From NCBI RefSeq assembly GCF_006345805.1, contig NC_043011.1, positions 11,408,001 to 11,472,000 of the forward strand: 64,000 bases of DNA, written 5' to 3'. This document shows positions 1-64,000 of the stretch, piece by piece; positions within the stretch are counted from its first letter, which is position 1; every line of letters begins with the position of its first letter. The position numbers and the translations under genes are program-made. Under the pieces are notes generated by a model, which searched no databases, was not told the origin of the DNA, and was given only the letters and a program-made list of their open reading frames with translations. Origin of the DNA: Octopus sinensis. Its lineage: Eukaryota.

Positions 1-101
1 GTGGTGTTGTTCGTCTTGGTGCTGGTGTTGGTGATGGTGTTGGTGGTGTGGCAGCCTTTGGTGTTTCTTGCTGTTTTTGTTGTTTCTGTTGTTGTTGCTT
101 G

Positions 102-135
<34 letters not shown>

Positions 136-1370
136 GCTGCTGCCTCTTGCTGAAAGCCTCCATCCTCTTTTTGTGAATGGGACAGTCCCTCTTTAAGTGG
201 CTTTCGCTGCTGCAGAGAAAACATTTTGGCTTTCGCCCCTCCACAGCAACGTTTAGCCTGGTGCCGTCCGGCAAACTTACGAAATCAGGGACTTTACTTA
301 TATTCTCTTGCTGAATTTGCGCAAGAAGCAGCACTCCCATCCCCAACCAGTTTTTCGCCCTCACTCTCCTGACATCTAGAATGGTGGTAGTGTCCTCTAT
401 ATCATAAAGGACAGCTGCCACCAGCCATGACATATCTAGCTCAGGGGGGACGAGGTCGATTTTTATTTTTGTTACTCTTCGCCCGAGGTGGGTCGGAACT
501 AGTAACAAATTCTCAGTTTGCAAGGGTGAAATGGCGTTCGCCCTTGCAAGCTCCTCTGTTGGGAAGCGAACCTCCACGGTTCCAAAACGCTTCCCCTTGG
601 TTACGTAGCTCTTTTGGGCCCAAATGGGCTTTAGAGCTATCTCCAACTGTTGGGGTGTGGCATTTGTTATTCTTTTTAGTTTTCTATTGTTTTCTTGTTG
701 GTGCTTTCAATCACCTCTTGTGGAGTATTGAGGAAGATACCATTGCCATCCTTCCTTAACAATTCCTTCGCTCTTTTCACATCTTCTAGAGTTATCTTAA
801 CTTCCTCCGAAATTTGCTTCGCAGCAGAAGCAAAATTGTTGGAAGTTTTTTCTTTTTTCTCCGTGTCAATGTTTGTGATGATTTTTGTAATTGTTTTTTC
901 TTCCTCCTCCTTCCGTACCAAAGCATTGGGTGAAGGCAGAGGGGGAAAATCGAGAATTACGTCGAACGCGACGTCCTGGCTTGCATTCTCCTTTTGAACC
1001 GAGCTCGTGCTCTGCGGTTCGGAAGGAGAATCTTTGTTGCCTTTTAAGGCGTGAAGTGGGTGTTTTGTACGAGTTGTGTGTGTTTGCGGAAGGAATGTAT
1101 CTTGAAGGAAGGAACAGCCAACTGTTCGCTTCATAGCCATGTTTTTTTTGTTGTAATATTCAAAATGTTGAAAAATGTCAAATGTTCAAAATTTTCAAAC
1201 GTAATTTCACCCCGAATGGGGCAAAATTTCGCCCAACCGACGAGCTCCGCAAGAAGCCGGTCGGTTTGGCTACAAAAATATTAAAAAATATTCAAACTTA
1301 TTAAAAAATTTCCAATAAAATTGGCACAAAACTCACAGAGCTGATTCACGTACGTCCATCGGCGTCGGAA
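1..1370 (-). mobile_element. L1/Tx1-clade non-LTR retrotransposon, 5' UTR and disrupted ORF1 (gag-like), running off the window edge
   Basis: Minus-strand translation gives ...VPDFVSLPDGTRLNVAVEGRKPKCFLCSSESHLKRDCP. This is a CX2CX4HX4C knuckle at 182-223, followed by poly-Q from the (GTT)n tract. A DFPPLPSP motif lies in ORF 676-1140. Confidence 0.75.
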
Positions 1371-1371
1371 G

Positions 1372-1374
<3 letters not shown>

Positions 1375-1440
<66 letters not shown>

Positions 1441-1441
1441 G
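1375..1441 (+). repeat. (AAT)n microsatellite, left flank of the Dong/R4 insertion
   Basis: Run of aat units read directly. Confidence 0.97.
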
Positions 1442-3953
1442 CAAATAAGGTCAAGCAAATGGAAGTCTCCAGGAAAGGATAAAATCCCTAACTTTTGGTT
1501 GAATGCCTTCCCAGAGAGCCATGAACTGCTAGCAGAACTTTACAATGATGTTTTGCAACACCCTAGTAGGATGCCTCCTTGGCTAGTTAATGGGTTAACA
1601 TTCCTGCTTCCAAAAAGTGAAGAAACAAATGAACCCAAAAACTATAGACCCATAACCTGCTTAACAACTATGTATAAAACACTAACATCTGTCCTGACGG
1701 AATATACCTATAGTTTTTTGACAGACAGCAGCATATTCCCTAATGAACAGAAAGGATGTAAACGTGGATCCTACGGTTGTAAAGATCAACTACTCATCAA
1801 TAAGATGATCTTAGAAGATTGTCACAAACGACACAAAAACTTATCAATAGCCTGGATAGACTATAAAAAGGCTTTTGATAGCCTACCACATAGCTGGATT
1901 AATAAATGCCTAGAAATGTATAAGATAGCACCTGCTCTGCGAAACTTTTTGTCTGTAAGTATGAGATCATGGAGAACCACACTAACTTGAACAGTGACAA
2001 TGAATCTCTAAATGCTGGTGATGTAAAAATTTCATGTGGCATTTTCCAGGGTGACTCACTATCACCGCTCCTCTTCTGTTTAGCCTTAATACCTCTCTCA
2101 AAACTGCTCAATGATGCGCAGTACGGATATAAAATGTTTGATTAAAATATAAATCATCTCATTTACATGGATGATTTAAAGCTCTTTGCAAAAAATGACC
2201 AACAACTCAAGGGCTTACTAGCGATTGTCAAACAATTCAGTGATGACATCAGAATGCAATTTGGCCTCGATAAATGCGCAAAAGCTACCTTTATCAAAGG
2301 AAAAATGACAGAAACATCTAACGTTAACCTTGACCAGCAGAATGTCATAAAAGAATTAGACCCAGCAGAGAACTACAAGTATCTAGGGGTAATTGAAGGA
2401 GAAGGAATAAGGCATTCAGAGATGAAGGAAAGGATCAGGAGAGAATGCTATCGCAGAGTAAAAGCAATACTCAAGACAGAGCTGAATGCGAGAAACAGGA
2501 TCGAAGCGATCAATGCATTAGCCATACCAGTCGTGACTTACAGTTTCAGTATCGTTAACTGGTCAATTACTGAAATATGTAATCTTGACAGAAAAATACG
2601 AAAACTGTTGACAATGCATAGAATGCACCACCCTAAGGCAGATACAGAACGACTTTATCTGCCAAGAAAAGAGGGAGGCCGTGGACTTTTACAACTGGCA
2701 ATAACAATGAAGATTGCTACAATTGGCCTAGATACCTACCTGAAAAACTCTGAGGACTGGATGTTAAAACTTGTCTCAAAACATGAAAACAAGAAAGCAT
2801 CATACTCAGTAACAAAACAGGCAAAGGAATATCTAAGTGAATTCCGAATACAACAAATTTCGGAATTAGAGATAGACATACAAGAAACAGGCACAGAAAA
2901 AGCTAAGCGCATGAAAACCCGTGCTAAATCTGCGGCCTTAGATATTCTGAATGATAAATGGAAAGAAAAACCTCTCTATGGCAAATACCCAAAGAGAGCA
3001 AATAATGCAGATGTTGACAAAGCCCTGACCCATCAATGGCTAATGGCCTCTGGCTTAAAATCTGAAACAGAGGGTTTATCATAGCAGCTCAAGATCAATG
3101 CCTACCAACAAGAAACTACCAGGCCAACATATTAAAGATCAGAAGCAGTCCAACGTGTCGTGTATGCAAGCAACAAAATGAAACCATTGACCATGTGGTC
3201 TCCAAGTGCAGTCTTCTAGCGCCTACAGAGTATCTCAACAGGCACGATAGAGCTGCACAATATATTCACTGGGTAATCTGTAAAAACCTGGATTTGCCCC
3301 ATGAAAAAAACTGGTGGGAACACAAACCACCCCAGTGCTTGAAAATGACCACATCTCACTCCTCTGGAACTTCGTCATTCAAACTGACAGAAAGATAGAT
3401 GCAAATAGGCCAGACATCATATTGAAAGACTTCAAACAAAGAACATGCCTCCTCATTGATATGACTGTCCCAATCGATATAAACGTATCTGTCAAGACCT
3501 ACCAAAAACTGAGCAAATATAAAGATCTTGAAATAGAAATCAGCAAAATGTGGAAGCTGAAGACTAAAACAATACCTGTTGTCATAGGTGCCCTGGGAAT
3601 GATAGCAAAAGGGGCAGATAGCTACCTAACTCAGATACCAGGAAACCCAAAAATGTCAGAAATTCAAAAGATAGTGCTCATGGGAACTGCTCATATCCTA
3701 CGCAAAATACTTTCTATGTAATCTCAAGGTTTAAAACAAACATAATTTTCGGTTTAAAAAAAAAAAAAAAAAAAAATTTTTTTTAGACATTCATTAGTAC
3801 AACACCCCCACCCCCAAATATATGGCACACTAGGCATAACAACAACATGAACTTCCAACCCTGTTGTCTCTTGAGGTCTCTGGGTGAGACTTGGAGCCAA
3901 CTTGTACAAATATAAAGCAAAAGTCAAACATAGAATAATAATAATAATAATAT
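1441..3953 (+). mobile_element. R4/Dong-clade non-LTR retrotransposon (RT + CCHC + restriction-like endonuclease), 5'-truncated and disrupted
   Basis: RT motifs NYRPITCL, EQKGCKRG, AWIDYKKAFDS, GIFQGDSLSP, YMDDLK. C-terminal CRVC..ETIDHVVSKC, RHD, RPDII..LLIDMTVP, KLSKYKDL. Ends in a (TAA)n tail and contains in-frame stops and frameshifts. Confidence 0.9.
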
Positions 3954-4668
3954 CTCAACAGAGTATCTCAACAGGCATGATAGAGCTGCACAATATATTC
4001 ACTGGGTAATTTGCAAAAGCCTGAACTTGCCCCGTGATAAAAACTGGTGGGAACACAAACCACTTCCAGTGCTTGAAAAGGATCACATCTCTCATTCTGG
4101 AACTTCACCATTCAAACTGACAGAAAGATAGATGCGAATAGGCCAGACATCATAGTAAAAGACTTCAGACAAAAAACATGCCTCCTCGTTGATATGACTG
4201 TCCCAATCGATATAAACGTATCTGTCAAGACCTACCAAAAACTGAGCAAATATAAAGATCTGGAAATTGAAATCAGCAAAATGTGGAACCTGAAGACTAA
4301 AACAATACCTGTTGTCATAGGTGCCCTGGGAATGATAGAAAAGGGGCTGATTGCTACCTAACTCAGATACCAGGAAACCCAAAATGGCAGAAATTCAAAA
4401 GATAGTGCGCATGGGAACAGCTCATATTCTACGCAAAATACTTTCTATGTAATCTCAAGTTTTAAAACACACATAATTTTCGTATGTTTTTTTTTTTAGA
4501 CATTCACTAGTACAACACTATATACAAAACCAAATATATGGCACACTAGGCATAACAACAACACGAACTTCCAACCTGTTGTCTCTTGGGGTCTCTGGGT
4601 GAGACTTTGAGCCAACTTGTACAAATATAAAGCAAAAGTCAAACATAGAATAATATTAATAATAACAA
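3953..4668 (+). mobile_element. Second, shorter 5'-truncated Dong/R4 copy (RLE domain + 3' UTR) directly after the first
   Basis: Diverged repeat of 3226-3953, including the 3' UTR ...gcaaaagtcaaacatagaataat. Confidence 0.9.
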
Positions 4669-5044
4669 TATCGATATTTTCCTAATTTATATAATCTCAA
4701 CTATACCATTTAGGTAATATCTCCCACACATTTTGTCACCACTCACGCTAGTTATAACCCTGAACCCCTAATTAAGTTCCTTCGCTTTCTATTTGGTTTC
4801 AATAAGTTTTTATTTGGTAAACTCTTGAATGCTTAATTGCCGTATGTACCCATTCTCCAATTCAGATTTGAGTGTAATAAAGCTGTCAGAGAATAGAATA
4901 AATTGAACAGAATGAATAGCAGGGAGATATACATACATTTTCAACTCAAACAGGGAGATAAAGAACGAGCCTGCTTGGCTCTTTTTCTCTCCTCAACCAC
5001 TTATATGCTCACTAACTGCCCTGAAGCCGTAAATCTTTTGAACG

Positions 5045-5720
5045 CTCTAACTGGTGGATTCTTTCTTTTCGCCTTCGGCCCAATGTGTCCATGCTGCCAA
5101 CAAAGCACGCGGAGTTCTGTTTTTGATTCGACGGTCATTCGGAATGCTCACAGCAGCCATATTCCTACCGCTCTATGTCACGCTGGTGAGACCCATATTG
5201 GAGTACGGGATTCAAGCCTCTTCTCCTTATCTCCTCAAAGACATACATCATCTCGAAAGAGTCCAGAAGCTGGCTACCCGCATGGTTCTTGGTCTCAAGC
5301 ATTTGTCTGATGACGAAAGGCTGAAGACGCTCAACCTTTCTCTCGAGAAACGACGACGCCGTGCTGATCTCACTCTCGCTCACAACATCATAAGCGGAAA
5401 GTGTAACCTCTTGAAAGAGCTGTTCTTCACTCCTGCTCCAGAGCGTCGGCTGCGGGGTCACTCCGAAAAGCTCTATCTTCGACGATTTCATCTCAATCGA
5501 TGGAGAGGGTCTTTCTCCGACCGGGTTGCGGATCCGTGGAATAAGCTGCCGGACGAGATAGTGAAGATGCCGACGACCGCTCGGTTCTTTCTTGACCAGA
5601 AATGGCCTGAACTCTTTGTATGAACACCCTCCCTGTACATTACTCCATATCCCTCTACATGACCTTGCTTTTGCTTTTTGAGCCAAAAAAATTCAATTAA
5701 ATTAAAATTTTAAAAATTAA
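5045..5720 (+). mobile_element. CR1-clade LINE 3' fragment
   Basis: ORF 5054-5623: LYVTLVRPILEY, LERVQKLATRMV, LSLEKRRRRADL, LRGHSEKL, FSDRVADPWNKLP, then an A/T-rich tail. Confidence 0.88.
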
Positions 5721-6388
5721 CTAATCTCTTGATGTCATCTCAGCTTTGCTGTTTCTCTCATTCCAAGCCAGCTTCGACTGAAATCATGTGGAATCAGCCA
5801 GCTTCAACTGGAATCGGCTAGCCCACTGTGGTAAAGTGTTCTTATATTGTTTTGAAATGTTATGTATAATCTGATGGAAGCGGTTTTTTTTTTTAGTTCT
5901 GATGTAATGTACTCATTAATCTATAAAAGAAACCCGCTGGAAACAGCTGCAATGAAGTGACGCGTATCCATCACTTTGTTACGGCAGCAGTCAAATTACT
6001 GAAAAAAAAATATATATGTATCAAATAAAATAAAATGAAAAACAGGACACAAAGGATGTTGTGGTACACATGTTTCGAGTTTTATAAAACAACTCATTCT
6101 TACATCAATGTATAATCGACATAACAGATAGTTTAAAAGCCCTCTTCAGCCGCATGCAATTGCTACACCAAAGACTTGTATCACATTATGAAAGGTCTGA
6201 GAAAGAACATTTGGTATTATTTATGAAGATTTACAAACATACTTTCCCAGTGATGCTCAGTTTACCTACCATTATAAATAATACCAAAACTGAGTATCAC
6301 TGGGAAAGTATGTTTGTAAATCTTCATAATCAAATAGGCGTACAGGGTATTATTGGACTCTAAAAATCCGTCCATACCGTTTTCTCAC

Positions 6389-6523
<135 letters not shown>

Positions 6524-6724
6524 CTAAGTCTCTTTAAAGGAAACTACGGCAGCGGTACTGGATATTAATAATTATCGCCAAGCTAAAATGGCAGTCCAGG
6601 AAAATAGGACGAATGCTGCCGTTGATTAGCTCCAAGAGGCCATCGCCTCTAGCTAGCTATGTGACACACAAACCTGTGTCCATTATAACCTTCGGACAGG
6701 GGAGGTCAACCGCTTCCCCTTGTT

Positions 6725-6787
6725 GGTCTGGCAGCCTCAGACTAGTTTCGGGGTACTTGCCCCTTATCAATGTAGAGCAGCCGAACC
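6725..6787 (-). ncRNA. Type I hammerhead ribozyme fold with U3-A8 core variant
   Basis: Minus strand: stem I 5' arm GGTTCGGCTGCTCTACA, core TTGATAA, stem II GGGG-CAAGTA-CCCC, GAAA, stem III AC-TA-GT, cleavage C6740, stem I 3' arm TGAGGCTGCCAGACC. Confidence 0.72.
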
Positions 6788-6899
6788 CAGCAATTTCTGT
6801 ATTATGATAATAAATATAATTTACAAAGAGGGACAATACAGGACGTAACAAACATATGGATGGGCTAAGAGAGTTTGTAATTAAAAATTGGATCAATCC

Positions 6900-9800
6900 T
6901 ATATACAATTTATATACAATTTTAAAATTTATACAAACTTATTTTCACAACAAATGGCCGGAAACCCAGCGACTACACCTTGCTTTTACCACGGGTGGAA
7001 TTAAGTAGGGACAGTCACTCCCAACTTCCTCATGACATCCTTCCATCTTTTCTCATATATGCTTCGCGACAGGTGTCTCCTCTCCAGGCCTATCTTGCTC
7101 TTCAGGTGACACCTGAAGTAGTATAGCAGACCAGTGCCGGAGATGAAGGATCCTGTCTCGATTCCTTTCATTCTTGTTCTCCATGCACACTCTTTCATTA
7201 CTGCGACCGCACACAGAAAACATGAACCTCACCTTCCTTTCATTGTCTGGTTGGTGGTACAATCTTTATCACAGACTCAGCTGATAGCTGTATTCTTCCC
7301 AGGTGCGACAACACATGTTCTACGTAAATTATGAAGCCCGAAAGCTGTGGGCATTGTATAAGAGCGTGCAGGACAGTTTCCATGTCCTGCCCGCACCTTG
7401 GACATTCCGGTGGCACTGATACTCTGTGCCTGGACAAATTATCGCGGACAGGTAAGGCGATAAACTACCAGGTCAGGGATCTTTGGTAATTATCCAAATA
7501 CCCCGACCTGAAGGTGTTTTGAAACAGTTTAGCTAGCTGGTTCTCATCGAACCCCAGAGTCTCTCCTAGGACGTCATCGTTCTTGTACTCTACCATCCCT
7601 TTATAAAATTCAGAGGTGGTATTTCCGCTGCCGGCCTTGCCAGCCTTGCCAGCCTTGCCCGCCCTGTGGATTAGCCCGAGTGCCTGTCGGCATTCCTTTT
7701 GCCATTCAGTCGTATTCTGTCTTTTTATCAAACCGGGTGTAAATTCCTCCAAGGAAGTAGGTCGTGGAAAGAATTCCCCTGCTAGCGAATTCCACACCTG
7801 GCTACCATCCCGGTAGTGCCAGATATGCCTTAGCCTCAGTGCATGTCTGCACATCAATAGCCACGGCTTCCCTAACCCACCCTTTAGCGGTTTTTGGCAG
7901 CATACGGAGCGCCTCACAAACGGTTTCCCCTTCCACAAAAAGCGGAAGAGAAGTCGCACCGACTTCAATAGCCACGAATCGGGGCAAGGGACAACGGTCA
8001 GACGGTAGATGATAACAGACGCAATAAAAACCTGATCCACCTCTGCCCTCCCTTTCAGGGACAGTGCCCTTACAGACCAGGTCCGGACTAGGGCCTCCAC
8101 CCTGCCTGCCACCTCACTCCAATTATTCTCCGTCTGGGAGTCTGGATCAAAACAAACTTCAAGCAACTTAAGAGGGCAATCCGTCCAGTGTCCGACGACA
8201 CTAGGCGTTATCGACTTGCCGCTCCAGGTGCCGAACCGCAAACCGATGGACTTGTCCTTGTTAACTTTTGCTCCTGCCACTGCCTCGTATCCTTTGATTG
8301 CATCCTCTGCACAAGGTAGCTGAGCTACATTGGAAACGGTGATTGTGACGTCATCTGCATATGCAGAAACAGACTTACCACATCCGAGACAGCGGGCACC
8401 CTTGACGAACCGAGCGCTGGATATCAAACGGCCCCGATAGGTAACTGTTTATTTGGACTGTGGATTTGATGCCACCATAGATGGCTTTGATCCACCCGCG
8501 GAAGTCCGAGGTTATCCCAGCTGCCTCAAGGACTGCCGCCAAGTACTAGTGGTCTAACCTATCGAAAGCTTTACTTTGGTCTAAATGGACCAATGCTCCA
8601 CCTTTACCGGATACTTTACCCACCCTGTCTAAGGTGTAGCGAAAGAGATGAAGATTGTCCTGAATTGACCTGGGATGGCGCATGTTTGCGCCTTCCCTAC
8701 AAGTCTCTCCGCGACACGTGTCAACCTTTTTCCTAGCACCTTGGCCAAATTCTTTAACTCTACATTCAGCCCTAAAGTTACTAATATGATCCCCCTTGCT
8801 CGGGTCTTTTCTGATCAGCGCCGCCACTCCCCGACTCACAGAGCTGGGAATTCTCCCATTCTGCTGCCAGTTCGTGTAGAAGCAGGTCAGCAAGTGTCCG
8901 AACAAGTCCGGCGTACTTTGGTAAAATTCATAGGGCAGACCATCCAGCCCCGGTGACTTGTCTCCGGCGCATTCAGCCAGCGCTTCCTCGACCTCCACAG
9001 CTATAATCGGCCCTTTACAACATACCGCCTCCCGCGCCGAGAGTCATGGCTCGCTGGCGAGGAAGTTCCTTAGGGACTCCCTACGGTCCAACGCCTCACG
9101 CGTCCCAAACAACCGGGCGAAATGCTGGTGAAAAGCCTTTTGCATCTTCTCCTGTCCTTTGATCGTACGCCCCTGCTCATCAATTATAGAGGCTTCTCTG
9201 CCTCTCCGACTCTCCACACGACGGGCCCATCCGGCAACGTTAGTATCTTCTCTACCCACTGCACATAACTTAGCCCTGACTCTACACCCTTCATGTTTGG
9301 CTTTGAGATGACGGAATAACACCGCTCTCGCCGCCATCACTCTGGATGAAGAGCCAGAATCCATGGCCTCCTCTAATTCATTAATTAGGTTCCCTTCTAT
9401 TCTAGTCTTCTCTAAATCTAAATCTAAATCTAAGAGACTCGGAACGAATGGTTCGCTTGAGGGCGTACGACCATATATTATTAATGATGTCGCTGCATAA
9501 TGCCCTCTGCACTAACTCCTTAACCTGGTCACGGAAGACTTCACAAGTCAAAATAGACTTGTTCATCTTCCAGTACCTGGTCCCTGTCTATGACACTTAA
9601 CTAGGTGCACCTCACACGTCACAAATTTATGATCTGTGTAAGGGACACAGCAAAAGCGTGGACAACTAAACGCATTACTATCTCTATCTCTAACAATTAT
9701 CCTATCTAAATAAGATCTGTGTGAACCGTCGTTATTAATCCACGTCTAGTGGGGAACGAGCGGCTCAACCAGTCTATATCGACCTACTAGGTTATAGCTT

Positions 9801-11160
9801 GCTAATAGCCTTTTTAAGCCAGGACTTCCCCTTCTATTGGTCGAACCAACACTATCCGGCCGCACGTCGAGAACAGTGTTAAAGTCTCCTGTTAAAACTA
9901 TGGTTTTAGACGTCACCAGAAGGCCCTCCAGGTCTCGGAAAAAAACAGCTTGTCTACCCACTTTCAGAACGTAGACAGCTACCAACTGAAGGACTGCTTA
10001 CTTGCGTGTGTCACATCTAGGACGACCAGCCTACCTTCTGGGTCCAGAAAGACTACTTACCTGTATGTCCAAGCCTTTTCTGAACAACACCACCACGCCC
10101 CAGCTTCCCCGTCGACTAAGAGAAATAAATTTCTCATAGCCATTTAAAAAGAGGCGAGAACGCCTGTGGCCTGTTCAACTTGGACTCAGTCGCAACACAT
10201 ATATATCAATTTCTAGTGACCTGAGGTCGTAGAGCAGACAAGGCCACGGACATTTATGCAACCTAACTTAATTTCCATGGTAAAAATAAAACAAACTTAC
10301 ATTTTAAGCATGGAGAGGGGCTGCACACAATTTTCAAACCTCCCCTTCCTTTTCTTCCTACTGTGTAGCCGTTGGTGTAGCCACTGGGCTGAGCACTAGT
10401 CTTTTGTTGGCCATCTCTTGGTTAACAGCTTGTATGTCCTACGGGTGTCTCTCTTTATATTGTTTGAATATTTCTGCTTCTAACCTTGCCATCCGTATGT
10501 TCGGTGGCATACCTTGTATCGGTTGAAAAATGTAGGGTTTTTTTATGCGGACTTAATACTCTTTCTAGTACACTATTTTTTTCATTGTATCTCACAATCC
10601 TTTCTCCTAGTGCATTTTTAGGTGTGGGGCTGGTGGCGGGTTATGGCTTGGGAGTGGATGGGGTAGTTTTTTTCTGTATGTTTGCGTTTTGTGTAGAGGT
10701 CTTCTTTGACAGGGGAGTCTGAGGCATGGGTTTTTTTCTTTTATGTGAAACCATTGTGGTAAACTCTGTTTCCTCTTCCTTCTGTTGTGTGTCTTCTACG
10801 TTTTGTATTTTCTTTTCCTCCGCTTCTCCTGTGTCGCTTTCCGTTGCTTTCTTGTTACTTTCTTTTTGGGAAGGGACCGCAGCCCTTTTCTGTTGTTGTT
10901 GTTTAACTTTTTCGCACTCCTTGCGGAGTGCCCCTTTTCTCCACATTTGAAGCATCTGGGTCTACGTCACTCGACAGATACTCTAGCACTTAGTCCCTCC
11001 CCTATAAAAATATGGTCGGGCTTTGATTCAAGTATTTCGTTTGAGGCTTGAACCTCCATCTCGAGCGTTTGGCCTTTCTAGTTTAGAGCCTCTCGCTTTT
11101 TCATTTGCAATATTGATATTTCTTCTGCGTCGTAAATTACGGCCGCTACCATCCAAGTTA
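6900..11160 (-). mobile_element. L1/Tx1-clade retrotransposon, ORF1 3' part plus complete but decayed ORF2 (APE-RT-CCHC)
   Basis: ORF1 knuckle RCFKCGEKGH(L)RKEC with a 1-nt deletion near 10925. ORF2 starts MEIKLGCINVRGL at 10278 and includes VLTGDFN, DKSPGLDGLPYEFY, LDQSKAFDRLDH, SAYADDV, GAKVNKDKS and CPRCGQDMETVLHALIQCP. Many stops and frameshifts. Confidence 0.9.
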
Positions 11161-11164
11161 CCAG

Positions 11165-12445
11165 GTAGTTCAGGAAGGAATCATACCCAATGACTGGTGT
11201 AGCAGCACAATAGTCAACTGCTACAAAGGTAAAGGTTTGATACCCCTGTAGTTATTTCTGTCTAAAAGATAGAAATAACTACAGGGGTATCAAACTGCTG
11301 GTTCAGGTGATGAAGGTCACGGAGAAGGTCATAGCCCAAATAAATTGGGAGAGAGTCTGCTTAGATGAGATGCAGTTCGGTTTTGTGCCAGGTAGAAGCA
11401 CCACTGATGCTGTATTCCTGGTACGGCAACTGCAGGAGAAATTCCAAGCCAAAGATAAACCCGTATTTTGTTGACTTGGAGAAAGCCTTTGACAGGGTCC
11501 ACCGCTCCCTTATCTGGTGGGCGATGTGGAAACTGGGGATTGACAAGTGGTTAATAAGAGCTATACAGGCCTTGCACAAGGATGCCGTTAGTAAGGTAAG
11601 GGTGGGCAATGAGTAAAGCGAAGAATTCTGGGTAGAAGTAGGGTTTCATCAAGGATCAGCCCTCAGCCCTCTCTTATTCATCATAGTCCTCCAGGCAATG
11701 ACAGAGGAATTCAAGATAGGCTGCCTTGGGAGTTCCTCTATGCTAATGACCTTGCTCTCATAGTCGAATCACTACCAGAACTAGAGAAGAAGTTTTAGGT
11801 GTGGAAGCAAAGTTGAGAATCGAAGGGCCTTAGAGTCAATGTTGCAAAAGCCAAAGTCCTAGTAAGTAGGAAGGCGAACACATCACAAACCCCTTCAGGT
11901 AGATGGCCCTGCTCAGTCGGTAGAAAAGGTGTAGGTAGAAGCTCCATAAGATGTACCCAGTGTAAGCTATGGACTCATAAGAGGTGCAGCAACATCAAAG
12001 GATAAGATAGCTTTTGTGTGCGGCAGATGCACAGGAGCAATAAACACCACAGATGCTCAGAAAACTGATTCCATCACATGCAAGGGGGAAAAACTAGAAG
12101 TAGTTGATAGCTTCTGCTCCCTAGGTAACCGAGACTGTAGTGAGGGTGGATTCTCAGACAGCGTTGCCACTAGAATAAGAATAGAATAAGAAAGCTCTTA
12201 TCTCTACTGGTGACAAAGGGCCTCTCGCTCAGAGTGAAAGGTAGATTGTACGATGCATGTGTGTGAACTGCCATGTTACCTGGCAGTGAAAAATGGGCCA
12301 TGACTGCTGAAGACATGTGTAGGCTTGAAAGAAATGAAGCTAGTGTAATGTCAGTGTGCACACACAACAGAGTGTAAGTGCCCTGAGAGAAATGTTGGAT
12401 ATGGTCATGTGCTACGTATGGATGAGGAGAGCTGTGTGAAGAAGT
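11165..12445 (+). mobile_element. Degenerate RTE LINE fragment (RT region)
   Basis: Homologous to the RTE ORF at 30868-33513 (NNYRGIKLL, DEMQFGFVPG, VDLEKAFDRV, YANDL, GRWPCS), with frameshifts. Confidence 0.88.
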
Positions 12446-12559
12446 GTCAATTCAGCATCTCTCACACACACACACACACATACATATACACATGTATAGT
12501 AGTTGAGTGGGGAGGTGCATTTAGGCTAAAGTATGGTAGAGGTACAAGCATAGGTGCCT

Positions 12560-13640
12560 TGTTATAGAGGAGATATATGGCTACCCCACACTATATAAGG
12601 CTGGATGGGAGTAGCAGGGAAGAAGATAAAGATGGTAGTGAAGGAATGCCAGAGCAAATTCTCAAGTACAAGAAGGTGAGCATAAGAGAGAATACAGATA
12701 GTGGACCAGAAGGGAAGGGTGGGTATTTTCATAAGAGTGTTAGGGAAAGTAACAGAGGGTTAGAAAAGGGGGTAGAGGTGAATGTAGTAAGTGGTGAAGA
12801 AAGGTGGCGTTATGGTTGGTGGGAAAAACCAGTATGGAGAGGGGCTAAGGTGAGAGAGAGAGAGAGAGAAAGAGAGAGTGAGTGAGAGAGAGAAATGGAT
12901 CTGGAAGGAGCATAGATCAGAAGGTAGAGGGATGATGTGCAAGGTAGAGAGAGATGTAATGGTACATAAGGGTAGCTATAGTAATTGGGGCATGATGAGA
13001 GGGCATTGAGAATGATAGCAGGTATGTTATTGACGGCAGGTATGTGATTGATGGCAGGTATGTGATTGATGGCAGGTATGTGATTGATGGCAGGTATGTG
13101 ATTGATGGCAGGTATGTGATTGACGGCAAGTATGTGATTGATGGCAGGTATGTGATTGATGGCAGGTATGTGATTGACGGCAGGTATGTGATTGATGGCA
13201 GGTATGTGATTGATGGCAGGTATGTGATTGACGGCAGGTATGTGATTGATGGCAGGTATGTGATTGATGGCAGGTAGGTGATTGACGGCAGATGTGATTG
13301 ATGGCAGGTATGTGATTGATGGCAGGTATGTGATTGATGGCAGGTATGTGATTGACGGCAGGTATGTGATTGACATGCTAAGATGGAGTATGGAAGAGGA
13401 GAGAGAGAGAGAGATAACTGAAGGCATAGAAAGGAAGAGGTCAGTGAAAATAGTGGGTGGAGGGTAGGGAGAATAATGAGAATGAGGGACGACAGTAGTT
13501 TTGGAGGGAAGAAAGAGGGTGGTAACTGGTACCACAGAGAAAGTGTGGGGTGAGTAATATGTGCTGATTCTGCTCTCAGGTGAGTACAACTGCTGAGTAG
13601 TGCCATAGATAGAGCGAAGGTGGGCAGAGTTTTTTAGGGG
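12560..13640 (-). mobile_element. Decayed purine-rich dispersed repeat, probably a Penelope-like element relic
   Basis: Homologous to 46965-47640. Broken minus-strand frames give SYAHLL..RICS and (R)G(Y)P-like segments, resembling the PLE PYSQFLRLRRICS...RGYP region. Confidence 0.45.
13017..13375 (+). repeat. 18-bp minisatellite (GGCAGGTATGTGATTGAY), about 19-20 copies
   Basis: Read directly. One unit near 13287 is 4 bp short. Confidence 0.95.
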
Positions 13641-13649
13641 GACGAGAAG

Positions 13650-14265
13650 TAGCATATAGAATCAAAAACAAAATGATTTTGGGACAACACTTTTGCTGTG
13701 GTTGGAAGGTTTTCTTGAGCACAGTGAAGGACCAATCATTTCTGTCCTTTGTCATCTCTTTCATGAGGTTCAGCATTGTGAGATCAGCCTTCCCTACTTC
13801 ATCCTATGTCTTCCTCAGCCTCCTTCTTCCATAAGTTTCATCCATTTTAACCCTTTCGTTACTGTATTTATTTTGAGATGCTCTGTGTTTCTTTCAATTA
13901 CTTTAAATATAACAAAGATTTTAGTAAAATAACTTAGTTATCATTCAGCTAGTGTTAGGAACATAAATTGTGACTAAGGTTTGGTGGAAGATTTTAATTC
14001 AAAACTTATGAAAACAAGACATTTGTACTCAGAGCCAGAGCCGGTTTCAGCCGGGTTGGTAATGAAAGGGTTAAACAACCAACACTTCTTCATGCAGCTG
14101 TCATCCTCCATACACATACGCAACCAAACCAGTGCAGACTTCTCTTTTGCACACTGCATCTGATTCCTCTTATGCATAAGTTTTCTCTCAATACTTTAGC
14201 ACTTTATCAGACACATGCACACTAACATTGCACATCCAACGGAGCAAACTAGCCTCATTTTTTTT
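13650..14265 (-). mobile_element. Old RTE 3' ORF fragment interrupted by a piggyBac MITE
   Basis: MKEMTKDRNDWSFTVLKKT resembles RTE C-terminus EEMTSDRDLWKYAVREKT. 14150-14260 aligns to 31090-31210. Confidence 0.6.
13851..14070. mobile_element. piggyBac-family MITE (220 bp)
   Basis: TTAA|CCCTTTCGTTAC ... GTAATGAAAGGG|TTAA. An inverted copy lies at 42696-42917. Confidence 0.9.
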
Positions 14266-14276
14266 CAAGTTGTTAC

Positions 14277-14668
14277 GTGGCTATGTGGTAAGTAGCTTGC
14301 TAACCAGCCACACGGTTCCGGGTTCAGTCCCACTGCGTGGCATCTTGGGCAAGTGTCTTCTGCTATAGCCTCGGGCCAACCAAAGCCTCGTGAGTGGATT
14401 TGGTAGACGGAAACTGAAAGAAGCCTGTCATATATATGTATGTGTGTGTGTGTGTGTATGTTTGTGTTTGTCCCCCTAGCATTGCTTGACAACCGATGCT
14501 GGCGTGTTTACGTCCCCATCACTTAGCGGTTCGGCAAAAGAGACCGATAGAATAAGTACTGGGCTTACAAAGAATAAGCCCCAGGGTCGATTTGCTCGAC
14601 TAAAAGGTGGTGCTCCAGCATGGCTGCAGTCAAATGACTGAAACAAGTAAAAGAGTAAAAGAGAGAGT
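14277..14668 (+). mobile_element. tRNA-derived SINE family A
   Basis: A-box-like TGGCTATGTGGT, B-box GGTTCAGTCC, central (TA/TG)n tract, 3' CAGTCAAATGACTG stem and (GTAAAAGA)n tail. 13 copies in the window. Confidence 0.9.
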
Positions 14669-14899
14669 ATTTGCATTAAGAGCCCATCTCCCACAACCAT
14701 GTAATGCTGTAGTTCATACACAAGCATCATGCAATCTACCTTTCATTCTGAGAGAGAGATTTTGTTGTCAACAGAAGAAATAGCTCTCTGAATTTTCTTC
14801 ATCTTATTCTAGCATTTGCACAAAAATTCTTGTCAAAATTCCAGAGAAAATGGAATGCTCCCACACTGCTATAGTGTGGGGTAGCCATATATGCATTTC

Positions 14900-15270
14900 T
14901 CCATCTTATTCTAGAAACTATGCTTTCAGCACATTCTCCTCCACTGCTTGTTAGGTCACCTAAATAACAGAAACTATTATGTGAGAAAGTCTACTTCCTG
15001 TATATCCTAAGTATTTATAGCTCCTGAGCATCTTCCACATACAAAACATCTACAAACATTTTCTCTGTTAACCTTCCTGTGATTCCACTGCACCTCTTGT
15101 GTGTCTATAGATTGCTTTCAGTACATTATATGGAATTCCTGCCTACACCTTTCCTACATGATAAGGAAGGCAATTTTCCTGAGGGAGATCAGTCCTGTCT
15201 GTTTTCTTGCTTTAGTCTAAGTTAACTGTAAGACCCTTTGATTCCAGGTTTTTCTTCCATATCTGGAAAT
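14900..15270 (-). mobile_element. Old RTE fragment (Cys-rich insert region)
   Basis: Visible similarity to 31430-31780. Confidence 0.55.
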
Positions 15271-15610
15271 TAAAAAAAAATTCTATTACAGATCCTACTG
15301 TGAAAATGTGATCATCAGCATATAGTAGTTCCGAAGGGCAGCCAGTCTAAATTACTCCGTATGAAGACAAACAAACAACTAGTGCACTCCTACATGTACA
15401 CTAAATCCAGCACTGTACTCATGGATGAATCTTACCTTACTAACAACACCTCTATACATGTATGGCTTGCACAAGCTATTTGTCTACCCATAGTTTCCTC
15501 AGAGACCAGACCACAGAGCGAGGGGTTATTGAAGGCTTTCTCCAGGCCAATGAATGCTGAGTACAAAGGTTTAATTTCAGTTAAATACTTCTGCAGTTAT
15601 CTTACTGGAT

Positions 15611-15991
15611 GGAAGCACTCTGTCGGTTCCGACAACAAGGGTTCCAGTTGATCCGATCAACGGAACAGCCTGCTCATGAAATTAACGTGTAAGTGGCTGA
15701 GCACTCCACAGACACGTGTACCCTTAACGTAGTTCTCGGGGATATTCAGCGTGACACAGAGAGTGACAAGGCCGGCCCTTTGAAATACAGGTACAACAGA
15801 AACAGGAAGTAAGAGTAAGAGAAAGTTGTGGTGAAAGAGTACAGCAGGGATCGCCACCATCCCCTGCCGGAGCCTCATGGAGCTTTAGGTGTTTTTGCTC
15901 AATAAACACTCACAACGCCCAGTCTGGGAATCGAAACCGCAATCCTACGACTGCGAGTCCGCTGCCCTAACCACTGGGCCATTGCACCTCC
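15611..15991 (-). mobile_element. tRNA-derived SINE family B
   Basis: Head GGAGGTGCAATGGCCCAGTGGTTAGGGCAGCGGACTCG...TTCGATTCCC. Near-identical copy at 48931-49314. Confidence 0.88.
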
Positions 15992-16330
15992 TAATCTTAC
16001 TAGGAAGATGTCAACAGTAGTACTTCTCCCTGCCTCACAATCAAACTGCATCTCATCCATTCAACCAGCTGCTCTTCTCTACTCTCCTTGTACCTATCTC
16101 CTTCCTCTTCCGTTACCCCACCCCATCCCCTACTCATTCATTACGTCTTAAGCCTCCTCATACCTCCTTGTACTCTACTACTATTTATTCTATTTTATCT
16201 TATTTCATTTTATTTCACCTTCCCTACCTGCCTAACCTCTCCTATTATCAGCATTATCCTGTTTTGTGGAGGCACATGGCCTAGTGGTTAGAGCAGCGGA
16301 ATCGCAGTATTTTATGTCCGTGTGCATATG

Positions 16331-16741
16331 TACTCTTTACTCTTTTACTTGTTTCAGTCATTTGACTGCGGCCATGCTGGAGCACCGCCTTTAATCGAGC
16401 AACTCGACCCCGGGACTTATTCTTTTTTGTAAGCCCAGTACTTATTCTATCAGTCTCTTTTGCCGAACCGCTAAGTAACGGGGATATAAACACACCAGCA
16501 TCGGTTGTCAAGTAATGCTAGGGGTACAAACACAGACACACAAGCACACACACACACACATATATATACATATATAGGACGGGCTTCTTTTCAGTTTCTG
16601 TCTACCAAATCCACTCACAAGGCTTTGGTCGGCCCGAGGCTATAGTAGAAGACACTTGCCCAAGGTTCCACGCAGTGGGACTGAACCTGGAACTGTGTGG
16701 TTGGTAAACAAGCTACTTACCACACAGCCACTCCTGTGCCT
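16331..16741 (-). mobile_element. SINE family A
   Basis: Reverse complement of the family A consensus. Confidence 0.9.
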
Positions 16742-17029
16742 GTATGTGTGTATATGTATGAATTTAATTTTTACCTATTATATGTATCTTTGGTTTTAGT
16801 CCTGCTGAAGCAGAAAGATTGACCTACTATTAACTATGATGACTATGATGACTATGGGGTTGGTTCCATTGACAGTAAGATTATGACCTGCTCATACCAA
16901 TATATTTTTGTGTATTTGTGTTTATATCTGTTTTCCAATTTACTTTCTGTTGTATAGAGGAAGAAATTCAAGGCATGTACCTCTCCAGTTCTCTCATATC
17001 GACAATCTCTTCCAGTTTTTATGAGATAT

Positions 17030-17430
17030 TACTCTCTTTTACTCTTTTACTTGTTTCAGTCATTTGACTGCGGCCATGCTGGAGCACCGCCTTCAGTCGA
17101 GCAAATCGACCCCGGGACTTATTCTTTGTAAGCCCAGTACTTATTCTATCGGTCTCTTTTGCTGAATCGCTAAGTGACGGGACGTAAACACACCAGCATC
17201 GGTTGTCAAGCAATGCTAAGGGGACAAACACAGACACACACACATACATATATATATACATATATACGACAGGCTTCTTTCAGTTTCCGTCTGCCAAATC
17301 CACTCACAAGGCATTGGTTGGCCCGGGGCTATAGCAGAAGACACTTGCCCAAGATGCCACGCAGTGGGACTGAACCCGGAACCATGTGGTTGGTTAGCAA
17401 GCTACTTACCACACAGCCACTCCTACGCCT
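17030..17430 (-). mobile_element. SINE family A
   Basis: Reverse complement of the family A consensus. Confidence 0.9.
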
Positions 17431-17449
17431 AACTGATCATGTTCCTTGA

Positions 17450-18300
17450 AGAAAATGTCTTGCTGATTGAGACCAGGTCAGGGCTGTCTGCTGCCGACTC
17501 CCCTCAACAAGTCGAGGATAGATCTTCTTGTCCTGACTGGAGAGATTGATTCCTCGACGCTGCATGTCCTGGGCATACCCGTTGGTCGGCATTCTTTTCT
17601 GAGGCCCTGTTGGAACTTGTTGAAAACGTGACCACGTGCCTTGGATTCTTTCACTAAAAGTGTAGAGGACTGGGCAGAGCACTATAGGTTGTGCAGGATG
17701 GAGGCTACTAGAGGGTGCAGAAGTGTTAGAAATGAGACTAGGTATAAATTTCGGCAGCGGGCCAAATTAGTTTGATATGCATACCTCCAGGACTTACACA
17801 ACAAGGATAGGAAGAGGTTCCTTCAGCAGTACCTGGTGAGAATGTGGAGCAGGGATGTCCAATCCCTATGCCTGCTATAGAGCTTTTCTATAGGGGAAGG
17901 CTCTACACTCTAGGCCCTGAGGTGGATCTCTCTGACTACCCATCCTCCCCCAAAGTGGATAACAGTCCTATTTTGCGGCCGTTCTCTGTCTCTGGAGACA
18001 GATGAATCCTTGCTCAGCAGTGGGTCCAGATGGACTTCGTGTTCATGCGGTTAAGTCCATGGACCCCAGTATCCTTGCCAACATGTGTATTGATTAAGTA
18101 AGTGTAAGCAAGCAACCAACCAACATGGCAAGTTCTCTTGTGCCCGACAATGCAATGTCATCAGACCTGCTCTTGCTCGTCTGCGTGGACGTCACTGTGG
18201 CCAATGCTGGTAGCCAGGTAGTTGTCGCTGGCCAGACCGCATAGGTGACAGGGTTGCTACCGCAAAGTGGTCCATCCATCAAATTGCCAGCAGTGCCATG
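17450..18300 (-). mobile_element. Heavily decayed L1/Tx1-like ORF2 fragment
   Basis: Scattered motifs in broken frames (HADE/DDIA, LWGR..LRA, KECR) in the same order as in the 7465-8427 ORF. Confidence 0.35.
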
Positions 18301-18329
18301 CAGAACAGCTATGTTCTAGGTAACTGTCA

Positions 18330-19390
18330 CACCACAAAGGGGGGTCCGGACTACAGTAAGGGGTACGAGCTGGTCAGCTGAGTTTCCGTTGTTGGCTGCC
18401 CTGTGTACACAAGCACCTACACGCGGCCACATTCGCCATTGAACAAAAACTCATCTTCTTCTGTTCTCTCATGCCCGCACTGGCCCCGACTGCACACACC
18501 TTCCCCATACTTCTCCTACCTACAACTGTCTCCCTGCCGCCTTCCAGTCCATTGTCTATGCTCTGCCACCGACGCCCGGCTACAGGCGTGGTGTCGTCCT
18601 GCACGCTCATCTGTCCCGTGGCCGATGCTGCTGTCATCCTGGTAGCTCTTCTGCCAATCATGCACAACGGCATAGTCATTACCGCTGGTCAGCTGACTGC
18701 GTTCTCTGCCATGCATCGCCTGCACTTTGCCGATCGCCCCGCACTTTCATGCTCGTCCTCGTGTATACCGCATGAATCTCGCGCTTGTCTATGTGGACGC
18801 CACCACGGCTGATACTGCCAGCTTGGCGGATCTCACTGACTGGACCATGACGTTGTGGTCACTCCTGCTGGTCGGTTGACTGTGCTCTCCGTCGTGCTGC
18901 CGTGCATCACCTGCAATTTGCTGATTGCTCCGCGTTTTTGTGCTCATGCTCATGCTTACAGCACAAAAGCTCATGCTCAGGCAGCAACAGCGTGGTTGTT
19001 CCCACTGGTTGGCTGACTGCGCTCTCCACCGTGCTTGTGTGCATCGCCTGCACTGCGCCATCAGTGATTGCTGGAAAGCATACGGCAGCCTTGGAGCTTT
19101 CGGTTTCCAGCATCTGACTCTAAATAACAAATACAACTTTGAGGATCCTCTCACCAGAGTTCACACGAACACCGTCGAAAGTCTGTGGTGACAAAGTAAA
19201 CGCCAAATGGGTGAAACACACAAGTGACATGCAAACCTCACCAGCCATCTATGTGAGTATATGTGGAGGTATGCTCACATGGGAGAGGATCTCTTCCATG
19301 CGTTCATTCAGAATGCTGGTGAACTTTACAAGCCACAGAGACAGGTAAGAATATTAATTTTATTCTGTCATTTCACTTTGTGTTACAGAC
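18330..19390 (+). mobile_element. Merlin (IS1595/ISXO2-like DDE) transposase C-terminal relic preceded by GC-rich diverged tandem repeats
   Basis: 19060-19340 translates ISDCWKAYGSLGAFGFQHLTLNNKYNFEDPLTRVHTNTVESLW*..K....SHLCEYMWRY, matching the SD.W.AY..L...H.TVNH..F.DP.TG.HTN.IE..W...YL.EF.WR pattern. TIRs not resolved. Confidence 0.8.
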
Positions 19391-20120
19391 GGGAAGCATG
19401 TGGAGAAAACGAACGGGGGGTGGGGGTGTTAGCCTTTCCGAAATTTCACAAAATTTGATTTTTCCCTCATAACTTTCAGGAAAACTGATAGGGCACAGAA
19501 AGTATGTCTATAGCCAGCTGGAGGAGGTGTCCTCCTGGGGCTACAAGCTACAGTAGCATCCACCCTTAGGGGTTAGCCATATTTAAATGGCAAATATACG
19601 TCACGATTTTCCCCAGAAATTTCTTTATAATTGTAATCTATGCTGTTTGAAAGATGTTTCTGCAAAATTTCACTAATAGATATCCATTTTCTTTAAAGTT
19701 ATGATGGAAAAAATCAGATTGCATGAATTTCTCTGATATAAATCTTTGCAGAAGGATGATTTGTTCAATCACATATATTTTTTCATTATTTTATCGTGAA
19801 TACTGTGTAGTTACAACAAAGAGTTCATTTCTTTCTTTTATTTTGTTAGGTCACTGATTTCCCATTCAGGACACCAAGAGAAATTTCAGAATAGAATACA
19901 ATGAACACGGAAAACATAACTGCGAGGTTTATTCCTCATAAATTCCAACGGTATGTAACATGAAATTTCTTTGATATTTTGGATGAATTCATGTTGTGTG
20001 TGCATCATACACAGATGTATGTGGGTGTGTGTCAAGAGAGTTTGTTGGAGGTTTGGCTGTTATTTCGGTACTCACATTTTTTGTAAATGGCGTTTCAAGA
20101 TTCCTTTTGTAGGAAAAAAA

Positions 20121-20727
20121 GGATCTTTACCTTTTGACAGCAGATTTAAAAAATAATTTTTTGTAACTAAACACTTTCAAACTTCGGACACTGGTAGAAT
20201 GTGTCATATAAAATATCTTTTACTCTTAGCGTTTTTGAGAAAAGCTTATGTTTAAGAAGTTATTTCACGTTAAAGTTGTCATCTTTCAGTAATTTCAACC
20301 AATCAATGACATGTATTCAGTTGAATAAAATTACTGCTGTTGTTTGTCAACAAGAACTTCCGGCGGCGTATATTTCGTTTGTCACTGTTATTTATGATAA
20401 ATCCTAACCCTAACACTTAAAACCCTAACCCTAAAACCTTAAAGCTAAAACCAGTACAAACGTATGAACGATGTCATAAATAACAGTGACAAACGAAATA
20501 TACACCACCGATAGTTGTTGACAAACAATGGTATTAATTTCATTCAGCTGAATACACGTCATTGATTGGTTGAAATTAACAAAATACGACAACTTTAACG
20601 TGAAATAACTTTGTAACGCTAAGAGTAAAATATATTTTATATGACACATTCTACCAGTGTCCAAAGTTTGAAGGTGCTTAGTTACAAAAATTATTTTTTA
20701 AATATGTCGGTCAAAAGGTAAAGATCC
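20121..20727. mobile_element. Foldback/MITE with ~270-bp imperfect inverted arms, GGATCTTT termini and a CCCTAA-containing centre
   Basis: Left arm ggatctttaccttttgac... matches the reverse complement of the right arm ...gtcaaaaggtaaagatcc. Confidence 0.88.
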
Positions 20728-20947
20728 AAAACAAAAAAAAAAAACTAAACACTTTGAAAATTTCCAACACTTTCAGTCGAAACTCCTCCCCACCCCTACA
20801 AATAGCTTTTTTAAAAAAAAAAAAATTCCAATATAATCGACTTCTAGGCCATATGAAACGTATATGTAAAAAAATATGTGCAGAAAAGAGTTTGTGTGAG
20901 ATTTGGCTGCTATTTCTAGCATGTGGATAGACAGCTTAAAGGCTTAT

Positions 20948-21336
20948 ACTTTTACTTGTTTCAATCATTTGACTGCGGCCATGCTGGAGCACCACATTTA
21001 GCCGAGCAAATCGACCCCGAGACTTATTCTTTTGTAAGCCCAGTACTTATTCTATCGGTCTCTTTTACCGAACCGCTAGGTGACGGGGACGTAAACACAC
21101 CAGCATCGGTTGTCAAGCAATGCTAGAGGGACAAACACAGACACACAAACATATACAAACACATACATATATATACATATATACGACGGGCTTCTTTTCA
21201 GTTTTCGTCTACCAAATCCACTCACAAGGCATTGGTCGGCCCGAGACTATAGCAGAAGACACTTGCCCAAGATGTCACGCAGTGGGACTGAACCTGGAAC
21301 CATGTGGTTGGTTAGCAAGCTACTTACCACACAGCC
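20948..21336 (-). mobile_element. SINE family A
   Basis: Inserted into the tandem unit at ggct|cgtttaatg, by comparison with the uninterrupted unit near 21705. Confidence 0.9.
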
Positions 21337-22039
21337 GTTTAATGATCTCATATTGTTTCATTTTCTGTCACCGAGTGAAATTTCAAAATGGAATACAAGG
21401 ATCTCGGAATACAACGATGAAAAATTCCGACATTTATCCCCTGGAAATTCCAACAGTATGTAACTTGAAATTTCTTTGATATTTTCTTCATTTTGTAGGT
21501 GGGGGGGAGAAACCACTTTGAAAATTTCCAACACTTTCAGTCGAAACTCCTCCCCACCCCTACAAATAGCTTTTTCCAAAAAAAAATTCCTATATAATCG
21601 ACTTCTAGGCCATATGAAGCGTATATGTAAAAAAAAATATGTGCAGAAAAGAGTTTGTGTGAGATTTGGCTGTTATTTCTAGCATGTGGATAGACTGCTT
21701 GAAGGCTCGTTTAATGCTCTCATATATTGTTTCATTTTCTGTCACCGAGTGAAATTTCAAAATGGAATAGAAGAAGGATCTTGGAATACAAAGATGAAAA
21801 AAATTCCGACATTTATCCCCTGGAAATTCCAACAGTATGTAACATGAAATTTCTTTGATATTTTCTTTATTTTGTAGGGGGGGGGTGAAAAAAAACCACT
21901 TTCGAAATTTCCACCACTTTCAGTCGAAACTCAATCCTACGAAAGCTTTTTCCAAAAAAAGGAAAGTAAGAAGAAACCAATTCCTGACGAACGTTGGTCG
22001 GAATTCAGAGAAACAGATTTGCTCAGCGCACACTTTTGG

Positions 22040-22145
22040 CAATTACGCATGCGTATCGTAAGGCGGAAGTAATCTCTACAGCATAGTGGTAGTGGTGGTG
22101 GTGGGGGTGACCAGCTGACGTCACTAAAGATGTAAACACAAAGTC
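22040..22145 (+). promoter_or_regulatory. Putative core promoter of the SV2-like gene (NRF1-like, ETS, E-box/CRE, forkhead motifs)
   Basis: TACGCATGCGTA palindrome 22044-22055, CGGAAGT 22064-22070, CAGCTG 22112-22117 overlapping TGACGTCA 22116-22123, TGTAAACA 22131-22138. Locally CpG-rich unique sequence just 5' of the first coding exon. Confidence 0.65.
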
Positions 22146-22156
22146 ATGGCCTTTAA

Positions 22157-22268
22157 ATGAATGTTCAACTGACTGAAATGGATTGGAGACACGATCAGTC
22201 TGGTAGATTAGTCGAAACGCAGAATTTGTTGGAATCGGATACAAGTGACAATGAATCTGTGACTAGTA
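22157..22268 (+). CDS. SV2: SV2/SVOP-like MFS transporter, putative coding exon 1
   Basis: MNVQLTEMDWRHDQSGRLVETQNLLESDTSDNESVTS, then A|gtatgt donor. Phase 1 matches exon 2 (A+AG = Lys). Acidic low-complexity N-terminus typical of the family, directly behind promoter motifs. Confidence 0.7.
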
Positions 22269-23161
22269 GTATGTTATTTCTTTTTTTCTTTTTTATTTCT
22301 TGGTATTTTTGTTGCGGTGGTATCATTTCAAGTCTGAAAGGGGCCAATGCAGTTTCGCATCTGTCCCTTGAAAAATGTAGTATTTTGAAAAAAACTTTTT
22401 TCGGATTCCTACTTTTTAGATGTCGGAGATTACGAATATGCAAAATATTAAAAAAAATTTCTCTCTTCTTCATTAACATTTTTGATTTTGTTTACTTTAA
22501 AGGGATCGTAGCGAATTGACGAGCATATGCAAATCAGAATTAAATACGGACAAAAACACTAAAGTGAAAAGAATTTGCGTTTTACTTGTGCTTGCCTTAA
22601 ATAATCGTAAATAATAATTTAATGTAAATTAAATAATCACGATTTTATGAGAAACAAGCAATGTTTAATAACATCAATTATGAAGTTTCATAAGGGGCTC
22701 GTTTTTCACCCCTCCCACAATTTTAAATTTTCAACTTTTTCATCCATTTATTTACGTATCTGTCTATCTATTTATCCCTGTCCGTTGAAATTCATATCTA
22801 TCTCTTTATACACATATCTATAAGCTTATGGAATTAAAAATTTTTCTGAAAAAATTATATGTGTAACAACAACAAAAAAATCACAGTATGCGGAAGTGTT
22901 TTATGATTAGCAGTGTATAACAGCACATCTGATAGTCATCTCCCATCAAGAAGGATGTACAAGTGTTCAGGTTTTGCCCAAGAAAACAACGCATCGCTCG
23001 GCACGGCAACCGAAACCCCTAACTAGCGACCGTAAGTACAACACCCCTAACCACTAGGCACGCACCTTAACACAATTATATATGTGTGTGTGGATATTTT
23101 TTAATGAAATTTTTAACAAATATGTTTCAGATGGTACAGATTCTGAATATATTGGGATTTG

Positions 23162-23579
23162 GGATCTTTTCGGTTTGAACGGCAGTTTTTCTAGCGGTGT
23201 CAAATGAAATTGTCACCCATAATTATGACCCTAGTATCGATCTATTGCATTTCAATCTGTTTTAGGGTTAGGATTAGGTTTGGGGGGAAGGGTATCTTTT
23301 TTTCTTCACAAATGTAAATAAACCCAATCTGTTTCTTAAACGAGGGACATATTCATACGGCACATAATGTTTTTTTTTACCTCAATAGACGTCAGTGATT
23401 GGTTGAAATTTCAGAAATTGAAGAAAAAAACAACAATTATCTTACAAACTATAGAATTTTCTCAATAAAGCCAAGAGAAAAAGATGTTTTATAAACACAT
23501 TCTACCAGTTTACAAAGTTTAAAATTTTTTAGTTACCTAGAAATTATGTTAAAAACTGCCGTTCAAACTGAAAAGATCC
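23162..23579. mobile_element. ~410-bp MITE with GGATCTTTTCGGTTTGAACGGCAGTTTTT TIR and 8-bp TSD
   Basis: TSD gggatttg/gagatttg. Further copies at 42040-42449 and 52258-52664. Confidence 0.9.
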
Positions 23580-23639
23580 GAGATTTGTTTTTAAAAATTT
23601 GTTTCCGAAGGTGGGGAGGAGAGTTTCTGAAAATTTATT

Positions 23640-26150
23640 AAGCAGGTTTTGTTTCCTCATAACTTACAGAAAGCAAAAGGTGAAGGCAGGTGAGGAAACA
23701 ACAAACAGGGAAGAATGGAAAAGTCTTCGACGTATATAAAATTCACAGTCCTTCGACCTGTGACTAGTTTGACCATCACAGTTTGAGGGAACTTCGTTTT
23801 CATGATGTCCATGCTATTGCAGTTTCCAAAGAGCTTTGAGCAGCAGTCATGAGGTTGGCATTTTGATACTTGGCTCAAATCATCATGATACAGATAAATC
23901 TCCAATATTTAGATGGCTCCCAGTCCTCCATGTCAGCTAACTGTTTCTCAATCACAACTTTAATCTTTATGCTCTCCAATGCCATTGTTTGCTCACCAAT
24001 ACATCAAGCTGTTTCTGAAAAAAAGGAGACATAAAAAAAATCAAGTTTAGCCTGAGCACCCTGTATGTGTGTGTGTATGATGATGATTGCTTCATCTTGA
24101 GAGATGATAGCCATTCCATCAACACACACACCACACCCCCATCGCACAGCACAATCACTCTGTTGATGAGCCCTCAGATGACTTTTAAGATCAGCTGCTG
24201 ACTGACAGGGTTTAAAACACAAGTGACGGATATTATTTAAGTTTCTTCTATATCTTTGCCCTTTGGAATCTGATTCTGAAGGAATGTTTTTGTGAACTGG
24301 CATATGCCTTTTTAAGTCCAGGTATTGTCTTACAAGTTTTTTGACATATGACACAAGTTGTAAGAGGCGGTTGGTGTCCAAGATTATTAACTACCTGGGC
24401 ATTTTGATTTTCATGTGACTTCATATGATTCATGTATCCTACTTTTGAAAACAGAACAATCACATACAATACATGTCCAATGTTCACTGTTGATTACAGT
24501 TCTAACTGTTCCTCTGTGACTGGCCCTTTTAAGCTCAGAGTGCTGAATCATCTTTTCTTCCCAAGCATTACAACCAGTCCTAACAGTGCCTCTCCATGTG
24601 TTCCAATCTAGAACATCATTTTCCAAATCACTTTTGTTCATATCTAGTTTCTTTAGGTTTTCCTTCACACAGTCTTTTTACCTTTATCTTTGGCTTATGT
24701 TGTGGTTGCTTACCAGAGTTGAGCTTGCCATAAAAAAGATGCTTTGGCAATCACTTGTCTTTCATTCTAATAACATGTCCAGTCTATCTCATTTGAGCCA
24801 AGATAACATGTTGTTCAATAGAGCTACAATTGAGCCAAGATAACATGTTGTGCGATTGAGCTACAATTGAGCCAAGATAACATGTTGTTCGATTGAGCTA
24901 CAATTGAGCCAAGATAACATGTGCGATTGAGCTACAATTGAGCCAAGATAACATGTTGTTCAATAGAGCTACAATTGAGCCAAGATTACATGTTGTTCGA
25001 TTGAGCTACAATTGAGCCAAGATTACATGTTGTTCAATAGAGCTACAATTGAGCCAAAATAACATGTTGTGCGATTGAGCTACAATGTGCCATGTGCAAA
25101 ACTGTCTCTGGTATGAAACATTCCCACTTGACTCCTAAGATATGTCTGAGGCATTCTTGATGAAATCTCTCTGGCATTTTTATATGACACTTGCAAGTGG
25201 TCTGTGTCTCACTTTAATAAAGAAGTGCAGTCAATACACATGCTCTATAAACATTGATTTTTGTCTGCAGGGAAATACCTCTTTCCACCCATACTCGCTT
25301 TTCAAGCTTTCCTAATGCAACACTTCCCCATTCGATAGTATATCTCTTCATCAAGACTACCATCTCTTGACAGTGTGTTTCCTAGGTAAACAAAGGTGTC
25401 AACAACTTCTAACCTTGTTCCATTCACAAAAATGTTTAGTTCAGAATATGTTTGTCCTGGTGTGGGAGTAAACATTTGGTTAGTCCGAATTGTACATATG
25501 CAGTGGAAAATCTATCCATTATTTGCCAACGAATCAGCATAAAGTAATTCTCTTACAAGTGCTTTGAAAGTCTTTGCTTTGCAGTTAAATCTGGTCAAAT
25601 TAAAAATGCGACCAGGTGTCTGAAATCTAATTCCGATTACCCTGTTGCAATCTTTGAAAGCATACCAAAGCAATGCAGCAAAATGAATAGAGAAAAGTGC
25701 AGGGTCAGGAATATCTCCGTTTCACACTGTTGTCCTCTAAAAATTCATGAGATAGCTCACCACTAAAGGCTACCCAAGCTTTTATGTTTCTGTATAGTTC
25801 CTTAAAGATGCTCACGAAATGTGTTGGGCAACCAAGTTTACACAAAACAATCCACAGTGCCTCCCTTAGTTAAATCTATGAAGAACTGGTATAGTAGCGT
25901 TTATTCCTCTAAGCATTTCTGAACCTGCCTCAGAAAATATTGTGTCCATTGTTCCTCGTTCAGGTCTGAAACCACACTGCTCTTCAGGAATCACCTGTGA
26001 ACACACATTCTCAAGACGGTGTAACATGATCCTTGAAAGTATTTTCCTGGTACGTGCCAGGACAAATATCCCTCTAGAATTACCATACACTGCTTTTGGG
26101 CCCTTACCCTTGTATATAGAGATTAGAATGTCATTTATCCATAGTCCGGG
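23640..26150 (-). mobile_element. Decayed RTE (BovB-like) LINE with C-terminal C2H2 fingers
   Basis: YGNSRGI..ILSRIMLHRL..IPEEQCGFRPERGTMDTIF, LEVVDTFVYLG, SIEQHVILAQMR*TGHVIRM, WRGTVRTG. Confidence 0.85.
24792..25087. repeat. 37-bp minisatellite (GAGCTACAATTGAGCCAAGATAACATGTTGTTCAATA), about 8 copies, inside the RTE ORF
   Basis: Unit starts at 24821, 24858, 24895, ~24929, 24966, 25003, 25040, 25077. Confidence 0.93.
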
Positions 26151-26589
26151 TAGTTTTGATGAACAAGTAATACTTATTATACTATTTTTACTATTTTTAT
26201 TAATTTTCTTTGATTCATGAGGCTTAAATAATTCCTGTATTTTTCATTAATGAATTCCTTTTACTCATTTTCATTAATAATTTTATTCTATTTTTCCACG
26301 CAATGTCTCCACGAGTTTTATTTCTTATAAACGCTAAGAACTATTCTTTACGTTTATAATCTAGTGATACTTTCTCAACTAACTAAGCAACGTTGTATTG
26401 TTTTGGGATTAATATTTAGCTGTTGTTAATTTTGTTATTGATTTATTAATAGGGGTCTGTAGGTTGTAGCTGAGTGTCTTCATGGTAGTTTCTCCATAAG
26501 TTGTGTTTTTTTCTCACATTTCTTTAGTTCATGAGGCTTAAATGTTTTTTCGTTTTTTTCGTATTTTTCATTTTATTTTTATTTCTATT

Positions 26590-27590
26590 TTATCTAGTTT
26601 CAGCTCACGAGCTGTGGCCATGCTGGGGCACTGCCATTTGGTGTTGCTACATGATTTTACTTCATGAATGCTTTTTAGCAATTGCCATTTGGTGCATGAG
26701 AGAGTTCGATGCAGCTGCCCTCATCTGCACCTCCTGCCGTGAAGTTGGTTCATCTGGGACACCTGACAAGAAGAGATCCAGTTTCATTTTAAAGACATCT
26801 GCATCCACCCCATGCAGGTCTCTTAAGTTCTTCGGAAGGATATTGAAGAGCTGTGGGCCTCTGAAGCCCAGGCTATCACAGTATCTTGTCCTACATCTTG
26901 ATGGCAAATTTGGAGTCCTTGGCACTATGCAGTGACACCCAGTTCTAGTATTTGTGTAACTCTCGATGCCAAAGTTTGGGACAAGTCCTTCCAGGATCTT
27001 CCAGATATATATTATGGCATATCTTTCTCGCCTACGCTCTAAGGAATAGAGTCTTAATCTCTTGAGTCTTTCCCAGTAGCTCATATGCTGCACAGAGGCT
27101 ATCTTCTTCGTGTAGCTTCATTGGATCGCCTCAATGGATGGTGACCATAGCTGAGAGCAATAGTCAAAATGGCTTAGGACAAGTGTCCTCCAGAGGACCA
27201 TCATGGTTTCCTGGTCTCTTGTTCTAAAGGTTCTAAGAATCCATCCGGTCAGCCGCCTACATTTCATTGCCAATTTAGCAACATGCACATGAAAGGTTGC
27301 ATCATCACTCATGTAAATACCCAGGTCTCGCACTGATTGTGCCTCTGGGATTGCAATCCCTCCAGGTCCAGTGTATTTATTGGGTATTGCATTTAGTTTT
27401 GCATGCTGATAGCATAAAGCTTGAAACTTTTCAGCATTGAACTGCATGCTATTCTTTTCAGCCCACTTGTATATTTTGTCCAGCTCACATTGCAGGTGCA
27501 TAGTGTCTTCAGGGTTCTGTATTGCCTGTGAAACTTTTGTATCATCTGCATAACTTGTGATCATGGCTCTCTGCATGGCTGAGGGCATTG
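26590..27590 (-). mobile_element. CR1-clade LINE 3' fragment with intact 3' end
   Basis: SYADDTKV, MQFNAEKF, VRDLGI, DYCSQLWSP, YWERLKRLRLYSLERRRERY, GPQLFNILP. The 3' UTR ends in a stem-loop and A-rich tail. Confidence 0.92.
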
Positions 27591-28063
27591 ATAAAAAAAT
27601 TTGCCATTTTCATTGAGTATTTATTCTATTTCTTTGCACTAAGTCTTCACACATTAAATTTTATAAACGCTTTAACTATCTTACGTTTAAAATTCAGTTA
27701 CTATTTTCCTTCGCCAAGATAAGCTACATTTGACATGTTATTGTTTATCTATTTCATTTGAATTTGGAATCGTTTTTGGGTTTGAAATTATTATTATTGC
27801 TGATGTAATATTATTATCTATTTATCGTTTCTTGATAGTTATTTTTTACGTTCGATATTAGATATGTTATCTTTTAATTTTTATATAGGAATTTAACATT
27901 TTACATATAATTTAATTTGAGAATTAGTTTCGTTTGACTATATATATTTTTTAATAATTAGGTAATATTTTTATTAAGTAGTATTATATTTAAGTAAACT
28001 AATTTTTATTTTAATTAATATCAATATTATGTTTAACTTTATTATCGTGTGAAATATTAAATT

Positions 28064-28418
28064 TCTTTTACTCTTTTACTTGTTTCAGTCATTTGACTGT
28101 GGCCATGCTGGAGCACCTCCTTTAGTCGAGCAAATCTACCCCGGGACTTATTCTTTGTAAGCCCAGTACTTATTCTATCGGTCTCTTTTGCCGAACCGCT
28201 AAGTAACGGGGATGTAAACACACCAGCATTGGTTGTCAAGCAATGCTAGAGGGACAAACACAGACACACAAACATATACACACACACACATATATATACA
28301 TATATACGACAGGCTTCTTTCAGTTTCTGTCTACCAAATCCACTCACAAGGCATTGGTCGGCCCGAGGCTATAGCAGAAGACACTTGCCCAAGATGCCAC
28401 TTACCACACAGCCACTCC
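28064..28418 (-). mobile_element. SINE family A with an internal deletion in the tRNA head
   Basis: gatgccac is joined directly to ttaccacacagcc. Confidence 0.88.
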
Positions 28419-28900
28419 TGATTATACATAGATATTAATAATATAATTAGTTTATATAATGGATTTGTGTATATTTGAACTATTTCCTATTTTTGATTGT
28501 ATTATTCATAACTAGTAATAGCATTGGGTATATTAATTAGACACTTAAACATGTTTATACATTTAAAATCCAAATAGATTAATTTAATTGTTGAACTTAG
28601 TAACATAGTTTGTTTATCAATAATATTTGGATCTTGTATTATTTTGAGTTTGATCGTTGCTATTATTATTATTGTTATTGACTGAATTTTTAGTGGACCG
28701 GTGATTGTGATCGAAAATCTTCATAGTGTATTGTTCATTGGTTCTAATATTTTTGCACCTTTCTTTAATCTTTAAATGTTTCTTATTTTCCATTAGCAAA
28801 TAATTCCCGCCATTATATCATTTTTATATATATTGATAATTATAAGTTATGATAGATATTAATTCTTATATCTATTTATTTAGATTTTATATATATATAT

Positions 28901-29299
28901 AGGCGCAGGAGTGGCTGTGTGGTAAGTAGCTTGCTAACCAACCACATGGTTCTGGGTTCAGTCCCACTGCGTGGCACCTTGGGCATGTGTCTTCTACTAT
29001 AGCCTCGGGCCGACCAAAGCCTTGTGAGTGGATTTGGTAGACGGAAACTGAAAGAAGCCTGTCGTATATATGTATATATATATATATGTATGTGTGTGTT
29101 TGTGTGTCTGTGTTTGTCCCCCTAGCTTTGCTTGACAACCGATGCTGGTGTGTTTATGTCCCAGTTACTTAGCGGTTCGGCAAAAGAGACCGATAGAATA
29201 AGTACTGGGCTTACAATGAATAAGTCCCGGGGTTGAGTTGCTCGATTAAAGGCGGTGCTCCAGCATGGCCGCAGTCAAATGACTGAAACAAGTAAAAGA

Positions 29300-29300
<1 letters not shown>
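28901..29300 (+). mobile_element. SINE family A
   Basis: Full head to tail. Confidence 0.9.
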
Positions 29301-29337
<37 letters not shown>

Positions 29338-29697
29338 GCATCTAACGTATCACATTAGATTTAATTTGTGAATTAATTTTGTTAGACAATATATTATTTA
29401 ATTATTAGCTGGTATATTTATTAAGTAGTATTACATTTTAAGATAATTAGGTATTACATCAATTGATATTTAGTCAACTATATTATTGATTGATATATTA
29501 AATCTATAGATACTACACATGTATATTAATTATATAGTTAGCTTATTTAATGAGTTTGTCTATATTTGAACCATTTCTTATTTTGATTACAATTTAATGA
29601 CTTGTACTAGCATTGTGTATATTAATTAATTTTAATGTATTGAATAATTTAAGTATTGTTTTTAGTTTTCACTTAATGTATATTTAATATCTTATAT

Positions 29698-29851
29698 ATC
29701 ATCATCATCATCATCATTTAGCGTCCACTTTCCATGCTAGCATGGGTTGGACGGTTCAACTGGGGTCTGGGAAGCCAGAAGGCTGCACCAGGCCCAGTCT
29801 GATCTCGCAATGTTTCTATGGCTGGATGCCCTTCCTAACGCCAACCACTCC
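29698..29851 (-). mobile_element. RTE 3' tail fragment with (GAT)n tail
   Basis: (CAT)n-ttt..cgtcc..ccatgctagcatgggttgg...ggatgcccttcctaacgccaaccactcc, the same as 30170-30330. Confidence 0.88.
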
Positions 29852-29908
29852 ATATTTTAAAGTATATTTATTAATTAATTATTCTATTTAATTATTTTAG
29901 TTTATTTT

Positions 29909-30011
29909 TAACCTGATGAGTGGATATATCTATATCGAAGTGATTTTACTACTACTATTTATTTTTTACTATAATCATTTCTTAAATATAGCCATGAAAC
30001 ACGTGTCGTTA
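29909..30011 (+). ncRNA. Type I hammerhead ribozyme fold, minimal Penelope-type
   Basis: Stem I TAAC/GTTA, core CTGATGA 29913-29919, stem II G-TGGATATAT...ATATAGCCA-T, GAAA 29996-29999, stem III AC-ACGT-GT, cleavage GUC at 30007. Confidence 0.65.
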
Positions 30012-30169
30012 TTCTACTAATTATATACATATTTATTATTTTTTTTGCAATTTACTTAATCATCGGTATATTATTGCTATTTTATATTTTATATTTCTAT
30101 TATATGTAATTTTCTCGATGGTGTAATTTAATTGTTCATTTTGAATTGATAAAAGGTGGTTTTCTCTCA

Positions 30170-33100
30170 TTTATCATCATCATCATCATTGTTTAACGTC
30201 TGTTCTCCATGCTAGCATGGGTTGGACGGTTCGACCGGGGATCTGGGAAGCCAGAAGGCTGCACCAGGCTCCAGTCTTATCTGGCAATGTTTCTACAGCT
30301 GGATGCCCTTCCTAACGCCAACCACTCCGTGAGTGTAGTGGGTGCTTTTTACGTGCCACCTGCACAGGTGCCAGGTGAGGCTGGCAACGGCCACGGTCGG
30401 ATTGGTGTATTTTATGTGCCACCGGCATGGAAGCCAGTCGAGGCGGCGCTGGCATCGGCCACGAGTCGGATAGTGCTTTTTACGTACCACCAGACCAGGG
30501 ATCCTGGCTGGTTCAATTCGATTTCGATTTCCCCAACATGTCTTCGCAAGCAAAGGGGTTTGGCATGGGTGCCTGTCGTACGGTTGGATTGGTGTATTTT
30601 ACGTGCCACTGGCACGGAAGCCAGTGGAGGCGGCGCTGGCATCGGCCACGAGTCGGATAGTGCTTTTTACGTACCACCAGACCAGGGATCCTGGCTGGTT
30701 CAGTTCGATTTTGATTTCGCTTTTGCTTTCGCTTGCCCCAACATGTCTTCGCAAGCAGAGGGGGTTGGCATGGGTGCCTGTCGTCGGATGAGGTTCTATA
30801 TCGACTTCGCTTGCCTCAACAGGTCTTTGTGGCCAAGGGAGGAAAGGCATTCATAAGTGGGCTGGGCTCACTTGTCCTGCCTGGTCTTCTCACGTACAGC
30901 ATATTTCCAAAGGTCTCGGTCGCTGGTCATTTCCTCAGTGAGGCCTAAAGTTCGAAGGTCGTGCTTCACCACCTCGTCCCAGGTTTTCCTGGGTCTACCT
31001 CTTCCACGGGTTCCCTCAACTGCTAGGGATTGGCACTTTTTCACACACCTATCTTCATCCATTCTCACCACATGACCATACCAGCGCAATCGTCTCTCTT
31101 GCACACCACAACTGATGCTCCTTAGGTCCAACATTTCTCTCAGGGTACTAACACTCTGTCGAGCATGCACACTGACATTACACATCCATCGGAGCATACT
31201 GGCTTCATTTCTCGCGAGCTTACGCATGTCCTCAGCAGTCACGGCCCATGTTTCACTGCCATGTAGCATGGCTGTTTGTACACATGCATCATACAGTCTG
31301 CCTTTTACTCTGAGCGAGAGGCCTTTAGTCACCAACAGAGGTAAGAGCTCCCTAAACTTTGCCCAGGCTATTCTTACTCTAGCCGTTACACTTTCAGCAC
31401 ACCCACCCCCACTACTAACTTGGTCACCAAGATAATGGAAGCTATCAACTACTTCTAGTTTTTCCCCCTGGAAAGTGACGGAAGTTGTTTTCTGCAGATT
31501 TTCAGAGGTTAATGCTCCCGAGCATCTGCCACATACAAAAACCATCTTCCTAGTTAGCCTTCCTATGACATTGCTGCACCTCTTATGTGTCCATAGCTTA
31601 CACTTGGTGCATCTTATAGAGTTTCTACCTACACCTTTTCTACAGATCGAGCAGGGCCATCTACCTGAAGGCGTTTGTGATTTGTCTACCTTCCTACTTA
31701 TTACGACTTTGGTTTTAGCTAGATTGACTCTAAGGCCCTTCGATTCTAAACCTTGCTTCCACACCTGAAACTTCTTCTCCAGTTCTGATAGTGACTCAGC
31801 AATTAGAGCAAGGTCATCAGCATAGAGGTGCTCCCAGGGGCATCTTGTCTTGAATTTCTCCGTTATTGCCTGGAGGACTATGATAAATAGGCGGGGGCTG
31901 AGGACTGAGCCTTGGTGGACCCCAACCTCTACCCTGAATTCTTCACTGTACTCATTGCCAACCCTCACCTTACTAGCAGCGTCCCTGTACATGGCTTGCA
32001 CAGCTCTCACTAACCATTCATCTATTCCTAGTTTCCCCATTGACCACCAGATGAGTGATCGGGGGACCCTGTCGAAGGCTTTCTCCATGTCAACAAAAGC
32101 CAGGTACAGGGGCTTATCTTTGGCTAGGTATTTCTCCTGCAGCTGCCTTACCAGGAATATAGCATCAGTGGTACTTTTCCCTGGCACGAACCCAAACTGC
32201 ATCTCATCTAAACTAACTCTCTCTCTAATTAGTTGGCTTATGACCCTCTCTGTAACCTTCATCACCTGATCCAACAGCTTGATACCTCTGTAATTATTTG
32301 TATCTAGGGCATCACCTTTACCTTTGTAGCAGTTGACTATTATGCTGCTACACCAGTCATTGGGTATGACTTCTTCATGTATCATCTGATTAACTATACG
32401 GGTGACTAGGCTATAGCCGACACTACCAGATATTTTGAGCATCTCTGCAGTGATACCTGATGGGCCTGGGGCTTTCCCTGTCTTCATGCTTCTAATTGCC
32501 TTAGCTACCAAGGAACTATCAACCCTGATAGCTGGTCCCTCTGTTGGGTCAACGTTCGGCAGACTCTCTTTATCCCATTCATTTTCTTTATTCAGCAACC
32601 TTTCATAGTGGCGTCTCCAAGCCTCTCTCTTTGCATCCTCGTTTAGCGCAAGTGAACCATCTTCCATGCGAACACACTTCTCTCCTACCACATCACAATT
32701 CTCTCTCACACACTGTCTTGCAACGCGAAACACCTCCAGTCTTTGGTCCTCACGGCGCAGAACATTGGCAAATTTTTTCTTATCTGCTTCCCCTCTGGCT
32801 AGATAGACCTGTCTCCTAGCTTCCCTTTTAGCAGTCTGATACAATTCCCTGCTACCACTATTCTTCCAGTGCTTCCAAGTCTGTCTCTTTTCTCTAATAG
32901 CCCTGTCTACAACACTGTTCCACCACCACGTTACCTTGGGACGAGAGGGGACTTTGCACCAGCCACAGATCTGGTCAGTGGCTCTCAGCAGGTTGTCCCT
33001 TAGAAACATCCAGTTGCCCTCTACTCCATGTGATACTCTATCCCCTTCTACTTCGTCAAAGGCTTCAAGTAGCATGTCTCTAAATCTCTGTCCATTCGCA

Positions 33101-33660
33101 GGATCTTTAAGCTTCCAGATCCTTCTTCTCCATGTTGGTCGTCTTCTGGTTGTTCTCCTAGTCCTGATCCTAAAGTCACTAACTACCAGTCTATGTTGTG
33201 GGGTACATTCTTCGCCTGGGAAGGTTTTGGCATTTATAAGTAGCCATCTCTCCCTTTGCCTGGCAAGGATGTAGTCAATTTGGCTGGTATGTTGGCCCGA
33301 TCGGTAGGTGACTAGGTGGCTGGTAGGTTTCCTGAAGTTAGTGTTGCAAATCATAAGATTATTTGCATCATAGAACTCCAGCAGCCTGGTTCCCTCCTCG
33401 TTGCGGGAACCAAAGCCATAGCCTCCATGTACGCCATGGAAGCCCCCAGCATGTCGTCCAACGTGACCATTGAAGTCACCAGACACAAAGAGAAGGTCTC
33501 TGTCGTTCGTCAACGAGGTAGTCTGCAGTAGAGTGTCATAGAATCGGTCTTTCTGTCCATCAGTTAGCCCTGACTGAGGAGCATAGGCTGATATAATGGT
33601 TGCTAAACTATGATGAAGCGCTAATCTAATCTTAAGTATTCTGTCGCATACTCTGATTAC
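30170..33660 (-). mobile_element. Young RTE-clade LINE, 5'-truncated within the APE domain, uninterrupted ORF and full 3' UTR
   Basis: ORF 30868-33513 (881 aa) extends upstream to ~33655 (..ATIISAYAPQSG). Motifs GDFNGHVG, QIDYIL, GKAPGPSGI, NYRGIKLL, QFGFVPG, DMEKAFD, GVHQGSVLSP, YADDL. (GAT)n tail at ~30172-30190. Confidence 0.97.
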
Positions 33661-33685
33661 CTCAATTACTTTATTTTATCTACAT

Positions 33686-33729
<44 letters not shown>

Positions 33730-33768
33730 TAGATAGATTGATAGATATGAATCTATATCGTCATATTA

Positions 33769-33920
33769 TCATCATCATTTAACATTCATGTTTCATGCTG
33801 GCATGGGTTGGGTGCTTTGATAGGAACTGATGTGTCCAACGACTGCATCAAGGTCTAATGTCTACTTTGGTATAGTTTTTAATGGCTGGGTGCCCTTCTT
33901 AACATCAACCACTTTACAGC
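33769..33920 (-). mobile_element. Old RTE 3' tail fragment
   Basis: catcatcatttaacattcatgtttcatgctggcatgggttgg...gggtgcccttcttaacatcaaccac. Confidence 0.7.
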
Positions 33921-34732
33921 TTGGACATTAGGGAGCGTAAAGATTAAAGTTGTAGAGAAAAAGTTAGCTGACTGGAACCCACATGGCTATTGGAAAAAAG
34001 TTACCAGTATTATGAGTATTCACACTGGGTGCAAAAATTGCAGGACATCATGACTGCTGCTCAATGAATGCTCTATGAAGAATGTAAGGGCTGTGGACAA
34101 CTACAGTGGAGACTATGAAGCTGTGGCCAACAGAAAAGAACACAGCGGGCTTTCTGACTTTGTCTACATCCTGGAATTCATCCAACAGCTGTAGTACAAG
34201 ATGAAAGAAGATCTGAGCAAGAGAATCTGGGCTTTGGCAAGAGAGAGAGATGGGTGTTGTAGTTACCACCATGATACTTGCTACCACTCGTTCAAGAGGC
34301 ACAAGGGACAAATTTGAAAAATAGTTTATAAGGTTAAGCACTTGGTGAATGCAAAATCATTGGTCAGTCTATGATTGGCTCCTGATTGAGTTGCTCTCTT
34401 GCAGACTTTGACATATTATCTGTTATTTTGTTCTAAAATGGTTGTATTTAATGAACTTTCTGCAATAAGGGAGGACGAGAATCAGTTTTTTATTTTTATT
34501 TCACTTCTTTTTACTTATTCCATTTTTTGCACCAACCTTCTTCATGTTTCTTCCATGTTTTTCCTTGTTTTCTTGCTATCCAACATTCTTGTTTTAAAAA
34601 AAATATATATTACGCATAAACAGAGCCAGAAAGATTGTTTTAAGATACATAGTGTATTTTATAAATATGCCTGTTCAAGTATCATGATAGCATGAAACCA
34701 TTAGTAGCTCTTTTGGTTGTGTATTTAAATTG

Positions 34733-34734
<2 letters not shown>

Positions 34735-34763
<29 letters not shown>

Positions 34764-35580
34764 TGTATGTATGTATGTATGTATGTATGTATTATGTATG
34801 TATGTATGCATGTATATATGTTTGTATGTATGTATGTATGTATGTATGTATGTATGTATGAATGTATGTATGTATGTATGTTTGTATGTGTGTATGTATG
34901 TATGTATGTACACTTGCGTCAGAAATTAATTAGCACTTCTCAAATTTCTACATTAAATAGGTTAAATCAATTAACCTATGAGCTGTTCAAAACGTCTTAC
35001 GCGATGAGAAAACTTAGTATGGTGTGATTTCGGTCCTTGCAAGGCGCTACCTATATCTATTAAACAAAGGAAGATTTGTCTGCATCCGCACTCCAAGTTG
35101 TTGCACTGCTATGTCAACATCATAAGGCTGTAGACTCTCAAACTGCTCTGCAAACAAAGTTACGTCATCGTTCTGCGCAACAGTGAACTCGCAACAAAGC
35201 AATAGTTCGATATATGGCCACTAGGTGACAGCACATACCTTGAGTGAAGAGCAAATCAAGGGTGCTAATTAATTTCTGACGGTAGTGTATGTATGTATGT
35301 TTGTATGTGTGTATGTATGTATGTTTGTATGTATGTATGTTTGTATGTATGTATGTATGTTTGTATGTGTGTATGTATGTATGTATGTGTGTGTGTATGT
35401 ATGTGTGTATGTATGTATGTATGTTTGTTTGTATGTGTGTATGTATGTATGTATGTTTGTATGTGTGTATGTATGTGTGTGTGTATGTATGTATGTATGT
35501 TTCAATGTGTGTATGTATGTTTGTATGTATGAATGTATGTATGTATGAATGTATGTATGTACGTATGCATGCATGCATTT
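34735..35580. repeat. (TATG)n microsatellite split by a MITE
   Basis: Read directly on both sides of 34911-35287. Confidence 0.95.
34911..35287. mobile_element. Tc1/mariner-like MITE (26-bp TIR, TA target)
   Basis: TA|CACTTGCGTCAGAAATTAATTAGCAC ... GTGCTAATTAATTTCTGACGGTAGTG|TA. Confidence 0.85.
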
Positions 35581-35751
35581 GTTTGTGTGGTGTGTGTGTG
35601 TGTATATTATGTGGACAGTAATATTCGCAAACAAGTTGTTATAACTGTATCTCTAGTTCAAGTGCTTCAATTCTTTGTATGTACCTATATTTACTTAATT
35701 GCTGACATTTATCAATGGTTTCTCCCATTGTTTTGATGAGCTATTTTCTAT

Positions 35752-36400
35752 CTCTTATTATAAAAGGCAGATTTTATCTGCCTCCCTTTGTCACTTATAG
35801 AAATCTACAATATAGGATTTCTTCAATTACAATTTACCTAGCATTTTTAAGAGTAGAATGCATCAGGTCATGCCAGGTCCAGTTTTTAAAATTTAAACTC
35901 CAATTAAGCAAAATTTACAGAAAACTCACATTCTGGTGTATATGTCAAATGCTTTTCTTAGTCTGGTTTACAGCACACGCAAACGCACACACACAGTGTG
36001 CAACGAATAAAGTGAAACTAATTCACTGTGTGTGTGTTGACAGGTAGACAATAGAATGCGATGGCGATGTAATATTTGTTTCTGTCTATGACGCTGATAA
36101 AAGCATTGATGTACATGTGTGCGTGCGTGAGTGTGTGTGTGTCATTCCTCACACACACGCATACACATACATATATGACAGTGACAAACAAACGTTTCAA
36201 ACAACTACATACAAACATGTGTGTGTTTGTTATTAGTAAAAAAGGCGCCAAAACACAACTCACTTATCATTCCAACACATTTGCAAAGACACACGGACGG
36301 TCAAATTGCTATAACAATACAGAAAAGGTAAATTGGTTTTTATTTTACTCTATATATATTTTATTATATAATATTATATATAGATATATGTATATATAAT
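35752..36400 (+). mobile_element. Non-autonomous Helitron-like family 2, partial
   Basis: Starts a|TCTCTTATTATAAAAGGCAGATTTTATCTGCC. Same sequence at ~37736. Confidence 0.55.
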
Positions 36401-36477
36401 TGCAGTATGAAACAGTGTTTATGTATAAACAGACGACACTTATATATAGTTATTAATAAATGCATGCATCCGTTTAA

Positions 36478-37518
36478 CCCTTTCGTTACCAAACCGCCCG
36501 AAAAAAATTTTGGTTAATGAGAATATCAGAGTAAATCTCTTTAGAACATTCGTGAAAACACGTATTATACTTCGTAAACAGTTCAACTACAGTTTTGTAC
36601 AAAAATCGAAGTGTAATTTTAATTCCGTGAATTATGGGAGATTTTTTTCCGAAATTTGTTCCTATTGTGTTTTCAAAATTTGTAATTCTGACAAAAAATG
36701 GATACGAATTTCATTATATCAAGCAGCGAGTCAGAATTCGAAGGATTTTCTACTGAAGACCTTCATAAATCTAACTCTATGACTGAAAAAAAAAAGCATG
36801 TGGTATTTGATAATGAATCTGATGTTTCATTTTCCGAAAGTGAAAACAGTGAATCTGAGATCTCCGACAGCGATAAAGAAAATGATTTGGCACCTGAATG
36901 GAGTGAAAATTTAAAAACTGTTTCTTTCGGTGATTTCTCTGAAGAAACTGGACCAAGCCACAGACTTTCCCAGAAGAGTAAAGCCTTAGACTATTTCTTT
37001 TTACTTTTTCGAATGAGCCTATTTGAAATCATTACGGCGGAAACGAACTGTTACGCTCAACCTAAACAAAGCGAAAGAAACGATAGTTTGTTATTTCCCA
37101 CAACCTTAAATGAAATTAAGGCCTATTTTGCCATAAATATTATTATGGGTATTAGAAAGTTACCCAGAATAACAAATTCTATCGTAAAATTTTGTTGTAT
37201 ACCCAATTGAATATTAGCTAATAACCCATTTTCTATAGCGATGTTTGAACAAAATTTTAATAATTTTATATATTGTTGAATTTACCTGTATCTACCTGCA
37301 ATTAGAGTCACTTTGTGACAAAAATTATAGTATAGAATTGGTTGAGAACATTTCACTAAATTATCTTCCAAAAATCAGATTAATATATCTCTTATTATAA
37401 TTCATAAATAAAAAAGTTATAGTTGTTTAATGAAACCAGACTAAATTTATGATTACATTAGAAATTAATTGAAACACATAAGGGGTGTATTTTGGTCATA
37501 AATATAGTAACGAAAGGG
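36478..37518 (+). mobile_element. Internally deleted piggyBac transposon with transposase N-terminal fragment
   Basis: TTAA|CCCTTTCGTTAC...GTAACGAAAGGG|TTAA. ORF 36698-37210 has an acidic N-terminus then YFFLLF...IITAETNCYA...TTLNEIKAYFAINIIMGIRKLP (PGBD-type). Confidence 0.92.
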
Positions 37519-37630
37519 TTAAGAAAAACCAAAAAATATTTTATTCTTTGTAAATGTTGTGTTCAAAATAACATTTTCTTTTAAGAATGTGTATATAACA
37601 AAGTATGTGTATATAACTACGTGGCTTATA

Positions 37631-39470
37631 TCTTTATATATAAAAGTGAAGTTGTGTGTCTGTCTCCTACTATTTAGATTCGTAACTACTCCCACATTTT
37701 GCGGTGCAGTTTAACCAAAAGCGGGTATCTTATAGTCTCTTATTATAAAAGGCAGATTTTATCTGCCTCCCTTTGTATCTTATAGAAATCTACAATATAG
37801 GATTTCTTCAATTACAATTTACCTAGCATTTTTAAGAGTAGAATGCATTGGGTCGTGCCACGTCCAGTTTTTAAAATTTCAACCCAATTAAGCAAAATTT
37901 AGAGAAAACTCACATTGTGGTGTATAAGTCAAATGCTTTTCTTAGTGTGGGCTACAGGACTCGCACACATACACACACACAAAAAGGGAGCGATCTGATT
38001 CACTCACGCTATCACTCTCATTTCTACTACTTTCTCTTTGCAAGTGTGCAAAGATTAAACTGAAAGTATTTCTATAAAACGGATCACTCATGCTATCAAC
38101 ATAATTTCTCCCACTTTCTCTTTGCAAGTGTACCCTAAACCACTACTCAAAAAAAAAAACACAGCAAACAGAAACAAATAAATACATAACGATTTACACC
38201 TCACACAATTTCTTCAATTAGAGTTTACCTAAGATTTTTCAAAGTACTCCATTCGGTCATGCCATAAAAAAATTTCTTTCAATTTCACCCCCAATTAAGA
38301 CAAAATTCGAGAAAACTCAATATTTTAACATTTCACTCCGAAAGCATTGATGTACATGTGTGCGTGCGTGAGTGTGTGTGTGTGAGTGTGTGTTTGATGG
38401 GTTGTGCGACACAGAAAGTGTGGTGTGTAAGTGAAGTGCTTTTGTTAGTGTGTGTAAAGAGACAGAGAGAGTGAAAGACAGAAATAACTGAACTTTTTTT
38501 ATTCACTTTTTGTAGTGAGTGACTGAGAGAGAAAAGAGAGAGAGAGGTTATGTATGTATATATGTATGTATGGCTTCAGTGACACACACACACAAAAACA
38601 CATACCTACGTACACCTAAAGCACGCACACACACACACACAAGCGGAGCGCGAACTTCAAAATTTTGGTAGTATTAATTTGCGAGCATACTTCTAAGCGC
38701 GCGTAATTGAAAGTTTTCACTATGATATCATCACGTGCGAAAAAATTCGAAGGGTTTTGAACAATTGAGATACAGATGTCACGCCTGTATTGAAACCATT
38801 GCTAAGCTGCCGTAATTGCTTAATTAAGACTTTGTTTAAATTGAAAGGTGCAAATATGTGACGAGGTTGAAAAAAAATACCCCAGAAAAAAAATGTACTG
38901 CTGGTATTTATATAATTCACTACTATTTTGCTACAATGTCATGAAAAAGAAAAAATTAAGGTATGTACAACATATAGTATACATTTTTTCTATTCATTCA
39001 ATTCATTCAACGAAAATAAAAAAATCGAATTCGCCACCCCCTTTTCCCCGTTCGCGTTTGTGTAAAAAAAAATTATTATTTAAGTTTTAAAAATTATTTA
39101 CTTTGTTCAAAAAATATTAATATTAATTAATTTTCAAGAAATATTTAATTTATATAATTAATTCATTAATTTTATTCTGTAAAATAGTAATTAATTCATT
39201 TATCTGTAAATCCGCGAGGTTGTTACTCAGGCACCTAGAAATAGCAGCCAGATTTTTATATTCTAAATAATTTGCAATTTCAAAAAATATATTAATTTTG
39301 CGTTATTTAATTTGATAAATTCTACGGAATAATTTTGCGCGTTATATACGTTCGCGTTTCTGTAAAAAAAAGTAATTATTTAAGGGCGATCGAGTATCGA
39401 GTACCTACGTCTGGCTCGCGCGCACGCGCGAATCCGCGTCTGGGCAACCGGGACCACTGTGTTACAAGTA
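37631..39470 (+). mobile_element. Nested non-autonomous Helitron-like sequence (family 1 5' end, then family 2 body)
   Basis: a|TCTTTATATATAAAAGTG start shared with 49742. Family 2 start at ~37736. GC-rich putative 3' hairpin region at ~39415-39455. Confidence 0.55.
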
Positions 39471-39537
39471 CCCATATATACATCCATACATACATGTGTG
39501 TGTGTGTCTATGTATGTGTATTAATGTGTGTGTGTTA

Positions 39538-39895
39538 TCTCTATATAAAGCTAAAGTTGTCTGTGTGCGCCATGTTTGGTAACCTTCAACTAACACTATC
39601 TCCTCCGAGACCCTGCGGCGCAAGTTGACCAAAATTGAGAGTATGATAGAAGAAGGGTTGCTCTTCCTTCCGTAGAACATAAAATTCAAATCGGACCATG
39701 TTAACACCAAAAATTATTTACATCAAAAAGCTGCTTTTTTCTATGAAAATCCCTATTTTTTATGATTTTTTCACTGCTGTGTCGCCACTTTTCGGTGTAT
39801 TTCGACCAGAAAAATGTTCACAAAATTTTTACTTTTCAAAATTACAATTCCAGCGGGTCGAAACAAACCCGAGCAACGCCGGGCGATACTGCTAG
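39538..39895 (+). mobile_element. Non-autonomous Helitron (358 bp)
   Basis: A|TC start, subterminal hairpin CCCGAGC-AAC-GCCGGG, CTAG|T end. Confidence 0.85.
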
Positions 39896-40065
39896 TCAAT
39901 TAATAAAACCATCGGCATTTTTGATGATACAGATATGCTAATGTGTTATAATACTTTATAACTGATAATGCTTTATCTGTTATAGAGTATCCTAAATGTA
40001 ATATCATCTCACGTTAAACTATTAAGTGCTGTATATTCATTTGTGTTTAATTCTTTTTATTTTAG

Positions 40066-40116
40066 AGGATAATAAACCTGACCCTACATCATACGAAGAT
40101 GCCTTGGAAGCAACTG
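40066..40116 (+). CDS. SV2: SV2/SVOP-like MFS transporter, exon 2
   Basis: tttag|AG GAT...; (K)DNKPDPTSYEDALEAT(G), with donor G|gttggt. Matches the family YEEA(L/I)...G motif. Confidence 0.85.
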
Positions 40117-40140
40117 GTTGGTGTCTACTTTTACTTAATT

Positions 40141-40354
40141 TACTCTTTTACTCTTTTACTTCTTTCAGTCATTTGACTGCGGCCATGCTGGAGCACCGCC
40201 TTTAATCGAGCAACTCAACCCCGGGACTTATTCTTTTGTAAGCCCAGTACTTATTCTATCGGTCTCTTTTGCTAAGTAACGCTAAGTAACGGGGACATAA
40301 ACACACCAGCATCGGTTGTCAAGCAATGCTAGGGGGAGAAACACAGACACACAG

Positions 40355-40387
<33 letters not shown>

Positions 40388-40560
40388 CATATATACGACC
40401 GGCTTCTTTCAGTTTCCGTCTACCAAATCCACTGACAAGGCATTGGTCGGCCTGGGGCTATAGCAGAAGACATTTGCCCAAGGTGCCACTCAGTGGGACT
40501 GAACCTGGAACCATGTGGTTGGTAAACAAGCTACTTATCACACAGCCACTCCTGCGCCTA
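40141..40560 (-). mobile_element. SINE family A
   Basis: Reverse complement of consensus, 25 bp downstream of the exon 2 donor. Confidence 0.9.
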
Positions 40561-40865
40561 TAAATGTTTTTATTTACTCATTTGGAAGTATAGACCCTAC
40601 TATTTTGCATATTTCTTTATCATCTATAGTATTTTGGTAATGTGAGATATTGATTTGTTTCACAAGTTTTGCTAGTAGTACTGTATAATAGTTACTATTT
40701 ATAACTCTTTTGATAAAAATCTGTTGTCAAACTTGTTGGCAGTATTGTGTAATAACAATTATTTCATATAAACTATATTTTTATTATTTGTTCCAGTTTT
40801 CCATAATAATCCAAGAAAAAGATTTTTTCAACTTTGGGCATTGTAAATAGTAAATATATTACTTA

Positions 40866-41367
40866 CAGTAAAGCGAGTAGCCACATCAAAGTAGCAGTAA
40901 ATGTTACTACTAGTTTAACCCCAGGCGGATTCTCCGCCAGTTGATTTTCGGTGCAAGCTCTTCAGGGGAGGCAAACCCCTACTACCCTCCAGTAGGGGTT
41001 CAATCCCCCTACTAGCAATCATCATCGTCGTTTAGCATCCGCTTTCCATGCTGGCATGGGTTGGACGGTTCTACTGGGGTCTGGGAAGCCAGAAGGCTGC
41101 ACCAGGCCCAGTCTGATCTCGCAATGTTTCTACGGCTGGATGCCCTTCCTAACGCCAACCACTCCATGAGTGTAGTGGGTACTTTTTACGTGCCACCGGC
41201 ACAGGTGCCAGACGAGGCTGGCAAACGGCCACGATCGGATGGTGCTTTTTACGTGCCACCGGCAGGGTGCAGAGCTTTCACTGAAAACCAGTAGGCAGAG
41301 AGTCTGCCTGGGGTTAAGCTAGTAGTAACATTCATCTGTTACTTTGATGTGGCTACTCGCTTTACTG
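40866..41367. mobile_element. Palindromic MITE (~110-bp arms, CAGTAAAGCGAG termini) carrying an inserted RTE tail
   Basis: cagtaaagcgagtagccacatcaaagt... versus ...actttgatgtggctactcgctttactg. Confidence 0.8.
41018..41264 (-). mobile_element. RTE 3' tail fragment containing ~1.3 copies of the 63-bp satellite monomer
   Basis: tttttacgtgccaccggca occurs at 41183 and 41246, exactly 63 bp apart. Confidence 0.92.
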
Positions 41368-41410
41368 GTTAGTATATGTTACTACTCTATCTCTTGTTAA
41401 GATTTTATAA

Positions 41411-41780
41411 CTAGACTTGCACTATGACCCGGCAACGCTGGGTCATAGTGCTAGTGCATGCATATACAGCTGCGTGCGTGCGCACATACACGCGAGTGCT
41501 GTCCAAATCCCCGACCAATCATATACAGCTAGCTGGCATTCAATTGGTGCATCAAGTTTTGGACATTTTGATTGGGTTTTGGATAGAAAATTCACAAAAA
41601 AGTCACTTCTATTGATTTTTTAATGGATTTGCCAGGTGACTGGGGAAATGTAAAGATGTGCACGACCACCCTTGGATGGTTTTGAATGACCATAGAAAGT
41701 GCGAGCCCTCTAACTGAAAAATTGTGGATTTGTATAAAGGACACACATGCAGACATTTTGCTGTTTTATATATAGAGAGA
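41411..41780 (-). mobile_element. Non-autonomous Helitron (370 bp)
   Basis: Minus strand a|TCTCTCTATATATAAAA start, 12-bp-stem hairpin 41419-41451, CTAG|t end. Confidence 0.75.
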
Positions 41781-42039
41781 TATTAATAACCTTCCCTCCA
41801 CTAAACATTCGACCGTTCAATAGGAATATTATTTGAGATTAGTAATATGCTTTCAGTGTAACTTCAAATCCAATTTACTCTTCACTACAGTTACCTCCTT
41901 AGTTTCATGCAATAATTGTGTATATACATAGAAGTATGCAAATACATATGTACTAACATTTGAATGTAGATTGCAAAATGCTAAAATAAAAAGTGTAGTG
42001 CATCAGACTTTCTATTACTGATGAGTGGTAACAGTTGAT

Positions 42040-42449
42040 GGATCTTTTCGGTTTGAACGGTAGTTTTTTAAAATAATTTCCACCTAACTAAACACTTTTA
42101 AACTTTGTATACTGGTAGAATGTGTTTATAAAACATCTTTTTCTCTTGGCTTTATTGAGAAAATTCTATAGTTTGTAAGATATTTGTTGTTTTTTTTCTT
42201 CAATTTCTGCAATTTCAACCAATCAATGATGTCTATTGAGGTGAAATCATTCTGTGCCGTTTGAATATGTCCCTCGTTTAAGAAACAGATTGGGTTTATT
42301 TACATTTCTGAAGAAAAAAAGATACCCTTCCCCCACCCCTAACCTTAAAACTGATTGAAATGCAATAGATCGATTCTAGGGTCATAATTATAGGTGACAA
42401 TTTCATATGATACCGCTAGAAAAAACTGCCGTTCAAACCGAAAAGATCC
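42040..42449. mobile_element. GGATC-ended MITE with 8-bp TSD
   Basis: TSD cagttgat/caattgat. Confidence 0.9.
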
Positions 42450-42695
42450 CAATTGATTATTCTCATTTAGAAATATGTGTTCATTTAGAATAAGAATTTT
42501 TTTTAAAGTTTATTTAAACATTGAGATTAACAGGGGATATATGTTTGAGATTTACGTAGCAAAGTGTCTATACTTATCCTGTGTTACATAAATTATGGTT
42601 TCTAGTAGGAACAGGAGCATGTCTAGCATTAAAATGATTTTTCTCTTAACAATCTATTAAAACCATGAATGTAAAAATGTATCATACATAATTAA

Positions 42696-42917
42696 CCCTT
42701 TCGTTACTAACCCGGCTGAAACCGGCTCTGGCTCTTTAGTACAAATGTCTGGTTTTCAAAAGTTCTGAATTAAAACCTTCCACCAAACCTTAGTCACAAT
42801 TTATGTCCCTAAATCTAGCTGAATGATAACTAAGTTTATTTTACTTAATTCTTTGTTATATTTTAAATAATTGGGAGAAACACTGAACATCTCAAAATAA
42901 ATTCAGTAACGAAAGGG
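42696..42917. mobile_element. piggyBac-family MITE (222 bp)
   Basis: TTAA|CCCTTTCGTTAC...GTAACGAAAGGG|TTAA. Confidence 0.9.
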
Positions 42918-43427
42918 TTAAGTCCATGAAAATTGGACAGTGAGGGTTTTGTGTGTCTTATACAGGCACACAACAATCAATTTACTGAAATTATGAACTA
43001 AGAACTCATGAGCTGCTAGTTTGATACCTTATCTTCTTTGTCCTATCCACATGCTTCACATACACACCATTCCATATACACACACTCCACATACACACAT
43101 AACATGACTGCTACAGGTTCCCAATCTCAAAAGCCTAAAAAACACATCGACTTATATAGTTCTAGACACCCCCACCCCCCAAAAGAGAGGGTAGCAGCTG
43201 GATTGCCTCTACTCATAGGTCAACTTCACGGGAGTTTACTTGAGGCTAAAGAATAGCAACAACAAAAGAGGTCATTCTGAACAGGTTTTAATAAAGCATT
43301 ATTTTTGACACAGAACCATATTTGGAATGGATTGCAAATTATTCCCCCAAATTTTCCCATTTCAGAAATTAGCTTTGATTTATTGTTTTTGTATCATCTC
43401 GATCCCATAGTTCTTTCTTCTTTTCAG

Positions 43428-43589
43428 GAAATGGTATATTCAATTATCTGTTGACTGTCATCTGTGGTTGGGCTGTATCCAGTGATGCAATAGAGATTAT
43501 GTCTCTTTCCTATGTGTTACCCTCTACAACATGTGACTTCAACATTTCTGAGTATTATGTTGCTATCCTCAACGCTTCAATGTTTGTTG
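43428..43589 (+). CDS. SV2: SV2/SVOP-like MFS transporter, exon 3
   Basis: ttttcag|GA...; (G)NGIFNYLLTVICGWAVSSDAIEIMSLSYVLPSTTCDFNISEYYVAILNASMFV(G), donor G|gtaagt, phase 1/1. Confidence 0.95.
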
Positions 43590-43711
43590 GTAAGTTGTTG
43601 TTTAGCTCTTGATCAACCCTGGCTGAGCAGATTTATGACCAAAACAATTCTTATTGTAGTCATCCCATCTTTTTAATGGATACGAAAGACTGCATTATCT
43701 AATGACTTGCA

Positions 43712-44110
43712 TTACTCTTTTTACTCTCTTTACTTGTTTCAGTCAGTTGACTGCGGCCATGCTGGAGCACCACCTTTAATCGAGCAACTCGACCCTGGGA
43801 CTTATTCTTTGTAAGCCCAGTACTTACTCTATCAGTCCCTTTTGCCAAACCGCTAAGTGACGGGGACATAAACACACCAGCCTCGATTGTCAAGCACAGA
43901 CACACATACACGCGCACACACACACACACACACACATACATATATACGATGGGCTTCTTTCAGTTTCCGTCTCCCAAATCCACTCACAAGGCTTTGGTCG
44001 GCCCAAGGCTATAGTAGAAGACACTTGCCCAAGGTGCCACGCAGTGGGACTGAACCCAGAACAATGTGGTTGGTAAACAAGCTACTTACCACACAGCCAC
44101 TCCTGCGCCT
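43712..44110 (-). mobile_element. SINE family A
   Basis: Reverse complement of consensus. Confidence 0.9.
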
Positions 44111-44199
44111 TTGTAGATATTTGTTACTTTAATATAATCTGTCTTGTGGTTAAGCTATGCATATGCAGATAAGTATTAATAAATAACACTACTCATTCA

Positions 44200-45210
44200 A
44201 AGTGGTGGTGGAACAATGTAGTTGACAGAGCCATTTGGGAAAAGAAACAAGCATGGAAGGACTGGAAGTGTGGTGGTAGCAGGGAACTGTATCAGATTGT
44301 CAGAAGGGGAGCTAGGAGACGGGTTTACTTAGCCAGAGCGGAAGCAGATTAGAAGAAATTTGCCAATGTTCTGTGTCGTGAAGACGAGAGACTTGAAGTA
44401 TTTCAAATTGCAAGACAGTGTGTGAGAGAAAACCACGATGTCATAGGAGAGAAATGTGTCCGCATGGATGATGGTACATTTGCATTTAATGATGCTGCAC
44501 CAGAGAGACTTGGAGGCACCTCTATGAAAGGTTGCTAAATGAAGAGAATGAATGGGAGAAAGTGAATTTGCCAAATGGTGACCCAACTAAGGGACCAGCT
44601 ATCTAAATTGACAGTACTTTGGCAGATAAAGTAATGAAGGTCATGAAGACAAGGAAAGCCCTGGCCCATCAGGAATCACTGCTGAGATGCTTAAAATATC
44701 TGGCAGTGTAGGCTATAGTCTAGTCAACTGTTTCGAAGGTAAAGGTGATGCCTTAGAAATAATTACAGAAGTATCAATTTGTTGGATCAGGTGATGTAAG
44801 ACATGGAGAGGGTCATAGCCCAACTAATTAGGGAGAAAGTTAGTCTAGATGAGATGCAGTTCGGGTTTGTACCAGGGAGAAGCAACGCTGATGCTATATT
44901 TCTGGTAAGACAGCTGTAGGAGAAATTCCTAGCCAAAGATAAACCACTTGTAGTTGGCTTTTGTTGACATAGAGAAAGCCTTTGACAAGATTCCCCAATC
45001 AATTATCTGGTGGTCAATGTGGAAACTAGGGATAGATGAGTGGTTGGTGAAAGCTGTACAAGCCATGTACAGGGATGCTGTCAGTAAGGTGAGGATTGGC
45101 AACGAGAATAGCAAAAATTCCAGGTACAAGTAGGGGTACATCAAGGATCAGTCCTCAGTCTCCTCTTGTTCATCATAATCCTCCAAGCAATGACAGAGGA
45201 ATTCAATTCT
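44200..45210 (+). mobile_element. Degenerate RTE internal fragment
   Basis: Aligns to 31850-32930 in the opposite orientation, with deletions and stops. Confidence 0.85.
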
Positions 45211-45354
45211 ATTTTTTTGCACTAGCAAAGAGTGAATGAGAGGTGGAAGGAAGAACTGTATGATTACAGTTAGTTGAAGGGTTACCAGGTTGATGGGCAC
45301 TTCACCCCTTGCACCTCTGACTTGAGTCATAAAAACTCCACTCTCTCTCTCTCT

Positions 45355-45530
45355 GCGGCCATGCTGGAGCACCGCCTTTAATCGAGCAACTCGACCCCGG
45401 GACTTATTCTTTGTAAGCCCAGTACTTATTCTATCGGTCTCTTTGCCAAACTGCTAAGTGACGGGGGACATAAACACACCAGCATCGGTTGTCAAGCGAT
45501 GTTGGGGGGACAAACACAGATATACAAACT

Positions 45531-45572
<42 letters not shown>

Positions 45573-45740
45573 CACATATATACGACAGGCTTCTTTCAGT
45601 TTCCGTCTACCAAATCCACTCACAAGGCTTTGGTCGGCCTGAGGCTATAGTAGAAGACACTTGCCCAAGGTGCCACGCAGTGGGACTGAACCCGGAACCA
45701 TGTGGTTGGTAAACAAGCTACTTACCACACAGCCACTCCT
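45355..45740 (-). mobile_element. SINE family A, 3' end clipped
   Basis: Begins at gcggccatgctgg. Confidence 0.88.
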
Positions 45741-46105
45741 AGCTCTAACTTTTTTAAACTTCACCAATGTATAACACCCACAGCTACAGAACTCACTGTC
45801 TTGTTGAAGCTAACCACCAATAAAACTTCAAAGTAACTATCAACCTACAACAGTAAAGTGACAAATGAAACTTAGCAGTAAGAGGGAAAATCATGAGGCA
45901 ATTGACTATTTTGACTTTAAAGATTTGTATAGTTCATCCTTCACCTAAATTATGACAGCAATCATCACTTGGGTTGTTGAGTACAAACTGGCCTGCTCAA
46001 ATTGATTTCTTTATAGTGAAAACATTTGGTGATTTGTGACTAGGATGTTGTCCAGAAAGAAATTCATTTATATGAAAGACAGTTCTGTAGCATAAATTTC
46101 ATGAT

Positions 46106-46520
46106 AGGCGCAGGAGTGGCTGTGTGCTAAGTAGCTTGCTTACCAACCACATGATTCCGGGTTCAGTCCTACTGCGTGGCATCTTGGGCAAGTGTCTTCT
46201 GCTATAGCCTCGGGCCAACCAATGCCTTGTGAGTGGATTTGGTAGACGGAAACTGAAAGAAGCCCGTCGTATATATGTATATATATATATATATATATAT
46301 GTGTATATGTTTGTGTGTGTGTGTGTTTGTCCCTCTAGCATTGCTTGACAACCGATGCTGGTGTGTTTACGTCCCCATCACTTAGCAGTTCAGCAAAAGA
46401 CCGATAGAATAAGTACTGGGCTTACAAAAAGAATAAGTTTCGGGGTCGAGTTGCTCGACTAAAGGCGGTGCTCCAGCATGGCCGCAGTCAAATGACTGAA
46501 ACAAGAAAAAGAGTAAAGAG
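46106..46520 (+). mobile_element. SINE family A
   Basis: Full head to tail. Confidence 0.9.
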
Positions 46521-46655
46521 ATTATTAGTCAATCCCTACAGAAAACTACAGTTCTTTCTTCCTCTGATTTATAAAATTAAACATAAAAGCTGAATAACTT
46601 TGTGGGTGCCACCTGTGCATTTGGGGGACAACCATAGTATTTTATTAGTTTACAG

Positions 46656-46689
<34 letters not shown>

Positions 46690-46860
46690 TTAATGCCTGT
46701 TTCAATGCTGGCATGGGTTGGACTGTTCGACAAGATCTAGTAAGCAGCAGGGCTGCATTAAGCTCCAATGTTAGGTTTCTACAGCTGGATGCCCTTCCTA
46801 ACACCAACCACTTTACAGTGTGACTAGAGCTTTTCTTATGCCACCAGCACTCACTGAAGT
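46656..46860 (-). mobile_element. Old RTE 3' tail fragment with (GAT)n tail
   Basis: (CAT)11...gctggcatgggttgg...ggatgcccttcctaacaccaaccac. Confidence 0.8.
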
Positions 46861-46964
46861 CACCTAGTAACACGCAAGATAGGAAAAAGAAAACAAAACA
46901 GCCCCTTTAACTAAGGTAGGGTGAGGAGTATCTGAGAGGGGCGGTAACTTTATGCTAAGTACAG

Positions 46965-47640
46965 ATGTGTTGCTATGGAGAAAATACATGGCTACCCCGT
47001 ATTATATAAGGATAGGTGGTTATAACTGGAAAGAAGATGAAGAAGGGGTGCTGGAGCAAATCCTTAAGGCACAAGAAGATGAGCATAGGAGAGGATACAG
47101 ATAGGGGTTCAAGGGGTAGTTTCATAAGAGTGGGAGGGGAGAGTCACAGATGGTTGGAGTTGTGGGTAGAGGTGAATGTAGTGAGTGATGAACAAACATG
47201 GAGTTGTGGATGATGGGAGTATCAGTATAGGAGAGTAGTAAGATTAGAGAGATAGAAGTGGATCAGGGAGGATAGATCAGGATAATCTGCTTGGTGTAGG
47301 AGCAGTGGGTAGGGAGATGTAGAGGTACATAAGGGTGGATAAGACATGATGGCAAATATGAGATGATGTTGATGATGATAGAAAATATGAAAGGCCTTAA
47401 AGATGAAGTATAGCAGAAGAGAATGAGAAATAACTGAAGGCACAGAGACAAGGTAATCAGTGAAAATCATATGGGAAGGAATGACAATGAGAATGAGATA
47501 TGGAAGAGGTTTCAGAGCAGGAGATAACTGGTAGGACAAAGAACAAATAGGGGCGGGGATATAATATGTGCTGTTTCTACTCTCAAGGGATTACAACAGC
47601 TGGGTAGATTTAAAAATATTAACGAAGGTGAGGGAAGGTG
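46965..47640 (-). mobile_element. Decayed Penelope-like relic, second copy
   Basis: Homologous to 12560-13640. Broken frame reads SYAHLL(R)LK(R)ICS...(R)G*P. Confidence 0.45.
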
Positions 47641-47727
47641 ATCAGGTAGGTACTTTACAATATCTGACTTTGCATTTTCAAGAGAAGATCATGCTTTGGC
47701 ATGTATTAGTCTTCTATAAAAGTAAAT

Positions 47728-48032
47728 CATCATCATCATCATCATCGTTTAACGTCCGTTTTCCGTGCTAGCACGGGTTGGACGGTTCAACCGGGGTCTG
47801 GGAAGCCAGGAGGCTGCACCAGGCTCCAGTCTGATCTGGCAGTGTTTCTACAGCTGGATGCCCTTCCTAACGCCAACCACTCCGTGAGTGTAGTGGGTGC
47901 TTTTTATGTGCCTGGGGAGGCTGGCAGCGGCCACGATCAGTTAGTGCTTTTTATGTGCCACCGACACCAAAGCCAGTCAAGGCGGTGCTGGCATCGGCCA
48001 CGTTCGGATGGTGCTTTTTACGTGCCACCGGC
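47728..48032 (-). mobile_element. RTE 3' tail fragment with three copies of the gtgcttttta(c/t)gtgcc monomer core
   Basis: Core motif at ~47897, ~47944 and ~48011. Confidence 0.88.
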
Positions 48033-48148
48033 AGCGAAGCCAGATAGAAATACATTAGAAAAGAATAAGAAAGCTCCCAATAAAATTGGATATAGATATA
48101 AAAATAAAATCAACAATGATATAAAATGATATAAAAATAAAATCAACA

Positions 48149-48560
48149 AGGCGCAGGATTGGCTGTGTGGTAAGTAGCTTGCTAACCAACCACATGGTTC
48201 CAGGTTCAGTCCCACTGCGTGGCATCTTGGGCAAGTGTCTTCTGCTATAGCCCCGGGCCGACCAATGCCTTGTGAGTGGATTTGGTAGACGGAAACTGAA
48301 AGAAGCCTGTCGTATATATGTATATATATATATATGTATGTGTGTGTGTTTGTGTGTGTGTGTTTGTCGCCCTAGCATTGCTTGACAACCGATGCTGGTG
48401 TGTTTACGTCCCCGTCACTTAGCGGTTCGGCAAAAGAGACGTATAGAATAAGTACTGGGCTTACAAAGAATAAGTCCCGGGGTCGATTTGCTCGACTAAA
48501 GGCAGTGCTCCAGCATGGCCGCAGTCAAATGACTGAAACAAGTAAAAGAGTAAAAGAGTA
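48149..48560 (+). mobile_element. SINE family A
   Basis: Full head to tail. Confidence 0.9.
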
Positions 48561-48691
48561 ATGAATTATAGACAAATACACATCATTACGTGGCTTTGTA
48601 AAACTGATGAAAATAAGCAGTTTAAAAACATTGAAAGATCTATAGAAAATCTTTCCAGATATCTTTATTTCTTGTTTTGTTCTGATTTCAG

Positions 48692-48854
48692 GAATGCTGA
48701 TAGGTGGTTATATGTGGGGTATTATTGCTGATGAAATTGGTCGGCGTAAAGTTCTTCTGTTTTCATTAACACTCAATGGTGTTGCAGGCCTTGTTTCCAG
48801 TGTTGCTCAGGAGTACTGGCTTTTCACTTCAATGAGACTAATTAGTGGAATTGG
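48692..48854 (+). CDS. SV2: SV2/SVOP-like MFS transporter, exon 4
   Basis: tttcag|GA ATG...; (G)MLIGGYMWGIIADEIGRRKVLLFSLTLNGVAGLVSSVAQEYWLFTSMRLISGI(G). Contains the MFS motif A (G..AD..GRR). Donor GG|gtaagt, phase 2. Confidence 0.97.
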
Positions 48855-48930
48855 GTAAGTATAAAATTATATAACATACATACACATGCATACCAATAAA
48901 AAGTTATACAAGTTGGCATAGCTGGATGGT

Positions 48931-49314
48931 TGGAGGCACTCCATCGGTTACGACGACGAGGGTTCCGGTTGAACCGAATCAACGGAACAGCCTGCTCGTG
49001 AAATTAACGTGTAAGTGGCTGAGCACTCCACAGACACGTGTACCCTTAACGTAGTTCTCGGGGATATTCAGCGTGACACAGAGTAGTGACAAGGCCGGCC
49101 CTTTGAAATACAGGTACAACAGAAACAGGAAGTAAGAGTGAGAGAAAGTTGTGGTGAAAGAGTACAGCAGGGATCACCACCATCCCCTGCCGAAGCCTCG
49201 TGGAGCTTTAGGTGTTTTCGCTCAATAAACACTCACAACACCCGGTCTGGGAATCGAAAATGCGATCCTATGACCGCGAGTCCGCTGCCCTAACCACTGG
49301 GCCATTGCGCCTCC
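48931..49314 (-). mobile_element. tRNA-derived SINE family B
   Basis: Near-identical to 15611-15991. Confidence 0.88.
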
Positions 49315-49741
49315 ACCACAAGATGGCATAGCTACAACCACTAGCACCAGTAAAGAAACAGTTTTTTCAAAATATGTAAATATGTGTATGTACATCGTAA
49401 ACTTGAGAAGTCTTAATTGAGAAAAGAAAGAGAATGAAATTTTTTTAAATGTTGGCCACTTAAGACTGTTTCTATTACCTTGGTAATGTTGGAAATAGGA
49501 ACAATCTCAGTAGTAAATGTTGCTCTTCTTAGGGAAAGGACATACTGTTGTGTATTTCTATAATTTGGGGTAGATACCCCTGAAGAGTTTTGTGATGATG
49601 TGGCCAGCTTAAGAGCTGATGGTAATGGGTGGAACTTTGTAAGATCTAGTCATCTTTTTGGCTGAAGTAACCAAAGAATTCCTCATTCTTGACGACTGCA
49701 TTTGTGAGGGTAAAATGGAAATTTGAGAATATCATCAGTTA

Positions 49742-50138
49742 TCTTTATATATAAAAGTGAGGTTGTGTGCTGTCTGTCTCCTACGATTTAGATTCCTAAC
49801 TACTCCCACATTTTGCGGTGCAGTTTAACCAAAACCAGATATCTTATAGTCATGATTCATATCGAGCCCTTCTGGGTATTAGCGCGTCTACGATGAGTCT
49901 ACAATTTAAAAAAAAATTTACCATCAATTTTTCCCATTTTTTAATGCATTTTTGGCATATATAAGGGAAGTAACTCTCTAAAAATTTATTATTAAATCTC
50001 AGAACGTAAAAAGCTACAGTAACCCCCCCCCCCTTTGTGGTTAGCCATATTGAGATGGCTATTATACTTTACATCTCTAAAAATGCTTATATAGTTATTT
50101 CCCTTACAAACCCGAGCAACGCTGGGCGATACTGCTTG
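49742..50138 (+). mobile_element. Non-autonomous Helitron family 1
   Basis: a|TC start, CCCGAGCAACGCTGGG hairpin, CTTG|t end (variant of CTAG). The 3' end matches that of 39538-39895. Confidence 0.8.
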
Positions 50139-50505
50139 TATGTATATAAATCAGATCCAAGACAAAATAAAGGCAGAATATAGGTACATGCACTGTAAAT
50201 GAATTGTTTTGTGAAAGGAAAGATGTTTATCACAAATTAGAAGGTTCGTGGAGGGACATTCTATGTTAAATATATTGATATTTAAGAGTTTTGATTAAAG
50301 AGTCTGAATTAGAAAAAAAATGTATGAACTACTTGTAAGTGGGACAGCAAATGGAAAATGTGATGAATTTCAGACCTTCCTCCTCGTTCCCAGTCCGGGC
50401 GTCTCCCTTCACTCCTCCACACTACTAATTTCTAATGTTTTAACTGCAAATGTACCCAAAACAAAAGTTAACTATTATGTGACTAAGGAAAAATCTATAT
50501 AATTG

Positions 50506-50905
50506 TAGGCATAGGAGTGGCTGTGTGGTAAGTAGCTTGTTTACCAACCACATGGTTCCGGGTTCAGTCCCAGTGCGTGGCATCTTGGGTAAGTGTATTC
50601 TACTATAGCCTCGGGCCGACCAATGCCTTGTGAGTGGATTTGGTAGACGGAAACTGAAAGAAACCCGTCGTATATATATGTATGTTTGTGTGTCTGTGTT
50701 TGTCCTCCCAACATCGCTTGACAACCGATGCTGGTGTGTTTACGTCTCCGTAACTTAGCGGTTCGGCAAAAGAGACCGATAGAATAAGTACTTGGCTTAC
50801 AAAGAATAAGTCCTGGGGTCGATTTGCTCAACTAAAAGGCGGTGCTCCAGCATGGCCACAGTCAAATGACTGAAAAAAGTAAAAGAGTAAAAGAGAGTAA
50901 AGAGT
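50506..50905 (+). mobile_element. SINE family A
   Basis: Full head to tail. Confidence 0.9.
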
Positions 50906-50987
50906 ATATTACATATTTTCCACTGATATTTGTCTTACATCAACTAAAATGAAGACAAAGTCAGAAATCAACCTTTATTAGAATATT

Positions 50988-51222
50988 AACCTATTTCTTT
51001 ACTACCCACAAGGGGCTAAACACAGAGAGGACAAGCAAGGACACACAAACGGATTAAGTCGATTATATCAACTCCAGTGCATAGCTGGTACTTATTTAAT
51101 CAACCCCGAAAGGATGAAAGGCAAAGTCGACCTCGGCGGAATTTGAACTCAGAACGTAGCGGTAGACGAAATACCGCTAAGCATTTTGCCCACCATGCTA
51201 ACGTTTCTGCCAGCTCGCCGCC
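50988..51222 (-). mobile_element. tRNA-derived SINE family C (central GTCGACTTTGCCTTTCATCCTTTCGGGG, Deu/Nin-like)
   Basis: Head GGCGGCGAGCTGGCAGAA...GAGTTCAAATTCC. Decayed relatives at ~53545-53910. The domain name is from memory. Confidence 0.75.
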
Positions 51223-52257
51223 TTATCTAAAAAGTGACCTACTGCTCCTATCCTTTTGTGCCTGTTCCTCAAACATTATTTGGGGACTTTGAAATGTAAT
51301 AAAATATCAAAAATGCTGCTCATGTTAAGTTCCAAATACCATTTCTCTTTGTTCACAAATTCTTTTCACAACACAAGAAATTTTAGAAGAATCTGTATTT
51401 TGTCACATGCCAATACACTAATCTCTAAAAATAATTTTCAGTAACATACTAAGACATTGAGCACATAGCATTCCTTGAGCCATTGAAGAAGGCTCTTCTA
51501 GGCATAGCAGCCAAATCTCTCACATCACACCTTAAGTCTCATGAAATGAAAGGTAACGTATATCAGATAACGTATTTCTAGATAGTCTATGTCTGATAAA
51601 AGAAATGGGTGCATGTTCATAGTTGGAATGGCTTTGATATAGTTCTGTTAAATTATGGCTGGTTAAGGACTAAACAAAAACAACAATTACATTACAAGTA
51701 AGAGCAGCATGCTCATCACTGAATATTTCTCATAATAACTGACTGACCCTTCTCTTATGTATCAAAAAATACTTCAACTGTTCCCCATTTTCTGACTAGA
51801 GCATGTCTGAGAGGGAATTTGTGTCCAACTCTGCAGGTCTTGCACCAAATAGGTTTCCCCATTTCTTTTCCCATAGAATTTCAGCTCAATGAAATTCCTT
51901 CCCTGTTCATGAAATTCCTGTAAATGTTGACTTGTAACTGTTGAAGTGGAAATTCTTTAGAGCATCAGTTCCATTGGTCATAGAGAGCCTGCAAAGCCAA
52001 AGACACTGCCTCTTCCTCCAGATCTGTTAACCCTTTAGTATTTAAATGGGCCTTATCAGGCTCATGTATTTTACCTGTTTTATGTTGAGGTAAAACAAGA
52101 TAGTATATCACATCAACTTTAATTGAGGGTGTTTAGTGGTATCAAGGAAAAGTTGCATCTATATAACTAGTCCCAAAATTTGCAAATATTCAAATTTAAA
52201 AATGCTATCCTTCTTCCTACTTTCAGCTGTAGGTGAAAAATGCAAGCAAAAGTAAAA

Positions 52258-52664
52258 GGATCTTTTCGGTTTGAACGGCAGTTTTTAACATAATTTCTAG
52301 GTAATTTTAAACTTCGTATACTGGTAGAATGTGTTTATAAAACAACCTTTTCTCTTGGCTTTATTGAGAAAATTCTATAGTTTGTAAGATATTTGTTGTT
52401 TTTTCTTCAATTTCTGCTATTTCAACCAATCACTGACGTCTATTGAGGTAAATAAACATTCTGTGCCGTATGAATGTGTCCCTCGTTTAAGAAACAGATT
52501 GGGTTTATTTACATTTCTGAAGAAAAAAGATACCCTTTCCCCTACCCCTAACCCTAAACCTAAAACAGATTGAAATGCAATAGATCGATTCTAGGGTCAT
52601 AATTATGGGTGACAATTTCATATGACACCGTTAGAAAAAACTGCCGTTCAAACCAAAAAGATCC
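52258..52664. mobile_element. GGATC-ended MITE with perfect 8-bp TSD
   Basis: TSD aagtaaaa/aagtaaaa. Confidence 0.92.
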
Positions 52665-52725
52665 AAGTAAAAATCTATTCATCTTACTTTTCTCTTTTTA
52701 ATTAATTTTACTTCTTTTCTGTCAG

Positions 52726-52847
52726 AGTTGGTGGCAGCGTTCCTGTTGTATTTTCCTATTTTATTGAATTCCAACCAAAGAAGCGCCGTGGTGCTATGGT
52801 TTCTCTATTAGCTTCATTTTGGATGAGTGGCACAATAGTGGCTGCTG
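52726..52847 (+). CDS. SV2: SV2/SVOP-like MFS transporter, exon 5
   Basis: ctgtcag|A GTT...; (G)VGGSVPVVFSYFIEFQPKKRRGAMVSLLASFWMSGTIVAA(G), donor G|gtgagt. Typical Y..E..P...RG motif. Confidence 0.97.
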
Positions 52848-52990
52848 GTGAGTTTCATTTGGTTCTGTTGACTTTTCATCAAATTTTTTGATTATGATTA
52901 TGCTGCCTTGTTACAATTATAATATATGAAGCTTATGATAAAGATAATACTAATAATAATAATAATGTTCATAGTAAGAATTAGCTACAT

Positions 52991-53410
52991 AGGTGCAGGA
53001 GTGGCTGTGTGGCAAGTAGCTTTCTTACCAACCACATGGTTCCGGGTTCAGTCCCACTGTGTGGCACCTTGGGCAAGTGTCTTCTGCTATAGCCCCGGGC
53101 CGACCAATGCCTTGTGAGTGCATTTGGTAGACGGAAACTGAAAGAAGCCTGTTGTATATATGTATATGTATATATATATAGATATATATGTATATGTGTG
53201 TGTGTGTGTTTGTATCTGTGTTTGTCCCCTCCAACATCACTTGACAACCGATGCTGGTGTGTTTACGTCCCATTACTTAGCGGTTTGGCAAAAGAGACCG
53301 ATAGAATAAGTACTGGGCTTACAAAGAATAAGTCCTGGGGTTGATTTCCTCGACTAAAGGGCAGTGCTCCAGCATGGCCACAGTCAAATGACTGAAACAA
53401 GTAGAGAGTA
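52991..53410 (+). mobile_element. SINE family A
   Basis: Full head to tail. Confidence 0.9.
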
Positions 53411-53489
53411 TAGGTCTGAGGTTATGAAATGATAATAAGAAATTTTGAATCATCAGGAGCAGTGGTCGCAGCATTGGCGTCAGCATCAT

Positions 53490-53660
53490 AACAACAACAA
53501 CAATAATAATAATCCTTTTTATTCCAGGCACAAGGCTTATTGACCCCGGTGATCCAAGGTCAACATCAGTGCAATTTGAACTCAAAATGTGAAGTCAGAC
53601 GAAATGCTGCCAAGCATTTTGCCTAGTGTGCTAATGCTTCTGCCAGTCGCTGCCTTAGTG

Positions 53661-53698
<38 letters not shown>

Positions 53699-53909
53699 TA
53701 TAATCCTTTCTATTATAGGCACAAGGCCTGAAATTTTTTGGGGGAGGGAGACATTTGATTACATCAACACCAGTACTCAACTGGTACTTATTTTATCGAC
53801 CCTGAAAGGCAACGTCGACCTTGTCAGAAATTGAACCCAAAACGTGAAGACAGATGAAATACCACTAAGCATTTCACCCAATGTGCTAATGACTGCCAGC
53901 TTGCCACTT

Positions 53910-53945
<36 letters not shown>

Positions 53946-54000
53946 AGCAGCAGCAGAAGCAGTAATAATAATGATAATAATAATAATAATAGTAGTAGTA
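53490..54000 (-). repeat. Chain of decayed SINE C copies separated by (CAA)/(TAA)/(TAG) microsatellites
   Basis: Two SINE-C-like segments at ~53545-53655 and ~53760-53905 flanked by triplet runs. Confidence 0.65.
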
Positions 54001-54379
54001 TCCAAAAGAAATAAAGGGGATCTGAATACCGTGGAATTTTCTGTGTAGCAGAATTAAATCCATCAGTATGAGACAAAATTTTAAAACTTACTAGATTACC
54101 TGTGTGTTGTTATGTATATGTACATGCATCAATGCATATGCATACATCTGTTTTTGTATGTACACATTCATACATCTTTCACACACACACACACGCACAC
54201 ACACATTCACACACCTTTCTTGCTATGATATAAATTGATTACCAAAGAGTATAGATGGAGTTAGTGATTACAAAATAATATAGTTAGGATTAATGACATT
54301 GAGAAATATGCTATTGGACACCTTAGCTTAGCAACACATTGACAACCTCAGCACAACAGTTTCAGATATAAATGACATA

Positions 54380-54557
54380 ATCATCATCATCATCATCATC
54401 ATCATCGTTTAACGTCCATTCTCCATGCTACCATGGGTTGAACGGTTCGACCGAGGATCTGGGAAGCCAGAAGGCTGCAGCAGGCTCCAGTCTGATCTGG
54501 CAATGTTTCTACGGCTGGATGCCCTTCCTAACGCCAAGCACTGCGTGAGTGTAGTGG
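54380..54557 (-). mobile_element. RTE 3' terminus with (GAT)n tail that leads directly into the satellite
   Basis: Nearly identical to 30172-30340. Confidence 0.95.
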
Positions 54558-57500
54558 GTGCTTTTTACGTGCCACCGGCACAGGTGCCAGGCGATGCTGG
54601 CAGACGGCCACGATCGAATGGTGCTTTTTACGTGCCACCGGAACGGGGGCCAGGCGAGGCTGGCAAATGGCCATGATCGGATGGTGCTTTTTACGTGCCA
54701 ACGGCACGGGGGCCAGTCGAGGCTGGCAAACGGCCACGATCGGATGGTGCTTTTTACATGCCACCAGTACTGGGGCCAGGCGAGGCTGGCAAACGGCCAT
54801 AAGCGGATGGTGCTTTTTACATGCCACCGGCACTGGGGCCAGGCGATGCTGGCAGACGGCCACGATCGGATGGTGCTTTTTACGTGCCACCGGCACGGGG
54901 GCCAGGCGGGGCTGGCAAATGGCCACGATCGGATGGTGCTTTTTACGTGCCAGGCGAGGCTGGCAAACGCCCATGATCGGATGGTGCTTTTTACGTGCCA
55001 CCGGCACTGGGGCCAGGCGAAACTGGCAAATGGCCACGATCGGATGGTGCTTTTTACGTGCCAACGGCACGGGGGCCAGGCGAGGCTGGCAAACGGCCAC
55101 GATCGGATGGTGCTTTTTACATGCCACCAGTACTGGGGCCAGGCGAGGCTGGCAAACGGCCATAAGCGGATGGTGCTTTTTACATGCCACCGGCACTGGG
55201 GCCAGGCGATGCTGGCAGACGGCCACGATCGGATGGTGCTTTTTACGTGCCACCGGCACGGGGGCCAGGCGGGGCTGGCAAATGGCCACGATCGGATGGT
55301 GCTTTTTACGTGCCAGGCGAGGCTGGCAAACGCCCATGATCGGATGGTGCAAACGCCCATGATCGGCCAGGCGAGGCTGGCAAACGGCCACGGTCGGATG
55401 GTGCTTTTTACGTGCCACCGGCACTGGGGCCAGGCGTGGCTGGCAAATGGCCACGATCGGATGGTGCAATTTACGTGCCAACGGCACGGGGGCCAGGCGA
55501 GGTGGCAAACCGGCACGATCGGATGGTGCTTTTTACGTGCCACCAGCACTGGGGCTAGGCGAGGCTGGCAAACAGCCATGATCGGATGGTTCTTTTTACG
55601 TGCCACCGGCACAAGGGGCAGGCGTGGTCTACAAACGGCCATGATCGGATGGTGCCTTTTACGTGCCACCGGCACTGGGGCCATGTCAGACTGGCAAACG
55701 GCCATGATCAGATGGTGCTTTTTACGTGCCACCGGCACGGCGGCCAGGAAAGGCTGGCAAACGGCCACGATCGGATGGTGCTTTTTACGTGCCACCGGCA
55801 CTGGGGCCAGGCGAGACTGGCAAACGGCCATGATCGGATGGTGCTGTTTACGTGCCACCGGCACAAGGGGCAGGTGTGGCCTACAAACGGCGATGATCGG
55901 ATGGTGCCTTTTACGTGCCACCGGCACTGGGGCCGCCGGCTCTGGGGCCGTATCAGACTGGCAAACGGCCATGATCAGATGGTGCTTTTTACGTGCCACC
56001 GGCACGGGGGCCAGGCAAGGCTGGCAAACGGCCACGATCGGATGGTGCTTTTTACGTGCCACCAGCACGGGGGCCAGGAGAGGCTGGCAAACGGCCACGA
56101 TCGGATGGTGCTTTTTATGTGCCAACGGCACTGGGGACAGGCGGGGCTGGCAAACAGCCACGATCGGATGGTGCTTTTTACGTGCCACCTGCACTGGGGC
56201 CGGGCGAGGCTGGCAAACGGCCACAATCGGATGGTGCTTTTTACATGCCACCGGCACGAGGGCCAGGTGACGCTAGCATACGGCCAAGATCGGATGGTGC
56301 TTTTTACGTTCCACCGGCACGGCGGCCAGGCGAGGCTGGCAAACGGCCACGATCGGATGGTGCTTTTTACGTGCCACCGGCACTGGGTCCTGGCGAGGCT
56401 GGCAAATGGCCACGATCGGATGGTGCTTTTTACGTGCCAACGGCATGGCGGCCAGGCGAGGCTGGCAAACGGCCATGATCGGATGGTGCTTTTTACGTGC
56501 CACCGGCACTGGGTCCTGGCGAGGCTGGCAAATGGCCACGATCGGATGGTGCTTTTTACGTGCCAACGGCATGGGGGCCAGGCGAGGTGGCAAACGGCCA
56601 CGATCTGATGGTGCTTTTTACGTGCCAGCAGCCCTGGGGCCAGGGGAGGCTGGCAAACGGCCATCATCGGATGGTGCTTTTTATGTGCCACCGGCACTGG
56701 GGCCGGGCGTGGTTGGCAAACGGCCACGATCGGATGGTGCTTTTTACGTGCCACCGGCACTGGGGCCAGGCGTGGTTGGCAAACGGCCACGATCGGATGG
56801 TGCTTTTTACGTGCCACCGGCGAAGGGGGCCAGGCGAGGCTGGCAAACGGCCACGATCGGATGGTGCTTTTTACATGCCACTGGCACTGCAGCCAGGCGA
56901 GGCTGGCAAATGGCCATGATCGGATTGTGCTTTTTACGTGCCACGGGCACGGGTGCCAGGCGAGGCTGGCAAACGGCCACGATCGGATGGTGCCTTTTAT
57001 GTGCCACCGGCACTGGGGCCAGGCTAGGCTGGCAAACGGCCACGATCGGATGGTGCTTTTTACGTGCCACTGGCACGGGGGCCAGGCGAGACTAGCAAAC
57101 GGCCAAGATCGGATTGTGCTTTTTACCTGCCACCGGCACGGCGGCCAGGCGAGGCTGGCAAACGGCCACGATCGGATGGTGCTTTTTACGTGCCACCGGC
57201 ACTGGGGCCAAGTGAGGCTGGCAAACGGCCATGATCGTATGGTTCTTTATACGTGCCACCAGCACTGGGGCCAGGCTAGGCTGGCAAACGGCCACGATCG
57301 GATGGTGCATTTTATGCGCCAACGGCACTGGGGCCAGGCGAGGTTGGCAAACGGCCACGATCAGATGGTGGTTTTTACGTGCCACCGGCACTGGGGCCAG
57401 CGGGGGCTTACAAACAGCCACGATCGGATGGTGCTTTTTACGTGCCACCTGCACAGGTTCCAGGCGAGGCTGGCAAACAGCCACGATCGAATGGTGCTTT

Positions 57501-60500
57501 TTACGTCCCACCGGCATGGGGGCCAGGCGAGGCTGGCAAACGGCCACGATCGGTGCTTTTTACGTCCCACCGGCACGGGGGCCAGGCGAGGGTGGCAAAC
57601 GGCCACGATCGGATGGTGCTTTTTACATCCCACTGGCACTGGGGCCAGGCGAGGCTGGCAAATGGCCATGATCGGATAGTGCTTTTTACGTGCCACCGGC
57701 ACGGGGGCCAAGAGAGACTGGCAAACGGTCACGATCGGATGGTGCTTTTTATGTGCCACTGGCACTGGGGCCAGGCGAGGCTGGCAAACGGCCACGATCG
57801 GATGGTGATTTTTACGTGCCACCAGCATGGCGGCCAGGCGAGGCTGGCAAACGGCCACGATCAGATGGTGCTTTTTACGTGCCACCGGCACGGGCCAGAC
57901 GAGGCTGGCAAACGGCCTTGATCGGATGGTGCTATTTACATGCCACCGGCATTGTGGCCAGGTGAGGCTGGCAGACGGCCACGATCGGATGGTGCTTTTT
58001 ACGTGCCACCGGCACTGGGACCAGGTGAGGCTGGCAAACGGCCACGGTCGGATGGTACTTTTTACGTGCCACTGGCACTGGGGCCAGGTGAGGCTGGCAA
58101 ACGGCCACGATCGGATGGTGCTTTTTACGTCCACTGGCACTGGGGCCAGGCGAGGCTGGCAAACGGCCATGATCGGATGGTGCTTTTTACGTGCCGCCGG
58201 CACAGGTGCCAGGCGAGGCTGGAAAACGGCCATGATCGGAGGGTGCTTTTTACGTGCGACCAGCACGGCTGCCAGGCGAGGCTGGCAAACGGCCACGATC
58301 AGATGGTGCTTTTTACGTGCCACCGGCACGGGGGCCAGGCGAGGCTGCCAAACGGCCACGATCGGATGGTGCTTTTTACATGCCACTGGCACTGCAGCCA
58401 GGCGAGGCTGGCAAATGGCCATGATCGGATGGTGCTGTTTACGTGCCACCGGCACGGGTGCCAGGCGAGGCTGGCAAACGGCCACGATCGGATGGTGCTT
58501 TTTATGTGCCGCCGGCACTGGGGCCAGGCGAGGCTGGCAAATGGCCACGATCGGATGGTGCTTTTCACGTGCCACCGGCACGGGGGCCAGGCGAGGCTAT
58601 CAAACGGCCAAGATCGGATGGTGCTTTTTACGTGCCACCGGCACGGGGGCCAGGCGAGACTGGCAAACGGCCACGATCGGATGGTGCTTTTTATGTGCCA
58701 CCGGCACTGGGGCCAGGGGAGGCTGGCAAACGGCCACGATCGGATGGTGATTTTTACGTGCCACCAGCACGGCGGCCAGGCGAGACTGGCAAACGGCCAC
58801 GATCGGATGGTGCTTTTTACGTGCCACTGCACGGGGGCCAGGCGAGGCTGGCAAACGGCCACGATCGGATGGTGATTTTTACGTGCCACCAGCATGGCGG
58901 CCAGGCGAGGCTGGCAAACGGCCACGATCAGATGGTGCTTTTTACGTGCCACCGGCACGGGCCAGACGAGGCTGGCAAACGGGCTTGATCGGATGGTGCT
59001 ATTTACATGCCACCGGCATTGTGGCCAGGTGAGGCTGGCAGACGGCCACGATCGGATGGTGCTTTTTACGTGCCACCGGCACTGGGACCAGGTAAGGCTG
59101 GCAAACGGCCACGATCGGATGGTACTTTTTACGTGCCACTGGCACTGGGGCCAGGTGAGGCTGGCAAACGGCCACGATCGGATGGTGCTTTTTACGTCCA
59201 CTGGCACTGGGGCCAGGCGAGGCTGGCAAACGGCCATGATCGGATGGTGCTTTTTACGTGCCGCCGGCACAGGTGCCAGGCGAGGCTGGAAAACGGCCAT
59301 GATCGGAGGGTGCTTTTTACGTGCGACCAGCACGGGGGCCAGGCGAGGCTGCCAAACGGCCACGATCGGATGGTGCTTTTTACATGCCACTGGCACTGCA
59401 GCCAGGCGAGGCTGGCAAATGGCCATGATCGGATGGTGCTCTTTACGTGCCACCGGCACTGATGCCAGGCGAGGCTGGCAAACGGCCACGATCGGATGGT
59501 GCTTTTTATGTGCCACCGGCACTGGGGCCAGGCGAGGCTGGCAAATGGCCACGATCGGATGGTGCTTTTTACGTTCCACCGGCACGGGGGCCAGGCGAGG
59601 CTATCAAACGGCCAAGATCGGATGGTGCTTTTTACGTGCCACCGGCACGGCGGCCAGGTGAGGCTGGCAAACGGCCATGATCGGATGGTGCATTTTATGC
59701 GCCAACGGCACTGGGGCCAGGCTAGGTTGGCAAACGGCCACGATCAGATGATGCTTTTTATGTGCCACAGGCACGGGGGCCAGGCGAGGCTGGCAAACGG
59801 CCATGATCGGATGGTGCTTTTTATGTGCCACCGGCACTGGGGCCAGGCGAGGCTGGCAAATGGCCACGATCGGATGGTGCTTTTCACGTGCCACCGGCAC
59901 GGGGGCCAGGCGAGGCTATCAAACGGCCAAGATCGGATGGTGCATTTTACGTGCCACCTGCACAGGTGCCAGGCGAGGCTGGCAAACAGCCACGATCGGA
60001 TGGTGCTTTTTACGTCCCACCGGCATGGGGGCCGGGCGAGGCTGGAAAACGGCCACGATCGGATGGTGCTGTTTACGTACCACCGGCACTGGGGCCAGGC
60101 TGGGCTGGCAAACAGCCACGATTGGATGGTGCTTTTTACGTCCCACTGGCACAGGTGCCAGGCGAGGCTGGCAAATGGCCACGATTGGATGGTGCTTTTT
60201 ATGTCCCACCGGCACGGGGGCCGGGCGAGGCTGGCAAACGGCCACGATCGGATGGTGCTTTTTACGTTCCACCGGCACTGGGGCCAGGTGAGGCTGGCAA
60301 ATGGCCATGATAGGTGGTGCTTTTTACGTGCCAACGGCACTGGGGCCAGGCGAGCCTGGCAAACGGCCACGATCGGATGGTGCTTTTTATGTGCCAAAGG
60401 CACTGCGGCCAGGCGAGGTTGGCAAACGGCCACGATCGGATGGTGCTTTTTACATCCCACTGGCACTGGGGCCAGGCGAGGCTGGCAAATGGCCATCATC

Positions 60501-63500
60501 GGATGGTGCTTTTTACGTGCCACCGGCACGGGGGCCAGGCGAGACTGGCAAACGGCCACGATCGGATGGTGCTTTTTATGTGCCACCGGCACTGGGGCCA
60601 GGGGAGGCTGGCAAACGGCCACGATCGGATGGTGATTTTTACGTGCCACCAGCACGGCGGCCAGGCGAGGCTGGCAAACGGCCACGATCGGATGGTGCTT
60701 GTTACGTGCCACTGCACGGGGGCCAGGCGAGGCTGGCAAACGGCCACGATCGGAAGTTGCTTTTTACGTGCCACCGGCACGGGGGCCAGGCGGGGCTGGC
60801 AAACGGCCATGATCAGATGGTGTTTTTTTAATGTGCCACCGGCACGGCGGCCGGGCGAGGCTGGCAAACGGCCATGATCGGATGGTGCTTTTTACATGCC
60901 ACCAGCACTGGGGCCAGGCTAGGCTGGCAAACGGCCACGATCAGATGATGCTTTTTACGTGCCACAGGCACGGGGGCCAAGCGAGGCTGGCAAACGGCCA
61001 TGATCGGATGGTGCTTTTTATGTGCCACCAGCACTGGGGCCAGGCGAGGCTGGCAAACGGCCCCGATCGGATGGTGCTTTTTACGTGCCACCGGCACTGG
61101 GGCCTGGCGAGGCTGGCAAACGGCCACGATCTGATGGTGCTTTTTACGTGCCAGCAGCCCTGGGGCCAGGCGAGGCTGGGAAACGGCCATCATCGGATGG
61201 TGCTTTTTATGTGCCACCGGCACTGATGCCAGGCGACGCTGGCATACGGCCACGATTGGATGGTGCCTTTTACGTGCCACCGGCACTGGGGCCACGCTAG
61301 GCTGGCAAACGGTCACGATCGGATGGTGCTATTTATGTGCCACCGGCACTGGGGCCAGGCGTGGTTGGTAAACCGCCACGATCGGATGGTGCTTTTTACG
61401 TGCCACCGGCAAAGGGGGCCAGGCGAGGCTGGCAAACGCCCACGATCGGATGGTGCTTTTTACATGCCACTGGCACTGCAGCCAGGCGAGGCTGGCAAAT
61501 GGCCATGATCGGATGGTGCTTTTTACGTCCCACCGGCACGGGTGCCAGGCGAGGCTGGCAAACGGCCACGATCGGATGGTGCTTTATATGTGCCACCGGC
61601 ACTGGGGCCAGGCGAGGCTGGCAAACGGCCACGATCGGATGGTGCTTTTTACGTGCCACCGGCACGAGGCCCAGGCGAGGCTGGCAAACGGCCACGATCG
61701 GATGGTGCTTTTTACGTGCCACCGGCATTGTGGCCAGGTGACGCTGGCAGACGGCCACGATCGGATGGTGCTTTTCACGTGCCACCGGCATGGTGGCTAG
61801 GCGAGGCTGGCAAACGGCCACGATCGGATGGTGCTTTTTACGTGCCACCGGCACTGGGGCCAGGTGAAGCTGGCAAATGGCCATGATCGGATGGTGCTTT
61901 TTACGTGCCACCAGCACTGGGGCCAGGCTAGGCTGGCAAACGGCCACGATCGGATGGTGCATTTTATGCGCCAACGGCGCTGGGGCCAGGCGAGGTTGGC
62001 AAACGGCCACGATCAGATGGTGCTTTTTACGTGCCACCGGCACTGGGGCCAGCCGGGGCTTACAAACAGCCACGATCGGATGGTGCTTTTTACGTGCCAC
62101 CTGCACAGGTGCCAGGTGAGGCTGGCAAACAGCCACGTTCGGATGGTGCTTTTTACGTCCCACCGGCACGGGGGCCGGGCGAGGCTGGAAAACGGCCACG
62201 ATCGGATGGTGCTTTTTACGTGCCACCGGCACTGGGGCCAAGCGGGGCTGGCAAACAGCCACGATCGGATGGTGCTTTTTACGTCCCACCGGCACAGGTG
62301 CCAGGCGAGGCTGGCAAACGGCCACGATCGGATGGTGCTTTTTATGTCCCACCGGCACGGGGGCCGGGCGAGGCTGGCAAACGGCCACGATCGGATGGTG
62401 CTTTTTACGTGCCACCGGCACTGGGGCCAGGTGAAACTGGCAAACGGCCATGATCGGATGGTGCCGTTTACGTGCCGCCGGCACAAGGGGCAGGTGTGGC
62501 CTACAAACGGCGATCATCGGATGGTGCCTTTTACGTGCCACCGGCACGTGGGCCGGGCGAGGCTGGCAAACGGCCACGATCGGATGGTGCTTTTTACGTT
62601 CCACCGGCACTGGGGCCAGGTGAGGCTGGCAAATGGCCATGATCGGTGGTGCTTTTTACGTGCCACCGGCACTGGGGCCAGGCGAGGCTGGCAAACGGCC
62701 ACGATCGGATGGTGTTTGTTACGTGCCACTGCACGGGGGCCAGGCGAGGCTGGCAAACGGCCACGATCGGAAGTTGCTTTTTACGTGCCACCGGCACGGG
62801 GGCCAGGCGGGGCTGGCAAACGGCCATGATCAGATGGTGGTTTTTATGTGCCACCGGCATGGCGGCCGGGCGAGGCTGGCAAACGGCCATGATCGGATGG
62901 TGCTTTTTACATGCCACCAGCACTGGGGCCAGGCTAGGCTGGCAAACGGCCACGATCGGATGGTGCATTTTATGCGCCAACGGCACTGGGGCCAGGCTAG
63001 GTTGGCAAACGGCCACGATCAGATGATGCTTTTTACGTGCCACAGGCACGGGGGCCAAGCGAGGCTGGCAAACGGCCATGATCGGATGGTGCTTTTTATG
63101 TGCCACCAGCACTGGGGCCAGGCGAGGCTGGCAAACGGCCCCGATCGGATGGTGCTTTTTACGTGCCACCGGCACTGGGGCCTGGCGAGGCTGGCAAATG
63201 GCCACGATCGGATGGTGCTTTTTACGTGCCAACGGCATGGGGGCCAGGCGAGGTGGCAAACGGCCACGATCTGATGGTGCTTTTTACGTGCCAGCAGCCC
63301 TGGGGCCAGGCGAGGCTGGGAAACGGCCATCATCGGATGGTGCTTTTTACGTGCCACCGGCACTGATGCCAGGCGACGCTGGCATACGGCCACGATTGGA
63401 TGGTGCCTTTTACGTGCCACCGGCACGGGGGCCAGGGGAGGCTGGCAGACGGCCACGATCGGATGGTGCTTTTTACGTGCCACCGGCACTGGGGCCACGC

Positions 63501-64000
63501 TAGGCTGGCAAACGGTCACGATCGGATGGTGCTATTTATGTCCCACCGGCACTGGGGCCAGGCGTGGTTGGTAAACCGCCACGATCGGATGGTGCTTTTT
63601 ACGTGCCACCGGCAAAGGGGGCCAGGCGAGGCTGGCAAACGCCCACGATCGGATGGTGCTTTTTACATGCCACTGGCACTGCAGCCAGGCGAGGCTGGCA
63701 AATGGCCATGATCGGATGGTGCTTTTTACGTCCCACCGGCACGGGTGCCAGGCGAGGCTGGCAAACGGCCACGATCGGATGGTGCTTTATATGTGCCACC
63801 GGCACTGGGGCCAGGCGAGGCTGGCAAACGGCCACGATCGGATGGTGCTTTTTACGTGCCACCGGCACGGGGCCCAGGCGAGGCTGGCAAACGGCCACGA
63901 TCGGATGGTGCTTTTTACGTGCCACCGGCATTGTGGCCAGGTGAGGCTGGCAGACGGCCACGATCGGATGGTGCTTTTCACGTGCCACCGGCATGGTGGC
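54558..64000. repeat. 63-bp GC/CpG-rich satellite array, about 150 monomers, open at the window end
   Basis: Consensus GGTGCTTTTTACGTGCCACCGGCAC(G/T)GGGGCCAGGCGAGGCTGGCAAACGGCCACGATCGGAT. Copy number estimated as 9443/63. Confidence 0.98.

Follow-up and report, generated by a model that had tools for sequence, protein, structure and literature searches.

A 63-bp tandem array in an octopus SV2-like gene, probably expanded from a repeat block in the 3' UTR of an RTE-like retrotransposon

A tandem array of 63-bp units in an intron of an SV2-like gene of Octopus sinensis probably originated by the in-place expansion of a small repeat block, here called the A block, from the 3' UTR of an RTE-like LINE, one copy of which had been inserted in that intron. 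The origin of this satellite-like array is unusually legible: the progenitor unit, its fixed place in the LINE UTR, the small variants of the block and the attached 150-unit expansion can all be read. Satellites derived from retrotransposon 3' UTRs are an established class, to which the octopus array adds a clear but not unprecedented case. All positions refer to the stretch of 64,000 nucleotides that was analysed, hereafter the window, and the features discussed are listed in Table 1.

Results

Structure and composition of the array

A search of the 64-kb window with TRF revealed a 63-bp period spanning positions 54557-63993; the period was reported as three rows (6.3, 5.8 and 136.9 copies) that have 86-89% matches, with a score of 12659 for the largest. 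Segmentation with the 63-mer consensus split the sequence from 54557 to 64000 into 150 consecutive monomers, in agreement with an earlier note on this DNA, which had described an array of about 150 motifs of 63 bp. The monomer length is exactly 63 bp in 128 of the 150, the remainder measuring 48, 54, 60-62, 64, 65 or 78 bp. As the array is cut by the end of the window, its size is a lower bound, namely at least 150 units and at least 9.44 kb. The GC content of the array is 0.62, against approximately 0.31-0.50 in the rest of the window.

The monomers are on average 92.3% identical to their own consensus and 86.4% identical to each other, a pairwise difference of about 14%. The first monomer is of the A1 type and carries the CACAGGTGCC variant, like the tail-proximal unit of dispersed RTE copies. 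The 149 monomers after it are mostly of the A2 type, with the variant CTGGGG (59 monomers) or CGGGGG (30), and the variant CAGGTG is found in a total of 7 monomers of the array. CpG sites are 2.3 times more variable than other positions, and the commonest changes among monomers are C-to-T and G-to-A. Irregular duplicated blocks of 5-9 monomers each, 92-99.7% identical, cover 99 of the 150 monomers. A regular higher-order repeat was rejected because monomer identity is independent of offset (mean identity is flat, 0.86-0.877) and the duplicated blocks are irregular only. A special secondary structure of the unit or of the tail, acting as a recognition signal or as a driver of slippage, was likewise rejected, the folding energies being equal to those of shuffled sequences (z = 0.0-0.4), and an Rfam scan of the window found no family at threshold.

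Table 1. Coordinates of the array, of RTE-like copies and of candidate SV2-like exons in the window.
Feature	Position	Strand	Evidence
RTE copy, 5'-truncated within the tail, no unit	29698-29851	-	blastn, sequence
Reference 3' UTR: tail, A (30341-30403), B (30404-30472), C and unique sequence, 187-bp duplication (B', C')	30173-30867	-	Sequence, self-hits, unit alignment
ORF of 881 aa in a 5'-truncated, near-full-length RTE-like LINE, with partial endonuclease, reverse transcriptase and PHD-like finger	30868-33513	-	ORF list, Pfam, homologues
RTE copy, 5'-truncated after 1.4 A units	41018-41267	-	blastn, self-hits, unit comparison
Candidate SV2-like exon upstream of the array	43439-43588 (approximate)	+	ORF scan; weak collinear match to SV2A residues 26-80
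RTE copy: 48-bp A unit (15-bp deletion), B, partial C, then truncation	47726-48045	-	Sequence, self-hits, unit comparison
Candidate SV2-like exon directly upstream of the array-bearing intron	52730-52849 (approximate)	+	ORF scan, Pfam, SV2A/SV2B
3' tail of the RTE-like element, (ATG)n, which reads (CAT)n on the + strand	54376-54406	-	TRF and sequence
Conserved 150-bp 3' terminal domain of the RTE-like element	54407-54556	-	blastn, consensus of 21 tails
First monomer of the array, A1 type, CACAGGTGCC variant	54557-54619	-	Sequence, unit comparison, variant counts
149 further 63-bp monomers, mostly A2	54620-64000, past the window end	-	TRF, segmentation, consensus identity, block duplications, CpG decay

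The RTE-like element and its 3' UTR

A near-full-length LINE copy of the window carries an 881-aa ORF that matches the Pfam family RVT_1 at 1e-30, with weak matches to Exo_endo_phos_2 and to a PHD/C1-like finger. This copy (30173-33513) is 5'-truncated, since its ORF begins within the endonuclease domain. Homologues of the ORF are about 1050 aa long and combine PF03372 and PF00078, often together with PF00628, on contigs of 3.1-4.4 kb. With the full-length ORF as query, the best match listed was 54% identical, and none of the database homologues retrieved with the LINE ORF queries carried a clade name. The element appears to be a compact LINE with a single ORF, and its features fit the RTE clade. 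An endonuclease is followed by a reverse transcriptase in one ORF, with an ORF1 presumably lacking, judging solely from the size of the element. The 3' end is formed by short tandem repeats, (ATG)n, in place of poly(A). Direct reading of the sequence showed this tail in four window copies (29698, 30173, 47726 and 54376) and in Octopus vulgaris at loci L041 and L042. At about 610-700 bp, the 3' UTR departs from the very short 3' UTR of RTE elements, a trait that is not strict because a previously described octopus RTE has a similar UTR of about 600 nt (PMC9115989).

The order of the units in the UTR is fixed, reading on the + strand as tail, A, B and C with the ORF stop beyond, where A measures 63 bp and B 67-69 bp. 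Compared with the three unit types, the array consensus shows 89-94% identity to A, 76% to B and about 40% to C, and the array therefore consists of A units only. Between A and B units the difference is about 24%, which exceeds that among the monomers of the array.

Junction with the RTE terminus and dispersed copies in the window

The terminal domain adjoining the array and a consensus built from 21 tails are 92.3% identical. In a blastn search of the window it matched tails at 29698, 30173, 41018 and 47726 with 88-93% identity, and more distant versions at 33757 and 46657; all six tail matches share one orientation. The tail family at 46657, although more distant, also has a motif related to the unit. 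The earlier note had proposed that the array is joined in register to the 3' terminus of an RTE-like element, and this was borne out by the base-level position of the junction: the first unit of the array begins at 54557, which is exactly the point at which the first unit starts after the other tail copies. No array was found in the window sequence to the left of the tail at 54376.

The dispersed 3' UTR copies that had been reported at 29698, in the region of 30340, at 41018 and at 47728 were all located there by blastn. As had been noted, the copy at 41018 is close to the array in sequence, its tail being followed by 1.4 units of which the A unit is 94% identical to the array consensus. The earlier reading of these copies as graded stages of amplification, with 3 and about 5 motifs in two of them, was abandoned. 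The copies at 41018 and 47726 are collinear with positions 7-258 and 1-319, respectively, of the reference UTR, and the series is one of 5'-truncated copies with the canonical order tail-A-B-C. The supposed extra motifs are units of different types and not further copies of A: the three motifs are an A with a 15-bp deletion, a B and a partial C, and the five at 30340-30680 comprise one unit each of A, B and C, followed by B' and C', which result from the 187-bp duplication. A preferred 5' truncation point at GCCACCGGCA was considered and dropped, as just 2 of approximately 7 truncated copies stop there.

Unit number variation in other copies

Further copies of the family were retrieved through two kinds of query. 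A 143-aa C-terminal query matched a fragment with 93% identity on a metagenome contig (L037), as well as the O. vulgaris protein P0130 at locus L038. An ORF of the array, compared with protein representatives, matched six O. vulgaris 'hypothetical predicted proteins', all of them translated across RTE tails and units; loci L041-L045 are the genomic regions of five of these six. The family sample comprised 22 copies with a complete tail end, from the window, six O. vulgaris regions and the metagenome contig, the O. vulgaris sequence amounting to about 140 kb. Partial copies of the 3' end occur approximately once per 5-16 kb of the sampled sequence.

True intermediates exist outside the window, in RTE copies with 1, 2, 3, 4 or 5.3 A units. 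Among the copies that reach B, the A block consists of one unit in 8 copies, including 2 with the 48-bp deletion variant, and of 2 units in L044:10018, 3 in L037 and 4 in L043:10057. Truncated copies hold 4.1 (L045:17852), 5.3 (L041:9847), 1.8 and 1.4 A units. L037 and L043:10057 keep ORF sequence next to their blocks of 3 and 4 A units, and the block was therefore transmitted by retrotransposition. An A1 unit followed by A2 units, as in the array of the window, is found in L043:10057, L044:10018 and L045:17852, and the A2 units of the last match the A2 type of the array consensus across 90-94% of the length of that type. Instability also affects a neighbouring unit: L042:9795 has one A unit and a 134-bp B dimer repeated 4.9 times (97% matches), with A and C on its flanks. 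The proposal that this LINE family carries a VNTR seed thus stands on evidence other than that originally cited, namely the A blocks of 1-5.3 units and the 4.9-fold B dimer.

Arrays of 6 to 149 units were absent from the approximately 140 kb of O. vulgaris sequence sampled. In a Logan contig (L046), about 5 diverged B-like units lack a tail on the side where one would be expected. When metagenome and prokaryote-genome collections were scanned with a 19-nt motif, the outcome was single chance matches without homology to tail or unit.

The host gene

The earlier placement of the array within an intron of an SV2-like gene agrees with two ORF peptides of the window. When joined, the peptides of the two candidate exons are collinear with SV2A and SV2B structures, with a whole-sequence E of about 3e-11; the match is carried mainly by the second peptide (i-Evalue 1.5e-07), the first being marginal alone (i-Evalue 1). 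Against Pfam, the peptide of 52730-52849 matched Sugar_tr slightly under the cut-off. The RTE copy and the array lie antisense to this putative gene. A search with the SV2 exon peptides for an extension of the locus or for orthologous introns returned no matches.

Discussion

Proposed origin and alternative explanations

The array shares two characters of satellites derived from transposable elements. Its monomer has a counterpart within the element, at 89-94% identity to A units, and short blocks, of 1-5.3 A units or of a B dimer repeated 4.9 times, are present in 21 other copies, against one expanded array of at least 150 units. As to its flanks, the RTE tail adjoins the array in register on one side, the other side lying past the window end. 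According to the scenario that we consider probable, an octopus RTE-like LINE with a short, unstable tandem block between its ORF stop and a 150-nt terminal domain with an (ATG)n tail would have inserted one copy antisense into the SV2-like intron, presumably by target-primed reverse transcription. At insertion the A block probably already held a few units, an A1 followed by A2s, as in some O. vulgaris copies. The block would then have expanded at this site until it held at least 150 units and spanned at least 9.44 kb, likely by repeated unequal exchange or by replication-slippage duplication of blocks of 5-9 monomers, and the monomers would later have decayed, chiefly through CpG transitions. 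Identity to the respective consensus is 92.3% for the monomers and likewise 92.3% for the adjoining tail, measured against its family; these values fit an expansion roughly as old as the insertion, which may have been continued by later segmental duplications. The array is presumably a by-product of repeat instability, with no function indicated.

The direction of derivation is not readable from a single locus, and a pre-existing 63-bp satellite could instead have been captured into the RTE 3' UTR, the present locus being the original array beside an RTE tail. The diverged B-like units without a tail in reads of another species (L046) would suit such a history, which we nevertheless regard as quite unlikely. 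The A-B-C order is fixed across the sampled subfamilies, the distant tail family at 46657 contains a related motif, and the gap of about 24% between A and B is larger than the differences among array monomers. Moreover, tail and array meet in register, the tail-proximal A1 variant coming first, and there is no array to the left of the tail. Another route would have a long array already present in the RNA of the source element and retrotransposed whole. Copies bearing ORF sequence do hold multi-A blocks, and the number of units varies within a subfamily (3 in L037, 5.3 in L041), but this route is highly improbable given that 9.4 kb is more than 2.5 times the entire element, homologue contigs of only 3.1-4.4 kb hold ORFs of about 1050 aa, and complete A blocks do not exceed 4 units in ORF-bearing copies. 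The internal duplications are also of very different ages (92-99.7% identity), which points to stepwise growth in place.

Finally, the array may be real while its length or internal order results from expansion or mis-joining by the assembler. Tandem arrays are hard to assemble and the window ends within this one, yet an artefact of this kind seems unlikely where monomers differ by 14% pairwise with many private variants, indel variants are irregular (48-78 bp), decay is biased toward CpG, and exact periodic reuse of blocks is absent except for a few near-identical segments of 5-9 monomers. As far as the sequence can tell, the divergence among monomers, their CpG decay and the irregularity of the duplicated blocks speak for an array that is old and genuine and against assembly stutter. 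In-place growth of the A block remains the preferred reading.

Comparison with known systems

A parallel is offered by Ogre LTR retrotransposons, whose 3' UTR tandem repeats gave rise to satellites such as PisTR-A in Pisum and nine satellites in Lathyrus sativus (PMC7004042, PMC9659126). As in Ogre, short 3' UTR arrays are present in dispersed octopus copies and occasionally expand to long arrays. In contrast to these plant LTR elements, whose expansions are concentrated in centromeric regions, the octopus case concerns an animal non-LTR, RTE-like element with one expansion in a gene intron. Satellites related to LINE 3' ends include the common cetacean satellite (L1 3' UTR), chicken HinfI (CR1) and Drosophila 18HT, from the HeT-A/TART 3' UTR (PMC9659126, table 1). 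The octopus monomer likewise has its homologue in the non-coding 3' portion of a LINE. Whereas the tabulated cases link a monomer to a region (PMC9659126), the 63-bp unit is already tandem within the LINE and the array is still joined to its terminus.

Within what is probably the same LINE clade, RTE retrotransposons of Lepidoptera are progenitors of microsatellite families (PMC2887409). In both systems a 3' end that bears repeats is dispersed through frequent 3' partial copies, and the number of repeats changes by slippage. The lepidopteran elements have simple-sequence units and a 3' UTR that is extremely short, whereas the octopus element has a UTR of about 600-700 bp bearing a 63-bp minisatellite that has reached more than 9 kb at this locus. 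In O. vulgaris, RTE-2_OV, assigned to RTE by phylogeny, has a 3' UTR of about 600 nt that consists mostly of a repeat, termed a 'microsatellite', which blocked specific PCR (PMC9115989). The sequences of the O. vulgaris elements of that study are unreported (PMC13282606), and the likeness to our element is by description only: an octopus RTE with a repeat-rich 3' UTR of about 600 nt. Unlike the window locus, RTE-2_OV was described with no array expansion (PMC9115989).

Our literature search found no account of the 63-bp repeat or of any cephalopod satellite DNA. An internal VNTR within a retrotransposon is also present in SVA, in which the VNTR is central, is not known to exceed a few kb and varies in copy number between copies. 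SVA (SINE-VNTR-Alu) is a composite, non-autonomous element of hominids mobilised by L1 (PMC3287187).

Significance

Octopus RTE elements are of current interest owing to their reported expression in the brain. At more than 9 kb, a GC-rich array within an SV2-like intron could, hypothetically, affect transcription or splicing. One might speculate further, although we hold it to be doubtful, that the 3' UTR minisatellite of active octopus RTE subfamilies is heritable and changes its unit number at or after each retrotransposition, and that the abundant 3' partial copies seed kb-scale GC-rich arrays throughout the genome, including the introns of neuronal genes. If such seeding were true, the RTE-like element would be a main source of satellite-like DNA in octopus genomes. 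A more immediate consequence concerns annotation, as the repeat creates spurious ORFs: at least six 'hypothetical predicted proteins' of O. vulgaris are translations of RTE tails and units, and the longest annotated O. vulgaris ORF spanning such units is 221 aa in length.

Distribution of a shortened unit and of related LINE sequences

Examination of the 63-bp A units, the monomer type of the array, revealed a 48-bp variant in which a 15-bp segment flanked by a pair of GTGCC direct repeats is absent. This variant is common to the array and several independent RTE copies, one dispersed in the window and others in loci fetched from Octopus vulgaris (L041 and L045). It either marks a subfamily or is a slippage deletion that has recurred.

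The seven RTE-type tails of the window share one orientation, antisense to the SV2-like gene, and two of them belong to more distant families. Four related LINE ORF fragments align to the 881-aa ORF of the near-full-length RTE-like copy with 31-76% amino-acid identity per aligned piece; the 3' UTR of the 881-aa-ORF element is attached to none of these four fragments.

A Logan contig (L046-L049), recovered from runs SRR11869384, SRR11869385, SRR11869391 and SRR11869394, carries about five diverged units (71-78% identity) resembling the 67-69-bp B units of the 3' UTR, and the RTE tail is absent on their expected side. In Octopus vulgaris, six annotated 'hypothetical predicted proteins' (CAI9741473.1, CAI9744441.1, CAI9739301.1, CAI9742642.1, CAI9741885.1 and CAI9717111.1), five of which are covered by loci L041-L045, translate across RTE tails and 63-69-bp units and are probably annotation artefacts.

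Positions of the repeat units, LINE sequences and other elements (window coordinates unless a locus is named)
Feature	Position	Strand
48-bp A-unit variant, array	54935-54982; 55298-55345	
48-bp A-unit variant, dispersed RTE copy	47896-47943	
48-bp A-unit variant, other RTE copies	L041:18897; L045:10037; L045:19727	
RTE-type tails	29698; 30173; 33757; 41018; 46657; 47726; 54376	
LINE ORF fragment	11162-12430	+
LINE ORF fragment	13702-15623	-
LINE ORF fragment	25145-26153	-
LINE ORF fragment	44161-45210	+
Purine-rich repeat, first copy	12568-13520	
18-bp unit (x20)	13013-13373	
Purine-rich repeat, second copy	~46900-47560	
37-bp repeat (x8)	24793-25086	
Telomere-like (AACCCT)n	20399-20452	
Inverted-repeat-ended element	40900-41330	
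Nested RTE copy	41018-41267	
170-aa ORF	36698-37210	

Other repeats and candidate mobile elements

A purine-rich dispersed repeat may be a second element of the window with internal tandem expansion: its first copy contains 20 copies of the 18-bp unit TGATGGCAGGTATGTGAT, of which apparently just a remnant is found in the second copy. Other tandem repeats are a 37-bp repeat, alternatively scored as two copies of a 145-bp period, and a short interstitial telomere-like tract. One RTE copy is nested in a short element bounded by the inverted-repeat ends aatgttactactagtttaaccccagg and cctggggttaagctagtagtaacatt, which looks like a MITE. Finally, visual inspection of a 170-aa ORF suggested a resemblance to the N-terminal portion of a piggyBac-type transposase.
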